A stretch of 64,000 nt of DNA, taken from NCBI GenBank assembly GCA_046153645.1, contig JBJXGI010000056.1, positions 16,687 to 80,686 on the forward strand. Reading direction: 5' to 3'. This document shows, in pieces, positions 1 through 64,000 of the stretch. The notes under the pieces were generated by a model. It saw only the letters and a list, made by a program, of their open reading frames with translations. It ran no database searches and was not told the origin of the DNA. The DNA is from Elusimicrobiota bacterium. GTDB lineage: Bacteria; Elusimicrobiota; Elusimicrobia; F11. A program made the translations under genes and the position numbers. Within the stretch, counting starts at the first letter, position 1. Every line of letters starts with the position of its first letter.

Positions 1-2
1 TC

Positions 3-362
3 AAAGAGACTGAAAAACAATTAAAAAATGATGAATCTCAAATTCGAACGCAAATACAAGATTTGGAAAACAAAAAGAACCAAGTGTTAAAAGAAGTTGA
101 AGTCAAAAGAACCGAACGACAAGGTTATTCTTCAACCATTCCCGCAAATGCTTTAAATCAATATGAAGCCATTCGAGAACAAAGAGAAGGTATTGCTTTG
201 GCTCCTCTCATGAATGGTTCTTGTGGAGAATGCCATATGACTGTTCCACAAAATGCCATGAACGACGTAAAAAAAGCTAAAAATGTCGTTTTTTGTGAGT
301 CTTGTACAAGAGTGTTGTATATTCCTCAAGTTGTTGTTCCTGCCGAAACTCCTGCCCCGTAA
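3..362 (+). CDS. C4-type zinc-ribbon/coiled-coil protein (DUF164/CT398-like), 5'-truncated by window edge
   Basis: Frame is open from position 3. Coiled-coil followed by CGECHM...CESCTRVLY zinc-ribbon motif. Confidence 0.85.
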   Translation, partial: KETEKQLKNDESQIRTQIQDLENKKNQVLKEVEVKRTERQGYSSTIPANALNQYEAIREQREGIALAPLMNGSCGECHMTVPQNAMNDVKKAKNVVFCESCTRVLYIPQVVVPAETPAP

Positions 363-471
363 ATTAAAGTTCCAGTTTAAAAATAATCTATCCGCTGAAT
401 ATTCTTAGCGCTATCACTTAATCCGTTGATAGCTCTGAGGACTAAAGTAATGCTCCGTTCAATATTTTTTA

Positions 472-500
472 TTGACAGGCATTCTTATCACTATTAAACT
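472..500 (+). promoter_or_regulatory. sigma70-type promoter of mraZ/dcw operon
   Basis: TTGACA (472-477), 17 bp spacer, TAAACT (495-500). Confidence 0.75.
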
Positions 501-501
501 C

Positions 502-563
502 TGTGGGTCTAAGTGGTTAAAAGTGGTGAAAAGTGTGGATAAGTCTGTGGATAGTGTGGATAA
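502..563 (+). promoter_or_regulatory. MraZ-binding direct repeats plus three DnaA boxes
   Basis: GTGG at 503, 513, 523 (10-bp period, typical MraZ operator). TGTGGATAA 534-542, TGTGGATAG 546-554, TGTGGATAA 555-563. Confidence 0.75.
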
Positions 564-577
564 CTAGGACCTAACTA

Positions 578-1015
578 ATGTTTCTTGGAACATTTCAATA
601 TACGATCGACCCAAAGGGGAGACTGTTTATTCCTGCCAAATTGCGGGAAGGGGCTTCTTCTGCCTCTGCTACTTACGTTGTTACGCGTGGAATGGAAAAT
701 TGTCTTTATGTTTATGATTCAAAAACATTTCACGAAGTTCTCTTAAAACGTTTGGAAAATTTACCTGTAAAAAATCAACAAGACGCGAGAGCTTTTAAAA
801 GAATGTTATTGGCGGGCGCTCAAGAAGTTTCTCTCGATGAAATGGGCAGAATCTTAATTCCCAAAGCTTTAATTGATCATGCTTCTCTTAAAAAAGATGT
901 CTCAATTTTAGGGGTTGGTGAACGAATTGAGTTGTGGTCTGAAAATCTTTGGAATAAATACAGTCTTAAAGCGTCATCCACTTTTGGAAAACTTAGCAAA
1001 CACTTAGAGATTTAG
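578..1015 (+). CDS. mraZ: Transcriptional regulator MraZ
   Basis: MFLGTFQYTIDPKGRLFIP and LDEMGRILIP repeats; first gene of dcw cluster. Confidence 0.97.
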   Translation: MFLGTFQYTIDPKGRLFIPAKLREGASSASATYVVTRGMENCLYVYDSKTFHEVLLKRLENLPVKNQQDARAFKRMLLAGAQEVSLDEMGRILIPKALIDHASLKKDVSILGVGERIELWSENLWNKYSLKASSTFGKLSKHLEI

Positions 1016-1019
1016 TGGG

Positions 1020-1913
1020 ATGTTTCCACACGTCCCCGTATTGCTGAATGAAGTGATGGAAGCTCTCTCAATGAAGCCGGGCGGGCGATATGTGGATGGA
1101 ACGTTAGGATTGGGGGGATACGCTGAACAAATCGTATCTCGGCTTGATGAAACCGGCGAATTTTTAGGAATCGATACGGATTCGACGTATTTGGAATTTG
1201 TGAAGGATCGCTTGCAACCTCTTGGGAAGAAGACGAGAATTCGGCACGTCAATTTTCGGAGGTTGCAGGAGATTCTTCAGGAACTGGGTTGGGATTCTGT
1301 AGATGGAATGGTGTTTGATTTGGGGTTGTCGAGTACTCAATTAGCTGAGGCATCAAGAGGATTATCCTTTATGAATGATGGGCCACTTGATATGCGTTTA
1401 AATCCAAGCCAATCAACAACAGCGCTGTCTTATTTACAGAGTATCGATCGTCATCAATTGGTCACATTGTTAATTGAGTTTGGAGAGGGGCGATTTGCAA
1501 AACGTTTATCTGAGATGATTTTAAGAGGAGTTTCAGATAACACCATTCATACAACATTTGATTTAGCGCGAATTTGTGAACGAGTCAAAGGCCGCCATGG
1601 CAAAAAACATCCCGCCACCGAGGTTTTTTTGGCACTGAGATCTGAAATTAACGCTGAGCAAAGAGTATTAAAAGAGTTGTTAGATAAAGCCCCTTTATGG
1701 TTAAAAGAATCGGGGAGATTGGTCGTGGTAAGTTTCCATTCATTAGAAGACCGTATTGTCAAAAATAGTTTTCGATATTGGACTAAAGAATATGTTGGCC
1801 CTGAAAAATATTCTCTCGTTTATAAAAAACCGTTGGTTCCGAGCTTAGACGAGGTGAAACAAAATCCCCGCTCGAGAAGCGCAAAACTGAGAACATTAAT
1901 GAGGGTTTCATGA
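1020..1913 (+). CDS. rsmH: 16S rRNA m4C1402 methyltransferase
   Basis: HVPVLLNEV, DGTLGLGG, DLGLSSTQ, SFHSLEDRIVK, NPRSRSAKLR motifs. Confidence 0.97.
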   Translation: MFPHVPVLLNEVMEALSMKPGGRYVDGTLGLGGYAEQIVSRLDETGEFLGIDTDSTYLEFVKDRLQPLGKKTRIRHVNFRRLQEILQELGWDSVDGMVFDLGLSSTQLAEASRGLSFMNDGPLDMRLNPSQSTTALSYLQSIDRHQLVTLLIEFGEGRFAKRLSEMILRGVSDNTIHTTFDLARICERVKGRHGKKHPATEVFLALRSEINAEQRVLKELLDKAPLWLKESGRLVVVSFHSLEDRIVKNSFRYWTKEYVGPEKYSLVYKKPLVPSLDEVKQNPRSRSAKLRTLMRVS

Positions 1914-2206
1914 AATCGAGACATTTGTCTGTTTGGCAAACAACGCAAGGTTTGTCGAGACTTGTTGTGATCTGTTTGGTGACTGCCATTTTATTATTCT
2001 TTCATGTTTTATGGCCGATTCAAGTAGAAAGAAGTCACCGAGAATTGAAGGCAATTGAAAAGAAAATTTCGGAAAAGAAGTCTGAATTAAATGAATTGAA
2101 GGTTCGATACGGTCAAGTGACTTCTCTTGGCGTTTTAGATGCGTGGGCCAAACAGCATGGCCCTTGGAAATCTCCTCAGGCAGGCGACGTTGTTACGATT
2201 CGATAG
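1910..2206 (+). CDS. ftsL: Cell division protein FtsL-like
   Basis: Single TM plus coiled coil; lies between rsmH and ftsI. Confidence 0.7.
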   Translation: MKSRHLSVWQTTQGLSRLVVICLVTAILLFFHVLWPIQVERSHRELKAIEKKISEKKSELNELKVRYGQVTSLGVLDAWAKQHGPWKSPQAGDVVTIR

Positions 2207-3884
2207 TAAAAAATCCTCTCCTATTTTATTCAAGAATTCCCGTTTATTTGGGGTAAAAATATTTGTTGTTTTTATTTTTCTTGTTTTGGCTTCAAGATTG
2301 GTTTATGTCCAGGCCGTTATTGGTTCGCAATTGCAAAAAAGAGCAGATAAACAAATCAAGAGTAAGATAGAAAATAAAATCACTCGTCATAAAATAGTTG
2401 ATCGAAATGGGAAAACTCTCGCTGAAACGGTGCCAGTTTCTTCATGTTTTGTCGATCCCACTCTGTTAGATAATAAAAAACAAACTGCCAAAATTTTAAG
2501 CAGAATTTTAAATTTAAATGAAACAATGCTCGCGAAGAAAATTATTTCCGCAAAAGGTTCTTTTTTGTGGGTTAAGAGAAATTTGTCTGTTGATGAGCTC
2601 AAACAGTTAAGAAATTTGGATATTTCTGGAATTGCTTTAAAGTCTGAGTTAAGAAGAAATTATCCTTTAGGCCCGTTGGCACCGCATTTATTGGGGTTGG
2701 TTGGTACTGAAAATCATGGTCTTTCTGGGGTTGAAAAAGATTTTGAAAGTACGCTTTCTAGAAATGAAGAGCATAAAAAACTTTTCTCAGGGGAGTTAAT
2801 TCCTTCTGGTAATGTTCAGTTAACAATTGACGCCGATATTCAAGGAATTGTTGAGAGAGAATTGGATTGGGGCGCAAAAAAAACCGGGTCAAAGCGCGGA
2901 ATGGTCGTGGTTCAATCACCCTCAACAGGGGAAATTCTCGCTATGGCGGCTTGGCCTCCATTGGAGTTAACACCGGATAATCCTCCCCATTCTAAAGAAT
3001 TACGCATTCCACCCTTGGTTGATGTTTTTGAGCCAGGCTCAACATTTAAAATTGTCACCATTGCTGGCGCGATTGAAGAAAATATTTTCACCTCTAAATC
3101 TCATTTTAATGGAGAAAATGGTAAGTGGAAAATTTCGGCTATAACTATTCATGATCATGAACCTATCACTCGGATGAGTTTTGAGGAAATTTTGATCCAT
3201 TCTTCAAATATTGGAACTGGAAAAGTGGCTGATGTTTTGGGACGAGATCGGCTTTATCAATATGCTCGTTTATTTGGTTTTGGCGTGTTTCCTGGTTCTG
3301 GATTATCCGGTGAGGCTAAGGGGGTTCTACGAACGCCTTCTCAGTGGTCTGGGGTTTCAAAATTTGTGGTTTCTTTTGGTCAGGAAATGGGTGTCACTAT
3401 GTTTCAGATGACAGGTGCTTTTTCTAGCATCGCCAATAAGGGCGTTTTGATGGAGCCCAAAATAATAAAAGCGATTTTGTCTGATACCGGTGAAAAACTA
3501 AAAGTTTTTCCTCCCAATCAAGTGAGAAGAGTTGTTTCAGAAGAGACCGCTTTAAAAGTAACAAAGAACTTGGTTCGAGTTGTCAAAGAGGGAACGGGCG
3601 TTAATGCTCAAATTCAATGGGCTTCTGACTGTGATGTCGCAGGTAAAACCGGAACAGCACAAAAATTTGATCAAAAAAATAAACGCTACCATAAAGATCA
3701 TACGGTTATTTCATTTTGTGGGTTTTTCCCAGCTCATAACCCACGTTACACTATTTTTGTTGTTTTAGATGAACCTGAAGGGCGTCGATTTGGTGGGCTT
3801 GATGCGGCACCTGTATTTCGTCGAATCGCGGAACAAATTCATGGTGATCAGAAAATTTTAGTTCCTGAAAGTTTAAAATCATGA
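2139..3884 (+). CDS. ftsI: Class B penicillin-binding protein FtsI/PBP3 (true start probably somewhat downstream)
   Basis: N-terminal TM, IVDRNG, PGSTFK (SxxK), HSSNI (SxN), AGKTGTAQK (KTG). Confidence 0.93.
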   Translation: MRGPNSMALGNLLRQATLLRFDSKKSSPILFKNSRLFGVKIFVVFIFLVLASRLVYVQAVIGSQLQKRADKQIKSKIENKITRHKIVDRNGKTLAETVPVSSCFVDPTLLDNKKQTAKILSRILNLNETMLAKKIISAKGSFLWVKRNLSVDELKQLRNLDISGIALKSELRRNYPLGPLAPHLLGLVGTENHGLSGVEKDFESTLSRNEEHKKLFSGELIPSGNVQLTIDADIQGIVERELDWGAKKTGSKRGMVVVQSPSTGEILAMAAWPPLELTPDNPPHSKELRIPPLVDVFEPGSTFKIVTIAGAIEENIFTSKSHFNGENGKWKISAITIHDHEPITRMSFEEILIHSSNIGTGKVADVLGRDRLYQYARLFGFGVFPGSGLSGEAKGVLRTPSQWSGVSKFVVSFGQEMGVTMFQMTGAFSSIANKGVLMEPKIIKAILSDTGEKLKVFPPNQVRRVVSEETALKVTKNLVRVVKEGTGVNAQIQWASDCDVAGKTGTAQKFDQKNKRYHKDHTVISFCGFFPAHNPRYTIFVVLDEPEGRRFGGLDAAPVFRRIAEQIHGDQKILVPESLKS

Positions 3885-5326
3885 AAAATCTTGTTTCTCT
3901 TTTAGATCAAGAGGGTATCAAACACTCAATATCAGAAAAAATAGTTGTTGAAGGGCTTTGTTATGACTCTAGAAAAATAAAAAAAGGCGATTTATTTTTT
4001 GCGATTCCAGGTTCTCAAGTTGATGGTCATCAATACTTGTCACAAGTTTCAACGGCAGGGGCTGTCGCTGCCATTGTCGAGAAAATAAGTGATGATGCCA
4101 TTCCTCAGATTGTTGTCCCCAATGTTTTGGAAACAATGGCACTCCTGTCGAATTTATTTTTTGATAAACCTTCCGAGAAAATTCGAGTTGTCGGAATGAC
4201 AGGTACAAATGGAAAAACAACGACAACCTATCTCATTGAAGATATATTAAAGAAAAATAATAAAAAGTGCGGCGTCATGGGCACTGTTAATTATCGTATG
4301 GGAGATGAATTGTTTCCAGCCCCCAATACCACGCCACAATCGCTAGATGTAAATATGTTCTTTTCTGAATTGGTTCGACGAGAGATTTTTTTTGGGGTTA
4401 TGGAAGTGTCATCGCATGCGCTAGTCCAGCATCGAGTGGATCATATTCAGTATGAGGTGGCTGTATTTTCTAATTTGACTCAAGATCATTTGGATTATCA
4501 CAAAACAATGGAGAATTATTATCAAGCCAAAGCTTTGTTGTTTCTTCGCCCTGAATCTCCTTGTGCCGTTATTAATATTGATGACGAATATGGAGCAAGG
4601 CTTTTTAAAGAATTAGGTGAAGGATTGTCATATGGTTTTTCATCATCGGCAATGCTCAGAGCAAAAAATGAAAAATATACTCTTTCTGGTATTGAATTTG
4701 ATGTTGTTTTTCCCAGTGGGAAAACCTTAAAAATTTCAAATAATTTACTTGGTAAATATAATATTTATAACTGTTTAGCAGCAGCAGGTGCTTTGTTGTC
4801 ATTGGGCTTTTCCGATGAAGAAGTCAGTGAGGGGTTAAATCAAAATCATCGAATTCCTGGGCGATTGGAACGAGTTGAAGCGGGTCAAAATTATGTGGTG
4901 GTTGTGGATTATGCGCACACTCCTGATGCTTTGGAGCAAGTGTTGATTACATTGAAAAATACAGGTCCCCGGAAACTTTTTTGTATTTTTGGCGCAGGTG
5001 GAGACCGCGATAGAGGAAAAAGGCCAAAAATGGGAGCGGTGGCTGTCAAAATGGCTGATCGGGTTTTTGTTACTTCAGATAACCCAAGAACAGAAAATCC
5101 TCAAAAAATTATTTCGGACATATTGGAGGGAATTGTTCCTCTAAATAAAAATAATCATGTTGTTGTTGAAGATCGCTCTCTCGCCATTCGTCAGGCTGTC
5201 AAAGAAGCGGGAACAGGAGACATTGTTTTAATTGCAGGAAAAGGGCACGAAAATTATCAGATTATTGGGAATACAAAACATCATTTTTCTGATTTTGAAG
5301 AAGCGGAAAAGGCCATTCGAGGGTGA
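3881..5326 (+). CDS. murE: UDP-MurNAc-tripeptide synthetase (meso-DAP type)
   Basis: GMTGTNGKTT, MEVSSHAL, DYAHTPDAL, DNPR (DAP specificity), AGKGHE. Confidence 0.97.
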   Translation: MKNLVSLLDQEGIKHSISEKIVVEGLCYDSRKIKKGDLFFAIPGSQVDGHQYLSQVSTAGAVAAIVEKISDDAIPQIVVPNVLETMALLSNLFFDKPSEKIRVVGMTGTNGKTTTTYLIEDILKKNNKKCGVMGTVNYRMGDELFPAPNTTPQSLDVNMFFSELVRREIFFGVMEVSSHALVQHRVDHIQYEVAVFSNLTQDHLDYHKTMENYYQAKALLFLRPESPCAVINIDDEYGARLFKELGEGLSYGFSSSAMLRAKNEKYTLSGIEFDVVFPSGKTLKISNNLLGKYNIYNCLAAAGALLSLGFSDEEVSEGLNQNHRIPGRLERVEAGQNYVVVVDYAHTPDALEQVLITLKNTGPRKLFCIFGAGGDRDRGKRPKMGAVAVKMADRVFVTSDNPRTENPQKIISDILEGIVPLNKNNHVVVEDRSLAIRQAVKEAGTGDIVLIAGKGHENYQIIGNTKHHFSDFEEAEKAIRG

Positions 5327-6726
5327 AAATTTTATTACGAGATATTATTAAGGCGACTAAGGGGCAATTGATTTTGGGTGATCCGATGGTCTCTGCGGAA
5401 GGATTTTGTGTCGACTCTCGATTGGTGAAGCCAGGAGAAATATTTTTCGCTTTAAGTGGACAAAATAAGGACGGTCATGGATTTGTACAGGAGGTCTTTC
5501 GAAAGGGCGCTTCTGCTGTTATTGTTTCACAGCTTGATTGGTTGGCAAAAGATTCAAAAGGAATCACCAATGTTATTCAAGTTAAATCACCATTAGAGGC
5601 ATTACAAAAAACCGCAAATTTTATTCGTTCTCAATTTTTAGGTCCTGTTGTTGGAATCACCGGCTCTAATGGAAAAACAACCACCAAACAAATGCTGGGT
5701 TCAATTTTGGCTAAAAATAATCCGGGGTTATTAACTCAAGGAAATTATAATTCTCAGATTGGTCTTCCTATCGTGCTGTCTCATTTGTTGCCCGAGCATC
5801 AGTGGATTGTTTTGGAAATGGGAGCTTCGTCAAAAGGCAACATTGCCGCTCTTTGTGAAATGGGTCAGCCAAAAGTAGGGATTATCACCAGTATTGGGCC
5901 GGCTCATTTAGAAACTTTTGGGTCAATACAAGGAATCGCGGCTGCCAAATGGGAATTGATAGACAGTTTGCCTGTGGATGGTTGCGCCGTTTTACCTTGG
6001 GGAGAAGCTCATTTAGATCCGTTTATTCGGTCTTATAAAAATAAAATTATTTTTTTTGGAGAAGATTCATCTTGCGCTGTTAAGGCCAGTTCCATTGAAA
6101 CAGGGGAACAGATTTCTTTTATGCTTCATTTGGGATCGAGAAGTTATCCTATTACATTGCCCTTGTCTGGTCGTTTCAATGTCAAAAATGCGATGGCTGC
6201 AGCAGCAGCGGCGTGGGCGCTCAATACGCCTGTTGAAAAAATAGTTGAAGGGCTCACTTCGTTTCAAGCGCCTCCTATGAGGATGCAAGTTTTATCCCAT
6301 TCCTCAGGTGCGGTGATTATTAATGACGCCTATAACGCGAACCCGGCTTCGATGGCGGAATCGATAAAATCATTAATGGAATCTTATCCCAATAAAAAGA
6401 AATATTTAATTGTTGGTTCAATGCTCGAATTGGGCGTTGACTCAGAAAGATTTCATTTCCATTTGGGAAATGAATTGGGACGGATGAATTTGGAAAAGAT
6501 TTTTTTGGTGGGTGAACTAACAAATAAAGTTTTTGAAGGGGCAGAATCAGTGGGGAGCTTAAATGGTAAGTTTTATCAGGGGAAAACTTTTTCTGATATT
6601 GCGGAGTTATTAACTCGTGATTTGGATTCTAATTCTGTTGTTCTTTTAAAAGGGTCGCGTAGTAATAAGCTTGAAAAAATAATTGATTACCTTATGTCAC
6701 CGACTGAAATAAAAGGGAATAAATAA
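5323..6726 (+). CDS. murF: UDP-MurNAc-pentapeptide ligase
   Basis: GITGSNGKTTTK, LEMGAS, INDAYNANP, LKGSR. Confidence 0.96.
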   Translation: MKILLRDIIKATKGQLILGDPMVSAEGFCVDSRLVKPGEIFFALSGQNKDGHGFVQEVFRKGASAVIVSQLDWLAKDSKGITNVIQVKSPLEALQKTANFIRSQFLGPVVGITGSNGKTTTKQMLGSILAKNNPGLLTQGNYNSQIGLPIVLSHLLPEHQWIVLEMGASSKGNIAALCEMGQPKVGIITSIGPAHLETFGSIQGIAAAKWELIDSLPVDGCAVLPWGEAHLDPFIRSYKNKIIFFGEDSSCAVKASSIETGEQISFMLHLGSRSYPITLPLSGRFNVKNAMAAAAAAWALNTPVEKIVEGLTSFQAPPMRMQVLSHSSGAVIINDAYNANPASMAESIKSLMESYPNKKKYLIVGSMLELGVDSERFHFHLGNELGRMNLEKIFLVGELTNKVFEGAESVGSLNGKFYQGKTFSDIAELLTRDLDSNSVVLLKGSRSNKLEKIIDYLMSPTEIKGNK

Positions 6727-7811
6727 TGTTTTATTGGTTGTCACAGCTTAAAGAAATTTGGTCTCCTTTCAATGTATTTCAATATATTACGTTTCGAGCA
6801 GGTGGGGCCTTTTTAACGGCGCTCCTCATTATGTTGATATTTGGGCAAAGCTTTATACGGCTCATAAAAAAATGGGAAGTCACCCAGCATATTAGAGAAT
6901 ATGGGCCTAAATCACATTTAACCAAGACGGGGACTCCAACAATGGGAGGCCTTTTGATTTTGACTGCGCTTATTATTTCAACCTTATTATGGGCCAAAAT
7001 CAGCAATCGATTTATTGTTTTAAGTGTTATTTCTTCTGTTTACTTAGGATTGTTAGGTTTTTTTGATGATTACCGTAAGTGGATTTTAAAACACCCCGCG
7101 CGAGGTTTATCTCAAAACGTCAAAATGGCTTTCCAATTACTTTGGGCGATAGGAATCACCGCTTATCTATACATCTCCCCGCCCAATGAAGTTTTCACGA
7201 CGCAGGTTCAGGTTCCCTATTTGAAAAATGTTTTTTTAAATTTTGGTTCGTTTATTATTTTATTCCAAATGGTGGTTATTATCGGAGCCTCGAACGCGGT
7301 TAATTTAACTGATGGGTTAGATGGATTGGCTTGCGGTACTTTATTCGTTAGTGCTGTTGGTTTTATTGTTTTTGCTTATCTAGCGGGGAACGCAAAGTTG
7401 TCAACTTATTTAAGACTCATTCCCGTTTCAGGTTCAGGTGAAATCACAATTTATTTAGCTGCGATGGCAGGCGCTTGCCTGGGATTTTTATGGTTTAACG
7501 GATATCCTGCTTCTATTTTTATGGGTGACACAGGTTCCTTATTTTTAGGAGGGAATATTGGTTTGGTGGCCTTATGTATTAAACAAGAGCTCATTTTGAT
7601 TTTGGTTGGCGGCATATTTGTCGCTGAGGCTGTTTCCGTTATCTTGCAAATTGGAGCGGTTCGACTTTTTAAAAAGAGAGTTTTAAAAATGGCACCTTTG
7701 CATCATCATTTTGAAGAACTGGGCTGGCCTGAAACAAAAGTAACTTTGCGGTTTTGGATTATCGCAATTGTAATGGCATTAATTGCTATGACGTCTCTTA
7801 AGTTAAGATGA
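6726..7811 (+). CDS. mraY: Phospho-MurNAc-pentapeptide translocase
   Basis: KTGTPTMGG, NAVNLTDGLDGL, FMGDTGS, MAPLHHHFE. Confidence 0.98.
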   Translation: MFYWLSQLKEIWSPFNVFQYITFRAGGAFLTALLIMLIFGQSFIRLIKKWEVTQHIREYGPKSHLTKTGTPTMGGLLILTALIISTLLWAKISNRFIVLSVISSVYLGLLGFFDDYRKWILKHPARGLSQNVKMAFQLLWAIGITAYLYISPPNEVFTTQVQVPYLKNVFLNFGSFIILFQMVVIIGASNAVNLTDGLDGLACGTLFVSAVGFIVFAYLAGNAKLSTYLRLIPVSGSGEITIYLAAMAGACLGFLWFNGYPASIFMGDTGSLFLGGNIGLVALCIKQELILILVGGIFVAEAVSVILQIGAVRLFKKRVLKMAPLHHHFEELGWPETKVTLRFWIIAIVMALIAMTSLKLR

Positions 7812-9130
7812 TCAAAGAAGTGAATACTCTCCAACAAGACGATCTAACAGCCTGGTTAAAAGGAAAACATGTTTTGGTTGTTGGATTGGCGAAATCAGGT
7901 TTGGCTGCGGTTCAGCTATTAACGCAGAAAAAAGCCATTGTCTTTGTTTCGGATTCTCAAAATAAAGAAAAACTTTCTTCATTTATATCAAAATTACCAA
8001 AATCCGTGAGCACAGAATTTGGATCAAATCATTTTCTAAAGAAAGATTTTGATTTGATTATTTTAAGTCCAGGGATTCCCTGGGATTTGCCTCCATTGGT
8101 GGCTGCGAGAGAGAAAAAAATTCCTGTTTGGCCAGAACTTGAATTAGCCGCAAGACTTATAAAACCAAAAAAAATAATCGCTATTACTGGAACAAATGGG
8201 AAAACAACGACAACGACAATGATCGGAGAAATTTTAAAAAGATCAGGCCGAAAAGTGTTGGTTGGTGGAAATATTGGAACACCCCTTAGTGATTTGCAAA
8301 GAAAGATTGATGGTGACACTTATGTGGTTTTAGAGGTTTCTAGTTATCAGTTAGAAGGGCATCAATCTTTTCATCCTCATGTCGGAGTTCTTTTAAATGT
8401 CACGCCTGATCATCTTAAAAGACATAAAACGATGGCTCGATATGCCGCTGCAAAAGCACGACTGTTTGATTTTTTTACGAAAAAAGATGTGGCTATTTTA
8501 AACACTCATGATAAATGGTGTAAAAAGTTAAGTTCGAAAATAAAAGGGAGAAAAGTTTGGTTCCCTTCTGAAAATTTAAAGAAGATTGCCAATGTTATTC
8601 AAATTCCTGGCCAACACAATAAAGAAAATGCGATGGCCGCTGCCGCCGTCTGTTTAAATCTTGGGGTTTCAATTCCCGTTATAAAAAAAGCCTTATTCCA
8701 GTTGAAAGGAGTTCCTCACCGAATTCAATTTGTCAAAGATTTAAATGGAGTCAAATATTTTAATGACTCAAAAGGAACCAACGTAGATTCGACAGAGGTT
8801 GCGTTAAAAGCATTTGAAAATTCGATTATTCTTATTTTAGGAGGAGAGCATAAGGGCGCTTCATATAAACAACTCGTTCCTGAAATTAAAAAGAAGGTCC
8901 GTTTTGTTTTAACGATTGGGAAGGCCCATAGAGAAATAGTAAAAGATCTTTCTTCTTCAACTAAAATAATTTCTTGTAAAAAAATGAAAACTGCCGTTAT
9001 TACAGCACAAAAAATGGCCTTAAAAGGAGATGTTGTTTTGTTGTCTCCTGCTTGCGCTTCTTTTGATCAATATAAAAATTATGAAGAACGCGGCGATGAC
9101 TTTATGCAATTGGTTAGAGGGTTAAAATAA
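7808..9130 (+). CDS. murD: UDP-MurNAc-L-Ala:D-Glu ligase
   Basis: GLAKSG, ITGTNGKTTT, EVSSYQL, NDSKGTN, LSPACASFDQY. Confidence 0.96.
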   Translation: MIKEVNTLQQDDLTAWLKGKHVLVVGLAKSGLAAVQLLTQKKAIVFVSDSQNKEKLSSFISKLPKSVSTEFGSNHFLKKDFDLIILSPGIPWDLPPLVAAREKKIPVWPELELAARLIKPKKIIAITGTNGKTTTTTMIGEILKRSGRKVLVGGNIGTPLSDLQRKIDGDTYVVLEVSSYQLEGHQSFHPHVGVLLNVTPDHLKRHKTMARYAAAKARLFDFFTKKDVAILNTHDKWCKKLSSKIKGRKVWFPSENLKKIANVIQIPGQHNKENAMAAAAVCLNLGVSIPVIKKALFQLKGVPHRIQFVKDLNGVKYFNDSKGTNVDSTEVALKAFENSIILILGGEHKGASYKQLVPEIKKKVRFVLTIGKAHREIVKDLSSSTKIISCKKMKTAVITAQKMALKGDVVLLSPACASFDQYKNYEERGDDFMQLVRGLK

Positions 9131-10311
9131 TGCGGTACCGGTTTGTTAAAAAACCTGGTCAACAAAAACAAGGACTCATCAGACGGCTTTTGTCTATGAA
9201 GAATTTTACTCAAGGTATTCCACCGGATCCGTGGCTTATTGGATGTGTATTGGGGTTATTGGTGTTTGGTTGGGTGATGGTTTATTCTTCGTCAGCTTTA
9301 TTTGCTGAATCACGATATCATGATCAGTTTTTCTTTTTAAAGAAACAAATCTTATGGTCGGTTTTAGGAGGTATGGGATTTATTGCGGCCTCTAATATTC
9401 CGCTCGATTCTTGGCAAAAGACGTCTAAATTATTTTATGCACTTACATGTATCACTCTTATTATCGTTTTTTTAACAGGTCCAGAAATTGCTGGAGCTAA
9501 ACGTTGGTTCCGTTTAGGTGGATTTAGTTTTCAGCCTTCAGAATTGGCAAAATTAACAGCTGTTATTTTGACAGCGGACTATCTTGATCGACGACAAAGT
9601 CGAATTAAGGATTTCAAGAAGGGGTTACTTCCGTTATTGTTGATTCAAGGTTTTATGTTGGGACTGATTCTAATTGAGCCTGATCTTGGCACGCCTGTTT
9701 TAATTGGTTCTGTCCTTTTCGTATTGCTGGTCTTAGGGGGGGCGCGTTGGAAGCATTTTTTTCTGTTGAGTTTAATGGTTCTCCCTGTTTTTCTAATAGC
9801 AATTTGGAAAGTGAAGTATCGGTTATTAAGGTTAATAGCTTATATGGATCCTTGGGCCGATGCTAAAGGGGCCGGTTATCAATTGGTCCAGTCATTACTG
9901 GCGCTGGGGTCTGGAGGTATTTTTGGAAAAGGATTAGGAAGTTCCCAAATGAAAATAAGCAATTTGCCCGATTGTCATACAGATTTTGTGTTTTCGATTT
10001 TAGGAGAAGAACTTGGACTTATTGGTACTCTTGTTTGTGCTGCTTTATTTTTATTCCTCTGTTTACGGGGGCTTGATATTGCACGCAAAGCACCAAATTA
10101 TTTTTCAAGGATGGTGGCTGCGGGAATTAGTTTAAATATTGGTTTTCAAGCGGTGATTAATATGGGCGTGGCCTGTGGGTTATTCCCAACGAAAGGAATG
10201 CCATTGCCTTTTATTTCTTTTGGCGGATCTTCGTTATTGTTTACTCTTATCTCAGTAGGAATTTTGGCGAGACTGTCTCGGCAGGAATACAACCTTGCTA
10301 AAACCAAATAA
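9130..10311 (+). CDS. ftsW: SEDS glycosyltransferase FtsW
   Basis: GAKRW, FQPSELAK, EPDLGT, HTDFVF, PTKGMPLPFISFGGSS. Confidence 0.96.
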   Translation: MRYRFVKKPGQQKQGLIRRLLSMKNFTQGIPPDPWLIGCVLGLLVFGWVMVYSSSALFAESRYHDQFFFLKKQILWSVLGGMGFIAASNIPLDSWQKTSKLFYALTCITLIIVFLTGPEIAGAKRWFRLGGFSFQPSELAKLTAVILTADYLDRRQSRIKDFKKGLLPLLLIQGFMLGLILIEPDLGTPVLIGSVLFVLLVLGGARWKHFFLLSLMVLPVFLIAIWKVKYRLLRLIAYMDPWADAKGAGYQLVQSLLALGSGGIFGKGLGSSQMKISNLPDCHTDFVFSILGEELGLIGTLVCAALFLFLCLRGLDIARKAPNYFSRMVAAGISLNIGFQAVINMGVACGLFPTKGMPLPFISFGGSSLLFTLISVGILARLSRQEYNLAKTK

Positions 10312-11407
10312 AAAACTGTCATTTATTATTATCGCAGGTGGAACGGGGGGGCATTTTTATCCGGGTTTAAGTATCGCCAAAGAATTAAAAAAGAGAGGGC
10401 ACGACGTTCGATTTATTGTCAGAAAAAATGATTTTGTTTTACCGATATTAAAACGCGAACAATTTTTATTTGATGAAATTGAAGCATCCGGTTTTGTTAG
10501 AAAATTAACCATTAAAAATTTTCTTGTTTTTTCAAAGATCATTTCTGGGTTTCGGTCTGCAAAAACCATTCTAAAAGAACATAAGCCTTCCTGCGTTATT
10601 GCGATGGGGGGGTATCTTTCTTTTTCTCCTGTCTTGTGTGCCAAATGGTTGAAGATTCCAGTTCTATTGCATGAACAAAATGTTTTTCCTGGTCTTGCCA
10701 ATCGTTGGTTAGCCAAACTTTCTGATAAAGTTGCATTGGGGTTTATAGAGAGCCAATCTTTTTTCCCTTCCAAAAGTGTTTTTACTGGAAATCCAGTAAG
10801 AGAAGAATTTTTTCAATTATTGCCACCAGAAGTGGCCAGGAAAAAGTGGAATTTGGATCCGCTAAAAAAAACATTACTTGTTTTTGGTGGTAGCTTGGGC
10901 GCCCATAAACTAAATGAGCTTATTTTAAAAGCATTGAGTGAAATGGATCTCACAAATAATCCTCTGCAAGTAGTGCACTTTTCGGGTGTTCAAGATGAAG
11001 ATTGGGTTAAAAAAGAATATTCTAAGCTTCCTATTAAATCCTTTGTTCAGTCTTTTTGTCATGAGATGGCGGTGGCTTTTTCGGCGAGTGATTTTATTGT
11101 CTGTCGAGCTGGGGCCAGTACTGTTACCGAATTAATAGCGCTTAAGAAACCGTCTTTATTGGTACCGTATCCATTTGCAACGAATGATCATCAGAGTTTT
11201 AATGCCAAAGTTATTTTTGATAAAGGCGCGGGCGTTGTCATTCGTGAGAGTTCTTTGAGTAAAGATAAATTAAAAGAAATCTTGAATGATTTTCTTTTTA
11301 AGGAAAATTTTCTTTTGGATTTGAAAAGTGGTTTCGATCGGTTTTCTACAGATCCACTAAAAGCGCACTTATTAGTGGCTGATTTAGTTGAAGAGATGGT
11401 GAAATAG
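10295..11407 (+). CDS. murG: Lipid II GlcNAc transferase
   Basis: AGGTGGH, HEQN, GNPVR, GGSLGA, RAGAST. Confidence 0.96.
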   Translation: MLKPNKKLSFIIIAGGTGGHFYPGLSIAKELKKRGHDVRFIVRKNDFVLPILKREQFLFDEIEASGFVRKLTIKNFLVFSKIISGFRSAKTILKEHKPSCVIAMGGYLSFSPVLCAKWLKIPVLLHEQNVFPGLANRWLAKLSDKVALGFIESQSFFPSKSVFTGNPVREEFFQLLPPEVARKKWNLDPLKKTLLVFGGSLGAHKLNELILKALSEMDLTNNPLQVVHFSGVQDEDWVKKEYSKLPIKSFVQSFCHEMAVAFSASDFIVCRAGASTVTELIALKKPSLLVPYPFATNDHQSFNAKVIFDKGAGVVIRESSLSKDKLKEILNDFLFKENFLLDLKSGFDRFSTDPLKAHLLVADLVEEMVK

Positions 11408-12076
11408 CTATTTAGAAAAATAAGATTTTAAGGCCAGTGATATGGCTTTAACAATCTTGGTTTGATGTTCAGGGTTTTTTATTTTTTTGCTTTCAATTTT
11501 GTTGCTTAAAAATCCTGTTTCAATAATAATGGCTGGCATCTTTGCGTATTCGAGAATGGTGAAATCTTCATTTACGACTTTTCTGTTTTTTGATTTTGTT
11601 TTTTTTACAAGGTTTCCTTGGACAAGATGAGCAAGACTTTCTGATTGAGGGGTGTAATAAAGAGTTGTAACACCACTGACTTTTGGTCTTGGGTCCCAGT
11701 CGCAATGAATAGAAAGAAGGGCGTCCGCATTAAGTTGATTGGCTAAAAAAGCCCTACTTTGATTGTCTTCTACAATACTGTGATTGATTCTCCAGTAGTC
11801 ATACTCGGTTCTAGTGAAGAAAACTTGCGCGCCTTCTTTTTTTAAAAACTCACCTAATTTTTGAGAAATTTCTAAATTAATTTTTCTTTCGATTCCCCTA
11901 TGGTTAACTTTTCCGCTGTTAATAATATTTCCATGTGAGTTGATGGTTCCATGGCCAGCATCTATGACAATAATTTTCCCGCGAAGCGGGGAGGCAAAGA
12001 GGAGGGAAGGAAATAGAAATAAGAAAAAATAGACTGTCCCCTTAATAATCGGGATCATGAGTTGCGTTAGTCGCAT
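11408..12076 (-). CDS. N-acetylmuramoyl-L-alanine amidase (Amidase_3)
   Basis: Signal peptide, IVIDAGHG, ER..NL, SIHCD, IIIETGFLSN. Confidence 0.9.
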   Translation of the reverse strand: MRLTQLMIPIIKGTVYFFLFLFPSLLFASPLRGKIIVIDAGHGTINSHGNIINSGKVNHRGIERKINLEISQKLGEFLKKEGAQVFFTRTEYDYWRINHSIVEDNQSRAFLANQLNADALLSIHCDWDPRPKVSGVTTLYYTPQSESLAHLVQGNLVKKTKSKNRKVVNEDFTILEYAKMPAIIIETGFLSNKIESKKIKNPEHQTKIVKAISLALKSYFSK

Positions 12077-13128
12077 TTGTTCAGTGTATCGATAAGCTGT
12101 CTTAATCTCCCATTATTCATCCGGTTAAATTTAAAAATCAAACGATGAAAATGTTGCAGCTCGGGTTGATTTTCTTCTTCTTTTAACGGTCCGCCTTTGG
12201 TGAATTGACCGTCGGTCAGAATACTCGAAAAGTTTTTATTTATATATTTAAGATCGGAAGCAAGAATTGGTTTTCTAAGTCTAAAAACCAAATTATCGCC
12301 AATATATCTCATGGAGTGGTAGTTTGAATAAAAGTGAACGATTTCGTTGACAGCTTCTTCAGAGGTATCAAATATTTTATAGAGGTTTAAGTCCTCTGGT
12401 GAGATTTTTTTTCCTTTTAGAAGTGATTTTTCAATGAAGGCTTGCATTTCTCTCCAAAAGTGTGTTTTAGGATCATCTACAAATACCAATGGAATGGGGT
12501 CACTTTTACCCGTTTGAACCAGTGTTAGAAGTTCAAAAGCTTCATCTAAGGTTCCAAAACCTCCTGGAAAAAAGGCAGCGGCGCTGGCTTCTTTGATGAA
12601 GACAAGTTTTCTCGTGAAAAAATAGTGGCAATCAATATACGTGGGTTGATCTGCAATAAACTCATTGGGATGTTGCTCAAAAGGGAGTTTAATATTAACG
12701 CCAAAGCTGGCTTTAGGGCCCGCGCCTTCATTGCCTGCTTGCATGATACCAGGGCCTGCTCCTGTGATGATCATATACCCTAGATCAACTAACCTTTTCG
12801 CAAAATCCTTGGTCATTTTGTAACTGGTTTCGTTCTCTTTGGTGCGAGCCGATCCAAAAATGGTCACTTTTCTGGTGTTTCGATATGATTTGAATATTTT
12901 GAAGGCGTAACGAAGCTCACGGAAAGATCGACTGAGTAATTTGAGGTCACCCCTTCCCAGATCAGATTCCACTCCCTTGAGAGCGGTAATGATCATTTCT
13001 TTTACAACGTCCGCATTCTTATAATTGGTTTTATCGGGGTGAATATCACTTATTAACTTTAAAATATCGGTTTGGATGATGGGATCCCATTTGTTGAGAG
13101 AAGGGTTAATCTTTTTGTTTTGGGGCAT
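12067..13128 (-). CDS. LOG family (TIGR00730-type) nucleotide phosphoribohydrolase, long form
   Basis: VTIFGSAR, ITGAGPGIM, YFFTRK, PGGFGTLDE. Confidence 0.9.
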   Translation of the reverse strand: MPQNKKINPSLNKWDPIIQTDILKLISDIHPDKTNYKNADVVKEMIITALKGVESDLGRGDLKLLSRSFRELRYAFKIFKSYRNTRKVTIFGSARTKENETSYKMTKDFAKRLVDLGYMIITGAGPGIMQAGNEGAGPKASFGVNIKLPFEQHPNEFIADQPTYIDCHYFFTRKLVFIKEASAAAFFPGGFGTLDEAFELLTLVQTGKSDPIPLVFVDDPKTHFWREMQAFIEKSLLKGKKISPEDLNLYKIFDTSEEAVNEIVHFYSNYHSMRYIGDNLVFRLRKPILASDLKYINKNFSSILTDGQFTKGGPLKEEENQPELQHFHRLIFKFNRMNNGRLRQLIDTLNKCD

Positions 13129-13163
13129 ATATGATTCCTTTTTATATTTATTATTATCCCTGA

Positions 13164-15161
13164 ATGCCAGAATTTCAAATTGTTTCTGAATTTAAACCTT
13201 CCGGTGATCAGCCATCGGCTATCAAGGAATTAATTTCCGGACTAAAAAATAAAGAAAAACATCAGATCTTATTGGGTGTCACTGGATCTGGGAAAACATT
13301 TACGATGGCAAATGTGATTGCCCAGATAAAGAAACCAACGCTCGTTATTTCACCAAATAAAACCCTGGCTGCCCAGCTTTATGCTGAATTTAAAGCATTT
13401 TTTCCTCATAATGCCGTGGAGTATTTCATCTCTTATTATGATTATTATCAGCCAGAAGCTTATGTTCCTACTTCTGATACCTATATTGAGAAAGACGCTT
13501 CTATCAACCAACACATAGACCGATTACGTTTGAAAGCAACCTCCAGTCTCATGGAGCGCGATGATGTGATTATTGTTTCTAGCGTTTCTTGTATTTATGG
13601 TTTGGGTTCCCCCAATGAGTATAAAGACATGTGTGTCGGGTTGGAAGTGGGAAAAACGATTTCACAAAAAGAAATACTGCAGGAATTGGTAGCCATTCAC
13701 TACCAGAGAAATGAAATTGAGTTTCGTCCAGGTCGCTTTCGTTTAAGGGGAGATACGCTCGAAATTTTTCCCGCTTATTTAGAAACAGCTCTTCGAATTG
13801 AAATGTTTGGAGATGAAATAGAAAAAATTCGGGAAATTAACCCCGTATCGGGAGATGTCATTGCTGATAAGGATCGGACCTATATTTATCCAGCCCGGCA
13901 TTTCGTTACCACTCAAGATACAATTGAAGGCGCTCTTCAGAATATTCGGCTTGAACTTCAAGAGCAGTTGGAGCTTTTTAAATCTAAAGGCAAACTTTTA
14001 GAGGCGCAGCGATTAGAGCAAAGAACCAAATATGACTTAGAAATGCTCAAAGAAGTGGGTTTTTGTAATGGAATTGAAAATTATTCCCGTCAATTATCAA
14101 GTCGAAAAGCTGGCGAGCGCCCCGCTGTTCTATTAGATTATTTTCCTAAAGATTTTTTGCTGGTGGTAGATGAATCGCATGTTACTCTTCCACAGGTTCG
14201 TGGGATGTATGAAGGGGACCGGTCTCGCAAACAAACACTGGTTGATTTTGGGTTTCGCCTGCCTTCGGCACTTGATAATCGCCCGCTTAAATTTGCTGAA
14301 TTTGAATCGATGGTCCCAAGTGCCGTTTACGTTTCGGCTACTCCGGGGCCCTATGAGCTTCAAAAAACCAAGGGTTCTTTTGTTGAACAAGTGATACGTC
14401 CCACAGGTCTTATTGACCCAGAGATAACAATTGTTCCTACCTTGGGACAAATACAAGATTTGATGGTACGTATTGAAGTGGAAATAAAAAAAGGGTTTCG
14501 AGTTTTAGCCACCACCCTAACGAAAAAATCCGCTGAAGATTTAACGCAGTTTTTAAATGATAAAGGGTTTCGAGTTCGTTATATGCATTCTGATATTGAC
14601 GCACTTGAACGAATTGAAATTATTCAAGGTCTTCGAAAAGGAGACTTTGATATTTTAATTGGAATCAATTTACTGAGAGAAGGAATTGATATCCCCGAAG
14701 TTTCATTTGTCGCGGTGTTAGATGCAGATAAAGAAGGTTTTTTAAGATCTGAGACAACTCTCATCCAAGTTTGTGGAAGAGCTGCGCGAAATGTGGAAGG
14801 GAAAGTGGTCATGTATGCAGATAGTATCACTGGTTCCATGGAAAGAGCGATGAAGGAAATGGATCGGCGTCGTAAAAAACAAATGGTCTACAATAAGAAA
14901 AACAATATTACGCCCAAAACAATTGTCAAAGCCATAAAAGATTTAGACGAATTCCAATTTAGAGCCAAAGAACGGGGTCTTTCTAAAATATTTAAAGATG
15001 GAATTGATCTGGCTGACAACGCGCAGATTTCTGAAGTTATTTCTGAAATGGAAAAACATATGAAAGAAGCCGCTCAGGCGCTTGATTTCGAAATGGCCGC
15101 TCTCCTTCGCGACCGAATTCGTGAGTTATCTCAAATGAAAGTAAGAGATAAAATCAAATGA
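13164..15161 (+). CDS. uvrB: Excinuclease ABC subunit B
   Basis: GDQP, GVTGSGKT, YYDYYQPEAY, DESH, INLLREG, C-terminal UVR domain. Confidence 0.99.
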   Translation: MPEFQIVSEFKPSGDQPSAIKELISGLKNKEKHQILLGVTGSGKTFTMANVIAQIKKPTLVISPNKTLAAQLYAEFKAFFPHNAVEYFISYYDYYQPEAYVPTSDTYIEKDASINQHIDRLRLKATSSLMERDDVIIVSSVSCIYGLGSPNEYKDMCVGLEVGKTISQKEILQELVAIHYQRNEIEFRPGRFRLRGDTLEIFPAYLETALRIEMFGDEIEKIREINPVSGDVIADKDRTYIYPARHFVTTQDTIEGALQNIRLELQEQLELFKSKGKLLEAQRLEQRTKYDLEMLKEVGFCNGIENYSRQLSSRKAGERPAVLLDYFPKDFLLVVDESHVTLPQVRGMYEGDRSRKQTLVDFGFRLPSALDNRPLKFAEFESMVPSAVYVSATPGPYELQKTKGSFVEQVIRPTGLIDPEITIVPTLGQIQDLMVRIEVEIKKGFRVLATTLTKKSAEDLTQFLNDKGFRVRYMHSDIDALERIEIIQGLRKGDFDILIGINLLREGIDIPEVSFVAVLDADKEGFLRSETTLIQVCGRAARNVEGKVVMYADSITGSMERAMKEMDRRRKKQMVYNKKNNITPKTIVKAIKDLDEFQFRAKERGLSKIFKDGIDLADNAQISEVISEMEKHMKEAAQALDFEMAALLRDRIRELSQMKVRDKIK

Positions 15162-15170
15162 TAAGACAGT

Positions 15171-16361
15171 TTATAGGGGCGAATTGAGACGATAGTCAAT
15201 GTGTGATAACTTGTGAATATCTTTAAAACTGAGAACCCAAGTGTTGTTTTCTATATAGCTTTCATCCCCACCATAAATAAGGGCGGCTACTTTTGAGTTT
15301 TTATTTAGTTTTCGATAATAATTAATATTGTCGAAATAATCTGAAGAAATTGTTTTCCCTGACTTTACTTCTACAGGTAAAACAGAGTTTCCAAAATCCA
15401 GAAGAACATCAATCTCATGCCCTGCGTTATCTCTCCAAAAATATAAATGTGGTTGTTTCCCTGAGTGAAACCGTTGTTTGAGAAGCTCAGAGACAACAAA
15501 ACTCTCAAAAATGTATCCTTTCAATGCGTGGTTTGATATTTGTTCAGGTGACTCAATATGAACCAAATAACTGACCAAAGCCGAATCCAAGAAATGTATT
15601 TTGGGAGATTTGACTAAACGTTTATTGAGATTATTATGATGCGGCTTAAGTAGATAAACAATATAGCTCGCTTGGAGAACAGACATCCAGTCTTTTATTG
15701 AGTTGTGGTTGACTCCCGCTTGAGTCCCAATTTCAGTCGAATTTAATAGTTGTCCTGTCCGATTTGCTACCAAGCGCAAAAAAATTTCAAATCGAGAAAG
15801 ATCTTTAATTTGAAGAAGAGAACGAACATCTCTTTCAAGGTAGGTGGCGCAGTAAGATGCCATGGCTTCTGTGGGGTTTAATTTTTTATCAAAAATACGT
15901 GGGTAAAAACCCGTGTAAAGCATGTTATCTAACGAAACAGGCTGCGACTTTGGATAGGCTTCAGCTAATGAAAAAGGAAGAAGTGACATGATACTTGTCC
16001 GTCCGGCTAATGATTGACTTACCTGAGAAAGAAGTTCAAATTGAGCGCTTCCGGTTAATATGAATGTTCCTACTTGAGAGGGGTGTTCATCTACATAAGT
16101 TTGAAGAAAAGAAAGAAGTTCGGGTGCGCGTTGAATTTCATCTAAAATAGCCCCCTTTGATATTTTTTCTATAAAACTTTTGGGATCGATTAGGGCTCGT
16201 CGGCGAGTATCTAAATTTTCAAGAGAGAGGTAGGTCTTTTTAGGGAAAAGCTCTTTGCAAATAGTTGTTTTTCCAGACTGTCGAGGGCCCGTGAGCGTAA
16301 CCACGGGGTACTGTTTGAGCCTTTGTTTAATAAGCGGTTCAATAAAACGATATTTAAACAT
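15171..16361 (-). CDS. AAA_14 ATPase with DUF4143 C-terminal domain
   Basis: GPRQSGKTT, LDEIQ, LTGS, KSPK, YFWRD..GHEID, EVKSG. Confidence 0.9.
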   Translation of the reverse strand: MFKYRFIEPLIKQRLKQYPVVTLTGPRQSGKTTICKELFPKKTYLSLENLDTRRRALIDPKSFIEKISKGAILDEIQRAPELLSFLQTYVDEHPSQVGTFILTGSAQFELLSQVSQSLAGRTSIMSLLPFSLAEAYPKSQPVSLDNMLYTGFYPRIFDKKLNPTEAMASYCATYLERDVRSLLQIKDLSRFEIFLRLVANRTGQLLNSTEIGTQAGVNHNSIKDWMSVLQASYIVYLLKPHHNNLNKRLVKSPKIHFLDSALVSYLVHIESPEQISNHALKGYIFESFVVSELLKQRFHSGKQPHLYFWRDNAGHEIDVLLDFGNSVLPVEVKSGKTISSDYFDNINYYRKLNKNSKVAALIYGGDESYIENNTWVLSFKDIHKLSHIDYRLNSPL

Positions 16362-16369
16362 AACGTAAT

Positions 16370-16404
16370 CATACAGATTGTAGTTTAAAATTACAATCTG
16401 TATG
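16370..16404. repeat. 13-bp perfect inverted repeat over the ATPase promoter
   Basis: CATACAGATTGTA (16370-16382) / TACAATCTGTATG (16392-16404). Confidence 0.85.
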
Positions 16405-16452
16405 AATTTTTGGTTAAAAAATTTACAAAAACGTTACAAGATTTTAAGCCCG

Positions 16453-16507
16453 ATCTAATCCTTCCCTGTTAATATGAACAGATAATAAAACAAGGGAAGG
16501 ATTAGAT
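16453..16507. repeat. 15-bp perfect inverted repeat ending immediately before the ATG of the large ORF
   Basis: ATCTAATCCTTCCCT (16453-16467) / AGGGAAGGATTAGAT (16493-16507); right arm contains the SD. Confidence 0.85.
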
Positions 16508-19500
16508 ATGAAAATAATGGCCTCATTTTTAGCATTTGTGATACTTTTTACTCATGTGCTCTTCGCGCACAGTGTGGAAACGAACCTTTGGACAGAACGT
16601 CAAAAAAGTGTGAGGACCCAAGAAGAAGTTAAAAATACACAGTTGGCCAGCCTTCCTGCTCAATTTCATTCATCTTCAAATGTTTTCAATGATCTTCCTT
16701 CAATTTCGAAACCACTTGTTTCAATGGAACGGTTGATGAAAGATGTTCCTGTGGGATCGGAAAATCAATATACCTCGCTCATTCAGTCGTTATTGACTCC
16801 CTATGGGTCCATTCGAAAGACCACTTTTCCAGAAAATCAAAAACAGGCCAAAACAATCATTCATATTCAAGATGTGCATTTAAATGATGAAGCCCAGCAA
16901 AATATTGGGAAAACGCTCCAAAGTTTGATTGACCAAAAAAAGATTGATTTGGTGGCCTTAGAAGGCGCATTTGGTTTTATGGATTTTCCTGCCATTCGCC
17001 GCTTTCCATTCCCTGATTCAACAAAAGCCGTAGCGGATTATTTATATAAAGAAAAAAAGATTTCGGGTGCCGTGTATACGGCCATGACGAGCGTTAATGA
17101 AATTCCTTCCTTTGTTGGTGTTGATGATGTTGTGCATTACAATGCCAATGTTGAGGCCTATAAAACATCTTCCTTATCATATAAGGGGAAAAAGAAACAA
17201 TTGGAAAAAATGGGGCTTAAAATAAATCAACAAAAAAATAAGGTTTTTAACCCTGAATTATCTCGATTTGATAAAGAAGTTCAATCTTACCGACAAGGAA
17301 AGAAAGATTGGGGAAGTTATGTTCAATTTTTAAGTGAGTATCAAAAAGACATCTCAACCGATGTCATGATTTTTCTTGAGGCGCTGAAGCAGGAAGTCTC
17401 CCTTGATTTTTCCAAAGTTGAAAGTGAACGAGTTGAGCTTCTTAATCAACTGGTCTCTACACTATCCAAAAACGAAACCACAGATTTGTTAGGTCATAGT
17501 GCCGCTTATAAAAGTGGACAAATAGGCCATGGCGATTTTTATCAATACTTAAAAGATTTGTGCCATAAAAAAAATGTTCATTTATTAAATTATAAAGCGA
17601 TGGATGCTTACATCCAATATGTTCTTTTGTCTGATGGTATTCAAGTTGACAAAATTTTGAGTGAAGTGGCTTCTATAGAAAAAAGTGTTTATTCTTCTTT
17701 GGCTCAAACTCAAGAAGAAGAAAAAATCATTCAACAAGAATATGCCCTTCATCTGACTCAGAAACTCATTGATTTTTCTTTAACCTCAGAAGAGTGGAAT
17801 GACTATAGTGAGTTAAAAAGAAGCGGAATTAAATTTACTTCTGATAACGAAAGTGAATCTTTTTCTTCATTTGAGAAGTTTTATGAAGAAGCAAAAGCTC
17901 GCGATCAAGTCATGTCTCAAAATCTTATTCAAGAAATGGATCGATTGAGCGCGAAGGTCGCCGTTCTTGTGACAGGAGGGTTTCATTCAAAAGGAATCGA
18001 TCAAGAATTACATAAGCAAGGTTTTACGACGATTACTTTTACACCCAAAATTACCAAAATCGAAGATGACAATGGATCCTCTTATTTGAGTGTGTTTTCC
18101 CAAGAAAAAACCCCTCTAGATAAATTGTTTTCTGGGGAAAAATTATTTGTTACGCCAAAAGTTATGGTTGATGTTCCATTGGCTCAATTGTCACAAGTAT
18201 TGCACCATGAAGCATCAGGAACCCCTTCCGGCCAGGCTTCACGACAAGGAAAATCGACAAAGGTCACGATGGTCTTGGATGGTTTCAGTAAAGCCATTTT
18301 GGGTATCACGGTCACTGTTGGCCTTGGTATTTTTGTAGCAAAGTACATACTCACTTTAAGTGTCCCTGGTTATCTCCAAATTCTTATTGCCGCGGCAGTT
18401 TTATTAGCATTTTGGAATTGGCGCCGCCCTCCACCACAAAGTCAGTCGTTTTCTAAAGGTCGTAGAAACTTTATGCTGTCCGGTTTCGCTCTCGCCCTTT
18501 TTGGTTCAAAAACGAGAGCGCAAGATAAAAAAGCCAATCCCATTCGTTTTGGAGAAGCCAAGCCGGTGGATGCTAAAAGGCAAGCGTATGAGCTTTCGGC
18601 AGCTATAAATAAAGACCGGCTCAAAGATTTTACCGATGCTGAGCATGTGGATATAAAAGTAAAACCTCAGCTTGGCCTTAAAGATATTCGTGGGCTCATG
18701 GTTGAATTTTTAGGAGAAAATAACAAAGTTGTTTTTAGTGGGACAGTTCATAAGGTACAAGAAAAATGGCTGTTGTATGACGGCAAAGAAAAGTTAATAG
18801 AAGGCATTGATATTGAAGTGGTCGAAGAAAAAGATGGCAATATTCATTTCTTCTTTTCTCAATCAAAGATAAACCCGAACAAAGAAGAAGTGAGCAAAGT
18901 CAAAATAAATATCGGTTGGAGGGTGGGAGACATTCAAATTGGATTAAAAACTTTTACGGGAACTGCGGTAATGTCATTTTTATCCAATGAAGAGTTAGAA
19001 ACGTTCAAGAAAACTCTCCCTAAGTCTCTTGTTAGAGAAAAAATCGGCCCTTTTGGGTTGGACACTGTTTATGGCGGTGGAGCTGAAACTTATTTTGGCC
19101 GTTATGCACTGATTCCAGAGAAAGATATAAAAAATATCTTAAATAAAAATTTGGATGGGAACATTTTTATTTCTATGGAATTTGACGATATTACGAAATT
19201 AAATGGTTTTGGCTTTGAAATAAAAACCAATTTGCCTGGCAACAAAGATATCCCCGTTTATAAAGCCAAAGTTTTGCGGGATACCAAAACAGGTTTTTTT
19301 CAAGGAGAACCTGCGGCGGGAGTTGAAATTCAAGTGATTGGAAACCGCATGATATTAAAAATTCCAACAAAGATTTTTAATGCGGGTCCCAATGCTCGAG
19401 CTGACTCTTTTCATATCCAAACGGGCATTCAGCAAGACAATGTCAGACTTAACAGAGAGAACGTTATTCCAAAAGAAATAACGTTGGAGACTTATGTTGA

Positions 19501-20968
19501 TTCTGAAAAATTAAAAAAAGCAGAACCGAAAAAACGTCCTGGTAAAGTTTCTGTAGAAATGTGGGCTTCATTACTTATTATAGGATCATTGACGGCGGGA
19601 GCCGTGTCTGGAATCGTGCCAATGAAAGTGATTGTCATTATATTCTCATCTGTTATTGCATTAGCTGTCATTAAACTTTTTTACTTGGGGTCTCGGAGAC
19701 TTATATTTGCTTTGACAATCATGGGATTGTTTGGGTTTGGCGGATTGGCTTTTAGTCAACCACCAGAAGTTTTACGATTTCTCAAAGAAAATGTGACAAA
19801 AGACAAAATCGAAGAACCAGCAAAAGAACCTAAAATAAAAAAAGAAGTCCCTGAAAAACAAAAAAAAGCCAAAAAAGCAGCGGTGGTTCCCAAAGATACT
19901 CCTGTTCCTGTAAAAGATGAAGAAGTAAATGAACCACCGGTCAAAACAAATGATTGGTGGCCAGCCATTTATATAGGTATTGGGGCTGTGGTTCTTGGGC
20001 TTTTAATTCGAATACTGACAAAACCCAAAAGTCTAAAATCAATATTGATTGCTTGGACGCTCTTGGGTTTTCCCGGCGTTGCCGCTGCGAGTACTGGGAG
20101 TTCTGTTGGTGTTTATTCTATGTCAGGAAGTTGGCCTTTTCTTTCAATTATTATCGCAGGTGGCATTGTTTTAGGGTTGGTGCTATTGACTATTGTCAAA
20201 AATAGGCGCCAGACTCCCGCGCAAAAGGTATCGAGAGGAATCCGAAATAAATATAAAGAGATAAATGCTGAAAACAAAACAGTTCAAAGAGTTCTTGAAG
20301 ATATTCAAGCTAAGGAAAATACAGGCCCTTCTTTGGGTCTAAGACAAAATATTCAACTGGTTGGAGCCACTGAAACGGAACAAAAGTATTTTCTTATTGC
20401 ATTGTGGTTCATGATTAAAAACAGAATTGGAAAAATATTTGGATCTGTTTCCGAAGCCTTATCTGATACGTTTAAGGCAACCCATCAACAGATGGTTGTT
20501 GTTCATGTCAACAATCAAAACGATCTTTCCAAACTTGATGAAGTCGTGTCTGCTGGATGGAGTTTTAAAAATGAAAATACATCGAATGTGATTGTCATTG
20601 GAGTTGTATTTGGGCCCGGTTTAAGTGAAGGGCTGAGAGATCAAGCAAAAGGGATAATAAGCAAAGCTCCCTTTGCTATTTCAATGGATGAATTAACTCC
20701 AGATAGTGAAAACAATTCGGTTTCTTACAACCAAGTGTTTCGGGCTTTTGCAGATCTTTTTTCTGAGGGGTCAAAAGAACGTCAATTATTACTGGATCTT
20801 GTGATAGATCAGGTTCAAAATAAAAAAGTTGTGGTTTTGGGTGATTCACAGATCATTTACACCGCAAGCGATAAATTACTCTCTATTCTTATTAGTTTAA
20901 TACCCGTTCAGGGCGGAATAATGATGATTGAGCTTCAAAGTGTTCTGGAAGCCGCTAAGAATGCTTAA
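16508..20968 (+). CDS. Large multi-segment membrane/exported protein of unknown function
   Basis: 1486-aa ORF with SD and N-terminal signal peptide. N-domain has HIQDVH...LEGA...GGFH motifs; several TM and signal-like segments follow. Confidence 0.85.
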   Translation: MKIMASFLAFVILFTHVLFAHSVETNLWTERQKSVRTQEEVKNTQLASLPAQFHSSSNVFNDLPSISKPLVSMERLMKDVPVGSENQYTSLIQSLLTPYGSIRKTTFPENQKQAKTIIHIQDVHLNDEAQQNIGKTLQSLIDQKKIDLVALEGAFGFMDFPAIRRFPFPDSTKAVADYLYKEKKISGAVYTAMTSVNEIPSFVGVDDVVHYNANVEAYKTSSLSYKGKKKQLEKMGLKINQQKNKVFNPELSRFDKEVQSYRQGKKDWGSYVQFLSEYQKDISTDVMIFLEALKQEVSLDFSKVESERVELLNQLVSTLSKNETTDLLGHSAAYKSGQIGHGDFYQYLKDLCHKKNVHLLNYKAMDAYIQYVLLSDGIQVDKILSEVASIEKSVYSSLAQTQEEEKIIQQEYALHLTQKLIDFSLTSEEWNDYSELKRSGIKFTSDNESESFSSFEKFYEEAKARDQVMSQNLIQEMDRLSAKVAVLVTGGFHSKGIDQELHKQGFTTITFTPKITKIEDDNGSSYLSVFSQEKTPLDKLFSGEKLFVTPKVMVDVPLAQLSQVLHHEASGTPSGQASRQGKSTKVTMVLDGFSKAILGITVTVGLGIFVAKYILTLSVPGYLQILIAAAVLLAFWNWRRPPPQSQSFSKGRRNFMLSGFALALFGSKTRAQDKKANPIRFGEAKPVDAKRQAYELSAAINKDRLKDFTDAEHVDIKVKPQLGLKDIRGLMVEFLGENNKVVFSGTVHKVQEKWLLYDGKEKLIEGIDIEVVEEKDGNIHFFFSQSKINPNKEEVSKVKINIGWRVGDIQIGLKTFTGTAVMSFLSNEELETFKKTLPKSLVREKIGPFGLDTVYGGGAETYFGRYALIPEKDIKNILNKNLDGNIFISMEFDDITKLNGFGFEIKTNLPGNKDIPVYKAKVLRDTKTGFFQGEPAAGVEIQVIGNRMILKIPTKIFNAGPNARADSFHIQTGIQQDNVRLNRENVIPKEITLETYVDSEKLKKAEPKKRPGKVSVEMWASLLIIGSLTAGAVSGIVPMKVIVIIFSSVIALAVIKLFYLGSRRLIFALTIMGLFGFGGLAFSQPPEVLRFLKENVTKDKIEEPAKEPKIKKEVPEKQKKAKKAAVVPKDTPVPVKDEEVNEPPVKTNDWWPAIYIGIGAVVLGLLIRILTKPKSLKSILIAWTLLGFPGVAAASTGSSVGVYSMSGSWPFLSIIIAGGIVLGLVLLTIVKNRRQTPAQKVSRGIRNKYKEINAENKTVQRVLEDIQAKENTGPSLGLRQNIQLVGATETEQKYFLIALWFMIKNRIGKIFGSVSEALSDTFKATHQQMVVVHVNNQNDLSKLDEVVSAGWSFKNENTSNVIVIGVVFGPGLSEGLRDQAKGIISKAPFAISMDELTPDSENNSVSYNQVFRAFADLFSEGSKERQLLLDLVIDQVQNKKVVVLGDSQIIYTASDKLLSILISLIPVQGGIMMIELQSVLEAAKNA

Positions 20969-21024
20969 GGTCGTTAATTTAAAAAACAGAGAAATTTATG
21001 CAATAACCAAGCCTTCTTTTTATA

Positions 21025-21056
21025 TTGACTAAATGTATATAATAATATACATTTAG
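21025..21056 (+). promoter_or_regulatory. Promoter with overlapping palindromic operator
   Basis: TTGACT (21025-21030), 17 bp, TACATT (21048-21053). IR CTAAATGTATAT-N4-ATATACATTTAG (21029-21056). Confidence 0.75.
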
Positions 21057-21059
21057 ACT

Positions 21060-21554
21060 ATGTCTTTTGGGTTTCAATTGTTATCGTGGCGGCGTCACCG
21101 CCAGTGGACACAAGCGCAACTCGCTGAAAAAGTGGGGACGCCTCGCCCTTATCTCTCCCGGCTCGAAATGGATCAGGTTGACCCTTCTCTTTCATTGGTG
21201 CGCCGTATCGCTATTTCTTTGGGAATTACTTTGGTGCAATTGTTGGAAACGTTGCCGCCACACCAAACTTTATCCAATGCGGAATTAGATCTGGCTGCTC
21301 GCCAAGCGCTGCAGCCGGGTCTTGTCTCTGATTCCACTCCTCCCTATGTTGGCGCATTATCACGTTTGTTAAAAGATCGTCGTGCCGCCATTCACGCTCG
21401 AAAAAGTAACAATAGAAAGAAAAGAAACCCCAATACCGGCATCCATGCTTTACGCCGCCTGCGCGCGGATTTAGGAGAACAGCAATGGCAGGCCTTATTG
21501 CAGCGGGTTGATAAGCATTCGCCCTTTATAGGAAAAAATTCCCATGAAGATTAA
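21060..21554 (+). CDS. XRE-family HTH regulator / putative antitoxin
   Basis: WTQAQLAEKVGTPRPYLSRLE...PSLSLVRRIA HTH_3 pattern; overlaps next gene. Confidence 0.85.
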   Translation: MSFGFQLLSWRRHRQWTQAQLAEKVGTPRPYLSRLEMDQVDPSLSLVRRIAISLGITLVQLLETLPPHQTLSNAELDLAARQALQPGLVSDSTPPYVGALSRLLKDRRAAIHARKSNNRKKRNPNTGIHALRRLRADLGEQQWQALLQRVDKHSPFIGKNSHED

Positions 21555-22167
21555 AGATATCGATGGCTTTTTCGCGGCCTTAGATCAGCGGGCCCAAGTC
21601 CCGTTAAAAGTGATTATTACGGGAGGGGCGGCTGCCATTATTTTTGGAGGATCCCGGGCCACGCAAGACATTGATTTCGAAATTCAATTTAAGGTGAAAG
21701 CGTCTAAGAAAAAAAACGATCAGTGGGCTGAAATACAACACCATTTAAATGAAGTGGTGCGGTTAACACAAATTGTCGCGCAATATTCTGATGACATTGA
21801 CCGGTGGTCATCCATTCCAATGCCTAGTAAAAAAAGTAAAAGGTATAAAAAAATCGGAAAAATTGAAGTTCATATTTTGGACGTGGGTTTGTGGTGTATT
21901 GGAAAGTTAACGCGCTATTTGGCGACTGATATAGAGGATTTAACACAGGTTCTAACTCTGGTTAAAAGAAATGCTGTTTCCTTGGCAAAACTGTGGGGTC
22001 AAGCGTTAGGAATAAGCGCGCCATCTCCCGCTCAAACGAACTTCCGTCGAAACGTCTATAATTTCTTCGATACCTCTACGGAAAAGATATGGGGGGGGAA
22101 AGCTGATTCAGAAAAGTTAAAGAAGATCTTTCTGATCGCAGCTACTTCTTCGCGGCGTTCTTCATAA
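21544..22167 (+). CDS. Nucleotidyltransferase (DUF6036/AbiEii-like), putative toxin
   Basis: IITGGAA...RATQDIDF motif and later K..R...D.ED. Confidence 0.75.
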   Translation: MKIKDIDGFFAALDQRAQVPLKVIITGGAAAIIFGGSRATQDIDFEIQFKVKASKKKNDQWAEIQHHLNEVVRLTQIVAQYSDDIDRWSSIPMPSKKSKRYKKIGKIEVHILDVGLWCIGKLTRYLATDIEDLTQVLTLVKRNAVSLAKLWGQALGISAPSPAQTNFRRNVYNFFDTSTEKIWGGKADSEKLKKIFLIAATSSRRSS

Positions 22168-22341
22168 CTTCGCTTAAGATAGGATGAGCAAGCTTTACGG
22201 AGCTTGAATCTGCCAAAGAATTTCTACAATAAGCAAAAATTTCATAGCGCTTTTTCTTAAATTGAGTTATATTCTTTTCATTCCGTGACGGAAATATCCG
22301 AATACACGGACGTTCACAACACACTTTCCCCAGGAGGAAAC

Positions 22342-22599
22342 ATGGCTCGCAAGATTAATAAAGCATTTATGAAACCACTTCAACCTTCAGCTCAGTTGGC
22401 TGAAATCGTTGGCAGCAAACCCCTTCCCAGAACTGAAGTAACCAAAAAACTCTGGCTCTACATCAAAAAGCACAAATTACAGGATGCGAAAAACCGAAGA
22501 AACATCAATGCTGACGAAGCCTTGAAACCAATCTTCGCTCCTAAAAAACAAGTGAGCATGTTTGACATGACCAAGTTGATCAGCAAACACTTGAAATAA
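22342..22599 (+). CDS. Stand-alone SWIB/MDM2 domain protein
   Basis: SD AGGAGG before ATG 22342; LAEIVG..PLPRTEVTKKLWLYIKKHKLQD..NRR.INAD...VSMFDMTKLISKHL. Confidence 0.92.
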   Translation: MARKINKAFMKPLQPSAQLAEIVGSKPLPRTEVTKKLWLYIKKHKLQDAKNRRNINADEALKPIFAPKKQVSMFDMTKLISKHLK

Positions 22600-22620
22600 G
22601 TTTCCACCATTTGTAAAGAA

Positions 22621-22656
22621 AAAGCCTCTCTTGATTCTTCAAGAGGGGCTTTTTTT
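22621..22656 (+). terminator. Rho-independent terminator
   Basis: AAAGCCTCTCTTGA-TTCT-TCAAGAGGGGCTTT followed by T run. Confidence 0.9.
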
Positions 22657-22713
22657 GTCTTCACCAGAATTTAATTTGACATGCGCAATATTTTTTTAGT
22701 ACTTTAGTCTGGA

Positions 22714-22851
22714 TTTGAAAATAACATAGGTGTTATCTTCAAAAAACAATGGCGTTCGAACCTTTCGGGTCGAATGCTTTTTTTTTGTCTTTTAATTGTG
22801 CCAATGAAGGCGCTCATCCACCAGGAGTGTGGGGTTGAGCGCTTTTTTTTT
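22714..22851 (+). promoter_or_regulatory. ANTAR-type antitermination leader with two intrinsic terminators
   Basis: Hexaloop hairpins ATAAC-ATAGGT-GTTAT (22721-22736), AAC-AATGGC-GTT (22745-22756), GCC-AATGAA-GGC (22800-22811), all with A1/G4. The last two overlap the 5' arms of terminators 22752-22786 and 22807-22851. TTGACA at 22676. Confidence 0.8.
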
Positions 22852-22872
22852 GTAATTACAGGGGAATAAAGG

Positions 22873-25308
22873 ATGGAACGGAAACATTTAGTTGTTATTG
22901 GAAATGGAATGGCTGGGATGGCCTGTCTTGACCAAATCCTCCAAAAAAAACCTTTTTTAACGATTACCGTTATAGGGGAAGAACCCCATTATAACTATAA
23001 CCGTATTCTTCTCTCCTCGGTTTTAGCAGGAGAAAAAGCCTTCGATGATATTTTCATTAATACCAAAGAGTGGTATGAACAAAATCAAATTGAGCTTCTT
23101 CTTAATACCAAAGTACTTGATGTTAATTCCAAACAAAAAACCATCACAACTTCAAACAATCAAATAATTCCTTATGACATGCTTTTGTTGGCAACGGGAA
23201 GTAACCCGTTCATTCCTCCGATTGAGGATGTTAAAAAAGAAGGTGTTTTCGTTTTTAGAAATATTTCGGATACACAAAGAATGATCGAAATGGCCAAACA
23301 ATCCAAAAAAGCGGTCGTGATTGGAGGGGGATTGTTGGGGTTGGAAGCAGCTCGCGGATTGCAATCACATGGACCTGAAGTGACGGTGGTTCATAACAGT
23401 GATGTCCTTATGAATGCCCAGTTAGATAAAGTGGGAAGTCAATTCTTAAAAAGAGAAATTGAAAAGATCGGGATTCAAATTTTTCTTGGAAAGGTGAGTG
23501 AGAAATTTTTAGGAAATGGAAAAGTAGAAGGGGTTCAATTTAAAGATGGCAGTCGATTAGAAGCCGATATGGTCGTCATTTCCTGTGGTATTCGCCCGAA
23601 TATTGAGTTAGGGGTTAAAGCGGGACTTGAGGTCAACAGAGGAATTTTGGTTAATGATTTTATGGAAACCAGCGATCCCTCTATTTTTGCCGTTGGTGAA
23701 TGTGTTGAGCATAGAGGGGTTACTTATGGTCTTGTTGCTCCTCTTTACGATCAAGGTCGAGTTTTAGCCAATACTCTCACCGGTGACAAAGGCCCCGTTT
23801 ATGAAGGCTCAACGCCAGCGGCAAAACTCAAAGTGATGGGTATTGAGCTTTTTTCAGCCGGCACCATGAATCCTTCCGGTGAAAATATTGATGCGATTAC
23901 TTATGAAGACCACATTGAAGGGCTCTACAAAAAAGTACTGCTAAAAAACAATGAAATTATTGGAACAATTCTTATTGGTGATTCAAAAGATGCCAATCGA
24001 TTTTTAGAGCGAATGAGAAAAAAAGAAAAGATTGGTCGAAAACATAACCTATTGTTTGAACTCCCTGCTGAAATCGGATCTAAAGACGATGTCATGGCCC
24101 GCCCTGATACCGATATTATTTGTGGTTGTATTGGTGTTTCCAAAGGGCAAATGATGGAAGCGGTTCGAGAAAAAGGGTGTAAAAGTGTATCTGATATGAA
24201 GGCTTGCACAAAAGCGACTTCTGGTTGTGGCACTTGTACGGGACTTGTTAAAGATATTTTAAAGGCCATGGTGGGCACAGAATTAAAAGAAGAAAAAAAA
24301 GAAACAGTCTGTGCTTGCATTCCCTTTTCTAAGGTACAACTAAGAACGATTATTCAAACTCAGAAACTAAAGTCAGTTCAAGATTTATTGGATATTTATG
24401 GCAATGGCACCGGTTGTTCATCTTGTAAACCGGCCTTAGCCTTTATTGTGGATGAAGCCCTTATGGGAGAACATGAAGAAGATCGATCAACAAGATATAT
24501 CAATGATCGAGTTCATGCGAATATTCAGAAAGACGGAACATTTTCCGTTATCCCCAGAATGAGAGGTGGCGTGACCTCTTCTGATGAATTACGAAAAATT
24601 GCTGATGCCGCAGATAAATATAAGGTCAAGATGGTGAAAGTCACTGGGAGTCAACGAATTGATTTATTGGGAGTGAAAAAAGAAGATCTTCCTAAGATGT
24701 GGGCTGATTTAGGAATGCCATCAGGGCACGCCTATGCGAAAGCGGTTCGAATGGTTAAGTCTTGTGTGGGCACCGATTTTTGTCGTTTTGGGACCCAAAA
24801 TTCTATTGAGACGGGAATCCATCTTGAGAAAATGTTGGAAGGTTTATACACCCCGGCCAAAGTGAAATTGGGAGTCGTTGGATGTCCGCGCAATTGCGCT
24901 GAGGCCACTGTTAAAGATATTGGGCTCGTTGGAATTGAGGGAGGGTGGCAAGTGGTCATTGGAGGGGCCGCGGGGAAAATAGTGCGAGAGGCGGATATCT
25001 TGTCAACTGTGCAAACCACGGATGACGCCTACGAAGCCGTTTGTTTGTTTTTTCAGTTTTATAGAGAAAATGGTGAATATTTAGAAAGAACTTACGATTT
25101 TGTTGAAAGAGTGGGTTTAAAAAAAATCAGGGAGGAAACCGTATTGGCCTCTTCGGAAAATAAAAAAGCATTGTTAGATCGGTTAGCGAAATCAAAAGAA
25201 AAAGTTGTGGATCCTTGGGCAGTAGAAGCGTCTCGTCCTATTCATCCAACTCAATTTAGTGATTTTGTTTTACCGAAAGACAAAGAGGCCTTGGTGAATG
25301 TGAAATGA
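22873..25308 (+). CDS. nirB: NAD(P)H-dependent assimilatory nitrite reductase large subunit
   Basis: VIGNGMAG, GGGLLGLE, two BFD-like Cys clusters, HANIQKDGT, KSCVG..FC, GCPRNC siroheme/FeS ligands. Confidence 0.96.
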   Translation: MERKHLVVIGNGMAGMACLDQILQKKPFLTITVIGEEPHYNYNRILLSSVLAGEKAFDDIFINTKEWYEQNQIELLLNTKVLDVNSKQKTITTSNNQIIPYDMLLLATGSNPFIPPIEDVKKEGVFVFRNISDTQRMIEMAKQSKKAVVIGGGLLGLEAARGLQSHGPEVTVVHNSDVLMNAQLDKVGSQFLKREIEKIGIQIFLGKVSEKFLGNGKVEGVQFKDGSRLEADMVVISCGIRPNIELGVKAGLEVNRGILVNDFMETSDPSIFAVGECVEHRGVTYGLVAPLYDQGRVLANTLTGDKGPVYEGSTPAAKLKVMGIELFSAGTMNPSGENIDAITYEDHIEGLYKKVLLKNNEIIGTILIGDSKDANRFLERMRKKEKIGRKHNLLFELPAEIGSKDDVMARPDTDIICGCIGVSKGQMMEAVREKGCKSVSDMKACTKATSGCGTCTGLVKDILKAMVGTELKEEKKETVCACIPFSKVQLRTIIQTQKLKSVQDLLDIYGNGTGCSSCKPALAFIVDEALMGEHEEDRSTRYINDRVHANIQKDGTFSVIPRMRGGVTSSDELRKIADAADKYKVKMVKVTGSQRIDLLGVKKEDLPKMWADLGMPSGHAYAKAVRMVKSCVGTDFCRFGTQNSIETGIHLEKMLEGLYTPAKVKLGVVGCPRNCAEATVKDIGLVGIEGGWQVVIGGAAGKIVREADILSTVQTTDDAYEAVCLFFQFYRENGEYLERTYDFVERVGLKKIREETVLASSENKKALLDRLAKSKEKVVDPWAVEASRPIHPTQFSDFVLPKDKEALVNVK

Positions 25309-26030
25309 GTGAAATAATAAATAAGAATATTCATTGGGTTCCTGTCGCTAATAAAAACTTAATTCCGAAAAACGAAGGGAGAAAAGTTATTTGGGGGAAA
25401 AAAAAGATCGCAATTTTTAATTTGGGGGATGAGTTTTTGGCTGTTGATAACCAATGCCCTCATAAACAAGGGCCATTGGCTGACGGAATTACAGCCGGAA
25501 AAGCGGTGTATTGCCCCCTTCATAATTGGAAAATAGATTTAAAAACGGGATGTACCTTGGCAGGGGGAGAAGGGAAAGTGAAATCCTATCCCGTCATGAT
25601 CAAGGGGTCTGATATTTACATCGGTTTTGAAACCGTGGAGAAGGATATTCAAATGAAAGAAATCTTGGCGATTATTCGACCTAATAAGTGGGGAGAAACC
25701 AAAAAAAAGTTGACCGAAATAGGTGTTAATGCCTTTACTCAAAGAAGAGTTTATGGAAGAGGAAAACAAAAGGGCCTGACCTATCGAGCCAATAAAAATG
25801 AAGGGCCCTCTTCTCAAACCGGGATTCAATTTATTCCTAAAAGAATGATTTTAATTGTTGTCCCTGAATCACAAGTTAAATTGGTTGTGAATGGTCTTAT
25901 TGAAGTAAATCAAACAGGGGCTATTGGAGACGGAAAGATTTTTATTTCTCAAATGAATGAGGTTATTTTAATTCGCACTGGTGAAAAAGAAAATCAAATA
26001 AAAGAGATTGAAGAAGAGGTGATGATATGA
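25305..26030 (+). CDS. nirD: Fusion: NirD-like Rieske subunit plus PII (NifI2-like) domain
   Basis: CPHKQGPL...CPLHNW Rieske motif, then in frame from Met117 (25653) MKEILAIIRPNK...GRGKQKG...PKRMI...TGAIGDGKIFI. Confidence 0.9.
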   Translation: MSEIINKNIHWVPVANKNLIPKNEGRKVIWGKKKIAIFNLGDEFLAVDNQCPHKQGPLADGITAGKAVYCPLHNWKIDLKTGCTLAGGEGKVKSYPVMIKGSDIYIGFETVEKDIQMKEILAIIRPNKWGETKKKLTEIGVNAFTQRRVYGRGKQKGLTYRANKNEGPSSQTGIQFIPKRMILIVVPESQVKLVVNGLIEVNQTGAIGDGKIFISQMNEVILIRTGEKENQIKEIEEEVMI

Positions 26031-26344
26031 AAATGATTCGAGCCATTGTAAGACCGGAAAAAGAAGAAGCCGTGGTCAAGTCACTAGATGAAGCAGGTTT
26101 TCCTTCCATTACCAAGTTTGATGTATTAGGGCGTGGAAAACAAAAAGGGATTCAAATTGCTAATTCCGTTTATGATGAACTGGCTAAAAGTTTTTTGATG
26201 TTAGTTGTCGATGATAGCGCACTTCCGAGAGCTGTAGAAGCCATTCAATCAGGAGCTCGCACGGGTAATTTCGGTGATGGGAAAATTTTTGTCACTGATG
26301 TTGCAGCCGCTTATACCATTCGTACTGGAAAAGAAGGACTTTAA
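26027..26344 (+). CDS. PII-family regulator, NifI1-like
   Basis: MKMIRAIVRPEK...GFPSITKFDVLGRGKQKG...YDELAK...TGNFGDGKIFV...YTIRTG; short T-loop. Confidence 0.9.
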   Translation: MKMIRAIVRPEKEEAVVKSLDEAGFPSITKFDVLGRGKQKGIQIANSVYDELAKSFLMLVVDDSALPRAVEAIQSGARTGNFGDGKIFVTDVAAAYTIRTGKEGL

Positions 26345-26361
26345 CTAAAAAAGGAGAAAAT

Positions 26362-27678
26362 ATGCTGAAAGGTAAAAATCTGATCAGGGGGATTTGGTTT
26401 GCTTTCATTGTAGTGTCGTTGGGCGTTGTCCAAACGTGGGCTGATATCACCTTTAGCGGTGAATTCCGGCTTCGCCCCGAATATAAAAAAAATGCCGATT
26501 TTAATAAGGCAACCAAAGACACGCAATCATTTGTAGGTTCCAGATTACGTATTTCTGGGGCTGGTTTAGCGGCAGAAGATATTGCAGTTAAAGTTACTTT
26601 TCAAGATACACGTAATTGGGGTGAGGAACCAGGTTCTGGTGCGGTTAATGGCCTTACAGATAGTGGTGAGGCTATTGATATCCATGAAGGATTCGTTGAT
26701 TTTCAGAATTTTTTAAAAACGCCCTTTTCATTTCGAGCGGGAAGACAAGAATTGTCTTTTGGTGATCAAAGACTGATTGGGTCTTTTGGGTGGAATAATC
26801 AAGGCAGAGCCTTCGATGCTTTTCGATTGATGTATGTTGGAAACCAGTTTATGGTTGATGCGTGGACAGCCAAGAGAAAAGAAAATAATGCAACCACAGC
26901 GGGTGTTCCTTCTAACGATCGAGATTTTTCGGGTATATATGGGACAATGAAACCTGTTTTTCCTGGAGCTTTATTAGACGTCTATTTTCTTCATGACAGA
27001 GAAGGGGATACCACCGGTAATGCAGAGCCAAAAAATGTTTACACGTATGGACTGCGACTTTCTGGTAAAAATGGTTTCATCGATTACACGGTGGAAGCGC
27101 CATTTCAATTCGGACAGAATGGTACAGTTGTTGGCGTTTCATCTGATTCAGTTAAAATTTCGGCAAACGCATTGGCTGCTAAAGTCGGTTTTACAATCCC
27201 TGGAGATAAAGAAATAAGATTCGGGACTGAATATGATTATGCTTCTGGCGATGATAATTTGTCAGATACCAAAGCCAAAACATTCAATAATTTGTACCCC
27301 ACCAATCATCTTTTTTATGGATATATGGACTATCAAGGATGGAGAAATCTAAGTGCTTGGAATGCAAATTTAAGTTTCAAACCTCAAAGGCCTTGGTTCC
27401 TTTCAATTCATTACTGGGTTTTCAATTTAGCTGAGGAGAAAGATGGCTGGTATAACGCCGCTGGCACGGCTTCAGGTTCTTTACGTGCTGCCTCTAGTGC
27501 CAATACGGAAAAAAATATTGGGCAAGAAATAGATTTATTGGCTCGATTTACTCAAAGCTCTCGTGTTATTTGGGAGTTTGGTTATAGCCGTTTTTTTGCT
27601 GGAGACTTAATAGATCAAAGAGTTGCCAATGACTCTGCTTCTGACTGGGCATATGTTATGAGCACCATTAAATTTTAA
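26362..27678 (+). CDS. Alginate-export-family outer-membrane beta-barrel porin
   Basis: Signal peptide, GEFRLRPE, GRQEL.FGDQRLIG, FDA, ASGD, YPTNH, GQEIDL, terminal Phe. Confidence 0.8.
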   Translation: MLKGKNLIRGIWFAFIVVSLGVVQTWADITFSGEFRLRPEYKKNADFNKATKDTQSFVGSRLRISGAGLAAEDIAVKVTFQDTRNWGEEPGSGAVNGLTDSGEAIDIHEGFVDFQNFLKTPFSFRAGRQELSFGDQRLIGSFGWNNQGRAFDAFRLMYVGNQFMVDAWTAKRKENNATTAGVPSNDRDFSGIYGTMKPVFPGALLDVYFLHDREGDTTGNAEPKNVYTYGLRLSGKNGFIDYTVEAPFQFGQNGTVVGVSSDSVKISANALAAKVGFTIPGDKEIRFGTEYDYASGDDNLSDTKAKTFNNLYPTNHLFYGYMDYQGWRNLSAWNANLSFKPQRPWFLSIHYWVFNLAEEKDGWYNAAGTASGSLRAASSANTEKNIGQEIDLLARFTQSSRVIWEFGYSRFFAGDLIDQRVANDSASDWAYVMSTIKF

Positions 27679-27694
27679 TTCAAAGGAGAAAAAC

Positions 27695-29002
27695 ATGAAA
27701 GATTTAAATAAAAATAATGAAAATAAAAAAGAAGATTTGTTGACGAATTTAGATCAAGAAATTTCAAGAAGAAATTTTTTGAAAGGGGCTGGGGTATTAG
27801 CGGCTAGTTTAATGATCCCAAGCGTTTTTAAATCGATGATTCCAGGTGCTTATGCTTCTGATGCTCCGGAAACAACAACCATGCGTTTTGGAATTATTGC
27901 CTTAACAGATTGCGCTTCAATTGTTATGGCGCATGAATTGGGTTTATTTAAAAAATACGGAATTAATTCTGTTATTTCTAAAGAAGCGTCCTGGGCGGTT
28001 ATACGCGATAAATTGAATTTGGGAGAAAATCATGCCACACACATGTTATTAGGAATGCCCTATGCTTCTACGATGGGCCTCTTGGGTTCTCCCAAGCGAC
28101 CGATGGTCATTCCGTTGGTACTGAACCGAAATGGACAAGGCATCACACTTCAAAAAAAATATGCTGGAAAAGTAAAAAATCCAGCTGATTTAAAAACATT
28201 TGTTTACCAAGCTAAAATGGGGGGCAGCCCTCTCAACTTTGCTATGACGTTTCCTCCTGGAACTCATGCGATGTGGTTAAGATATTGGTTGGCTTCAGGA
28301 GGTATTCATCCCGATCGAGACGTGTCCTTAATTACAGTTCCTCCTCCACAAATGGTTCAGAATATGCGAATCGATAAAATGGATGGATACTGCGTGGGCG
28401 AACCATGGAATGGGCGAGCCATTTCTGATGGGATTGGGTTTACTGTGACGAGTTCTCAGAAAATCTGGAAAGATCATCCTGAAAAAGTTTTGGCTTTCAC
28501 TGAAGATTTTGCTCATAAAAACCCGAATTCTGTAAAAGCAGCCATGAAAGCGATTATAGAAGCAAGTCAATTTATAGACAAAATGGAAAACAGAGAAAAA
28601 GTAGCTGAAATAGTTTGTAAACCGCAATACATCAATTGCCCCAAAGAAGTGATTTTAGACCGACTTCAAGGAAAGTATAACTATGGAGATGGCAGTCCGA
28701 TCGAGCAAGACCCAAACTACATGACGTTTTTTGATCGAAATACCAATTTTCCATATAAATCACATGGGCTTTGGTTTATGAGTCAGTTTCGTCGATGGGG
28801 AATGGTCAAGGGGACGCCGGATTATAATTCGGTTATCAATAAGGTTCATCGACCTGATATTTTTAGGGAAGTAGCCAAAGAAATGAAGTTGTCTGTTCCA
28901 ACAGAAGATATGAAAAAAGAAACTTTATTTGATGGAAAAATTTTCGATCCTTCAAATCCTGAAGCTTACGCGAAAAGTTTTTCTATTCATAATTTGGCTT
29001 AA
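27695..29002 (+). CDS. nrtA: Nitrate/nitrite ABC transporter substrate-binding protein (NrtA/CmpA family), Tat signal
   Basis: SRRNFLK, GIIALTDCA, TFPPGTH, VPPPQMV, CVGEPWN, HPEKV. Confidence 0.9.
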   Translation: MKDLNKNNENKKEDLLTNLDQEISRRNFLKGAGVLAASLMIPSVFKSMIPGAYASDAPETTTMRFGIIALTDCASIVMAHELGLFKKYGINSVISKEASWAVIRDKLNLGENHATHMLLGMPYASTMGLLGSPKRPMVIPLVLNRNGQGITLQKKYAGKVKNPADLKTFVYQAKMGGSPLNFAMTFPPGTHAMWLRYWLASGGIHPDRDVSLITVPPPQMVQNMRIDKMDGYCVGEPWNGRAISDGIGFTVTSSQKIWKDHPEKVLAFTEDFAHKNPNSVKAAMKAIIEASQFIDKMENREKVAEIVCKPQYINCPKEVILDRLQGKYNYGDGSPIEQDPNYMTFFDRNTNFPYKSHGLWFMSQFRRWGMVKGTPDYNSVINKVHRPDIFREVAKEMKLSVPTEDMKKETLFDGKIFDPSNPEAYAKSFSIHNLA

Positions 29003-29012
29003 AGGAGGCAAT

Positions 29013-29786
29013 GTGACTAAAAAATTTGATTGGCCATCAGTCATTTTACCTTTCTGTGGAATAATTTTTATTCTTATTCTTTGGACAATGGTGAGTAAAA
29101 CGATAGCAAAAGACTTGCCCACACCTTGGGTGACATGGCAAGAAAGCAAAATATATATTCTCAATCCTTTTTTCAAGGAAGGAGAAATGAATCAAGGAAT
29201 GGGACGGTTGGCTTTTTACAGTCTTGTCAGGGTTGCAAAAGGGTTTACACTGGCTCTTATTTTGGCAACGCCTTTAGGTTTTTTAATTGGGCTTTCAAAA
29301 AAAATGTCTCAGGCTTTTGATCCGATTATCCAAGTTCTTAGACCTATTTCACCGCTGGCATGGTTGCCACTGGGTATGATTATTTTTCAAAAATCAGAAC
29401 CCGCCGGTATTTTTACTATTGCTGTTTGTGCGATGTGGCCAACGGTTTTAAATACGGCTGTTGGTGTCCGTCGAATTAATACAGATTATCTTAATGTTGG
29501 TCGTGTCTTAAAGTTATCCCCAACAAAAATGTTTTTTAAGATTATTATGCCGGCGACCATGCCTTATGTTTTTACCGGATATCGGTTAAGTTTGGGAATC
29601 GCTTGGCTTGTGATTGTGGCCAGTGAAATGTTAACGGGGTCTCCTGGTATTGGCGGATTTTTGTGGCAGGAATACAATGCTTTGATTTATTCCCATATTA
29701 TTTTGGCCATTATCACCATCGGTGTTATTGGTTTTATTTTAGATCGCATGATGGGTATGGTCGAAAAGAAATTTCAGGTAGGTTAA
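29013..29786 (+). CDS. nrtB: Nitrate ABC transporter permease
   Basis: GTG start after SD AAGGAGG; QVLRPISPLAWLP, GIAWLVIVASEM. Confidence 0.9.
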   Translation: MTKKFDWPSVILPFCGIIFILILWTMVSKTIAKDLPTPWVTWQESKIYILNPFFKEGEMNQGMGRLAFYSLVRVAKGFTLALILATPLGFLIGLSKKMSQAFDPIIQVLRPISPLAWLPLGMIIFQKSEPAGIFTIAVCAMWPTVLNTAVGVRRINTDYLNVGRVLKLSPTKMFFKIIMPATMPYVFTGYRLSLGIAWLVIVASEMLTGSPGIGGFLWQEYNALIYSHIILAIITIGVIGFILDRMMGMVEKKFQVG

Positions 29787-29794
29787 GAGAATTT

Positions 29795-30565
29795 ATGAGT
29801 TTTCTTGAAATTAAAAACGGTGCCAAAAGTTTCTCTTCTGAAAAAGGTGAGATTAATGTTTTAAAAGACATTAACCTTTCTATGGAGGAAGGTGAGTTTG
29901 TTTCGATTGTGGGTTATTCTGGTTCAGGAAAAACAACTTTGGTTTCTATGATTGCAGGGCTTATCCGGCCTGATCAAGGAAAAATAACTTTGGCTGGAAA
30001 AGAAATTGTTGCTCCTGGGCCAGATCGAGGCGTTATTTTTCAAAACTATTCTCTTTTGCCATGGATGAATGTTTATGAAAATGTTTTTTTGGCGGTTGAT
30101 GCGGTTTCTCAAAATCTCTCCCCAAAAGAAAAAAAAGAAAAAACAGAATCGTATATCAACTTAGTTAAGTTGGGTGCGGCGATGAGCAAAAAACCCAGTG
30201 AACTGAGTGGTGGCATGCGGCAACGGGTTTCTGTGGCGCGTGGATTAGCGATGGAGCCCAAAGTGTTACTTCTTGATGAGCCTTTTAGTGCGTTAGATGC
30301 TTTAACACGCTCTTCTTTGCAAGATGAACTTCAAAGAATTTGGACTGAAACCAAAAAAACCATCATCATGATCACAAACGATGTTGATGAGGCTATTTTA
30401 TTAGCGAATCGTATTTTCCCACTCACTAAAGGGCCCGGGGCCACTTTAGGTGATGAAATACCTGTTCATATTTCAAGACCACGGAGTACTCGAAAGCTGA
30501 GCTTAGAACCAGGTTATAAAGAAGTTAAAAAAAAGATTGTTGATTTTTTAATAAAAAATTTATGA
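29795..30565 (+). CDS. nrtC: Nitrate ABC transporter ATP-binding subunit (NrtC-like, no C-terminal regulatory domain)
   Basis: GYSGSGKT, FQNYSLLPW, LSGGMRQR, LLDEPF. Confidence 0.85.
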   Translation: MSFLEIKNGAKSFSSEKGEINVLKDINLSMEEGEFVSIVGYSGSGKTTLVSMIAGLIRPDQGKITLAGKEIVAPGPDRGVIFQNYSLLPWMNVYENVFLAVDAVSQNLSPKEKKEKTESYINLVKLGAAMSKKPSELSGGMRQRVSVARGLAMEPKVLLLDEPFSALDALTRSSLQDELQRIWTETKKTIIMITNDVDEAILLANRIFPLTKGPGATLGDEIPVHISRPRSTRKLSLEPGYKEVKKKIVDFLIKNL

Positions 30566-31404
30566 AAAAGATCTTAGAAATTTCTCAACTTGGTAAATCC
30601 TACCCCACTCCCAGTGGAGGAGAGGCTGTTATTGTTAAAAATTTTAATTTGGACATTCAAGAGGGTGAATTCGTTTCTATTTTGGGACATTCAGGCTGCG
30701 GAAAATCAACCGTTCTGTCTATTGTTATGGGGTTAAGCGAATTATCATATGGAGGTGTTATCCTCGGAGGACGAGAAATTGATGGCCCTGGAATAGACCG
30801 AGGCGTGGTTTTTCAAGCGGCCTGTCTTTTTCCGTGGTTTTCAGTCATTGAAAATATTCTTATTTCGATTGACCAGGTTCATAATTTAAAAACAAAAAAA
30901 GAAAAACGAGAGTTGGCCCAGTATTATTTAAAGTTGGTTGGATTGGAAGGCAGTGAGAACCGTTATCCCAATGAAATGTCGGCGGGGATGAGGCAACGAG
31001 TGGGAATTGCGCGCGCCTTTGCTATGGAGCCCAAAATTTTACTTTTAGATGAACCTTTTAGTTTGCTTGACGCTTTAACGCGGCTTGAACTTCAAAGCCA
31101 ATTAACTCGAATTTGGGAACAGGATAAAAAAACAGTGCTTATGGTGACTCATGACGTTGATGAAGCTTTGTTTTTGTCTGATCGAATTGTCATGATGACA
31201 TCAGGTCCGGCGGCGGGTATTGGAAAAATTATTTCTGTTCCGTTTGATCGCCCTCGCGATCAAGCTCAATTGTTTAATCACCCAGATTATTTTTGGATGA
31301 GAGATAGACTCACCAATTTTTTAGAAGATCAATCGCATCAAAAAAAAGATAGAGAAGCTTCCGGTGAAGAGCGAGTTAAGATGGAAGCTGTCGTTGATCA
31401 ATAG
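30562..31404 (+). CDS. nrtD: Nitrate ABC transporter ATP-binding subunit
   Basis: [30 protein letters not shown]. Confidence 0.85.
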
Positions 31405-31426
31405 GTATGTTAATAGGAGGGGAATT

Positions 31427-31576
31427 ATGTTTGGAAATTTAGGAATGGGTGAATTGCTCATTATTTTTTTGATTGTTCTTCTGTTGTTCGGTTCGAAAAG
31501 ACTCCCTGATCTTGCCAAGGGAATAGGCCATGCCATAAAAGTATTTAAAGACGAAATAAATGGGATTCGAAAGTAA
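31427..31576 (+). CDS. tatA: Twin-arginine translocase TatA/E
   Basis: [46 protein letters not shown]. Confidence 0.93.
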
Positions 31577-32585
31577 TTCTTTCCAACCTCCTGTCGTAAC
31601 AACTGAAGATGGTTTTCGTCGAAGAGTTTCTTACTTAAGAATCTCACTAACGGATCGTTGTAATTTACGATGTCGTTATTGCATGCCAAAAGAGAAAATA
31701 TCTTTTTTTCCTGAAGATGAAATACTCACCAATGATGAATTGAAACGATTGATTCAAGTGTTTGCTTCTTTGGGAGTTACGAAAATACGTCTCACGGGGG
31801 GAGAGCCACTTTTAAGAAAAGGTTTAGAAGAGGTTCTCAGTTATATTTATCTCCAAGGAGTTAAAGATGTTTCCATGACAACCAATGGAATATTTTTGGC
31901 GCGTCGTTTGGAATCCCTTCAAGAGGCAGGATTAAAGAGAATTAATATTAGTTTAGATACTTTTCGTTTGGACCGATTTGAATTAATAACAACTTCTAGA
32001 AATATAAATAAAGTTATTGAGGGAATTCATAAATCCATTGAGATGGGTTTAAGCCCTGTCAAAATTAATATGGTTGTTATGAAGGGCTGGAATGATGACG
32101 AAATTCCAGATTTTGTTCGATTCGCTTATAATCATTTTGTTGAAGTTCGATTTTTAGAACTCATGCCCACCAAAAATACGTTCGAAGGAACGTCCCTGGT
32201 AACCAAAGACGCTTTTTTCCCTGTAGCATCTATCCGAACAGAAGTTGAAAAATATGTTCAGTTGGGTTTTGAAGATCCAATCGCAGGGGTCGCGCGGACC
32301 TATCCAATAAAAGGGGGGAAAGGAAAAATCGGGTTTGTGAGTCCTGTTTCAAATCATTTTTGTGGATCCTGTAATCGCATTCGTTTAACTTCGACGGGGG
32401 GGCTTAAAACCTGTCTTCATGGAAATGATGTTGTTGATTTGAAATCGTTATTACGAAAAGGATCCTCGAATGAAGATATTTCAAAAGCCATTAGGGCCGC
32501 TCTTTTTATTAAACCTCCTGAACATTTTATTCGTCCTGACCATTTTGTGAGCTCTTCTTTGCAAATGTCTCAAGTGGGCGGCTAA
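31560..32585 (+). CDS. moaA: GTP 3',8-cyclase
   Basis: [29 protein letters not shown]-terminal MSQVGG. Confidence 0.97.
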
Positions 32586-32588
32586 ACC

Positions 32589-34697
32589 GTGCCTGTCCGA
32601 GTTATTCCAGGAAATTTTAAAAAAGTAAGAACCCATTGTAATTTGTGCGCGATGCAATGTGGTTTTCAACTGTTGGTTGAACCTGAGAATAATCAAGTCA
32701 TTGGGGTGGAAGGGGATCCTGATTTTCCAACAACGCACGGACTCATGTGTGTAAAAGGGACCAATTCAACAAAACAAATTCATCACCAAGATAGAATATT
32801 AGCCCCTCTTATGCGGCCCCATCCTGAGGCCTCTTTTGCGCCCGTTTCTTGGAGTCGTGCCCTCGCTGAGTGCGCTGAAAAAATAAAGGCTATTCAGGAA
32901 AAATATGGGCTTGATAGTTTTGCTGTTTATGGAGGAGGCGCCTTAACCAATGAAACAATTTACCTTCTTTCTAAGTTTACCCGAGTTGTTTTAAAAACAC
33001 GGAACATCGATTACAATGGCCGGTTTTGTATGTCTTCGGCAGCGGCAGCTCAAAATAAAGTTTTTGGGGTTGACCGAGGAATGCCTTTCCCCGTGAGTGA
33101 TATTGCGAAGGCAAAATTTATTTTATTGGTGGGTGCCAATATTGCTGAATGTCTTCCTCCTATGATGGATGTTTTTAAAGAAGCACGTTCAAAAGGGGCG
33201 GTGGTTTTTTTAGTTGACCCTCGAAAAACAGATACCATGCGAGTTGCCGATAAACATCTTTGTATTGAACCGGGAACCGATATTGAATTTGCTAAAGCTG
33301 TATTACATGTGATGTTTAAAGAAAAGTGGGTGGATTATTCTTTTATAGAAACTCAAACGGAAAATTTTTCCCAATTAAAAAAATCAATGGAGTTATTTTC
33401 TTTAGAATCAGCTTCTCAGTTAACGGGCATTCCGGTGCAAGAGATAGAACTAACAGCCCGGCTCTTATTTCTCAGTGAGACTGCCATGATTTTATCTGCT
33501 CGTGGAGCTGAGCAACAATCAAAAGGGGTGGATACTGTTATTTCTTTGATCAATCTTATTTTGGTCGCAGGGAAAATAGGTGTTCCCGGAAGTGGTTTTG
33601 GAACTTTGACAGGACAAGGAAATGGTCAGGGGGGTAGAGAACATGGTCAAAAAGCAGACCAACTTCCCGGTTACCGCAAGATTGAAAATCCAAAACATCG
33701 AGAAGAGATAGCGAAAATTTGGCAAGTCAATCCTGCTGATTTGCCGGGAGCCGGTTTATCCGCTTATGAGCTATTAGATGCTATTGTTCGCAAAGAAATT
33801 AAAGGTTTATTTGTCATGGGGTCAAATCCCGTCATGTCCGCTCCTCAAGCCAAAGAGATAAAAAAAGCTTTTAAAGAATTAGAATTTTTGGCGGTCGTCG
33901 ATTTTTTTCCTTCAGAAACAGTTGATTTGGCGCAGGTCGTTTTACCCACCACCATGTGGGCAGAAGAAATGGGAACCACGACCAATTTAGAGGGAAGGGT
34001 TCTTTTGCGAGAGAAAGCCATTCAGGCGCCTCCTGAGGTGAAGCCTGATTGGAGAATTCTTTGTGAGTTAGCAAAACATCTGAACCATCCTCAGGGTTTT
34101 TTATTTGATTTGATTGAAAATGTTTTTGAGGAATTTACTCTCGCCACGAAGAATGGAATTGCTGATTATTCTGGAATTACCTACGACAAAATTAGAAAAG
34201 AAAAAGGGGTTCATTGGCCTTGTGTTTCAGAAGAAGATAGGGGTACTCCAAGGTTATTTTTAGATAAAAAGTCGTGGCATCCGAATAAAAAATTTGTTTT
34301 TCATGATGTTTCTTATCGCCCTATTGCGGAAAAGCCTGATTGTGAATTTCCTTATATTCTTACAACAGGACGTTTATTGCACCAATATCTGACGGGAAAC
34401 CAAACGCATAGAATTCCGGAATTGGAAGTTTTTAATAAAGAACCAAAAGCAGAAATACCAACTGAAGTAGCAGCCAAGCTTTCTCTTCAATCGGGAGACC
34501 TTGTTCGCCTCATTACCCGACGAGGATCTGTTGAGATAAAAGTTAAAGTGATGGAGGGAATGAATTCTCTGACTGTTTTCGTTCCGTTTCATTGGGGAGG
34601 GGAACAATGTATTAACCAATTGACGAATCCGGCATTAGACCCGGTTTCACGAATGCCTGAATTCAAAGCCTGCGCGGTAAAAATTGAAAAAATATGA
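32589..34697 (+). CDS. nasA: Assimilatory nitrate reductase catalytic subunit (Mo-bisPGD)
   Basis: THCNLCAMQC...C FeS motif, NGRFCMSSA, GQGNGQGGREHG, DPVSRMPEFK; operon context. Confidence 0.9.
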   Translation: MPVRVIPGNFKKVRTHCNLCAMQCGFQLLVEPENNQVIGVEGDPDFPTTHGLMCVKGTNSTKQIHHQDRILAPLMRPHPEASFAPVSWSRALAECAEKIKAIQEKYGLDSFAVYGGGALTNETIYLLSKFTRVVLKTRNIDYNGRFCMSSAAAAQNKVFGVDRGMPFPVSDIAKAKFILLVGANIAECLPPMMDVFKEARSKGAVVFLVDPRKTDTMRVADKHLCIEPGTDIEFAKAVLHVMFKEKWVDYSFIETQTENFSQLKKSMELFSLESASQLTGIPVQEIELTARLLFLSETAMILSARGAEQQSKGVDTVISLINLILVAGKIGVPGSGFGTLTGQGNGQGGREHGQKADQLPGYRKIENPKHREEIAKIWQVNPADLPGAGLSAYELLDAIVRKEIKGLFVMGSNPVMSAPQAKEIKKAFKELEFLAVVDFFPSETVDLAQVVLPTTMWAEEMGTTTNLEGRVLLREKAIQAPPEVKPDWRILCELAKHLNHPQGFLFDLIENVFEEFTLATKNGIADYSGITYDKIRKEKGVHWPCVSEEDRGTPRLFLDKKSWHPNKKFVFHDVSYRPIAEKPDCEFPYILTTGRLLHQYLTGNQTHRIPELEVFNKEPKAEIPTEVAAKLSLQSGDLVRLITRRGSVEIKVKVMEGMNSLTVFVPFHWGGEQCINQLTNPALDPVSRMPEFKACAVKIEKI

Positions 34698-35176
34698 AAC
34701 GGCCATCATTATCGCATGTGGATGTTCAAGGTAAAATAAAAATGGTTGATGTGAGTGGGAAGTCAACAACCATGCGTGAAGCTTCTGCCTATGGGGAAGT
34801 TCACTTGAAAGCTCAAACCATTAAATTGATCAAAAACGGGCTTATGCGTAAAGGTGATGTTTTATCGACGGCTCGTTTGGCCGGAATTATGGCGGGAAAA
34901 AGGACGGATGAACTTATTCCCTTATGTCACTCTTTACAAATTGAGTCTTTAGATGTTTCTATAAAAGTTTTAACTCGTTCCATTCAAATTCAATCGAGAG
35001 TTGTCTGTGAGGGAAAAACAGGCGTTGAAATGGAAGCTCTCACGGCTGTGAGTGTTGCCGCCTTAACCATTTATGATATGGCCAAGGCCGTTGATAAAAA
35101 TATTGTCATTGGGCCCATTTATCTTTCCGAAAAAAAAGGCGGGAAATCAGGGCATTTTAAAAGAGGAAAAATATAA
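34694..35176 (+). CDS. moaC: Cyclic pyranopterin monophosphate synthase
   Basis: MVDVSGK, KGDVL, LIPLCH, TGVEMEAL, YDMAKAVD. Confidence 0.97.
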   Translation: MKRPSLSHVDVQGKIKMVDVSGKSTTMREASAYGEVHLKAQTIKLIKNGLMRKGDVLSTARLAGIMAGKRTDELIPLCHSLQIESLDVSIKVLTRSIQIQSRVVCEGKTGVEMEALTAVSVAALTIYDMAKAVDKNIVIGPIYLSEKKGGKSGHFKRGKI

Positions 35177-35415
35177 TGGTTCGTTGTCTTTTTTTTGCGC
35201 AGTGCTCGGACTGGATGAAGGTGAAAGAATTAGAAATTCCACTTTTTTCTTCAATTTCGATTCAGCAACTATTAGAAAAAGATTTACGATTCATTCAATT
35301 AAACAATCGGAAAAGTTTTCTGAAGGTAGCCATTAATCAAGTGATGGTTGATTTTCAAACGGAGGTTAAAAATGGAGATGAAATTGCCTTTATGCCCCCT
35401 TTCAGTGGCGGATAA
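35176..35415 (+). CDS. moaD: Molybdopterin synthase sulfur carrier
   Basis: LFFA, VAINQ, GDEIAFMPPFSGG C-terminus. Confidence 0.93.
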   Translation: MVRCLFFAQCSDWMKVKELEIPLFSSISIQQLLEKDLRFIQLNNRKSFLKVAINQVMVDFQTEVKNGDEIAFMPPFSGG

Positions 35416-35797
35416 AATAAAGCGGATAGTAAATGATCCTTTGAATCTTGACGATCTGATGCCACAGGTTTTTCATCGTGAGAAAGGCGCTGTTGTTACT
35501 TTTTCAGGAACGATTCGAGATACAGAGGAAGGGAAAGCCATTCGAGGTATTTTTTATGAAGCTTATGCAGAAATGGCTGAAAAAGAATTGGAAAAAATAA
35601 TTTTCAAAACCCAAGACAATTTAAATGTTTTAGTTGAAATAAAACATAAGGTCGGTTGGGTCAAAGTGGGAGAAGCCAGTTTGTTGGTTGCTTGTGCGGG
35701 TGTTCACCGCAAAGAAGCTTTTCTCGCGTGTGCAGAGGTTGTTGATCAAATTAAACAAAATGTTCCTATTTGGAAGGCGAGGTTTGATTTTTTATGA
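35405..35797 (+). CDS. moaE: Molybdopterin synthase catalytic subunit (start uncertain)
   Basis: GAVVTFSGTIR, YEAY.EMA, HRKEAF, IK..VPIWK. Confidence 0.93.
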   Translation: MADKIKRIVNDPLNLDDLMPQVFHREKGAVVTFSGTIRDTEEGKAIRGIFYEAYAEMAEKELEKIIFKTQDNLNVLVEIKHKVGWVKVGEASLLVACAGVHRKEAFLACAEVVDQIKQNVPIWKARFDFL

Positions 35798-36273
35798 AGG
35801 TAGGTATCTTAACGATTAGTGATCGATCTTTTAATCATATTCGCCCAGATGAGGGCGGGCCGGCTTTAGCCAGTATTATTCATGAAAAAAAATGGGTCAT
35901 TATCGCTCAGGAAATTATTCCTGATGAACAATCAGAAATTAAAAAGTGTTTGATTCATTGGGCTGATCAAAAACATATCGATTTAATTCTCACAACAGGA
36001 GGGACGGGCCTTGGTCCGAGAGATGTTACCCCTGAGGCCACAATTGAGGTTTTAGAGAAACAATTGCCAGGATTGGTTGAGTTGATGAGAAGAGAGGGGT
36101 TAAAAGAAACCCCTTTTTCCGTATTGTCTCGCGCGCTGGCCGGAATAAGAGGGGAAAGCATAATCATCAACTTTCCAGGGAACCCTGAGGGAGCAAAAAA
36201 ATCGTTAAGGTTAATTTTGCCCTTGCTTGAACATGCGCACCAAATGATTTTAGGTCATGATCACACCAAATGA
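35794..36273 (+). CDS. mogA: Molybdopterin adenylyltransferase (MogA/MoaB family)
   Basis: ILTISD, TTGGTGLGPRDVTPEA, LSRA.AG, NFPGNP. Confidence 0.9.
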   Translation: MKVGILTISDRSFNHIRPDEGGPALASIIHEKKWVIIAQEIIPDEQSEIKKCLIHWADQKHIDLILTTGGTGLGPRDVTPEATIEVLEKQLPGLVELMRREGLKETPFSVLSRALAGIRGESIIINFPGNPEGAKKSLRLILPLLEHAHQMILGHDHTK

Positions 36274-37483
36274 AGCTTTAAAAATAATTTTAGAGAACAC
36301 GGAGCCTTTATCTGAAGAGAAAATTTCTTTGGAAAAAAGTTATGGTCGTGTTTTATCGCGAGATATTTGGGCTGTTGAGAATTTGCCCTCTTTTGATAAT
36401 TCTGCCATGGATGGTTTTGCCGTTCAGTCGAACAGTTTGTCAGGGGCCTCAGAAACCTCTCCGATTGTTTTACCTGTTCAATCTGTTTCAAAAGCGGGGA
36501 CATCTTCTCCCCTTTCCTTAAAAGAAAAACATGCCATTCGAATTATGACCGGGGCTCCCATTCCACTGGGAGCTGATGCCATTGCCATTAAAGAAACCAC
36601 TGATTCTCAGTCCTCAGACGAAGTTCGATTCTTTTATCCTGCCACTGGTGGGGATCATATTCGCAAAATGGGAGAAGACGTCAAGAAGGATGATTTATTA
36701 CTTAAAAAAGGAACTTCTTTAAGGTCGTATGAAATTTCTTTGTTGGCGGCTCAAGGAATAACACAGTTTTATGTGATTGGTTTGCCTCAAGTCTGTGTTA
36801 TTTCTACGGGAGATGAGTTGGTTTCCCCTTCGTCTGCGATCTCTTATGGGCAGATACGCAATTCGAATGGTCCAGCGATATCCTCTTCGTTAGCGCATTG
36901 GGGGGTTGAGGCTATTGAATGTGAAATCGTCCCTGATAATTCAAAAAAGTTAGAAGAGGTTTTGCGGAAAAAACTTTCTAAAAATGATCTGTTCATTATT
37001 TCTGGTGGAGTTTCTGTGGGAGATTTTGATTTCACGAAAGAAACATTAGAGAAAATGGGTTTCCAAATTCTTTTTTGGAAAGCGGCCATAAAACCAGGAA
37101 AACCACTTCTGTTTGCTAAAAAAATGGATTCCGAAAGTCCAAAATATGTTTTTGGTTTACCTGGGAACCCGGTGTCGGCCTTGGTTTGTTTAGAAGAATT
37201 TGTTCGTGTAGCTCTTGAAAATTTAAAAGGTAAAAAGCCCACTTATCCCAGCTATCATTTGAAAGGAAATGTGACAAATTCTTATGTTAAACCCATGAAC
37301 CGTCAGCAGTATATTTTTTGTCAGGTGACTGAGTTAGAGAATCAATTTCAGATTGATATTATTCGCCCTCAAGGTGCGGCCATGATGGGAATGGCCACTC
37401 GAGCCAATGCACTTGCACTCGCTCCCATTGGAATTTCTCAGATAAAACCAGGTGATTTTTTGAATTTTCGCTGGCTTAAATAA
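36257..37483 (+). CDS. moeA: Molybdopterin molybdotransferase
   Basis: FDNSAMDGFA, IMTGA, STGDEL, SGGVSVG, KPGKP, GLPGNP. Confidence 0.96.
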   Translation: MITPNEALKIILENTEPLSEEKISLEKSYGRVLSRDIWAVENLPSFDNSAMDGFAVQSNSLSGASETSPIVLPVQSVSKAGTSSPLSLKEKHAIRIMTGAPIPLGADAIAIKETTDSQSSDEVRFFYPATGGDHIRKMGEDVKKDDLLLKKGTSLRSYEISLLAAQGITQFYVIGLPQVCVISTGDELVSPSSAISYGQIRNSNGPAISSSLAHWGVEAIECEIVPDNSKKLEEVLRKKLSKNDLFIISGGVSVGDFDFTKETLEKMGFQILFWKAAIKPGKPLLFAKKMDSESPKYVFGLPGNPVSALVCLEEFVRVALENLKGKKPTYPSYHLKGNVTNSYVKPMNRQQYIFCQVTELENQFQIDIIRPQGAAMMGMATRANALALAPIGISQIKPGDFLNFRWLK

Positions 37484-38094
37484 TGAAAGAGTTTACCGGT
37501 GTTATTTTAGCGGGGGGAAGAAGTCGACGGTTTGGCTCTCAAAAAGCTTTGGCTCCTTGGGGAGAGGAGACAGTGATAGAAACTCTGGCGCACACGTTAT
37601 GTTCATTGACCCCTCATGTCATGGTGGTTGGAAAAGAAAAATGGAAGCTTGCTGGTTTAAAAAAAATCCGAATAATTGAAGATCATTTTCAGGATTTTCA
37701 TGCCTTAGGTGGGATTGTTACGGCACTCAGAGAAGCGCCAACGAATAAAGTATTTATTGTTAGTTGTGATATTCCTCTTCTTGAAATCAATCTCATTGAA
37801 TTACTTCTTAAAAATTGTTCTGAGTCATTGGCCACGATTCCCATCTGGGATCAAAACATTCAGCCGCTTTGCGGACTGTATTCTAAAAAGATTCTTCCCT
37901 TTCTTGAGCAAGCTTTAACGAACAATCATCATAAACTACAGGAAATTTTAACGGCTCTCCACGTCCAGTTTGTGCCAGAAATAGAATTGAAACATAATGG
38001 GGTCACACGTTGGAGTTTTTTTGATCTCGATACTCAAGAAGAATACGAATATGCAAAAAACAATTTTAAAAAAGAAATTATTTCCTCTCGGTGA
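37483..38094 (+). CDS. mobA: Molybdenum cofactor guanylyltransferase
   Basis: ILAGGRSRRFG..K, LGGI..AL, CDIP, QPLCGLY. Confidence 0.92.
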   Translation: MKEFTGVILAGGRSRRFGSQKALAPWGEETVIETLAHTLCSLTPHVMVVGKEKWKLAGLKKIRIIEDHFQDFHALGGIVTALREAPTNKVFIVSCDIPLLEINLIELLLKNCSESLATIPIWDQNIQPLCGLYSKKILPFLEQALTNNHHKLQEILTALHVQFVPEIELKHNGVTRWSFFDLDTQEEYEYAKNNFKKEIISSR

Positions 38095-39052
38095 TTTGAT
38101 CGGGGCTTTTGGAGATGTGGGAACGTTTGTTCCTCTATTTTCAAGTCTTGTTTTGGTTGTTGGTTTAAACCCTTTTCCTACGTTGTTTTGCGCTGGCTTT
38201 CTTTATGTGGCGGCAGCGATTTTTTTTAAGGTTCCCATTCCCGTTCAACCCTTAAAAACCATGGCGGCTTTGGTGATTGCCTCTCAATTTCCACTCCCAG
38301 TCGTCAAAGCGGCTGGTTTATTGATGGGTTTTGTATTAATTCTTGTCTCTTTGACCCGTGGTATTGAATGGGCTCAATTTTTGTTCCCGCCAGTGATCAT
38401 TAAAGGGGTTCAGTTTGGAGCGGGTCTCATCTTGATTAAAACCGGCATCACTATGTTTTTCTCTTTTACTATGGAGGTCCCTTCCGTTTTAAGGGCGGAT
38501 TATTTCCCTCAAGGTGAAGACTTTCTGAAAGCTTTTTTTGCCTTGGTTTTGCCGCAACTTCCCTTAACACTTGGAAATTCTCTCTTCGCCACCACGGATC
38601 TTTCTAAAGAATATTATGGAGAAAAAGCTCATCGGGTTTCGGTTCGTAATTTGGGCTTATCTTTGGGATGGGCCAATATTATAACGGGTTTCTTGGGTGG
38701 TTTTCCTCTGTGTCATGGATCTGGAGGGTTAACCGCACATCACCGATTTGGGGCTCGATCTTATAAATCAACATTTTTTTCAGGGATCCTATTTCTGTTT
38801 TTAGCCTTTTTTTCTTTGAAATATGGAATTGAATACCTAAAACATATCCCGACCTGGTTCTTGGGTGGTATGGTGATATACATCGGAATTTATCATGCGT
38901 TATTGCTAAAAAGTTTGAAGGCAAAAAAAGAACTGGCCGTTTTGATGGGGGTTTTAGGATTGTGGTCAGGCAATCTGGCACTTTCTCTCCTTATTGGAAT
39001 TTTCGTGTTATTGATGAGCCAAATTTATTCTAAATATTTTTCAGTGGCCTAG
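38051..39052 (+). CDS. MOT1-type molybdate transporter
   Basis: GAFGDVGTFVP, PIPVQPLK, PQLPLTLGNS, PLCHGSGGL..H.RFGAR; last gene of Moco cluster. Confidence 0.85.
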   Translation: MQKTILKKKLFPLGDLIGAFGDVGTFVPLFSSLVLVVGLNPFPTLFCAGFLYVAAAIFFKVPIPVQPLKTMAALVIASQFPLPVVKAAGLLMGFVLILVSLTRGIEWAQFLFPPVIIKGVQFGAGLILIKTGITMFFSFTMEVPSVLRADYFPQGEDFLKAFFALVLPQLPLTLGNSLFATTDLSKEYYGEKAHRVSVRNLGLSLGWANIITGFLGGFPLCHGSGGLTAHHRFGARSYKSTFFSGILFLFLAFFSLKYGIEYLKHIPTWFLGGMVIYIGIYHALLLKSLKAKKELAVLMGVLGLWSGNLALSLLIGIFVLLMSQIYSKYFSVA

Positions 39053-39097
39053 TTTATTCCTCGCTTTTTATCACGAATCTCAATAGAATCCATTTTA

Positions 39098-39895
39098 ATG
39101 GAAAAAATAATCCTCAAAGACAAAGTGATTGTTATCACCGGCGCTTCCACTGGTATTGGAAAAGAGTTGGCTTTTGAATATGCACGTCGAGGGGCTAAGG
39201 TTGTGTTAGCTGCCAGATCAATTCCTTTAATAGAAGAAAACGCTTCTCTCATTGTGAAATCAGGTGGGGAAGCTTTACCTATCGCAACGGACATTTCCCA
39301 AAGGGATCAGATGGAAAGTTTAATAAAAAAATCCTGGGATAAATTTGGGCGAGTGGACATGCTCATTTGTAATGCCGGTATTTCTCCAGCCAAAGGTTCT
39401 CTTCTTGAAAATGACGAAAAAGATATTCGAAACACAATGGAAGTTAATTTTATGGGAAGTGTTTATGGAATTCGAGCGGTGGTTCCTTATTTTGAAAAGC
39501 GTGGGGAAGGCCAGATTATTTTAGTTACTTCTATTATTGGAAAAAGAGGGATTCCGTTTAATTCAGCTTACTGCGCTTCTAAGTTTGCTCTCCAGGGTTT
39601 AGCCGAATCCATTCGCCCGGAACTTATGGTTAAAAATATTCATTTGATGACAGTTTGTCCGGCAGGGGTTGATACACCCTTCTACTCTAATAATGGAAAA
39701 TCGGAAAATAGAGAATACAAGCTCCATTCTCCGGAAAAGATCGCTAGAATGATTGTAAATGCTTGTGAGAAAAAAGAACGTGAGTTATTGCCAACCTTTG
39801 ATGCGAAGTTGTTGTATTGGGGAAATGTCTATTTCCCTAAATTTATGGATAAAATGATATTCAAAGTCAAAAAAGTGGGGGGAAAAATTAAATGA
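39098..39895 (+). CDS. Short-chain dehydrogenase/reductase
   Basis: TGASTGIG, NAG, YCASK. Confidence 0.93.
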   Translation: MEKIILKDKVIVITGASTGIGKELAFEYARRGAKVVLAARSIPLIEENASLIVKSGGEALPIATDISQRDQMESLIKKSWDKFGRVDMLICNAGISPAKGSLLENDEKDIRNTMEVNFMGSVYGIRAVVPYFEKRGEGQIILVTSIIGKRGIPFNSAYCASKFALQGLAESIRPELMVKNIHLMTVCPAGVDTPFYSNNGKSENREYKLHSPEKIARMIVNACEKKERELLPTFDAKLLYWGNVYFPKFMDKMIFKVKKVGGKIK

Positions 39896-40452
39896 AATTT
39901 ATAATAGGGTCTATTTTAGGAGCAGTGGTGTTGTTTTTCTGGGGTACACTTTCTTGGATGGTCCTTCCGCTTCATAACAAAGCGCTTAAACCTCTTCCTC
40001 AGGAAAGACTGATTCGGGATACCATTAAAACAGTGGTTAAAGAGCCAGGTGTTTATTTTTTCCCTTCAGGAATAGATTCTGATGGCAATAAGCTTGATCA
40101 GAGTGTGCTTCAAGAGTCCATGCGACAAGGCCCCAATGGTTTTATGGCCTTAAATATAAATGATGGGGGAATGAATGGGAAAACATTTCTTATTAGTTTT
40201 TTGACAGGGCTTATAACCGCTGCTTTATGTTTATGGGTTTTATTTCGCATGAAAGATTCCGTGAAGACATATTTCACTCGTGTGGCGGCGGTTGTCACGA
40301 TTGGGTTTATTGGCTGGGTTTCTTTTGAAATTCCTTATTGGAATTGGTTCTTTTTCTCGACCGCCCACACATTTGCTGCGTTTATAGATGCGATTGTCGG
40401 TTTTGGACTTTTGGGTTTGGTCATAGCTAAATTTGTACCTGAGGAAAACTAA
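39892..40452 (+). CDS. Hypothetical membrane protein (about 4 TM)
   Basis: Hydrophobic segments, GVYFFP motif; ATGA overlap with SDR. Confidence 0.75.
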   Translation: MKFIIGSILGAVVLFFWGTLSWMVLPLHNKALKPLPQERLIRDTIKTVVKEPGVYFFPSGIDSDGNKLDQSVLQESMRQGPNGFMALNINDGGMNGKTFLISFLTGLITAALCLWVLFRMKDSVKTYFTRVAAVVTIGFIGWVSFEIPYWNWFFFSTAHTFAAFIDAIVGFGLLGLVIAKFVPEEN

Positions 40453-41008
40453 ATTGAATAAAAAATCTGGGAAATCAATAAAAAAATCTAGGTTTAAACA
40501 GGCGCCGGTGGCCGATCCTTTTCGGGATTCGGTAACAGGTTTATATAGTCTTGAATTATTACGCCAGCGAATAAAAGAGGTTATGGCTAAGTCAAACCGG
40601 AGCCACGAAAAATGGGCGCTTATTCTATGGGATATAGATGGGTTTATTTCTTTTAATAATAAGTTTGGGCGATCGAGTGGCGATCTATTATTGAAAAAAG
40701 TGGGGGAAAGCATTCGCGCTTCTTTGCGAGAATATGACGAAGCCTTTCGTGGTGAAACAGACGAATTTTATGCGATTGTTCAACCATCCAGCCCTGAATC
40801 GGCTCAGCAAATTATCTCACGTGTTTCAGATACGGTATCGCGCAATCTCTTTGATAAAAACACAGAATATGCTGACCATTCTTTTTCGCTGTCCGCCGGA
40901 GTGGTTTTTTATCCAGGAGAAAATTCTATTCCTGAGGCTCTTATTCACGCCGCCCATCAAGATATGTATGCAAAGCAGCGAGATTTGAAGAGCAAAAATA
41001 TTAAATAA
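40433..41008 (+). CDS. GGDEF-domain protein with degenerate active site
   Basis: DSVTGLY, DIDGF..FNNKFG...GDLLL, RGETDEF in place of RxGGDEF, SLSAG, A..DMY..K. Confidence 0.85.
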   Translation: MYLRKTKLNKKSGKSIKKSRFKQAPVADPFRDSVTGLYSLELLRQRIKEVMAKSNRSHEKWALILWDIDGFISFNNKFGRSSGDLLLKKVGESIRASLREYDEAFRGETDEFYAIVQPSSPESAQQIISRVSDTVSRNLFDKNTEYADHSFSLSAGVVFYPGENSIPEALIHAAHQDMYAKQRDLKSKNIK

Positions 41009-41017
41009 AGAAATAAG

Positions 41018-41046
41018 TTGACATACCTACATAAGTAGTGTATTTT
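41018..41046 (+). promoter_or_regulatory. lexA promoter with palindrome in the spacer
   Basis: TTGACA (41018-41023), 17 bp, TATTTT (41041-41046); CTAC-ATAA-GTAG at 41027-41038. Confidence 0.65.
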
Positions 41047-41053
41047 GCTGCTT

Positions 41054-41647
41054 ATGGAGAAAATACCCCTCACACCTAAACAACAGGCGATATTTGAGTT
41101 CATTCAATCTTATATCGATGAAAATCAAATTCCCCCTTCGCTCCGAGACATCGGAAAACATTTTGATGTTTCGGTTGGCACCGTACAAGATCAGGTAGAA
41201 GCCATTCAACGCAAAGGTTACCTTGATAAAACCCAAACCAAAGCTCGGTCGCTTAAACTCCCTACGCTTTCCGGTTTTCTTCCTATTTTGGGGCGGGTTC
41301 ATGCGGGGCCCTTACATGCCGCTATTGAAAATGTAGAGGGTCATGTTCCAGTAGGGAAAAATCTAAACATATCGCACCATTTTGCATTAAAGATCAAAGG
41401 CGATTCCATGGTTGACGCCGGAATTCAAGAGGGTGATATTGTTTTAGTTAGGTCTCAGCGTTATGCCAATGCGGGTGATATTGTGGTGGCAATGATTGAA
41501 GATGAAGCGACGGTAAAACGATACAAAGTTTCTAAAGAGGGGCCTTATCTCCAACCAGAAAATCCTAAATATGAACCCATTAAAGACACACCTTTTGATG
41601 TTGTAGGAATTGTCATTGAACTTCGTAGGTCATTTAACAGGAGCTAA
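41054..41647 (+). CDS. lexA: SOS repressor LexA
   Basis: LTPKQQAIFEFI, PPSLRDIG, AG cleavage site (VHAG), GDSM, ATVKR. Confidence 0.95.
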   Translation: MEKIPLTPKQQAIFEFIQSYIDENQIPPSLRDIGKHFDVSVGTVQDQVEAIQRKGYLDKTQTKARSLKLPTLSGFLPILGRVHAGPLHAAIENVEGHVPVGKNLNISHHFALKIKGDSMVDAGIQEGDIVLVRSQRYANAGDIVVAMIEDEATVKRYKVSKEGPYLQPENPKYEPIKDTPFDVVGIVIELRRSFNRS

Positions 41648-41650
41648 TAT

Positions 41651-42373
41651 ATGAATACACTTATTCAACAAAGAGAAAGTTTAACTCTGGATAGAATTCT
41701 AAATGCAGGCCCAGTTAATCGCGGAGTGTACTTGGTAGATAGTCAAGGGAATCTAAATAATGAAATTATGAATAAGTTAATCGATATATTTGAGATTGAT
41801 TCAACTGAAACTCCCAGTAGAGCACGATTGGTAGCCGGGTTTTCTAATGCCTCGTCTTTTCATCGTCGGCCTTCACGAGTGGGGCAGGTTATTTGGATTG
41901 ATTTGGCAAAAACTTATAACCCTATTTTATTGGCAACCAAAGCACGCGAAAGAGGGCTTGATCCTGTTCGAATTATTCGAGCCATCAGATATTGTCGGCC
42001 TACAAATGAAGATCAGTTAGATCAATTTTTAATAAGTATTCCTAAACCTTCCCTGTGGGCATTTCCTGATAATAAAGAATTTAATGCCCCAACCTATTTT
42101 ATGAGAGAGTCATTGACTGGTATTTCAAAAGAAGCCCCCAATGCTTTGTGGTGGACTCCGCTTGTTATTGTTTCTGGAATTGAGAAGTATTTGTCTCAGT
42201 TTGTTGAAATTGAAGGGGAACTTATTCGACAAGAAGATTCTCTTCGAAGAAAATTACAGGTTCTTAAAAACCGAGCTATTGTTGTGGCTTTGGTAAATCA
42301 ATCGCCACTCATGCTAAAAAAAAGGTGGGAGTTAACTGCAGCTTTTTCGACAGTTGAAGCGTTAGCGGTATAA
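41651..42373 (+). CDS. Hypothetical protein with degenerate RecA/Rad51-like segment
   Basis: VIWID...YNP...ARERGLDP..I..I...RP....QL resembles the Rad51/RadB core; no Walker A; 3 bp after lexA. Confidence 0.55.
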   Translation: MNTLIQQRESLTLDRILNAGPVNRGVYLVDSQGNLNNEIMNKLIDIFEIDSTETPSRARLVAGFSNASSFHRRPSRVGQVIWIDLAKTYNPILLATKARERGLDPVRIIRAIRYCRPTNEDQLDQFLISIPKPSLWAFPDNKEFNAPTYFMRESLTGISKEAPNALWWTPLVIVSGIEKYLSQFVEIEGELIRQEDSLRRKLQVLKNRAIVVALVNQSPLMLKKRWELTAAFSTVEALAV

Positions 42374-42378
42374 AATTT

Positions 42379-42445
42379 TCAACAGCACTCTGCTTGTTCT
42401 TTTGTCTCGCGAGGGAGGTCAAAAGGCAAGCAGAGAAGCAGTTGA
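42379..42445. terminator. Long hairpin between convergent genes
   Basis: TCAAC/GTTGA, CTCTGCTTG/CAAGCAGAG, CTTTTG/CAAAAG nested arms; no clear U-tract. Confidence 0.55.
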
Positions 42446-42832
42446 TTATCTGAAAATTTTATTGATGAATCCAGTTTTGGTGGGTTGTTTGTTTTGTAGT
42501 AAGCGAAGTATTCTATGATCTCTTTCTTTAATTTCTTCTTTTAAGCGGTTGTTTTCTCGTTCCTTCCATTGAATTTGTTGTTTTAGTTTTTCAATAATCA
42601 TCAGCACATGATTACGCCATTCTTTTATTTTTCGTTCATACGTAACCCATTTGTCTCGATCTCCTTCATATTTGTTACGAAGGGTATCCAGCTCAAATTG
42701 TATGCGATCGGATTCGCTAATTATTCCCGATTTCAGTACGCTTGTTTGCTTGTTAGAATGCGTTTGCGTACTTTCATCTGTGTGCGAATGCGCTGTTGAT
42801 GTATCGTCCGTAAAAGGACCATTCATAGACAT
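42446..42832 (-). CDS. Hypothetical coiled-coil protein
   Basis: 128-aa ORF with GGAG SD, heptad-rich core and GFINKIFR amphipathic C-terminus. Confidence 0.7.
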   Translation of the reverse strand: MSMNGPFTDDTSTAHSHTDESTQTHSNKQTSVLKSGIISESDRIQFELDTLRNKYEGDRDKWVTYERKIKEWRNHVLMIIEKLKQQIQWKERENNRLKEEIKERDHRILRLLQNKQPTKTGFINKIFR

Positions 42833-42966
42833 CTTTTATTCTCCGGGGTTGTGATGTCGCCCTGATTTTTCCATATTTTTTCGTTTTGTGACAGTTATTC
42901 GTTAACTTACATGCAACGTCTGTGCCTATAGAGCTTGTGGTTTAATAAACAAGTTGATTATTAGAG

Positions 42967-45894
42967 GTGTTTTGGATACTTATGCTGAATGTTTTTTCTT
43001 CATCTTCCTATAAAAATCTTGAAAAGAAGCTAATTTCACGAATTTCTCAGCTTCAAGATGGTTCCTGGCAAAAAGTTTGTGTTGTTGTTCCTACCGCTAG
43101 AATGTTGAATTATCTCACTGTTCTTCTGTCTCATCATTCAAGTGGATTTATAAATATCCAGCTATATACGTTCTCATCTTTTGTTGATGAAATTTTTTCA
43201 AACGAAGTTAATTGCCCCAAACCTATTTTTTCCGATTCCCATTTTTATGACAATTTGGTCAAAGACATATTAAGAGAAGACCGTCCTTTTAGTAATTTCG
43301 AAGATCTTGCCGTGCCAGATGGTTTTCCTCCGAGTGTTCGTTCAACGTTGAGAGATCTCATTGACGCGGGAATAGAGCCGGATAAGTTAGGAGAAGCTTT
43401 AAGAGAACATAATGAATTTGCGTTAGCCGATGTTGATGTAGGAAATTTATTACAACTGATGCAGCTTTACCGTTTGTATTTAAGGAGAATAGGCGCTCTT
43501 CCTGTGTTGCCTAGGTCTGAGGTATTGCCTCTTGTTATTCAACAGTTAAAAGAATCGGAAATTATTGGATCCTTAAAAGAAATTATTTTTTATGGTTTTT
43601 ATGATATGACTGGGTTACAGTCCGATTTTTTAACGCAGATTTCCTCAAGTGCTCCTTGTTCATTTTTTCTGCCCTTTGACAAATTAGATTCTGATTTTCA
43701 ATTTTCCGGAAGGTTTCGTATTGAGGTATTACAGAAAATTCCTCATGAAGAAACTTTTTTAGACGAAATCAAATCACCCCTCATTTATAGGCTTGAGCAA
43801 TCTTCAACCCCTACTCTTTTTAAATCATTTATTCGCTCCGATGAGAAACAAGTGTATTCTTTTAGCGTTTCTGGAATTCAAGATGAAATTTGGGCCCTAT
43901 CAACTGAAATTTGGCGATTGCATGATCAGGAAAAAATACCGTTCTATAAAATGGCCATTATTTCCCGTTCGGAGTTAAGACTTAATGGTTTGGCAGGGTT
44001 TTTGGAGACTGTTCATATTCCTTTTAATTCAACCGGGAAGTCCTCCTTTGTCATAACCCCTCAATTCGCTTTACTTGATCGTTTATTTAAAACCCTGCAA
44101 CTAAAAGATGTCTTAAGAAGAGAAAATGAACTCAAAGAGCTGCTCCCCCTTGATTTTCCAGAAAAAGAGGTTTTATCTATTCCTGCTTATGGAACTTGGA
44201 ATGATTACATTGTTGTTTTAGAGCCTTATGTTGAAAAATTAAAAATTTCCCAGAGTAAAAAGGTTTCGCCTATTTGGGATTTGGTTATTTCTGAAATTGA
44301 ACAACTGCGGTGTTATCGATTAATTAAAAATAATGTTTCTTGGGAAGAATTTCTTCAGACAGCGCTTGATCGTTTTAAAATATTAACTCTTCCAAAAAAG
44401 AAACAGCATGATTTAGGTGTTTCACTCCTCCACGCTGAAGCCGCGAGAGGGCTTTCTTTTGATGTGGTGTTTATGGTTGGTTTAGAAGAGAAAAATTTCC
44501 CAAGAGCCATTCGAGAGGATCCTTTTTTACGTGATAATGCCAGAACCGTTATTTTTAATACTTTAGGCCATAAAATAGGCGCCAAAATGAACGCTGTTGA
44601 AGAAGAGCGACTGTTGTTTCGCATCCTAAAGGATTCTGCTCAAAAATTTTTATATTTTTCTTTTCAACGAACAGACGATGATGGGAAAATTGTAGGTGTC
44701 TCTCCTTTCTTGAGATCTTTTTACAAAGATCTCGGTTTTGAATTAGATGATGTCGTTAATTTAATTCCACGTCCGTTGATTGAAAAATTGAAGGTAACAT
44801 CATTTGAATTTTTAGATAAACGAAAATTATTAATGGCTTATTTGTATTTAGATGATAAAAAAGCCGGTGAATTCTGGAAAGAAATGCAATTGCCAATACT
44901 TAACCTTGGTTCTTCTTTGCATATGATTAAGTCTTTGGAATCTTTCTCAGCTTCCCATGAGTATGATGCCGTGTTCAAAGAAGGGTTTAATGCTGATTAT
45001 GTTTATCAAAATGGATTATCCGCGACTTCTTTGGAGCGATTTGGTCGCTGCCCATTCCAATTTTTTATTTCAGACGTGCTCAAATTGTCGCGTGTTGAAA
45101 GTATTGAGACTTTGGAGTTGTTAGAGGCAAAAATTCAAGGGAAAATTGTCCATTATTTTTTTCAGTTTTTCTTTGAGCGATTCGCAGGTAAAAAAGTTGA
45201 AAAAGATTTTAATTTTGATGTTTTTTTTCAACATTGTTTTTCAGAAACAATTGATAAAACAAAAATTAATATTTATCCCCTTCTATGGAAATCAATAAAA
45301 ACCCGGTTGTTTGAAGATTTGTTGGCCGCTTTTCGAACTTTATCTGAGGATCTAAACCAAAGACAATTAATTCCGACTTATTTTGAAAAGAGTTTTGAAA
45401 CATCTCAGTTGCCTTCGCCCTTAAATAACATCAAATGGCGTGGTGTTATGGACCGAGTCGATATGTCTTCAAAAGAAGTTCGTATTTTGGATTACAAAAC
45501 GGGCAAACGCCCTAAACGAGATAGTGATATTTTGAAATCGGTCTTAACTCTTGAAAAAGCCCAAGCTTCTTTATATTTACTTCTTGTTGAGCAGTATTTT
45601 AAAGATGAGAAGATGGATATGAAAGAATTATCTTTCACGTATTTCTTTATTAAAGATGGCACTTCATTTTGGAATTTTACTTATGAACAGTGGCATGAAA
45701 ATAGAGAAGAGCTCATTAAGAAAATAAACAATCGAGTTGGCCTAATTAAGAAAGGTTTTTTTCCGCTTATTCCTAGTCATGCCTGTGACTATTGTGATGT
45801 AAAACAAGTTTGTCGAGTGAACGACAGTATTTCGAATTACCGAGTATCACAAACATTACCAGTTGAATTTTTAGGTGAGGGGGAAGGTCAGTGA
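42967..45894 (+). CDS. addB: AddB/RexB-like inactive helicase-nuclease subunit
   Basis: VVVPT, ARGLSFD.VF..GL.E..FP, EERLLF, SATSLE.F..CPFQFF, G.MDRVD, DYKTG, CDYC...C Fe-S staple. Confidence 0.88.
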   Translation: MFWILMLNVFSSSSYKNLEKKLISRISQLQDGSWQKVCVVVPTARMLNYLTVLLSHHSSGFINIQLYTFSSFVDEIFSNEVNCPKPIFSDSHFYDNLVKDILREDRPFSNFEDLAVPDGFPPSVRSTLRDLIDAGIEPDKLGEALREHNEFALADVDVGNLLQLMQLYRLYLRRIGALPVLPRSEVLPLVIQQLKESEIIGSLKEIIFYGFYDMTGLQSDFLTQISSSAPCSFFLPFDKLDSDFQFSGRFRIEVLQKIPHEETFLDEIKSPLIYRLEQSSTPTLFKSFIRSDEKQVYSFSVSGIQDEIWALSTEIWRLHDQEKIPFYKMAIISRSELRLNGLAGFLETVHIPFNSTGKSSFVITPQFALLDRLFKTLQLKDVLRRENELKELLPLDFPEKEVLSIPAYGTWNDYIVVLEPYVEKLKISQSKKVSPIWDLVISEIEQLRCYRLIKNNVSWEEFLQTALDRFKILTLPKKKQHDLGVSLLHAEAARGLSFDVVFMVGLEEKNFPRAIREDPFLRDNARTVIFNTLGHKIGAKMNAVEEERLLFRILKDSAQKFLYFSFQRTDDDGKIVGVSPFLRSFYKDLGFELDDVVNLIPRPLIEKLKVTSFEFLDKRKLLMAYLYLDDKKAGEFWKEMQLPILNLGSSLHMIKSLESFSASHEYDAVFKEGFNADYVYQNGLSATSLERFGRCPFQFFISDVLKLSRVESIETLELLEAKIQGKIVHYFFQFFFERFAGKKVEKDFNFDVFFQHCFSETIDKTKINIYPLLWKSIKTRLFEDLLAAFRTLSEDLNQRQLIPTYFEKSFETSQLPSPLNNIKWRGVMDRVDMSSKEVRILDYKTGKRPKRDSDILKSVLTLEKAQASLYLLLVEQYFKDEKMDMKELSFTYFFIKDGTSFWNFTYEQWHENREELIKKINNRVGLIKKGFFPLIPSHACDYCDVKQVCRVNDSISNYRVSQTLPVEFLGEGEGQ

Positions 45895-48800
45895 AAATAG
45901 TTATTGACCAGCTTGATCGAGATCGGATTATTTCATCTTTGGATGAAAACGTGATTGTAATGGCAGGTGCTGGAACAGGGAAAACCACGTTACTCATTGG
46001 TCGTTTATTAGAGTTGATTTTTGTTAAGCAGATTCCCGTCGAAAAAATTGTGGCTCTAACTTTTACTAGAAAAGCCGCAGAAGAACTGCGCGAACGCCTA
46101 GAAGATCGTTTGCGGGATATTGTTGAAAATCCTGTAAAGTACGGCGACCCTGAGAAAGTTATTAAACTTGCCGAAAAAGCACTCTTCGATATTCCAAAAT
46201 CTCAAATCGGCACAATTCACGGTTTTGCCGGGCATCTCTTGCGCCTTTATCCACTTCAAGCAGGTGTGGACCCTTCTTTTCGAGAAGATGAAGGTGATGG
46301 ATTTCACCTGTTGTTTGAATCTCTTTGGAAGGAATGGCTTTATGTCGAATTGGGCGAAAATGCGCCTCGCCAGGAACAGTGGTTTAAGATGTTAAATGAA
46401 ATGGGAATGGATGATATTAAGCTTTTTGCCAAGAATATGGCTTCTTTTTCGGATGATATGTCTGACTCTTTAAAGGCAAGTGAATTTAAAAATATCTTCA
46501 TTCCGATATTTTCTCAATTAAAAGAATTAAAAAATCGGATGGGACTTCCCAAAAAATCTTCTGGGTTTTCAGAAAGGTTTGAATTAATAGAAAAAACTTT
46601 ATCGCAGCTAATCAATGAAGGGAAATTTACAAAAGATTCGGTAGAGCAGATAAGTAACTTAAGTGATTATGTTCCAAAAGAATGGCAAGAAGATGAAGAT
46701 GCTCCCATCGTTTATAAAAAAGCTCTTCGGCTTTTAAAAAAAGCATTATTGGTTAACGATAAGATTTTTTATGAATTAAATGATTTATTAACTCCGTTTA
46801 TTAATCAGGTGCGAAAAAAACTGTCGCAACAAGGAATCATTCCTTTTGATTCTATTCTCATGTTTACCCGTAATTTATTAAGAGATCATTTGTTAGTGCG
46901 AGAAGCGCTTAAAAAACAATATGTCACTTTTTTAATTGATGAATTTCAAGATACTGACCCTCTTCAAGGAGAAATCTTATTTTATTTAGCTGAAGTGAAA
47001 GGAAAATCCGCTTTGAATTGGAGACAAGTTCAATTAGAGCCCGGGCGTCTTTTTGTTGTGGGTGATCCCAAACAATCCATCTATCGTTTTAGAGGGGCTG
47101 ATATTGCCGCTTTTGAAGATTTTTGGAATTTAATGCGAGATCAAGGGGCTTATGAAGCCATACTAAAGGCCAATTTTAGGAGTGAGCCCCAAATTATTTC
47201 CGCGGTTAATCAAATTTTTTCAATCGGGATGGTAGAAAGTTCTCTTATTCAGCCAAAGTATGAAGAACTAACATCGCATCTTGATGGCACCCTTGAAACG
47301 GCCTGTGAAATTTTTTATTTGCAGTCTCAAAGTGACTCAAGTTTATCTGCTTCTCAACAAAGAGAAGTTGAAGCCGATGCCATGGCTAGGTGGATTCATG
47401 AATGGGTCGGTAAAAAGTGCGGAGAAAGAATTCTAGAATACCGAGATATTGCTTTTTTGCTTCGAGGTTCTCACGCCTTTTTTCCTTATTTAGAAGCTTT
47501 CCGCCGATATGGTATTCCTTATTTAACAGAGGGAGAAAAAACTTTTTATCAGCGGCCTGAAGTAACTGAGATGTTTAACCTTCTATCAGCAATTCTTAAT
47601 CCTGAAGATACTTTGGCTCTGGTTGGTGTGATGAGGTCTCCCCTCGGAGGGTTTACTGATGCTGAAATATTTGAATTAAAAAAATCTAACTCGCTGGATT
47701 ATCGAAGAAAATCAATTGTTTTAAAAGAGAAGACTGGTTTTTTATTTGAAGCTCTTAAAGAGTTAAATGAATGTTGTCTTGATGATCCCTTAGGTGATTT
47801 TATTGAAAAAGTTTTTGCTCGATTACCTGTTTTAGAGATTAATTTCAAACGCCACGATGGAGATCAGAGCATCGCCAATGTCCTTAAAATTAAACGAATG
47901 GCAATGGATTGGCTTGAAAAAGAAAGTTTGACCTTAAAAGAATTTGTCGAACGTCTCCGCGATCATCGAGAAGATGAGCGTGAGGAAGGTGAAAACCCAT
48001 TGGCTGATGCCCAGTTTAATGCCGTTAAAATTATGACCATTCACAAAGCAAAAGGTTTGGAGTTCCCTGTCGTGTTTCTCCCTAATTTATCGGCGAGTTT
48101 GGCTTCTTCTAAACAAATAAAACCCCAAAAAATATTCGATTGGAGGACACAGAAGTTAGGTGTTCGTTTGCCTTCTTCTGGGATGATTAATTCTTCTATG
48201 CTTATTCTTGAGGAAGAACTTGAAATGAAAGAAAAAGCAGAAGAAGTAAGAGTTTTTTATGTCGCTCTTACGCGCGCTAAAAATAAACTTATGTTAGGGC
48301 TTAAAGAAAAATCGCGAGGAATTCCTCCTTATGTGAGTATTCTTAAAGGCGGAAAATTTTGGCCTCATGAATCTAAAGATTTTTTGTTAAAAGACCAGAG
48401 TTGTATTACGGTTCAAATTTTAGAGGAAAAACGCCCCAAACCATTTAAAAAATCAAAAGATTTATTTGAAATCAACCATGCTTTGTCTCCCTCGTCTTTA
48501 GCAGAGAAAATGAGTAAAAGAGAAAGTGATTTCGAAAAGCTCTTGGTCAAAAAACTTATTATTTCGCCCAGTTTTAAAATGAGTGAATCCGATTCGAAAT
48601 TGGATGATAGTGCCATGTTTTTTTATGGAAATGAAAATCGTGTTTCACCTGAGCAATCAATCTTAATTGGGCATATTTGTCATAAAGTTCTTGAGAAATG
48701 GGATTTTCAAATTCTCAAAGCGGTGCATGAAGTTTTAAAGAAACACATCTATCAAGCGGCACACTATTTTGATTTCAATCCAGATAATAAAGAATATGAA

Positions 48801-49163
48801 TCAGTTGTTGATGAGTGTTTTGCGATCCTAGGTGGGTTCTTGAATAGCGCCAAATATAAAGAGCTAACCAAGGTTAAAATTCTAGCTCGTGAAGTTCCGT
48901 TTATGTATGCCCTTGAGCCAATAAAAGAAGATTCGTCGCTAACCATGAGAGGAGTTATGGATCTTGTGTATGAAGATAACAATAAAATTTTTATTCTTGA
49001 TTATAAAACCAATCAGTTAAAAGGGAAAAAACTTTCAGAAATATTGACTCACTACCAACCACAGGCCAAGATATACAAAACGGCAATAAAAAAAATATTA
49101 AACCAGGAAGCGGAGTTTGAGATTTTATTTCTAAGAGAGTCGAGTTGTCATTTGTTAAATTAG
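45891..49163 (+). CDS. addA: AddA/RexA-like UvrD helicase-nuclease
   Basis: AGAGTGKT, TFTRKAA, DEFQDT, VGDPKQSIYRFRGAD, TIHKAKGLEF, YVALTRA, G.MDL...DYKT. Confidence 0.93.
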   Translation: MKIVIDQLDRDRIISSLDENVIVMAGAGTGKTTLLIGRLLELIFVKQIPVEKIVALTFTRKAAEELRERLEDRLRDIVENPVKYGDPEKVIKLAEKALFDIPKSQIGTIHGFAGHLLRLYPLQAGVDPSFREDEGDGFHLLFESLWKEWLYVELGENAPRQEQWFKMLNEMGMDDIKLFAKNMASFSDDMSDSLKASEFKNIFIPIFSQLKELKNRMGLPKKSSGFSERFELIEKTLSQLINEGKFTKDSVEQISNLSDYVPKEWQEDEDAPIVYKKALRLLKKALLVNDKIFYELNDLLTPFINQVRKKLSQQGIIPFDSILMFTRNLLRDHLLVREALKKQYVTFLIDEFQDTDPLQGEILFYLAEVKGKSALNWRQVQLEPGRLFVVGDPKQSIYRFRGADIAAFEDFWNLMRDQGAYEAILKANFRSEPQIISAVNQIFSIGMVESSLIQPKYEELTSHLDGTLETACEIFYLQSQSDSSLSASQQREVEADAMARWIHEWVGKKCGERILEYRDIAFLLRGSHAFFPYLEAFRRYGIPYLTEGEKTFYQRPEVTEMFNLLSAILNPEDTLALVGVMRSPLGGFTDAEIFELKKSNSLDYRRKSIVLKEKTGFLFEALKELNECCLDDPLGDFIEKVFARLPVLEINFKRHDGDQSIANVLKIKRMAMDWLEKESLTLKEFVERLRDHREDEREEGENPLADAQFNAVKIMTIHKAKGLEFPVVFLPNLSASLASSKQIKPQKIFDWRTQKLGVRLPSSGMINSSMLILEEELEMKEKAEEVRVFYVALTRAKNKLMLGLKEKSRGIPPYVSILKGGKFWPHESKDFLLKDQSCITVQILEEKRPKPFKKSKDLFEINHALSPSSLAEKMSKRESDFEKLLVKKLIISPSFKMSESDSKLDDSAMFFYGNENRVSPEQSILIGHICHKVLEKWDFQILKAVHEVLKKHIYQAAHYFDFNPDNKEYESVVDECFAILGGFLNSAKYKELTKVKILAREVPFMYALEPIKEDSSLTMRGVMDLVYEDNNKIFILDYKTNQLKGKKLSEILTHYQPQAKIYKTAIKKILNQEAEFEILFLRESSCHLLN

Positions 49164-49227
49164 TCTTTTATTCGGAGGGGGCGAAAATCCTGTTTACATC
49201 GTCGGATAGATTATGGTATACATCTTG

Positions 49228-49304
<77 letters not shown>

Positions 49305-49357
49305 TTTAAAACATAGCTTAAGAGCACCAGGGAAAACTTAAGTCAGCTTAGAATCTC

Positions 49358-49393
49358 AAGGCGTTTCGGAGTTTTCCGGAGCGTCTTTTTTTT
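49358..49393 (+). terminator. Rho-independent terminator after tRNA
   Basis: AAGGCGTTTCGGA-GTTT-TCCGGAGCGTCTT followed by T run. Confidence 0.8.
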
Positions 49394-49523
49394 GTCCAAA
49401 GGCGAGAAAGTAGGTTACCTGTTGAGTTGGATTTATCTTTGTTTTGGCCTATTTAGCACTGTTGCCGATCAGTAAACCGATCACTTCAAATGGCCTTTCT
49501 ACTTAGGATGAAGACGAGCACCC

Positions 49524-50717
49524 ATGATAACAACAATCAATGAAAATATAAGAATTTGGAAGGAATTTAATCCTTTTGACTCAAAACGTTCTTGGGTAGA
49601 ACTTGCCTTTAATAAAGAACGTATTGCAATTAGGAATCGCTGGTTTGATGTTTTAACTCCAGGCGAGGTTGTACGTAAACGGAATAGTGACGGCTACTAT
49701 AGGGTAATTTACATCCAAATAGATTTGGAAAGTGGCGAATATTATATCGGTAAAGCCAATCGCCCCACATGGCGTGTATTAAAGCGATATCAAGGATCTG
49801 GTTTAAAATTTTCAAATAAATTCAAAATTAATGGCCATCGGTTCGTTCGTTATTACATCGCGACATGTGAAACTGCTGAGGAAACAGAACAACTTGAGGC
49901 TTCGATTGTTGATGTTGACCTTTTGTCTGACGAGAAGTGTCTAAATCTTGTTGCTGGCGGAGGTGGAACAAGTAAACATCCGTCCATAGCAGAAACGAGC
50001 GAAAAAAAACGTGAATGGATAAAAAAACATCCTGAACAATTTAAACCTATGCTCGAAGCTTCCAAAAGAGCGTTTCGATCAGGTGATACCCCAGCACTTC
50101 GCGCGCGTAGTCAAAGAATTAAAGAAACCATGAGTGCAGACAAATACCGCGAGATGACCCGAGCACGAATCATTAAGTGGATGGCTGAAAAGCCCGAGGA
50201 ATATGCTGAAGCAAGAAAGAAAAATCTTGAAAAACTCAAAACCCCTGAACGCGAAGCCAAGCGAAAGGCTAGCCTTGAAAAGTGGGTTGAGAAAAATCCA
50301 GAAAAATATAAAGCTTGGCAGGAAAAACTAATAAATTCGCGTAATAGCCAAAAAGCTATTGAAAAGAAAAAAGCATCGCTAAAAGAATGGCGCGATAAAC
50401 ATCCTCAGCAAGCGCAAGCAAATGCACAAAAAAGAGCTCAGGCCGCCGGAGCGAAACTCAGTAAAGAAGTTCAGATGCTTGATTTACAGTCAGGGCAGAC
50501 TTTAAGAGTATTTCCAAGTCAACATGCGGCAGCAAAGTGGTTGGTAGAAAATGGTAAAGCCAAAAATATGAATTGTGTTTCATCGATCAGTTCTGTTTGC
50601 TTACGGAAACCATGTACAACTGGATATGGGCATCGAAAAAAAGCTTTTGGGTATGACTGGCGTTTTACATCGGAAATCAAATCTGAATTAACACTGCTAA
50701 CAACACGGTTCACTTGA
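49524..50717 (+). CDS. GIY-YIG (Seg-like) homing-type endonuclease with NUMOD-like C-terminus
   Basis: VIY....LESGEYYIGK...YQGSG, E..E, CLNLVAGG; K/E-rich helical repeats; C-terminal FPSQHAAAKWL...GYDWRF HTH. Confidence 0.8.
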   Translation: MITTINENIRIWKEFNPFDSKRSWVELAFNKERIAIRNRWFDVLTPGEVVRKRNSDGYYRVIYIQIDLESGEYYIGKANRPTWRVLKRYQGSGLKFSNKFKINGHRFVRYYIATCETAEETEQLEASIVDVDLLSDEKCLNLVAGGGGTSKHPSIAETSEKKREWIKKHPEQFKPMLEASKRAFRSGDTPALRARSQRIKETMSADKYREMTRARIIKWMAEKPEEYAEARKKNLEKLKTPEREAKRKASLEKWVEKNPEKYKAWQEKLINSRNSQKAIEKKKASLKEWRDKHPQQAQANAQKRAQAAGAKLSKEVQMLDLQSGQTLRVFPSQHAAAKWLVENGKAKNMNCVSSISSVCLRKPCTTGYGHRKKAFGYDWRFTSEIKSELTLLTTRFT

Positions 50718-50776
50718 CGTAACCCACGCTTCGCACTCTTAGCACCCTTTAATTTTCCAATCGAACAGTAACCGGA

Positions 50777-51895
50777 TCACTTCTTCAAGTCGGATCCGCC
50801 GTCCTTTTGTCTCTTTAGTTCATCCATCTCTTGCAGTGCCTTATCAAATATCGACATGAATTCCTTCACTTCCTGTCTTTCAATATCCGCGTCTGCGAAG
50901 AGATGCTCATCGAGGTAGGATTTGAGTTCCTTCGTAGAAGCCGTAAACACATCGTAGACCTCGTCGTTCTCGAGTGCATCGCCAAAGTTTTCAACGATCG
51001 TATTCAAGACAACCATAACACTCCACAACAACATGATGCTGACCGTAAGAGATTTTAGGAGGTTAGGCGTAGGACCAATCCAGCAGGTGAGTGTGATGTT
51101 TTTCGGATTTTCTTTGTTCTTTTGGATCGACGTGAAAGATTTTATTGCTTCGAATGTTCCGTGCGGTCCTCTCGCGCAAAAAAACGAATAGATCGGGTCG
51201 AATTTTGGCTTCCCGAGTTTCTTACGAACCTCTCCAGGCTGCATTTCTTTCTGTGCCTCCCGATCCTCTTCGGTATTGAGCCAATGTTTTACCGAGGCAG
51301 GATCGACTGTGAAAAGCTTAATCTTGTCTGAAAATTCAAGGATCGTTCGTATGTGAGAGTTCGCCTGGTTCACGAGGTAATGTTGCGAGAGGTAGTGCGC
51401 TGCCAAAAGTTCATTAATGCATCCGAATAGAAGCGTTATGCGGGCCACTCCAGCAGGACCGGTGTAATTCTTTTTTGTCACGTCTGAGGTTAGATCTAAG
51501 ACACTTTGCAGGTGCTTCTTGAACAAAGTATCCGCGTCTTTCAAGAACTTGGGCTGATCTGGCAACGGCTGCGATAACGATTTGATTGTATGTTCTGCGT
51601 TTAGGCTCGGGTTGGATAAACTCGCCAGTCCTCGTTCCATTTTCTTCCTCTGACTGGATGGCGGCATTTTGGAAACCGTCTCTGTCAATTGGGTTTCCAT
51701 ATTGTTGAGAATCGTGTCGGCCATAGCTTTACATTCATCATCCAGCTCTTGGTACTTGGTCCCCATGATTCCCAGCATGGCCTGAAGGATTTGAGTCGAT
51801 GCATCAGGCTTTGTTAGATCGACATCTTTAAGCTTCGTTCGGATAAGTTGTTGTAGTTCGGGTTTTGTAATCATTGTTTTTGATGTCGTAGCCAA
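50777..51895 (-). CDS. Hypothetical all-helical protein, DUF5677/HEPN-like
   Basis: 372-aa ORF with A...IRTILE and Y..FC....H pattern; family assignment tentative. Confidence 0.55.
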   Translation of the reverse strand: MATTSKTMITKPELQQLIRTKLKDVDLTKPDASTQILQAMLGIMGTKYQELDDECKAMADTILNNMETQLTETVSKMPPSSQRKKMERGLASLSNPSLNAEHTIKSLSQPLPDQPKFLKDADTLFKKHLQSVLDLTSDVTKKNYTGPAGVARITLLFGCINELLAAHYLSQHYLVNQANSHIRTILEFSDKIKLFTVDPASVKHWLNTEEDREAQKEMQPGEVRKKLGKPKFDPIYSFFCARGPHGTFEAIKSFTSIQKNKENPKNITLTCWIGPTPNLLKSLTVSIMLLWSVMVVLNTIVENFGDALENDEVYDVFTASTKELKSYLDEHLFADADIERQEVKEFMSIFDKALQEMDELKRQKDGGSDLKK

Positions 51896-52036
51896 TTCTA
51901 CCGCGCCATTAGGCTTCGTTCTATTTATTTCTATTTCGCTGAAGTCATGGTCACCAGAAGTATTTATTGCAAATACCCCGAATTGATCAGAGAATTGTTG
52001 GTATGAGTTTTACGTTTTTAAACGCAGGCAAAACGC

Positions 52037-52402
52037 ATGCCTGGTAGGCCATTCAAGTCTGGAAACACGGCGGCGGTGGGGCACGGGCGACCAAAAGGGT
52101 CCAGTCGTGTGCTGACGTGCCGGGAGTTCGCGGAGAAGGAAGGATTCCAGCGGCTGATCGGCCTTGCGCGCGGAGAAAGCTATCGGGTCAAGAGAGATGG
52201 GAAGGAGATCGATCTATATCCTGATCTCGATTTAATCTTTGAGGCGCTCAAGCTGCTGCTGGCCTACGGCATCGGGAAGCCCGCTCAATTGCTGAACGTG
52301 ACGCACAACGTCGATTCACTCGCTGATTGGGCACATAGATATTTTGCAGCTGTCCATTCCCCACCGCTTGAACAAATCGACCAGAAAGAGAAATCAGAAT
52401 AG
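52037..52402 (+). CDS. Terminase small subunit-like protein (DUF5681-type N-terminus)
   Basis: PFKSGN....GRPKGS N-terminus and LL.YG.GKP.Q...VTH C-terminal pattern. Confidence 0.65.
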   Translation: MPGRPFKSGNTAAVGHGRPKGSSRVLTCREFAEKEGFQRLIGLARGESYRVKRDGKEIDLYPDLDLIFEALKLLLAYGIGKPAQLLNVTHNVDSLADWAHRYFAAVHSPPLEQIDQKEKSE

Positions 52403-52535
52403 GAAGCGCCACAACTCTTTCCGAAGCTATCAAGCCATAAATCAAATCCCATTAGCGTAGCCAACAGGCGCTAGACGGATCGATCCAAAACAGATCTGAT
52501 TACTATCCAAAACCAAAATAGACCCAGTCAGGGCA

Positions 52536-53315
52536 TTGGTTTCGGACTCTATGGCTCGAAAAGTAATCAATCAAACACCACTAAGTAGTGATTTAAAAAC
52601 GATTTCCGAATTCGTTTCGGTTCGGGAATTAATATTCGAAATTCAGAAAACCAGAAAGAAAAGCGAAGAGGTAATTGAGGTCAGCGACGGGAACGATGGA
52701 TGGACTCCGACTGGAAATACGGGAGATTTCCACGTCCAAGAGCGGATAGAAGGGATTGATTATTTGTTGAAGTACAAGGTCATTTCAAAACAAAAACAGG
52801 TTAAGAAAAATGGAGTTATAAAATTTCGACTAAAAATAAATCCGAAGCCCTTTGCTGCGTTGTCAAAAATAATTGACGAATCAATAGAAGAGGATAAAAG
52901 GCAGAGAGCTAAGATAAATCCTTCTTCGGTTCAATTATCCCTCCGGCGACAATCCAAATTGGGAAAATCAAATCCTGCCCCCAATAGAATAAGCCTAATT
53001 CACAAGCCAAAACCATCAATTCCATGCAAGCTAATGCCTGATGCAATTAGAATCGGAAATCAAACTCACAAGCTTGGTCGTCCCGAGGTTCGATTCTTAA
53101 TTCAATATGCCTTTGAGAAGACGCTATCCGGTGAAAGCGAAATCTCAAAGCATCTTGCTTTTAGGTATTTGAAAAATAGACGACAGTGCACGATCGCGCA
53201 ATTCAGTGATGTGTTCCGAGGTAAGAGGCACATTTGGCGGGCCCTTTTCCAAGAAGCATCGAACAATAGGCACTTTCGCATTAAAGACGAGATACAGATC
53301 GTCAAGCCGAGTTAA
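52536..53315 (+). CDS. Hypothetical basic protein, possibly DNA-binding
   Basis: 259-aa K/R-rich ORF; no recognised motif. Confidence 0.55.
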   Translation: MVSDSMARKVINQTPLSSDLKTISEFVSVRELIFEIQKTRKKSEEVIEVSDGNDGWTPTGNTGDFHVQERIEGIDYLLKYKVISKQKQVKKNGVIKFRLKINPKPFAALSKIIDESIEEDKRQRAKINPSSVQLSLRRQSKLGKSNPAPNRISLIHKPKPSIPCKLMPDAIRIGNQTHKLGRPEVRFLIQYAFEKTLSGESEISKHLAFRYLKNRRQCTIAQFSDVFRGKRHIWRALFQEASNNRHFRIKDEIQIVKPS

Positions 53316-53519
53316 TTTTTTTCGATACGCCTCTCCTTCTCTAACCTTCCCTCCTCACTTTCTCCGCAGTAACTAAATCTTCGCGCCCTTTCTTTCTCGT
53401 AAACCTCCACTGGCTTTCGCTGGGTTTTTGCTTTGTTTCTGCTTTGTATCTCTGGTTGAGCAAACAATCCGGAAGGTCCATTATCGTGCTCAAGTGAATT
53501 ACATGTGAGGAGGATGCGA

Positions 53520-53732
53520 ATGAAAGAATTGATGAGTGTTCAGGAAGTTCTGTCTTGCTTGAGAATTTCATCGAGCACGTTACGTGAATGGGATAGGAAA
53601 AGAGTCTTGCCAGCAAAAAGGAACCAATTCGGATGGCGGTTATATGCATTCGAAGACGTTAATCGAATCAAATGCAAGTTGAATTACGATCGTCCAGACG
53701 GGAAGAAGTTTTTTCATGCAGGGAATAAATAA
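53520..53732 (+). CDS. MerR/Xis-like HTH protein
   Basis: SD GAGGAGG; LMSVQEV...LRISSSTLREWD...RNQFGWRLY..EDV. Confidence 0.85.
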   Translation: MKELMSVQEVLSCLRISSSTLREWDRKRVLPAKRNQFGWRLYAFEDVNRIKCKLNYDRPDGKKFFHAGNK

Positions 53733-53753
53733 TTTAAATCTAAGGAGAATGAG

Positions 53754-54377
53754 ATGAAAGAAGATGAGATCAAAAGCGATGCAAGTCAGAACATAAATAA
53801 TGATGAAACCAATGCGGCGGCGGATATCGATCTTGAAAAGCTCCGACTAGGCCAAAACTACGCTGAAATAGGAGGAGTGAAAAAGAAAGTCCTTAATATT
53901 AATGTTAAGCGACCGCATAAGCAGCAATTTTTTCAGACACACCCCGATGAGTCATTCCGGATGACGACCTATATTCTGGAGTACAAGGGCGAAGGTGAAA
54001 GTGAAAATTATTTGATTGATCCTAGTTTATGGGAAGAGCTCTCATCTGAAATAGTTCCAAAAATTCTTTTCACTGTTATTTCCCGCCAGGGTGATATCTC
54101 ATTGTGGCCAATACGTATGCCTGGAAAAGATGGACGGCAAGATAATTGGAGTCGTTCAGCGCTGGATGGCGCTCATGCTGCAATGAAAGAGTGGGTTCGG
54201 CTTAATCCAAATAAAGCAGTTGGTAGCTATGAAGTATTTATTCCTCAGGGTGAGTTATCCGGCCCCGAATGGCCCAACATAACTTTCCAGGAAATCTTAA
54301 ACATCGCATTTAAGGATCGTTACATTAGGAATGTGGATCACCCCATTCTCAAAAAGCTTCGAGGGGAATCAATGTGA
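53754..54377 (+). CDS. PolA-associated hypothetical protein (possible ssDNA-binding/replication accessory)
   Basis: SD AAGGAG; 4-bp overlap with polymerase gene; aromatic-rich core. Function inferred from position only. Confidence 0.65.
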   Translation: MKEDEIKSDASQNINNDETNAAADIDLEKLRLGQNYAEIGGVKKKVLNINVKRPHKQQFFQTHPDESFRMTTYILEYKGEGESENYLIDPSLWEELSSEIVPKILFTVISRQGDISLWPIRMPGKDGRQDNWSRSALDGAHAAMKEWVRLNPNKAVGSYEVFIPQGELSGPEWPNITFQEILNIAFKDRYIRNVDHPILKKLRGESM

Positions 54378-56092
54378 GCTATAGGTCAATTTGGTGCGTG
54401 GATTTTGAATATCAACACGATCCTGGGGAAAATCCTTCACCAGTGTGCATGGTGGCAAGAGATATTCTCAGTGGGGCTAAATATCGGGTGTGGCGAGAGG
54501 AATTAAATTCGATGAAGCTCCCACCCTATGATTTGGATTCCAATAGCCTTTTCGTGTGTTTCTATGCCCCGGCCGAATTAAGTTGCCATTTGGTACTGGG
54601 TTGGCCATTTCCGACCAACATTCTTGATTTATTCGCGGAGTTCCGAAATAAAACCAATGGACTTAATCCAAATTGTGGAAATGGATTAGTTGGAGCTCTT
54701 GCCTATCACGGAATCGATTCGATTGGGGCCGCCGAAAAAGACGCCATGCGACAAAAAATAATGTCCGGTGGGCCATGGTCTGCGGAAGAGAAGCAGGAGA
54801 TTCTCGATTATTGTGAGTCTGATGTGATTGCCCTTGAGCGATTGATGGGAAAAATATTCGGTGAAATTGATATTCCGCGGGCGCTCCAACGCGGACGGTA
54901 CATGAAAGCGGTCAGCAAAATCGAGCATTGCGGAGTTCCTATTGATCTTGAGTTGTTAGGACGTCTGAAGCATGAGTGGGATGGGATTAAGGACCAGCTA
55001 ATAAAAAATGTTGATTCAAAGTATGGAGTGTTTGAAGGTTCATCATTTCGCTCTGATCTCTGGGGTAACTGGCTTATTAAAAACAAGATCCCCTGGCCCC
55101 GTTTGGATTCAGGGAGACTAGCATTGGATGACGAGACGTTTCGTCAAATGGCTAGAGCTTATCCGACTGTAGCTCCAATTAGAGAGTTGCGTGATTCACT
55201 GTCAAAAATGCGGCTAGCTGATCTTGAGGTCGGCGTTGATGGAAGGAATCGATGCATGTTATCGCCCTTTCGGAGCAAAACAGGACGTAACCAGCCCAGC
55301 AACAGCAGATTTATTTACGGTCCCTCCGTTTGGTTGCGGGGACTTATAAGGCCCGAAAATGGGATGGCGATCGCTTATCTTGACTGGTCCCAGCAAGAAT
55401 TTGGCATCGCTGCTGGTTTGTCGGTTGATCCCGTAATGATGGAAGCCTATTCAAGCGGCGACCCCTATTTAGCATTTGCAAAACAAGCCGGTGCTATTCC
55501 ACCAGAAGGAAGTAAGGAGACCCACTCAGCCATACGAGATCAATTCAAAGCCTGTGTGTTGGCCGTGCAATATGGGATGGGGGAAATTTCACTGGCAACT
55601 CGATTAGGGCGGTCAATTGAAAGAGCCCGTGAGCTACTGACGTTACACCGAAAAACCTTTAGGAAATTCTGGGCTTGGTCCGACGCTGTCCAGGATTACG
55701 CCATGCTTCATAATCGACTTTGGACAACGTTTGGATGGAATTTATTTATTGAGGATAAATCGAACCCGAGATCACTTCGGAATTTTCCGATGCAAGCCAA
55801 TGGAGCTGAGATGTTGCGATTTGCGTGTTGTTATCTGACGGAGGCGGGTATTCGTGTTTGTGCGCCGGTTCATGACGCCATTTTGATCGAAGCGCCGGCA
55901 AACGAAATTGAAGAAATAACGAGATTTTCTCAGGCCTTGATGGCGAAAGCCAGTGAGGTCGTTTTAAGTGGTTTTTCTCTCCGTTCGGATGCAAAGATCG
56001 TCCGATTTCCAGACCGCTATCAAGACCCAAGAGGCAAGGTGATGTGGGATGAGGTGATGGGATTGCTCACTTATGAGACAGCTTCCTGCTGA
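54374..56092 (+). CDS. Phage-type family A DNA polymerase (3'-5' exo plus polymerase, no 5' nuclease)
   Basis: ExoI VDFE, ExoIII YCESD, TGRN, motif A DWSQQE, motif B R...K...L...YG, RNFPMQA, motif C VHDA. Confidence 0.92.
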   Translation: MSYRSIWCVDFEYQHDPGENPSPVCMVARDILSGAKYRVWREELNSMKLPPYDLDSNSLFVCFYAPAELSCHLVLGWPFPTNILDLFAEFRNKTNGLNPNCGNGLVGALAYHGIDSIGAAEKDAMRQKIMSGGPWSAEEKQEILDYCESDVIALERLMGKIFGEIDIPRALQRGRYMKAVSKIEHCGVPIDLELLGRLKHEWDGIKDQLIKNVDSKYGVFEGSSFRSDLWGNWLIKNKIPWPRLDSGRLALDDETFRQMARAYPTVAPIRELRDSLSKMRLADLEVGVDGRNRCMLSPFRSKTGRNQPSNSRFIYGPSVWLRGLIRPENGMAIAYLDWSQQEFGIAAGLSVDPVMMEAYSSGDPYLAFAKQAGAIPPEGSKETHSAIRDQFKACVLAVQYGMGEISLATRLGRSIERARELLTLHRKTFRKFWAWSDAVQDYAMLHNRLWTTFGWNLFIEDKSNPRSLRNFPMQANGAEMLRFACCYLTEAGIRVCAPVHDAILIEAPANEIEEITRFSQALMAKASEVVLSGFSLRSDAKIVRFPDRYQDPRGKVMWDEVMGLLTYETASC

Positions 56093-56170
56093 ATAAGTGG
56101 ACAGGGGCCTGGTTCATTTTGACACACCCGTCTAAGTAATTAAGAGAGATCAGTAAGAGGGATTATATTT

Positions 56171-56536
56171 ATGAGTGATATAGATATTGAAACCATGAGG
56201 ATACCCACAAAGATTGACGTTGGGATAACGGAAGTATCTGAGAAAAAATCTTTAGAAAACAAACCCGCAGCATATATCAGGAGAATGCCTTTAGATTGGG
56301 CCAGAAGGGCTGGAATACTTAGAGGAAAAGCTCTGTTTGTGGGCTGTGAATTGTGGTTTTTGGCGGGAGTAAATAAATCCAGACGTTTTCCGTTCAACCT
56401 TTTCAAAGTTGCAAGAAAACGAAATGTATCACGAGCTTCTTTGTCGCGTGGGTTAACGAGTTTAGAGAAAGCCAAATTAGTCAAAGTCGATCGAAAACCT
56501 GGCTGTCAATGTATGGTCGAGGTGTTGGAGATATGA
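56171..56536 (+). CDS. Winged-HTH hypothetical protein
   Basis: VSRASLSRGLTSLEKAKLVKV.RKPG wHTH pattern. Confidence 0.65.
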   Translation: MSDIDIETMRIPTKIDVGITEVSEKKSLENKPAAYIRRMPLDWARRAGILRGKALFVGCELWFLAGVNKSRRFPFNLFKVARKRNVSRASLSRGLTSLEKAKLVKVDRKPGCQCMVEVLEI

Positions 56537-56545
56537 AAGAGATTT

Positions 56546-57121
56546 ATGTTCAAAAATATTGAAAATTTAAAATTTAAAACAGTTGTCTGTGATCCACCTT
56601 GGCAATTCAGAAGGCAACCAAAGTCCGTCGGTCCAACTTATAACCTGCTCACCTTGGATGAGATTAAATTGTTTCCAATAAGAGACATCTCCGATGAAAA
56701 TGCACATCTTTACTTGTGGATTCCTAATGCCTTCATCAAAGAGGGTGTGAGCGTAATGGAAGCATGGGGGTTTTCATACAAGACGGTTATCACGTGGGTA
56801 AAGCACCAAGTCGGGGTAGGCAACCATTTCAGGAACTCTAGTGAGCAAATCTTATTTGGTGTCCGTGGACGATTGCCATTATTACGCCGGGATCTTCGCA
56901 CCTGGTTCCTGGCCGATCGGCGCCAACATAGTCGAAAGCCGGATGAGTTCTATCGAATTGTGGAATCAGCTTCTCCTGGGCCAAGGATCGATGTTTTCTC
57001 CCGCGAAATGCGTCACGGCTGGGCGCAGTGGGGCGATGAGTGTAATTTTTTCAATCAAAAAATAACGGAGGAAAATTATGCCAGCAACAATGTCGGAGCA
57101 AAACCAACTATTAACGGCTAA
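56546..57121 (+). CDS. MT-A70 family adenine methyltransferase
   Basis: DPPW, HLYLW, WGFSYK..ITWVK, E..LFG.RG, HSRKP, D.FSR...GW..WG.E. Confidence 0.93.
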   Translation: MFKNIENLKFKTVVCDPPWQFRRQPKSVGPTYNLLTLDEIKLFPIRDISDENAHLYLWIPNAFIKEGVSVMEAWGFSYKTVITWVKHQVGVGNHFRNSSEQILFGVRGRLPLLRRDLRTWFLADRRQHSRKPDEFYRIVESASPGPRIDVFSREMRHGWAQWGDECNFFNQKITEENYASNNVGAKPTING

Positions 57122-57284
57122 GCAAGCAGCCGAATTTCTGCGTGTGTCTATTTTCACTTTGTATGGGTGGACCAGCGCTGGAAAAATTCCACACCGAAAG
57201 GTCGGCAGTCTCTTGCGGTTCGATGTGAACGAGCTGGTGGAATGGACCAAGTCCAACGGCCAGATGGGGATAAAAACTGCTTGA
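57078..57284 (+). CDS. Excisionase-like HTH_17 protein
   Basis: LLTAKQAAEFLRVS..TLY.W...GKIP..KVG..LRF...EL..W. Confidence 0.88.
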   Translation: MPATMSEQNQLLTAKQAAEFLRVSIFTLYGWTSAGKIPHRKVGSLLRFDVNELVEWTKSNGQMGIKTA

Positions 57285-57348
57285 TCAAGCATCCTGATCT
57301 GATCAATGATCAGTCATTCGCTATGTTTCGCCAGAGAGGTATGAGTTT

Positions 57349-58416
57349 GTGGGAATTAAGCTGATTGATATCGAAAAAAAGAAATACCGGATTGCCTTTT
57401 GGTTTAAGAAGAAGCACTACACCAAGGTGGTCGCCGGCAATAAAAAGTTGGCGGAAGCTGTTGAAAGGCAGATGATAGCTGCTTTGGAGGAAGGTCGTTA
57501 TTTCCCGCAGCGCCAATTTAAGGACCGCACATTTGAAGAGGTGGCCGACGTTTTTATACGGGATTGTCCCACCTTCAAAAAGTCAGCTCATAAAGTTGCG
57601 ATCTATGCTCGGAAGATGAAATTGTTTTTCAAGGGAAAGATGATTAAGGATATTCAATCCAGCGACGTGGTTCGTTTGAGAGAATATCTTGATCAAGATA
57701 TGACTCCAGTATCCACAAACCATTACCACCGGGCGTTACGCAGGCTTTTTAATTGGGCCATCCAAGAAAAACTCCATCGGGGAGATAACCCTGCATCTGG
57801 AAAATGTGTCCCATTGGAAAACGAGCGTCCATATTGGCGGAAAGTTTTTTTGAATGAACATCAACTCGGGAGACTACTTGATGATTGTGAGGATCGGTTG
57901 CGGCCCATTGTTTATTGCGCTGTTTTAACTGGAATGCGTATAGGCGAGCTGAGGCGGATGAAGAAAATCGACGTCGATCTGGATAGTTGTGTGATTCAAA
58001 TTCCCGAAAGTAAAAATGGGGAGTCCGGTTGGATTCCGATTCCCGAAAAACTCTATGAGGTTTTATCTCCGATCGTAGCTGGGCTTGAAAACAATACTGA
58101 CTTGGTGCTCGATTTCAAGAATTTTGAACGGATGTGGAAACGCGCTCGCCAAAAGTCCAATCTTCAACTCCACTTCCATGACCTGCGTAGGACCTATGGA
58201 TCTCATTTAATGATGAAAACAGGAAACCATGGGACAGTGCAGACCCTATTGCGTCACAAGTCACCGGCCATGACGGCGCGTTATGCTCATTTAGCTCCAA
58301 ACTTTCTCAGGCAATCTGTCCTAACTTTGGATGGCCTCTTTCCGTCTTCGAAAGACAAAGTTTCTATTACTGCCCAGCTTCCATCTGCACCGCCGGTAGT
58401 TGAAAAAACAGGGTAG
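57349..58416 (+). CDS. Tyrosine recombinase/integrase
   Basis: TGMRIGE (R), SKNG (K), FHDLRRT (HxxR), LRHKS (H), RYAH (Y). Confidence 0.95.
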   Translation: MGIKLIDIEKKKYRIAFWFKKKHYTKVVAGNKKLAEAVERQMIAALEEGRYFPQRQFKDRTFEEVADVFIRDCPTFKKSAHKVAIYARKMKLFFKGKMIKDIQSSDVVRLREYLDQDMTPVSTNHYHRALRRLFNWAIQEKLHRGDNPASGKCVPLENERPYWRKVFLNEHQLGRLLDDCEDRLRPIVYCAVLTGMRIGELRRMKKIDVDLDSCVIQIPESKNGESGWIPIPEKLYEVLSPIVAGLENNTDLVLDFKNFERMWKRARQKSNLQLHFHDLRRTYGSHLMMKTGNHGTVQTLLRHKSPAMTARYAHLAPNFLRQSVLTLDGLFPSSKDKVSITAQLPSAPPVVEKTG

Positions 58417-58419
58417 CAC

Positions 58420-59892
58420 GTGGTCCTACAATTTGATTCCCCGCAATCAAAGGATCAACTCCCTGACCTGAAAAAATTTCAGGAAAAAATCATTCAAGAT
58501 CCCGGGTTTTTTCTCCGTGAATGTCTTGGGCAAAACCCCTGGGAAATGGAAATCAAAATCATTGAGTCGGTCCGGGATAATCCCAAAACGATGGTGGCAG
58601 GCTGTGTTTCGTCTGGTAAGACCCATGCGACGGCAGGGCTCGTATTCTGGTGGTTAATGGCCTTTGCACCGATGGCGCGTATTTTTTGCCTTGCCCCTAC
58701 TGAGCGGCAACTCAAAATCAACCTCTGGCGCGAAATCCCTCGGATGCACAGCGCGTCTCGAATCAGACTGGGCGGTGAAATGATGCCGCTCTCCCTCCAA
58801 TATCGGCTCGGAGACGATTGGTATGCGCTTGGATTTAGCCCTCAGGACCAAATGGGAGTATTCGGTATCCACGGGCCTCATGATTTGATTGTCATCGATG
58901 ATGCCCAGGGATTGAAGCAAGAAATTTGGGAGGCGCTGGAAAATGCGATGGCCGGTGGCACCACTCGGCTTCTGGCTTCGTGCAACCCTGTTGTGACGAG
59001 CGGAGAAATTTATGAGGCCATGACATCTAAACGCGGGAAATACAACGTCATTCGGATCCCCGCGGCCATCACGCCCAACGTGAAAGAGGGCAAGATCATA
59101 ATCCCGGGGATGATTACCAAAGAAACTGTTGATCGTTGGGTTCAAGAGTATGGAGAAGACTCAGATTTTGTCAGAACTAAAGTAAAAGCCCTCCTGCCGA
59201 AACAAGAACCCGACACCCTTATCCCATTAGATTGGATTGAAGCCGCAATGGTGCGAGAAGCTGAAGTGTCAAACGAATATCCAATTCTCGGCGTGGACGT
59301 CGCCCGGTTTGGCGATGATCGAACGGTTATCTTTCCTATCCAGGGTCTAAAAGCGTTGGACCCAATCATCCTTCAAGGGGCTGATACTATGGAGGTGGCA
59401 GGACGGGTTAAATTTGAGATGGAAAACCACAAGGCTGGTGCGGCATTTGTCGATGTCATCGGAATTGGGTCTGGAGTCTGTGACCGATTAGCTGAGCAGG
59501 GGGTGATTGTTTATCCCGTAAATGTGGCGTCAAAGGCCCGCAATGAGAAAAAGTTCGTCAATCTTCGAAGTGAGGTGTGGTGGGCGGCGCGTGAAGCATT
59601 GGATCCCAAAAACCAAAATATATTTGCGTTGCCCAATAACAAACACTTGATGGCGGAGTTGGCAGCATCGAAATTTATTGTTGATTCATCTGGTCGAATT
59701 CGAGTCGAACCCAAAGACGATATGAAAAAACGTCTTGGCCACTCGCCCGATTTGGCCGATGCGTTCTGTTTGGCCATGTATGGTCGGTATGTTCTGCAAT
59801 ACAACGCGTACTTCGCTAATCATCTCATCCAAGATGATGGATATTTTATCGACACCGAAGGGTTCCCAGTGGGAACATTTGAGGCGGTATGA
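58420..59892 (+). CDS. Terminase large subunit
   Basis: Walker A SGKT, APT..Q, Walker B IVIDDA, NP, nuclease GVDVARFGDD, D..GIG.GV.D.L, SPDLADA. Confidence 0.9.
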   Translation: MVLQFDSPQSKDQLPDLKKFQEKIIQDPGFFLRECLGQNPWEMEIKIIESVRDNPKTMVAGCVSSGKTHATAGLVFWWLMAFAPMARIFCLAPTERQLKINLWREIPRMHSASRIRLGGEMMPLSLQYRLGDDWYALGFSPQDQMGVFGIHGPHDLIVIDDAQGLKQEIWEALENAMAGGTTRLLASCNPVVTSGEIYEAMTSKRGKYNVIRIPAAITPNVKEGKIIIPGMITKETVDRWVQEYGEDSDFVRTKVKALLPKQEPDTLIPLDWIEAAMVREAEVSNEYPILGVDVARFGDDRTVIFPIQGLKALDPIILQGADTMEVAGRVKFEMENHKAGAAFVDVIGIGSGVCDRLAEQGVIVYPVNVASKARNEKKFVNLRSEVWWAAREALDPKNQNIFALPNNKHLMAELAASKFIVDSSGRIRVEPKDDMKKRLGHSPDLADAFCLAMYGRYVLQYNAYFANHLIQDDGYFIDTEGFPVGTFEAV

Positions 59893-61292
59893 ATGCCTGG
59901 GATGATGTCGACGATCCCGTTGGAATTGGTCCGATTCATATCAATCGCCTAAATGAAGCTGCCCTAAAAAATCCAAAAAAATCGGCTCCCCTAATTCCGA
60001 AAACTTTGGATATTGAGGTTACGCCAGACTATCAGCAAATTGTCGAATGGTTGAGTACCGACTCTCCGGTTGTTTTTGTAACGGGGAAGGCTGGCACTGG
60101 AAAATCAACCTTAATTCAATACATAAGAGAGAAATTTCAGGGGAACTCCGTTGTTGTAGCTCCGACTGGTGTTGCGGCACTTAATGTAAATGGAGTAACC
60201 ATCCATTCTTTTTTTCGGTTTCCGCCCAGAATCGTCACTGACGATGACATTAAATTGGTCCGAGATAGAAGTCTATACCGTGCGCTCAAGCTTCTGATCA
60301 TCGATGAAATTTCAATGGTAAGGGCTGAAGTGATTGATGCCATAGATAAATTTCTACAGAGGAATCGCGAAAGTTCGGAACCATTTGGTGGGGTCAAACT
60401 TTTATTGGTCGGTGATCTATTCCAGTTGCCGCCAGTCCTTCAACATCGTGATGCCGTTGCTCTTAAAACTATGGGTTACCAAAGCCCATATTTCTTCAGT
60501 GCAAAAGGATTGATGCAATCGCAGATGGTGTCCAAAGAGTTAACGAAGGTTTATAGGCAAAAGGATGTTGGATTTATCTCCATCTTGAATAAAGTTCGAC
60601 GGGCCGAAGATATTGAAGGTGCCTTACAAAAGCTGAACCAGCGACACATGAAACCTGATAAGGACAATGAACAATGTATCACGTTGGCGGCAACGAACAG
60701 GGTGGCGGACGAAATTAACGATACGAAACTGGGGAAATTACCGGGCCCCCCGCAAACCTACGGTGGTGAGGTATCAGGAAAATTTGTCGTTCACGACGAA
60801 AGATTGCCCTCACCTATTAATTTATCGCTCAAAGTTGGCGCAAGAGTGATGTTCACCAAAAATGATGAAAAAAGGCGCTGGGTCAATGGGACACTTGGTC
60901 GGGTCGTGGGCCTTGAGAAGGATTTAATTCGCGTTGAGGTGACAGAAAATAACCATCGTGAGATTTACGAGGTCGATAGGGTCATATGGGAATCCTATAA
61001 GTATGAATATGATCATGGGACAGGCATGATCGTTCCCGAGACTACGGGTTATTACATACAGTTCCCATTGATGTTGGCTTGGGCGGTCACCATCCATAAA
61101 AGTCAGGGAAAAACACTGGATCACGTTCGCTTGGATTTAGGTTCGGGGGCTTTCGATTACGGGCAGGTTTATGTCGCGTTAAGCCGCTGCCGGTCACTCA
61201 ACGACATCTATTTAGCAAAACCCATCCTGGAAACAGACATTAAGTGCGACCCCGTCATCCGACGGTTCTATGAGGCTCTGAATTCTCAATAG
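59889..61292 (+). CDS. PIF1/RecD-like SF1B helicase
   Basis: TGKAGTGKST, APTGVAA, TIHSFF, IDEISMV, PFGG, GDLFQLPPV, YRQ, QFPL.LAWA.TIHKSQG, GQ.YVALSR. Confidence 0.94.
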   Translation: MNAWDDVDDPVGIGPIHINRLNEAALKNPKKSAPLIPKTLDIEVTPDYQQIVEWLSTDSPVVFVTGKAGTGKSTLIQYIREKFQGNSVVVAPTGVAALNVNGVTIHSFFRFPPRIVTDDDIKLVRDRSLYRALKLLIIDEISMVRAEVIDAIDKFLQRNRESSEPFGGVKLLLVGDLFQLPPVLQHRDAVALKTMGYQSPYFFSAKGLMQSQMVSKELTKVYRQKDVGFISILNKVRRAEDIEGALQKLNQRHMKPDKDNEQCITLAATNRVADEINDTKLGKLPGPPQTYGGEVSGKFVVHDERLPSPINLSLKVGARVMFTKNDEKRRWVNGTLGRVVGLEKDLIRVEVTENNHREIYEVDRVIWESYKYEYDHGTGMIVPETTGYYIQFPLMLAWAVTIHKSQGKTLDHVRLDLGSGAFDYGQVYVALSRCRSLNDIYLAKPILETDIKCDPVIRRFYEALNSQ

Positions 61293-61980
61293 CCCCCGCG
61301 TCTCATCTCCTAAATCGAGCAATTTCAGAGCGCGGTAGCCCTGTGAACTACCACTCATATAGCCAGACACCCTCAATGCTCTTTGACTATCAGCAACAAT
61401 GGCATGCCCAACATCTAATGAAATGAATGGATGATCGTTTTTCTGATCAATTCTATATGAATTGGCAGAAGCGCCAACCGTCTTTATGTGATGACTGATA
61501 TACGGGCCTGATGAGAAGGTGCATCAATTGCCTACTTTTTTTGGTCGGTGATATGAGCCGGAACTTTTACACCATTTGCGAAATTCCCTGCGAATAGGAA
61601 AATCACTGCCCACCTACGGGCCAATCTTCATCCCTTCTCAAAAGAGCCTTGGCCCAATGAAATATCCATTCATTTAATAGATCGATGTGAACCAGAATAT
61701 ATATTTTAAATGGAAGCATGTTCTAGCTATAGATAGTTCATGGTTTGTTAAAAACGGATCCAAGAGAATCTTATCGGGTCAATGGAGGATAGGTCGCATG
61801 GAGAGAGGTGATCTCGTTACAGCTGAAGTGTCCGTGACTGTTTCTAGTGTCGCGAGCCTGAAATCGGAACAAGAGATAACGCTTCCTTCGTTTTCAGATG
61901 AACGGCACCACAAAGAAGAAAGCCTCCAGCGCATAGCCAAGGCTAGGTTTTCATGATCCATTTTTATTTAAGGATTAATC

Positions 61981-62940
61981 ATGACTGAGAATTTAATTGA
62001 TCCGGTGGTTCTGTTTTTTGTCTTGGGGCTCTTGGCGGGTCTTGTTAAGTCCAATCTTCGTTTACCAGACGCGCTTTATGAATCGTTAAGTATTTATCTC
62101 TTACTGGCTATCGGTCTCAAAGGTGGGGTCGAACTGGCCAAGACTGAGATTTCATCCATCCTTTTACCAATGGCGGGGGCGTTGGCGTTAGGCGTCATCA
62201 TCCCTGTTATTGCGTACGGAGTCTTGCGGAGTATGGGAAAATTCTCACGGCCCGATGCGGCGGCGATCGCGGCCCATTATGGATCGGTGAGCGCCGTTAC
62301 TTTTGCCGTTGCCCAGTCATTCTTGGATCGGCTCCTGGTTCCCTTTGAAGGGTTCACAACCGTTTTACTGGTGGTGATGGAGATTCCGGCCATAGCGGTT
62401 GGGATTCTTATTGCCCGGATCAAGACGGCCAAAGAACCGTTGGCGCGCGGGCGATTAATTCACGAGGTTCTTCTCAACAAAAGCGTTTTTCTTTTGGTGG
62501 GAGGACTCCTGATCGGAACCCTCGTGGGCCCTGCAAAGGTTGGTCCTGTCACCATCTTGTTTTTCGATTTTTTCAAAGGGGCGTTGGCTTTTTTCCTTCT
62601 GGAAATGGGCATTGTGGCCTCTCAAAGATTGGGCGATCTTAAGAAAGTGGGGCCTTTTCTGGTTGGTTTTGGCATTTTGATGCCGCTTTTTTCTGGACTT
62701 TTGGGGACATTGGTGGGAGCAGTGGCAGGATTGTCGATTGGGGGCACGGCTCTATTGGCTACGCTAGCCGCTAGCGCCTCTTACATCGCGGCCCCGGCCG
62801 CCATGCGGATTGCTGTACCGGAAGCTAACCCGACCTATTATCTGACCGCTTCTTTGGGAGTGACCTTTCCCTTTAACTTAACCTTTGGGATCCAGATCTT
62901 TTATTGGATGTCTCGAATGGCACATGGGTGGATACGATGA
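61981..62940 (+). CDS. sbtA: Sodium-dependent bicarbonate transporter SbtA family (DUF897)
   Basis: SIYLLLAIGLKGG, AAHYGSVSAVTF, FLLEMG, ASASYIAAPAA, SLGVTFPFN. Confidence 0.92.
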   Translation: MTENLIDPVVLFFVLGLLAGLVKSNLRLPDALYESLSIYLLLAIGLKGGVELAKTEISSILLPMAGALALGVIIPVIAYGVLRSMGKFSRPDAAAIAAHYGSVSAVTFAVAQSFLDRLLVPFEGFTTVLLVVMEIPAIAVGILIARIKTAKEPLARGRLIHEVLLNKSVFLLVGGLLIGTLVGPAKVGPVTILFFDFFKGALAFFLLEMGIVASQRLGDLKKVGPFLVGFGILMPLFSGLLGTLVGAVAGLSIGGTALLATLAASASYIAAPAAMRIAVPEANPTYYLTASLGVTFPFNLTFGIQIFYWMSRMAHGWIR

Positions 62941-63245
62941 AAATAATTAAACAGAAACTGCTTACGGTGGTCACGGAACGAGCTATTGAGGATTTGATTC
63001 TCAAAGACATGAAGCGCCTCGGCGCAAAAGGCTACAGCCTTGTCGAGTCGCGCGGCGAAGATCATCGCGGTCTCCGCCATGCGGAATGGGAAGCCAACCG
63101 CGATGTGCGAATTGAGGTCCTCTGTGAAGAGGCCATTGCCCGTTCGATTGTCGAGCACCTCTCCAAAACATACTACGACGATTACGATATGACGATTTTC
63201 ATGTCCGACGTTGATGTGTTTGTCCGGAAAGAGAGGCCAATATGA
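62937..63245 (+). CDS. sbtB: SbtB PII-like regulator
   Basis: KLLTVVTE..IE...GAKGY....RG.....R...W.....RIEV; ATGA overlap with sbtA. Confidence 0.85.
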   Translation: MKIIKQKLLTVVTERAIEDLILKDMKRLGAKGYSLVESRGEDHRGLRHAEWEANRDVRIEVLCEEAIARSIVEHLSKTYYDDYDMTIFMSDVDVFVRKERPI

Positions 63246-63258
63246 ATGATCAAATTGG

Positions 63259-63666
63259 GTTTTTCCGACGGGCATCCCCAATAAAGGGGTGGTGTTAACC
63301 GGAGCACGGCCATCTTAAACCCCATCGCGATGTGTTGGCGGGTCGCACCATGCTTGTAAAAAAGACACGCGCCATTCCCATCGAATGCGTGGTAAGAGGT
63401 TATCTGGCTGGGTCCGGATGGAAAGAGTATCAACAGTCGCGGTCCATCTGCGGCATTCCTTTGCCACCCGGCCTGAGGGAATCCGAGCAGCTTCCCAATC
63501 CCATCTTCATGCCCTCAACCAAGGAAGAGACGGGCCACGATATAAATATTAGTCAAGAAGAAATGGCTCGACGTATCGGAGAAAAACTAACCCAAGAGCT
63601 GAAAGAAGCAAGTCTTGCTTTTTACGCGTTGGCGAGCGATTACACGAAATCACGCGGATTCTTCTC
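63259..63666 (+). pseudogene. purC: purC (SAICAR synthetase) remnant
   Basis: VFPTGIPNKGVVLT in one frame, then LAGRTMLVKK...IECVVRGYLAGSGWKEY...PSTK...GHDINI in another. N-terminus missing; ends before the DTKFEFG motif. Confidence 0.88.
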
Positions 63667-64000
63667 GGGGTCATGCAAGTTATTTGGGTGTAAATTCCCT
63701 GTCATCGTAGGCTGAAAAATCAAGCGGCCTTGAGCATTTCTTTGGCGCCATTAAGTCGGCGCTTGGTCCAACGTTTTTCCTGTTCGGTTGAAACACTCCA
63801 GACAAGTTTCCATTGTTGAGTCGTCAAGTGGTGGGCCTTGTTGAAAGTTGAAAGCCTTTCAGCAAGAAGTTGACGATTGGATTGGCCCATTTCCTTTTCC
63901 GTGTGATGAGATAAATGGACTCAAAAATCTGAGTCGGGTTTTTCTTGCCGATAATAACGAGAGAGTTTTTGGGCAGACTCATCGCCACGGTGTAAGCGTT
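63667..64000 (-). mobile_element. Probable IS end (IS256/ISLre2-like terminal repeat and transposase C-terminal remnant)
   Basis: GGGGTCATGCAAGTTATTTGGGTGTAAATT starts where purC similarity stops. A minus-strand frame ends ...KEMLKAA* at 63720 and has an internal TGA. Confidence 0.5.

What the first reader, a model, noticed from the sequence alone, without database searches (positions are those of the whole stretch)
25305..26344. NirD-PII (NifI2-like) fusion plus NifI1-like partner: nitrogenase-style switch-off module grafted onto nitrite reductase
Seen: one uninterrupted ORF joins the Rieske NirD domain to a full PII domain (Met117 at 25653, with its own SD-like GGAGAAGGA), and a second PII gene overlaps its stop. 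Both carry GRGKQKG and lack the GlnB/GlnK uridylylation T-loop. Known: that signature pair matches NifI2/NifI1, which form a 2-oxoglutarate-sensing heteromer that binds and inhibits nitrogenase in methanogens and anaerobic diazotrophs, and which normally sit next to nifH/nifD. There are no nif genes in this window, and the order is reversed. Inference: tethering to NirD recruits the heteromer to the NirB-NirD(-NasA) complex, giving post-translational ammonium/2-OG switch-off of nitrate/nitrite assimilation. The internal start may also yield free NifI2. I do not know of such a system being described.
Basis: partly seen in the sequence, partly recalled or inferred. Interest (0 to 1): 0.88.

Follow-up and report, generated by a model that had tools for sequence, protein, structure and literature searches.

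The report
NifI-type PII pair on nitrite reductase
A bacterium that cannot fix nitrogen carries the two-protein sensor that normally switches off nitrogenase, here fused to its nitrite reductase, which suggests an undescribed on/off control of nitrate and nitrite use.

Summary
ORF 25305-26030 is one uninterrupted NirD(Rieske)-PII fusion. A 105-aa PII gene (26027-26344) overlaps its stop. Both sit in a nirB / nirD::PII / PII / porin / nrtABCD / moaA / nasC / MoCo operon.

The fusion is real. It recurs in 7 other metagenome proteins, and unfused nirB-nirD-PIIa-PIIb versions exist.

The two PIIs best match NifI2 and NifI1 of the solved Methanosarcina nitrogenase-NifI complex (9P1X), far above any GlnB/GlnK. 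In trees they fall inside the NifI2-type and NifI1-type clades.

The genome has no nitrogenase but has two ordinary amtB-glnK pairs.

Among the 80 closest NifI1-like loci, 22 lie in nitrate/nitrite-assimilation clusters, usually flanking a siroheme nitrite reductase. These form one subclade in each tree, with congruent sister groups, so the pair looks co-recruited from a nif lineage.

Other fusions tie the NifI2-like protein to a NirB reductase module and to an NrtC-like ATPase.

The proposed mechanism is 2-oxoglutarate/ATP-dependent gating of nitrite or nitrate reduction. It is inferred, not shown. Five of my six literature searches bore on this and found no description. I class it as a new variant of a known kind.

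The parts
22700..22872 (+). nirB leader with three hairpins, the last two followed by U-runs (terminator-like); possible antitermination control
   Evidence: Sequence; fold has z-score -3.97 with 0 of 200 shuffles as stable; one ANTAR-domain protein lies elsewhere in the genome. Function inferred.
22873..25308 (+). nirB, NAD(P)H nitrite reductase large subunit (811 aa)
   Evidence: TIGR02374 887.7 bits against cut-off 578; Pyr_redox_2, Fer2_BFD, NIR_SIR_ferr and NIR_SIR domains.
25305..26030 (+). nirD::PII fusion (241 aa): Rieske NirD/NasG-like domain (aa 10-106, Cys51/His53/Cys70/His73 invariant), 10-aa linker, NifI2-like PII domain (aa 117-241, from 25653)
   Evidence: The start overlaps the nirB stop in ATGA.
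26027..26344 (+). NifI1-like PII (105 aa)
   Evidence: P-II 88.6 bits. Best PDB hit is 9p1x_H (NifI1), E 1.7e-31, 105/105 residues aligned without gaps. Sits in the NifI1-type clade, support 100/100. The start overlaps the fusion's stop.
26362..27678 (+). outer-membrane porin (Alginate_exp family), presumed nitrate/nitrite entry
   Evidence: PF13372 200.8 bits. The role is inferred from position.
27695..31404 (+). nrtABCD-type ABC nitrate/nitrite transporter (TAT-signal binding protein, permease, two ATPases)
   Evidence: NMT1_2 307.9 bits plus TAT signal, BPD_transp_1, and 2x ABC_tran.
31560..32585 (+). moaA
   Evidence: Radical_SAM plus Mob_synth_C.
32589..34697 (+). nasC-type assimilatory nitrate reductase catalytic subunit (702 aa, no reductase domain of its own)
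   Evidence: NF047855 852.9 bits (below its cut-off of 1100, but the best hit); Molybdopterin, Molydop_binding and Fe4S4 domains.
34694..39052 (+). molybdenum cofactor genes moaC, moaE, MoCF_biosynth (mog/moaB-type), moeA and mobA, plus a MOT1-type molybdate transporter
   Evidence: Pfam matches.

Best explanation
The two genes encode a NifI2-type PII (fused to the Rieske subunit NirD) and a NifI1-type PII. They belong to a distinct branch of the NifI family that serves nitrate/nitrite assimilation instead of nitrogenase. By analogy with NifI1,2, I propose they form a 2:1 (NifI1-like : NifI2-like) heterotrimer that binds ADP/ATP and 2-oxoglutarate. At low 2-oxoglutarate (nitrogen sufficiency) its T-loops would engage the nitrite reductase and block electron delivery. 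This is the same logic as NifI1,2 occupying the NifH docking site on NifDK. At high 2-oxoglutarate plus MgATP it would let go. In this organism the sensor is permanently tethered to NirB-NirD through the fusion. This NirD keeps all four Rieske cluster ligands, like Paracoccus NasG, which passes electrons from NasB to NasC. The switch could therefore gate nitrate and nitrite reduction together. Shown here: domain architecture, family placement, absence of nitrogenase, conserved linkage to nitrite reductase, and independent fusions. Inferred: heterotrimer formation, ligand response, and the direction (inhibition) and site of action.
For: (1) Reciprocal best PDB hits. P0002 matches 9p1x_H (NifI1) at E 1.7e-31; the next hit is GlnB-1 at 1.9e-23, and the cross hit to chain G is 3e-14. 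The fused PII domain matches 9p1x_G (NifI2) at 7.4e-29; the next hit is 5.2e-21, and the cross hit to chain H is 1.2e-11. 9P1X is the M. acetivorans NifDK-NifI1,2 supercomplex, with heterotrimers of two NifI1 and one NifI2. (2) Careful trees rooted on amtB-linked and GlnB-like PIIs. The NifI1-type clade has support 100/100 and the NifI2-type clade 100/99. All nas-linked rows plus the window form one subclade in each (32 rows at 92/88; 25 rows at 89/88). Each is sister to the same set of nif loci (87/77; 84/76) (quick tree). (3) Context. Of the 80 closest NifI1-like metagenome loci, 52 are NifH-NifI1-NifI2-NifD(-K), 22 are nitrate/nitrite-assimilation clusters and 6 are unresolved. Of 27 nas-clade loci, 19 have a nitrite reductase gene fused or adjacent to a PII gene and 1 has it two genes away. 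Five of the other 7 are cut within 400 bases upstream. NasC occurs in 11 of 27 and transporters in 10 of 27, so Nir is the most constant neighbour. (4) Fused and unfused forms. nirB-nirD-PIIa-PIIb is unfused in L013, L028 and L107 and fused in the window, L012, L092 and L093. The fused forms are one clade (100/99; 99/94). P0234 is a second Rieske-PII cluster at 44% identity. P0240 joins a NirB N-terminal FAD/NADH module (44% identical to window NirB aa 2-399) to a nas-type PIIa. (5) No nitrogenase component-1 match above cut-off in 0 of 9 genomes that carry such pairs. The window genome has two separate amtB-glnK pairs. (6) Columns that line up with the PII ligand-binding positions are invariant in the nas alignments: GRGxQ with Gln39, the Lys after the T-loop, GDGK, and the C-terminal R-T-G. 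The role of these residues is recalled, plus the statement in PMC12439982 that NifI keeps the ADP/ATP/2OG residues. [quoted passage not shown]
Against: No binding, ligand or activity data exist. The complex prediction could not be run, so this is a gap, not evidence either way. Linkage to Nir is not universal. L152/L160 (identical sequence) have over 5.5 kb on each side without a Nir gene; a GAF-ANTAR regulator and MoeA flank the pair. Two class or family relatives carry the pair away from any Nir gene: G004, and G034 next to Tol-Pal/NifU-like genes. One protein, P0353, fuses a nas-type PIIa to an NrtC-like ABC ATPase that is 39% identical to the window's. That points to the transporter as a target in at least one lineage. 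Inhibiting nitrite reductase alone would let toxic nitrite build up, so simple switch-off of NirBD may be too narrow. Support for the nas subclades and their sister relation is moderate (84-92), no AU test was run, and the trees have only 105-121 columns. The outgroup is small (8 rows in the careful trees). The nif label rests on gene context, not on experimentally studied NifI proteins.
Confidence: 0.55

Rival explanations
1. The pair mainly regulates nitrate/nitrite uptake (here NrtABCD), as cyanobacterial GlnB does by binding NrtC/NrtD. The NirD fusion only co-localises the sensor with the pathway.
For: The window operon encodes an NrtABCD-type transporter 1.3 kb downstream. P0353 is a nas-type PIIa fused to an ABC ATPase 39% identical to the window's NrtC-like protein. 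PDB entry 8wm7 appears among the PII hits; I recall it as the NrtBCD-PII complex, which no call checked (one search lists only the name 'Nitrogen regulatory protein P-II').
Against: Transporter types differ among nas-clade loci: ABC here, MFS in many, FNT in L120. A transporter was seen in only 10 of 27 loci, against Nir in 20 of 27. Three other fusion types tie PIIa to redox modules (Rieske in two clusters, NirB FAD module once), against one to an ATPase. P0353 is cut at a contig end and its 90-aa linker is unverified.
Confidence: 0.17
2. The pair is a 2-oxoglutarate sensor that feeds into gene expression, for example by controlling a GAF-ANTAR antiterminator acting on the terminator-like hairpins in the nirB leader, rather than enzyme activity.
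For: GAF-ANTAR genes lie in 8 of 27 nas-clade loci. In L152/L160 they are the only nas-type neighbour besides MoeA. The window's nirB leader has two hairpin plus U-run elements. The genome has one ANTAR protein.
Against: No ANTAR gene lies in the window. The fusions join PIIa to enzyme or transporter modules, never to a regulator, among the 15 proteins checked. All characterised NifI action is on an enzyme.
Confidence: 0.1
3. The pair acts positively or structurally: as an activator, an assembly or stabilising factor, or a stand-by store for nitrite reductase, not as an inhibitor.
For: Permanent tethering makes a simple bind-and-release inhibitor less obvious. NifI1,2 drives nitrogenase into higher-order supercomplexes that preserve the enzyme (abstracts and passages).
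Against: Every characterised NifI effect is inhibitory at low 2-oxoglutarate. Unfused forms exist (L013, L028, L107), so tethering is not required.
Confidence: 0.1
4. The fusion is an assembly or frameshift artefact, and the two PIIs are leftovers of a lost nif cluster without function.
For: Nothing beyond the prior that MAG contigs can carry errors.
Against: Seven other fused proteins at 53-73% identity have 79 invariant columns across both domains. Fused loci L012, L092 and L093 share the same operon. Contigs of three runs bridge the junction unchanged. The nas clade is large and conserved.
Confidence: 0.02

Closest known systems
NifI1/NifI2 (nitrogenase switch-off PII pair of methanogens and anaerobic diazotrophs; structure 9P1X)
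   Same: There are two adjacent PII genes, one 105 aa with a short T-loop and one longer with an extended T-loop and a C-terminal tail. They are about 54% and 53% identical to M. acetivorans NifI1 and NifI2 (my hand count from the HMMER midlines). They fall inside the NifI1-type and NifI2-type clades. The GRGKQKG and GDGKIF motifs are conserved.
   Different: The genome has no nitrogenase. The genes lie in a nitrate/nitrite-assimilation operon, in the reverse order (NifI2-like first). The NifI2-like protein is fused to NirD. The nas-linked proteins form their own subclade. The target is therefore not NifDK.
Cyanobacterial GlnB (PII) control of nitrate assimilation (NrtC/NrtD of the NrtABCD transporter; nitrate reductase)
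   Same: A PII protein gives post-translational, 2-oxoglutarate-dependent control of nitrate/nitrite assimilation. An NrtABCD-type transporter is present here.
   Different: That system uses a canonical homotrimeric GlnB encoded elsewhere. This one is a dedicated NifI-type heteromeric pair inside the operon, fused to the reductase's Rieske subunit. The cyanobacterial facts are recalled, not checked in a call.
NasG / NirD Rieske small subunit of NAD(P)H nitrite reductase (Paracoccus NasB-NasG-NasC)
   Same: The N-terminal domain matches nirD_assim_sml, follows nirB with an overlapping start, and keeps the CxH...CxxH ligands. [quoted passage not shown]
   Different: No PII domain is reported on NasG or NirD. 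In 77 of the 80 genome loci with a NirD relative, no PII follows nirD.
GlnK-AmtB
   Same: A PII trimer blocks its target with extended T-loops in the ADP state and is released by 2-oxoglutarate/MgATP (passage).
   Different: The window genome has two separate amtB-glnK pairs. The window proteins score far below the GlnB/GlnK equivalog cut-offs: 74.9 and 61.4 against 202.

Membership tests
NifI1/NifI2 (sequence family) | P-II domain present in both proteins | tested here: met
   PF00543 scores 80 and 88.6 bits against a cut-off of 25.
NifI1/NifI2 (sequence family) | Closest to characterised NifI1 and NifI2 respectively, not to GlnB/GlnK | tested here: met
   9p1x_H at 1.7e-31 against the best GlnB-type hit at 1.9e-23; 9p1x_G at 7.4e-29 against 5.2e-21; cross hits at 3e-14 and 1.2e-11. 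Chain identities come from the paper and the 12:6 chain counts.
NifI1/NifI2 (sequence family) | Falls in the NifI1 and NifI2 clades in a PII phylogeny | tested here: met
   Clade support is 100/100 and 100/99 against 8 GlnK/GlnB-like outgroup rows and 98-99 SH-aLRT in the 175-row quick tree. The outgroup sampling is small.
NifI1/NifI2 (sequence family) | [quoted passage not shown] | tested here: met
   The fused domain is 125 aa, with a T-loop about 9 residues longer than in the 105-aa protein, and a 15-aa tail. The criterion comes from the passage.
NifI1/NifI2 (functional system) | Genes lie between nifH and nifD, and the genome encodes nitrogenase | tested here: not met
   PF00148 gave 0 matches in a 99.7%-complete genome; PF00142 gave only 19-26-bit P-loop matches. 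The neighbours are nirB and a porin/nrt operon.
NifI1/NifI2 (functional system) | Order nifI1 then nifI2 | tested here: not met
   The NifI2-like gene comes first here and in the nas loci. All 52 nif loci show NifH-NifI1-NifI2.
NifI1/NifI2 (functional system) | 2:1 heterotrimer; binds and inhibits its target at low 2-oxoglutarate | not testable with these tools
This needs biochemistry.
NifI1/NifI2 (functional system) | Conserved ADP/ATP/2-oxoglutarate binding residues | tested here: inconclusive
   G35 R36 G37 Q39 G41, the post-T-loop Lys, GDGK and the C-terminal R-T(-G) are invariant or nearly so in A3 and A4. Mapping these to ligand contacts is recalled. Supplemental Fig. 10 of the preprint could not be seen.
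GlnB/GlnK (canonical PII) | Reaches the NCBIfam equivalog score | tested here: not met
   NF008111 scores 74.9 and 61.4 against 202; NF007946 scores 62.7 and 49.3 against 181.
GlnB/GlnK (canonical PII) | amtB linkage, or GlnD-modified T-loop | tested here: not met
   The two amtB-linked PIIs are elsewhere, on C20 and C85. No GlnD domain was found in the genome. T-loop lengths differ.
NirD/NasG small subunit | Matches the nirD model and follows nirB | tested here: met
   TIGR02378 scores 76.2 against 74.65, a borderline pass. There is a 4-base overlap with the nirB stop.
NirD/NasG small subunit | Rieske [2Fe-2S] ligands (NasG type) | tested here: met
   C51, H53, C70 and H73 are invariant in 8 of 8 fused proteins. 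Cluster binding itself was not tested.

The most novel reading that the evidence does not exclude
A previously unnamed branch of the NifI family (a 'nitrate-assimilation NifI pair') was co-recruited as a gene pair from a nif lineage. In non-diazotrophic, mostly uncultured bacteria (Omnitrophota-like, Elusimicrobia, Saganbacteria and SAR202 labels), it gates electron delivery to siroheme nitrite reductase and NasC in response to 2-oxoglutarate and energy charge. That would be the first direct PII control of an assimilatory nitrite reductase. It would also show that the NifI mechanism of blocking the electron donor's docking site is portable between metalloenzymes.
Probability: 0.45. Interest if true: 0.82.

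Novelty: new variant of a known kind. Interest (0 to 1): 0.72.

Why it matters
The papers read here describe NifI1,2 as a nitrogenase-specific switch confined to anaerobic diazotrophs. This locus and its relatives show the same pair in genomes without nitrogenase. There it is wired, and several times physically fused, to the nitrate/nitrite assimilation machinery.

If the inferred function holds, post-translational nitrogen-status control of nitrite reductase exists well outside cyanobacteria. PII target range would then include siroheme enzymes.

The natural fusion gives a ready-made, stoichiometric complex for biochemistry and structure work.

It also corrects annotation. Several of these proteins are labelled 'nitrogen fixation protein NifD' in public MAG records, which could inflate counts of presumed diazotrophs.

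Tried and rejected
- **Complex prediction** (NirA of L096 + PIIa + 2x PIIb, partner NirA). It was never run, so there is no verdict.
- **AlphaFold2 of the fusion alone** with the 8-row alignment. Mean pLDDT was 66.4: the NirD domain was confident (block means 73-89), the PII domain moderate, and the T-loop (151-176) and tail below 50. It adds nothing on mechanism, so no fold search was made.
- **Careful tree of all 172 rows.** It did not finish in two 300-s calls (63, 65). I replaced it with thinned careful trees, with nif rows thinned at 85% identity to 20 and 26 rows.
- **Diagnostic residues separating nas from nif subclades.** No column was at least 80% conserved and different in both groups; only tendencies appeared.
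- **Expression.** No RNA holder was listed.
- **Internal start at Met117.** The SD-like motif is not conserved: 1 of 4 fused genes.
There is no tRNA near the nas block and GC is flat at 0.38-0.41.
- **Literature.** Six searches were run. Five bore on the question and found no description of NifI-type PIIs in nas clusters or of a NirD-PII fusion. The sixth only located the 9P1X paper. Subscription journals are mostly outside the library.
- **Supplements** of the two bioRxiv NifI preprints, including the alignment of ligand residues, could not be seen.


Full report
**What is there**

The window is part of contig C18 of a 2.63-Mb, 105-contig genome that is 99.7% complete. ORF 25305-26030 (+) is a single 241-aa frame.
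- Residues 10-106 match Rieske/Rieske_2 and, narrowly, the nirD model TIGR02378 (76.2 bits against a cut-off of 74.65).
- Residues 117-227 match P-II at 80 bits.
- ORF 26027-26344 is a 105-aa P-II at 88.6 bits.

nirB (22873-25308; TIGR02374, 887.7 bits) overlaps the fusion's start by 4 bases. The fusion's stop overlaps the second PII's start in the same ATGA arrangement.

Downstream lie a porin, an nrtABCD-type transporter, moaA, a nasC-type nitrate reductase, moaC, moaE, a MoCF_biosynth gene, moeA, mobA and a molybdate transporter. This is one long nitrate/nitrite-assimilation operon.

**The fusion is genuine**

A word-indexed search of 5.8 billion proteins returned 97 hits. Seven besides the query carry both Rieske and P-II domains at 53-73% identity. 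Their alignment has 79 invariant columns across both domains and a conserved junction.

In the species-genome collection, 3 of the 80 loci kept with a NirD relative have PII genes right after nirD.
- L012 (a MAG labelled Elusimicrobia) is fused.
- L013 (labelled Planctomycetia) and L028 (Omnitrophota) have separate nirD, a 117-119-aa PII and a 105-aa PII.

An exhaustive HMMER pass over 1.84 billion cluster representatives gave 8168 hits at E up to 0.001. I sent 15 long or multi-stretch proteins from the 150 listed to Pfam.
- Only one further Rieske-PII cluster appeared (P0234, 44% identity), beside the window's own cluster representative P0007.
- Two other fusions of the same kind of PII appeared, described below.

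Contigs from three runs of one biofilter study cross the junction with no differences. They may be the source samples.

**What kind of PII**

Against all PDB chains, each PII finds its own partner chain in entry 9P1X.
- The 105-aa protein's best hit is 9p1x_H (105 aa, E 1.7e-31, aligned end to end without gaps).
- The fused domain's best hit is 9p1x_G (125 aa, E 7.4e-29).
- The best GlnB/GlnK-type hits are 1.9e-23 and 5.2e-21. The cross hits are 3e-14 and 1.2e-11.

9P1X is the Methanosarcina acetivorans NifDK-NifI1,2 supercomplex, built from heterotrimers of two NifI1 and one NifI2. This fits the 12 H chains and 6 G chains. In that paper NifI2 is the one with the longer T-loop and extended C-terminus. 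Here that is the fused domain.

NCBIfam's GlnB and GlnK equivalogs are missed by a wide margin. The genome has two ordinary amtB-glnK pairs on other contigs and no GlnD domain. It has no nitrogenase component 1 (PF00148, 0 matches) and only weak P-loop matches to the NifH family.

**The wider family**

I scanned the metagenome collection with an alignment of four nas-linked 105-aa proteins. It kept the 80 most similar loci, at 56-89% identity.

I classified neighbours by BLAST to references and confirmed 71 representative ORFs with Pfam.
- 52 loci are classical NifH-NifI1-NifI2-NifD(-NifK).
- 22 are nitrate/nitrite-assimilation clusters.
- 6 are unresolved.

The nas loci come in several layouts:
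- NirB-NirD::PIIa-PIIb, fused or unfused.
- PIIa-NirA-PIIb(-NasC), with a roughly 525-aa two-module siroheme NirA.
- PIIa-NirA::Rieske-PIIb-NasC.
- A few others.

In all of them the NifI2-like gene precedes the NifI1-like gene, the reverse of nif clusters.

I then looked at 27 loci of the nas clade: the 22 nas loci plus 5 unresolved ones that fall in it.
- 19 have a nitrite reductase gene fused or adjacent to a PII gene, and 1 has it two genes away.
- 5 of the remaining 7 are cut within 400 bases upstream.
- 2 (L152 and L160, identical sequence) truly lack a Nir gene within 5.5 kb.
- NasC appears in 11 of 27, a transporter in 10 of 27 and a GAF-ANTAR regulator in 8 of 27.

Exact-sequence look-ups tie nas-linked members to MAGs labelled Saganbacteria/WOR-1, Elusimicrobia and SAR202. 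Their public names are 'P-II family nitrogen regulator' or, wrongly, 'nitrogen fixation protein NifD'.

**Phylogeny**

A quick IQ-TREE of 175 PII rows splits them three ways:
- a NifI2-type clade of 74 rows (SH-aLRT 99),
- a NifI1-type clade of 85 rows (98),
- a GlnK/GlnB-like group of 16 rows.

I then built careful trees, with nif rows thinned at 85% identity and 8 GlnK/GlnB-like rows as outgroup.
- **NifI1-type clade**: support 100/100. The window, all 26 nas rows and 5 unresolved rows form one subclade of 32 (92/88). It is sister (87/77) to a nif subclade.
- **NifI2-type clade**: support 100/99. The window, 22 nas rows and 2 unresolved rows form one subclade of 25 (89/88). It is sister (84/76) to a nif subclade built from largely the same loci: L151, L169, L137, L167, L132, L166, L146, L168, L147 and L158.

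The two trees are congruent. The simplest reading is that the gene pair was recruited together from a nif lineage. The four fused genes form one clade (99/94 and 100/99), which points to a single fusion event.

Support is moderate, the alignments are short, and I ran no AU test.

**Relatives and nitrogenase**

Among 40 relatives (11 same family, 29 same class), 5 have a NifI1-like protein at 60-66% identity. All other best hits are at most 47%.
- Two of the five (G017, G027) have PIIa-MFS-NirA-PIIb-(Fe-S/DmsC protein)-NasC-like-MobA-MoaA.
- Two (G004, G034) carry the pair away from any Nir gene.
- One is cut.

None of the 9 genomes examined that carry such pairs has a PF00148 match above cut-off. 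All five relatives have NIR_SIR-family reductases somewhere in the genome.

**Other fusions**

- **P0240** (554 aa) joins an N-terminal FAD/NADH module, 44% identical to window NirB residues 2-399, to a C-terminal nas-type PIIa.
- **P0353** (255 aa, cut at its end) joins a nas-type PIIa through a roughly 90-aa linker to an ABC ATPase 39% identical to the window's NrtC-like protein.

The NifI2-like protein has therefore been welded to the Rieske subunit (two clusters), the NADH-FAD module (once) and a transporter ATPase (once). All are parts of nitrate/nitrite assimilation.

**How it most likely works (inference)**

In NifI1,2, a 2:1 heterotrimer in the ADP state sits on the NifH docking site of NifDK. 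MgATP plus 2-oxoglutarate releases it (abstracts and passages).

The nas alignments keep the GRGxQ, post-T-loop Lys, GDGK and C-terminal R-T(-G) columns. I expect the same ligand logic.

The constant neighbour is siroheme nitrite reductase, and most fusions are to electron-input modules. The window's NirD keeps all four Rieske ligands. [quoted passage not shown]

I therefore favour gating of electron delivery within a NirB-NirD(-NasC) complex. The fusion would fix the sensor at 1:1 with NirD. The P0353 fusion keeps the transporter as a real alternative or additional target. The GAF-ANTAR neighbours and the terminator-like leader keep a transcriptional role open. None of this is shown.

**The internal start**

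The SD-like motif before Met117 is present only in the window among four fused genes. Production of free NifI2-like protein is possible but has no comparative support.

**Comparison and novelty**

By sequence, architecture of the pair and phylogeny, these proteins are members of the NifI family. They fail the functional definition: nif linkage, NifDK as target, and gene order.

PII control of nitrate assimilation is known from cyanobacteria, with canonical GlnB (recalled).

Five of my six literature searches bore on the question; the sixth only located the 9P1X paper. None found a paper describing NifI-type PIIs in nas clusters or a NirD-PII fusion. [quoted passage not shown] The library lacks most subscription journals, and the preprints' supplements were closed.

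I class this as a new variant of a known kind. It is of good interest because it is widespread, unannotated and directly testable.

Noticed in passing
window 22700-22872: The nirB leader folds into three hairpins; the last two are followed by U-runs, like tandem intrinsic terminators (z -3.97). Relatives have a GAF-ANTAR gene next to nirB. This genome has one ANTAR protein on another contig (C33).
   Followed up: partly
window 61981-63245: An sbtA-type bicarbonate transporter (Sbt_1, 392 bits) is followed by an overlapping 113-aa PII-like gene (P-II, 59.9 bits), presumably sbtB. This is the fifth PII-family gene of the genome; a sixth weak one lies at C76:31371-31640.
   Followed up: no
window 49228-61292: tRNA-Met (49228-49304) is followed by a block of mostly family-less ORFs with a family-A DNA polymerase, an MT-A70 methyltransferase, a phage-type integrase and a PIF1-like helicase. 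It is probably an integrated element.
   Followed up: no
window 21060-22599: Just upstream of the nas operon lie an HTH_3 protein overlapping a DUF6036 nucleotidyltransferase (toxin-antitoxin-like pair) and a 104-aa SWIB/MDM2-domain protein.
   Followed up: no
window 16508-20968: A 1486-aa ORF has only a sub-threshold ChaN/Tiki haem-binding match (22.1 bits against a cut-off of 27.7). It is otherwise uncharacterised.
   Followed up: no
L128 4019-6004, L131 4019-6004, L136 725-2677: Siroheme NirA-type nitrite reductases of 650-661 aa carry a C-terminal Rieske (NirD-like) domain, flanked by the NifI2-like and NifI1-like genes.
   Followed up: partly
P0268, P0276, P0282, P0340: Single polypeptides with two or three P-II domains in tandem appear among the hits to the fused protein. 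They may be fused PII pairs. Their type and context were not examined.
   Followed up: no
L183 3525-5201 (G017) and L184 3271-4947 (G027): In class relatives, a 558-aa protein combining 4Fe-4S dicluster domains with a DmsC-like membrane anchor sits between the NifI1-like gene and a NasC-like molybdoenzyme. This suggests a membrane-linked electron input to nitrate reduction.
   Followed up: no
P0123, P0182, P0203, P0218: 105-aa NifI1-like PII proteins are named 'nitrogen fixation protein NifD' in public MAG records. At least two of them (the L095 and L120 proteins) lie in nas clusters, not nif clusters. This is a source of false diazotroph calls.
   Followed up: partly

Follow-up and report, generated by a model that had tools for sequence, protein, structure and literature searches.

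An integrative element of Elusimicrobiota with its own replication genes and terminase, and without recognisable capsid genes, as a candidate phage satellite

Several kinds of phage satellites and small integrative elements have been described, which differ in the packaging genes they carry. The PICIs (e.g. SaPIs), as described in PMC10085698, rely on the large terminase of the helper, use Pri-Rep replication, and have int at the end of the element. According to the same source and PMC10690885, the cf-PICIs and the Streptomyces satellites MulchRoom and MiniFlayer carry both terminase subunits, which were captured from phages. For the tycheposons of Prochlorococcus, the packaging genes given in the cited preprint are terS or MCP, not TerL, and PICI-like tycheposons were never seen there with cargo (bioRxiv 10.1101/2020.12.28.424599).

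The window analysed here is the whole stretch of 64,000 nt from Elusimicrobiota bacterium GCA_046153645.1 (contig JBJXGI010000056.1, positions 16,687-80,686 of the forward strand). It contains 14.7 kb or more of an integrative element, from a tRNA-Met gene to the contig end at 64000, with the following features:

49228..49304, +, tRNA-Met(CAT), probable attL (ARAGORN; Rfam RF00005, 62.7 bits)
49305..49488, +, conserved non-coding stretch following the tRNA; terminator-like hairpin at 49358-49387 (13 pairs, then a T run)
49524..50717, +, 397-aa protein, N-terminus weakly like GIY-YIG nucleases (PF01541, E 7.9e-4, under the curated cut-off), with a Lys/Glu-rich helical region
50777..51895, -, 372-aa helical protein, DUF5677-like
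52037..52402, +, 121-aa small-terminase-like protein (TerS candidate), 82% aa identity to 4221-4595 of the sister element L016
52536..53315, +, 259-aa orphan protein, one relative (76% identity) among 5.8 billion clusters
53505..53732, +, MerR-type HTH regulator (MerR_1, PF13411, E 1.4e-7)
53754..54377, +, 207-aa protein, 3' end overlapping the polA start
54374..56092, +, family A DNA polymerase (PolA) with an N-terminal 3'-5' exonuclease-like part (DNA_pol_A PF00476, 3.2e-22)
56171..56536, +, 121-aa protein that may be a winged-helix DNA binder (MarR_2 at E 0.014 and related matches, all below threshold)
56546..57121, +, MT-A70 family DNA adenine methyltransferase (PF05063, 1.8e-23; phrog_359, 6.2e-53)
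57078..57284, +, excisionase-type HTH, Xis (HTH_17 PF12728, 2.5e-12; TIGR01764, 2.6e-9)
57349..58416, +, tyrosine integrase, Int (Phage_integrase PF00589, 6.5e-26; phrog_1, 6.7e-57)
58420..59892, +, large terminase, TerL, ATPase and RNase H-like nuclease (phrog_2, 2.6e-34)
59889..61292, +, PIF1/Dda-like SF1B helicase (PF05970, 7.6e-29; phrog_325, Dda-like, 9.5e-85)
61981..63245, +, cargo: sbtA at 61981-62940 (Sbt_1 PF05982, 2.4e-117) and P-II-like sbtB at 62904-63245 (PF00543, 3.3e-16)
63299..63715, +, foreign purC pseudogene fragment (model positions 90-209 of 297)

An earlier note on this DNA had described the gene run at 52037..61292. The run is real: its named genes are co-oriented on the + strand and closely packed, and all core ORFs are intact; the element is wider, since it starts at the tRNA-Met gene. 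Family-profile matches (phrog_2 in the case of TerL) agree with the identities given for MerR, PolA, MT-A70, Xis, Int, TerL and PIF1; the label of a winged-helix protein at 56171-56536 was not confirmed by the MarR matches. Further matches of PolA include phrog_17 (3.8e-43), the exonuclease/polymerase family NF011540 (1.2e-22) and Pol I in the PDB (from E 6.8e-12). Searches of Pfam, PHROG and NCBIfam gave no match for the 372-aa and 259-aa proteins, and these and further searches gave none for the 207-aa protein, which is presumed, from its gene position only, to be a replication accessory. The atlas neighbours of the 372-aa protein are bacterial hypothetical clusters, some of them DUF5677 (TM 0.5-0.67), and the protein is accessory rather than structural. 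The int gene lies in the middle of the element and not beside the att site.

TerL has no match in Pfam. Its AF2 model (pLDDT 90.5) matched the terminases of Sf6, D6E, HK97 and T4 over the full length and in both domains, with a Foldseek E of 1.5e-20 for Sf6 gp2 and a range of 1.5e-20 to 5e-13 over Sf6, D6E, HK97 and T4 gp17; these Caudoviricetes enzymes have the same two-domain fold, with Walker A/B and nuclease acidic residues. In a 42-sequence alignment, the protein retains all 29 invariant columns (29/29), including K67, D160, D293, D345 and D444. With this modelled fold and the invariant motif residues, TerL looks functional. Besides L016, its nearest relatives with known context are from complete phages of ~43 kb (42-47% identity), such as L282 (46%), L283 (45%) and L367 (42%), in which TerL is followed by the portal, protease and capsid genes. 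Among TerLs outside this set with known context, P0002-P0010 are 58-70% identical; several are on contigs of 41-45 kb, as long as the phage genomes L282 and L367, which weighs against a satellite. The complete phages indicate that TerL was captured from phages, and the sequence comparison points clearly to a phage origin of the packaging genes. They would also suit a decaying prophage remnant that has lost its head, tail and lysis modules while the rest is not yet degraded, as would the pseudogene fragment and the mosaic GC after PIF1.

Comparison with L016, from a related Elusimicrobiota MAG, argues against such a remnant. The L016 element (~17.8 kb) lies between two full tRNA-Met copies, which form an 81-bp direct repeat (98.8% identity) flanking the element, and no portal, capsid, protease or tail match was found in it. 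The tRNA and the next stretch (49228-49488) are 84% identical to L016 823-1085; the upstream host flanks are dissimilar. Proteins common to both elements include the TerS-like protein (82% aa identity), MT-A70 (79%), Xis (82%), Int (58%) and TerL, the highest at 91%. A MerR protein occupies the equivalent slot in L016, and a 1028-aa DUF4379/CapR endonuclease-like protein is at the position of the 397-aa protein. L016 carries RepA-like/DnaB/primase genes in place of PolA/PIF1, and its cargo consists of OEP, AcrB (RND efflux), EamA, DUF6428, ArsC-like and ArsR (arsenic). The replication module and the cargo are thus swapped between the two elements, a modularity resembling that of PICIs and tycheposons.

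For terL of the window and L016, dN is 0.060 and dS is saturated; different codons are used at 227 of the 427 identical residues, and the differences at codon positions 1, 2 and 3 are 7%, 4% and 54%. A check of the dN/dS type had been proposed before; it indicates purifying and not relaxed selection, and terL is under strong purifying selection as judged from these substitutions. A TerL that is 91% identical despite saturated synonymous change does not fit relaxed selection. Two structure-less elements with different modules and cargo, the intact and tightly packed core ORFs, and both att copies kept in L016 make a remnant quite unlikely. The layout, which rests on one close relative with known context, namely the bounded L016 with its TerS-like/MT-A70/Xis/Int/TerL set and no structural gene, does not appear to be a local accident. 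Portal-less TerL genes adjoining recombinase, methylase or primase genes were also found in other phyla (L196, L075, L082, L048 and L077).

The 121-aa TerS candidate at 52037-52402 has no match in Pfam, PHROG or NCBIfam, so that its TerS-like label could not be taken from these families; it is favoured indirectly by the neighbours of its family, the fold and a predicted contact with TerL. A profile of the family was run against 23,468 ORFs from 446 loci and, L016 apart, located the family at 6 separate places. The ORF abuts the TerL start in five of them, including the canonical portal-bearing prophages L198 and L054, and is 1 kb upstream of TerL in the sixth. The fold is weakly similar to the core of the SF6 small terminase, to which the best PDB matches all belong: the first 10 rows in Foldseek (E 0.06-0.2) and the first 4 entries in VIA-align (Z 4.6-5.2). 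The predicted complex of TerL and the 121-aa protein scored 0.66 (runs 0.63-0.69) against 0.00 for the best of 3 controls. Of 157 solved complexes 116 attain this mark, as do 2 of 215 mismatched pairs, counts that apply here only roughly, as own alignments were used. The runs share at least 55% of the contacts, with a partner pLDDT of at least 61, and place partner residues 93-105 on TerL residues 14-17, 35, 80-84, 115-119 and 130. The 121-aa protein is predicted by the model to bind TerL; if the pair is like a TerS-TerL complex already solved, the passing score may reflect this likeness only.

None of the ORFs of 49.5-64 kb matched a portal, capsid, tail or lysis family in Pfam, PHROG or NCBIfam, which bears out the absence of recognisable structural genes claimed in the earlier note. 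In the host MAG G000 (99.7% complete, 105 contigs), PF04860 and PF05065 had no match while the controls matched, and none of 131 tblastn queries for portal, head and tail proteins matched, a negative scoped to this MAG, from which binning may lose phage contigs. The search of the MAG showed a single TerL and no helper prophage. The contig terminates 2.7 kb past the PIF1 gene, with the right boundary of the element outside the window, so structural genes past 64000 are possible for this copy, which might then be a small but complete temperate phage or a satellite of the capsid-forming kind. The assembly contains no second tRNA-Met copy, which means that it cuts the element short. However, the phage relatives have the portal directly after TerL, where PIF1, sbtAB and the purC fragment are present here, the bounded L016 has no structural genes, and none was found on any of the 105 contigs searched. 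We regard structural genes beyond the contig as very improbable.

The sbtAB genes, which had been called unrelated, are probably foreign cargo of the element, judging from base composition and homologues. Their GC is ~0.50 against 0.39 for the genome, the host's own sbtA (contig C76) is about 45-46% aa identical to that of the element (tblastn), and of 11 other genomes from the family just one gave a match. The purC fragment ends in unrelated residues and is 48% identical to the host purC on contig C7. Tycheposons are described as picking up cargo and flanking DNA in a similar way, and it is conceivable, if unlikely, that the element is a tycheposon-like cargo-shuttling island whose terminase pair does not serve self-packaging. 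The terminase might instead interfere with an infecting phage by portal occupation or DNA cutting as defence, or might process replicated DNA for another transfer route, e.g. vesicles. Packaging interference with helpers is known for satellites, a conserved and intact TerL is compatible with any selected function, and the missing helper prophage in G000 would also agree. On the other hand, a cognate TerS-like partner predicted to bind TerL, Xis/Int and an autonomous replicon are what self-packaging needs, a DNA-recognition subunit would be superfluous for a pure decoy, and the literature search found no terminase used solely for defence.

The best reading is a satellite that depends on a helper but provides the terminase itself, and we put its chances at about even. 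Own replication and a well-preserved terminase without shell genes suggest that the element probably spreads in helper shells, and we infer packaging into helper capsids. The lack of a helper prophage in G000 and the position of int count against this reading. For excision and circular forms, the available sequencing runs gave low-depth contigs, and no joints were seen. In the cycle proposed, Xis and Int would cut the element out at the tRNA-Met repeat, and PolA and PIF1, perhaps with the 207-aa and 259-aa proteins, would amplify it. The TerS-like protein would mark the element DNA and recruit the element's own TerL via its C-terminal helix. TerL might then dock on procapsid portals of a co-resident or infecting helper phage of the ~43-kb lineage, the putative terminase source, and package the element DNA with the adjoining cargo; MT-A70 methylation may protect or mark the packaged DNA. 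The cargo, with sbtAB in the window and the RND efflux and arsenic genes of L016, would repay the host for carriage. The host of L016 has a separate prophage with portal and tail genes, which is a possible helper candidate.

A literature search did not find a described lifestyle with own replication and a full terminase but without a capsid, and the combination of TerS and TerL without capsid is absent from the satellite families compared, as far as the sources describe them; the element fits none of these families, as had been proposed. Unlike in Caudoviricetes, its terL has no portal gene after it and is ~6 kb away from the TerS-like partner. In the cited accounts, PICIs share with it genes for both integrase and excisionase, the slot for a MerR/AlpA-type regulator, autonomous replication by a module of their own, a packaging redirector of the small-terminase type, accessory genes, the absence of capsid genes and a length of 10-20 kb; the element differs in its own TerL, PolA and PIF1, the int in mid-operon and the Elusimicrobiota host. 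The cf-PICIs, MulchRoom and MiniFlayer are similar in having both terminase subunits in a small integrative element; as described, they also encode portal, major capsid protein, protease/scaffold and head-tail connectors, none of which was found here or in L016. VEIMEs and SRCEs are likewise small and either integrative or plasmid-like, and they combine replication genes with a morphogenesis module that is incomplete. The descriptions seen list TerS homologues and 'motor-like ATPases' for VEIMEs and MCP or ATPase for SRCEs, with no TerL reported; SRCEs parasitise spindle-shaped archaeal viruses, and their ATPase is unrelated to TerL. The tycheposons, as characterised in the preprint, share the site-specific tyrosine recombinase, tRNA integration with tRNA repeats, swappable replication modules (polymerases, primases, helicases), cargo for nutrient acquisition or resistance, and carried foreign flanking material; whereas in the present element packaging genes and cargo occur together, in a host of another phylum and habitat.

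The host genome (G000), a MAG of 2.63 Mb in 105 contigs, has 39.0% GC and is 99.7% complete by marker genes. Position 64000 of the window is the end of contig C18, because C18 has 80,686 bases and the window corresponds to C18:16687-80686. A continuous run of plus-strand ORFs, closely spaced or overlapping, occupies 52037-61292, and the co-oriented, tightly packed genes described in the earlier note were recovered there by family searches (MerR, PolA, MT-A70, Xis, Int, TerL and PIF1); the winged-helix gene of the same account was reduced to a MarR_2 match at E 0.014. The features are as follows.

Features of the putative integrative island (family searches unless stated)
49228-49304, tRNA-Met
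52037-52402, +, 121-aa protein, small-terminase (TerS) candidate
53505-53732, +, MerR HTH protein
54374-56092, +, family A polymerase with exonuclease-like N-terminus (also PDB match)
56171-56536, +, second 121-aa ORF
56546-57121, +, MT-A70 methylase
57078-57284, +, excisionase-type HTH protein (Xis)
57349-58416, +, tyrosine integrase (Int)
58420-59892, +, large terminase (TerL; phrog_2 2.6e-34, no Pfam match)
59889-61292, +, PIF1/Dda-like helicase
61981-63245, sbtA/sbtB
63299-63715, purC fragment

Four ORFs of the run (121, 259, 207 and 121 aa) had no significant match in the family searches; the 207-aa protein drew nothing in Atlas or PDB searches either, and the 259-aa protein is an orphan. 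The GC content of the segment is 45.7%, vs 38.6% for window positions 1-49000. Promoter and terminator scans gave counts not exceeding the shuffled expectation.

In the large terminase of tailed phages, a single chain holds an N-terminal ASCE ATPase with Walker A and B motifs and, C-terminal to it, an RNase H-like nuclease. The AF2 model of the window's TerL (pLDDT 90.5, built on 42 homologues) has this two-domain arrangement; its best full-length PDB match was Sf6 gp2 (1.5e-20), followed by D6E, HK97 and T4 gp17, and crystal structures of isolated ATPase and nuclease domains matched well too. All 29 invariant columns of the 42-homologue alignment are retained, including K67 (Walker A), D160 (Walker B) and the acidic nuclease residues D293, D345, D444 and D447. 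Judged from the predicted model and these residues, the window's terminase is genuine and looks functional.

Genomes were scanned with TerL at one genome per species, and the best 80 of 542 confirmed loci were kept, among them L016, a locus in an Elusimicrobiota MAG (G317) of the same family and another genus. When 16 window proteins were compared with 95 loci by tblastn, L016 alone shared more than TerL with the window: amino acid identity was 91% for TerL, 82% for the 121-aa protein, 82% for Xis, 79% for MT-A70 and 58% for Int. L016 also contains two full tRNA-Met(CAT) genes (823-899 and 18697-18773), which form an 81-bp direct repeat of 98.8% identity. Between the copies are a 1028-aa DUF4379/CapR endonuclease-like gene, a 124-aa homologue of the window's 121-aa protein, MerR, a replication initiator, a DnaB-type helicase, a primase zinc-ribbon protein, MT-A70, Xis, Int, a 179-aa unknown protein and TerL, and after TerL come OEP, AcrB, EamA, DUF6428, an ArsC-like phosphatase and ArsR. 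From this comparison, the conserved core consists of the TerS-like gene, MerR, a replication module, MT-A70, Xis, Int and TerL, with cargo after TerL, and the replication module is replaceable. Of the PolA, Int and TerL synteny for which the earlier note proposed a search, L016 has Int and TerL, without structural genes, and initiator, DnaB and primase genes in the place of PolA.

The comparison with L016 also bears on selection. The TerL pair has a dN of 0.060 with saturated synonymous change (not computable by NG86), codon positions 1, 2 and 3 differ by 7%, 4% and 54%, and 227 of the 427 identical residues are encoded by different codons. With the integrase at only 58% identity, conservation is strongest for TerL, in an element whose replication module and cargo have otherwise been swapped. 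Decay would show as relaxed selection, the outcome on which the earlier note had proposed to judge terL, and the opposite is observed here. A prophage remnant would account for terminase genes of phage type that stand without a head module; with TerL conserved to this degree in two genera, it is improbable.

The left L016 tRNA and about 185 bases following it match window 49228-49488 at 84%, and the upstream host flanks of the two loci are without match to each other. By analogy with L016, the window's element would start at the tRNA-Met (49228-49304) and take in the GIY-YIG-like and DUF5677-like genes that follow, and PIF1, sbtAB and the purC fragment would be its cargo side, cut by the contig end. 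The span 52037-61292 proposed earlier therefore describes the gene run well and sets the element's limits too narrowly. No att-like repeat was detected within 49-64 kb and no second tRNA-Met copy in the G000 assembly; a 23-nt match at the end of contig C20 was considered as the right copy and rejected, as it belongs to another tRNA. Pieces of the element were found in Logan contigs (depth about 1-7) from three studies, of biofilter, drinking-water and freshwater-sediment metagenomes, without joints or usable loose ends. The empty-site search for L016 in five relatives did not recover the left flank; the right flank matched nothing but ATPase paralogues and a non-coding stretch of 148 bp.

Some observations concern the surroundings of both loci. 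Directly upstream of the window's tRNA-Met, AddB/AddA-type helicase-nuclease genes (42967-49163; PDDEXK_1, UvrD; 34-38% GC) are ordinary host DNA and form the left chromosomal flank. The 1028-aa protein of L016 (987-4073) is built from nine repeats of the DUF4379 treble-clef zinc finger and has a CapR homology domain, and its PHROG matches are to HNH/homing endonucleases; its gene lies just within the left end, the slot that holds the GIY-YIG-like gene in the window. The 148-bp stretch (L016 18784-18931), just beyond the right tRNA-Met, is 81% identical to G281:C18:40919-41066 in another genome of the genus, where no tRNA is nearby; the stretch might be conserved regulatory DNA ahead of an ECF sigma factor.

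Family searches of the window ORFs gave no portal, capsid, protease, tail or lysis match, in agreement with what had been noticed from the sequence. Between the tRNA copies of L016 there is no structural gene, and the unassigned ORFs are all too small for a portal. G000 as a whole gave no match to PF04860 (portal) or PF05065 (HK97 capsid), with positive controls, and none to 131 portal, head and tail queries from TerL-linked loci (tblastn, E 1e-3), within an assembly whose binning may have lost phage contigs and whose contig ends at 64000. No prophage was found in G000, and phrog_2 matched only this TerL plus one marginal case. The negative results for phrog_113 and phrog_1005 in G000 carry no weight, because their controls matched nowhere, and an iterative phmmer portal search, which labelled only 78 of 229 loci, is not taken as a measure of absence. 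For the window's copy, structural genes might still lie past the truncation at 64000; with L016 complete between its two tRNAs and free of such genes, this explanation is very unlikely.

In phages, TerS is a small protein encoded immediately upstream of TerL; it has a ring oligomerisation core and binds its cognate TerL. The 121-aa protein had no match in family libraries, and an exhaustive search gave a family of 36 representatives (E ≤ 1e-3) of 88-155 residues, apart from the 2714-residue P0148, which was excluded from alignment A3. The family shares an N-terminal G-x-G-R-P-K-G-S, a helix, a hairpin and a Y-G-x-G-K-P motif. Its profile, searched against 23,468 ORFs of 446 loci, matched at six distinct places beyond the sister element (L016, fetched also as L200). 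The matches abut or overlap the TerL start in L116, L198 (= L099), L235, L242 and L054, and in L281 the match lies about 1 kb upstream of TerL. In the canonical loci L198 and L054 a portal gene comes after TerL, immediately so in L198, and the slot at the TerL start is the small-terminase slot. Although all these loci were fetched for TerL, the adjacency is informative because each holds about 50 ORFs. The family thus occupies the position upstream of TerL; the window and L016 copies lie about 6 kb upstream.

Structure comparison of the 121-aa model (pLDDT 77) gave a weak likeness to known small terminases. The top 10 Foldseek rows in the PDB were all SF6 (SPP1-like) small terminase (E 0.06-0.2), and VIA-align placed the same four SF6 entries first (Z 5.2-4.6 vs 3.6 for the next; rmsd about 5 Å over 53-64 residues). 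In BFVD, small terminase is the name of 13 of the best 50 rows and DUF5681 that of one, with no E below 0.0099. The TerS family phrog_2538 was matched by 1 of 37 family members. A search of the family profile against PDB sequences gave only a repeat-protein match, judged spurious. The predicted complex of TerL and the 121-aa protein scored 0.66 (runs 0.63, 0.66 and 0.69; best of three controls 0.00). Among solved complexes 116 of 157 attain this mark, and among mismatched pairs 2 of 215, figures that are approximate here because custom alignments were used. The score may reflect likeness alone if a similar TerS-TerL complex has already been solved. Contacts agree by at least 55% between runs, the 121-aa partner has a pLDDT of at least 61, and the predicted interface places C-terminal helix residues 93-105 of the 121-aa protein on the N-terminal domain of TerL. 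The prediction supports binding of the 121-aa protein to TerL. Taken together, position, fold, the phrog_2538 link and the predicted complex make the earlier claim of both terminase subunits a reasonable reading for TerS, beside a TerL that is secure.

TerL is not directly followed by a portal gene in either element: PIF1 follows it in the window and cargo in L016. Another selected role of the terminase would fit the conservation of TerL, and is unlikely beside a small-subunit candidate that is conserved in both elements and predicted to bind TerL.

The cargo side of the window's element is foreign DNA and, by analogy with tycheposons, looks like material picked up in a former host. The sbtA/sbtB pair has a GC content of about 50%. 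G000 contains two sbtA genes, the island copy with a P-II-like sbtB and another at C76:31679-32605, which share 45-46% amino acid identity (tblastn); of 11 further genomes from the family, only one gave an sbtA match. The purC fragment covers positions 90-209 of a 297-position model, continues into unrelated residues, and is 48% identical to the intact host purC on contig C7. This pseudogene fragment is foreign DNA, probably brought in from a former host.

A search of 8000 scored candidates gave 3516 TerL homologues at E ≤ 1e-3. At 30-40% identity, TerL is usually followed by a portal (L039, L021, L122, L163, L164, L198, L199, L069 and L031); one gene is inserted between them in L130, and portal or head genes are present in L046, L125, L128, L064 and L091. 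The portal is directly beside TerL in L039, L021, L122, L163, L164, L069, L198, L282, L283 and L367. A FastTree phylogeny of 154 TerLs was reconstructed from the window, 92 of 229 loci (≥ 32.5% identity, ORF of 400-700 aa), all 59 homologues without gene context (P0002-P0060) and four added phage loci. On one side of a branch with an SH-like support of 97 are the window, L016, L116, L197 (itself long-branched) and every one of the 59 proteins without context. IMG/VR scans with the window TerL and alignment A2 found nothing above 37% identity, and that with P0041 nothing above 35%; scans with P0027, P0013 and P0057 led to the phages L282, L283 and L367, which supply context for three proteins on the window's side of the tree. 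L282 (46% to the window TerL; 44,355-bp contig), L283 (45%) and L367 (42%; 42,570-bp contig) all have TerL, then portal, then protease, head or capsid genes; in L367 there are connector and tail genes too, and a TerS precedes TerL. Judged from these contexts, at least part of the clade is made up of ordinary phages of about 43 kb, from whose lineage the element captured its terminase. Contigs of 41-45 kb carry several closer TerLs (58-67% identity) and, if they are phages, would be the obvious helper candidates. The best TerL match in the metagenome scan was 44% (L116, on a 3.7-kb contig).

Two further patterns were observed among the relatives. The best 80 of the 542 genome loci are mostly Dehalococcoidia/SAR202 chromosomes in which TerL (33-40%) is directly followed by a portal, and in L031 (2728-5569) and L021 (9938-12698) ordinary cellular genes come next (MS channel, Na/H exchanger, arylsulfotransferase); such a TerL-portal pair, lacking any recognisable head module, could be widespread and conserved in Dehalococcoidia. 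In the Elusimicrobiota genus g8, which belongs to the window's class (e.g. L102-L115) and has small genomes (1.2-1.9 Mb), 71 of 77 genomes match the nuclease half of TerL at about 40% identity over residues 264-453. Such uniformity would be unusual in a prophage gene, so this may be a domesticated or vertically kept element.

A possible helper is a second element of G317, the host of L016: a prophage separate from L016, at about 109-140 kb of contig C3 (L450, L451). Its portal (711 aa, portal-MuF-type, PF04860 3.2e-54) is a distant relative of that of L283, at only 22% identity (E 1e-13), and its tail protein matches that of L367 at 2.6e-66. The 494-aa ORF in its TerL slot had an hhalign probability of 9% to this TerL family and no PDB match. 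A tRNA-Gln is close to this prophage.

Portal-less layouts around TerL were also found elsewhere.

Portal-less TerL loci
L196, another Elusimicrobiota genome: Xis, Int, ResIII helicase, DnaB-like, TerL
L075 and L082, Planctomycetota: integrase and primase beside TerL
L048, Sedimentisphaerales: ParB-methylase, TerL, large serine recombinase
L033, Verrucomicrobiota, short contig: ParB-methylase and TerL
L077, CPR (Andersenbacteria): DUF3987 primase-helicase, DnaG zinc ribbon, methylase, TerL, short integrase, then SNF2/PLD and Eco57I-type genes

The eight island rows on the TerL tree require at least 3-4 label changes, and tblastn detected no relation between the integrases of those islands and that of the window; more than one origin therefore seems to lie behind the portal-less architecture.

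With roughly even chances, the element would be satellite-like and helper-dependent and would package itself with its own terminase. The broader proposal is somewhat less probable: satellites with TerS and TerL and without shell genes might be a recurrent, undescribed strategy, in which an element's own motor hijacks helper procapsids, with several origins from different phage terminases (Elusimicrobiota, Planctomycetota, Verrucomicrobiota and CPR bacteria), and which also shuttles adaptive cargo. If so, TerL-portal docking would be exploitable across genomes, and a gene-transfer route for carbon-uptake and metal-resistance genes would be added in poorly studied phyla such as Elusimicrobiota. 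'Orphan terminase' matches in MAGs would then not simply be prophage debris.

Full-text searches of the literature, covering main texts, brought up no satellite with TerS and TerL and without capsid genes. The hallmark of pipolins is a primer-independent family B DNA polymerase, and the element differs in having a family A enzyme. It differs from a temperate tailed prophage as well, since portal and major capsid genes were not found in the window ORFs up to the contig end, in L016 or in G000. In the portions of the sources consulted, PICIs, which a helper phage induces and packages, are defined by an integrase, a regulator and Pri-Rep and carry TerS or a capsid-remodelling gene, typically with no other phage packaging or structural genes (PMC10085698); the element instead has its own TerL, with PolA and PIF1 in place of Pri-Rep. 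The cf-PICIs and Streptomyces satellites, among them MulchRoom, are described in parts of the same literature as carrying TerS and TerL with capsid, portal and connector genes (PMC10085698, PMC10690885), and the element differs in that the window ORFs, L016 and G000 gave no capsid, portal, protease or head-tail connector match. Excerpted descriptions give VEIMEs TerS homologues and 'motor-like ATPases' (PMC9618062), and archaeal SRCE satellites an MCP and/or an unrelated ATPase. Tycheposons, in the sections available, integrate at tRNA genes between full or partial tRNA repeats, have integrases of a deep-branching tyrosine recombinase clade of their own and carry terS or MCP, and the PICI-like ones were not seen with cargo (bioRxiv 10.1101/2020.12.28.424599); L016 resembles them in being flanked by two full tRNA-Met copies, and the window's element at its left end, in the same tRNA and the conserved stretch after it. 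As far as these partial accounts go, known satellites either borrow the helper's large terminase (P4, PICIs, PLEs) or bring a whole head (cf-PICIs, Streptomyces satellites); a motor-only element would be a third solution, competing for phage procapsids at the portal itself.
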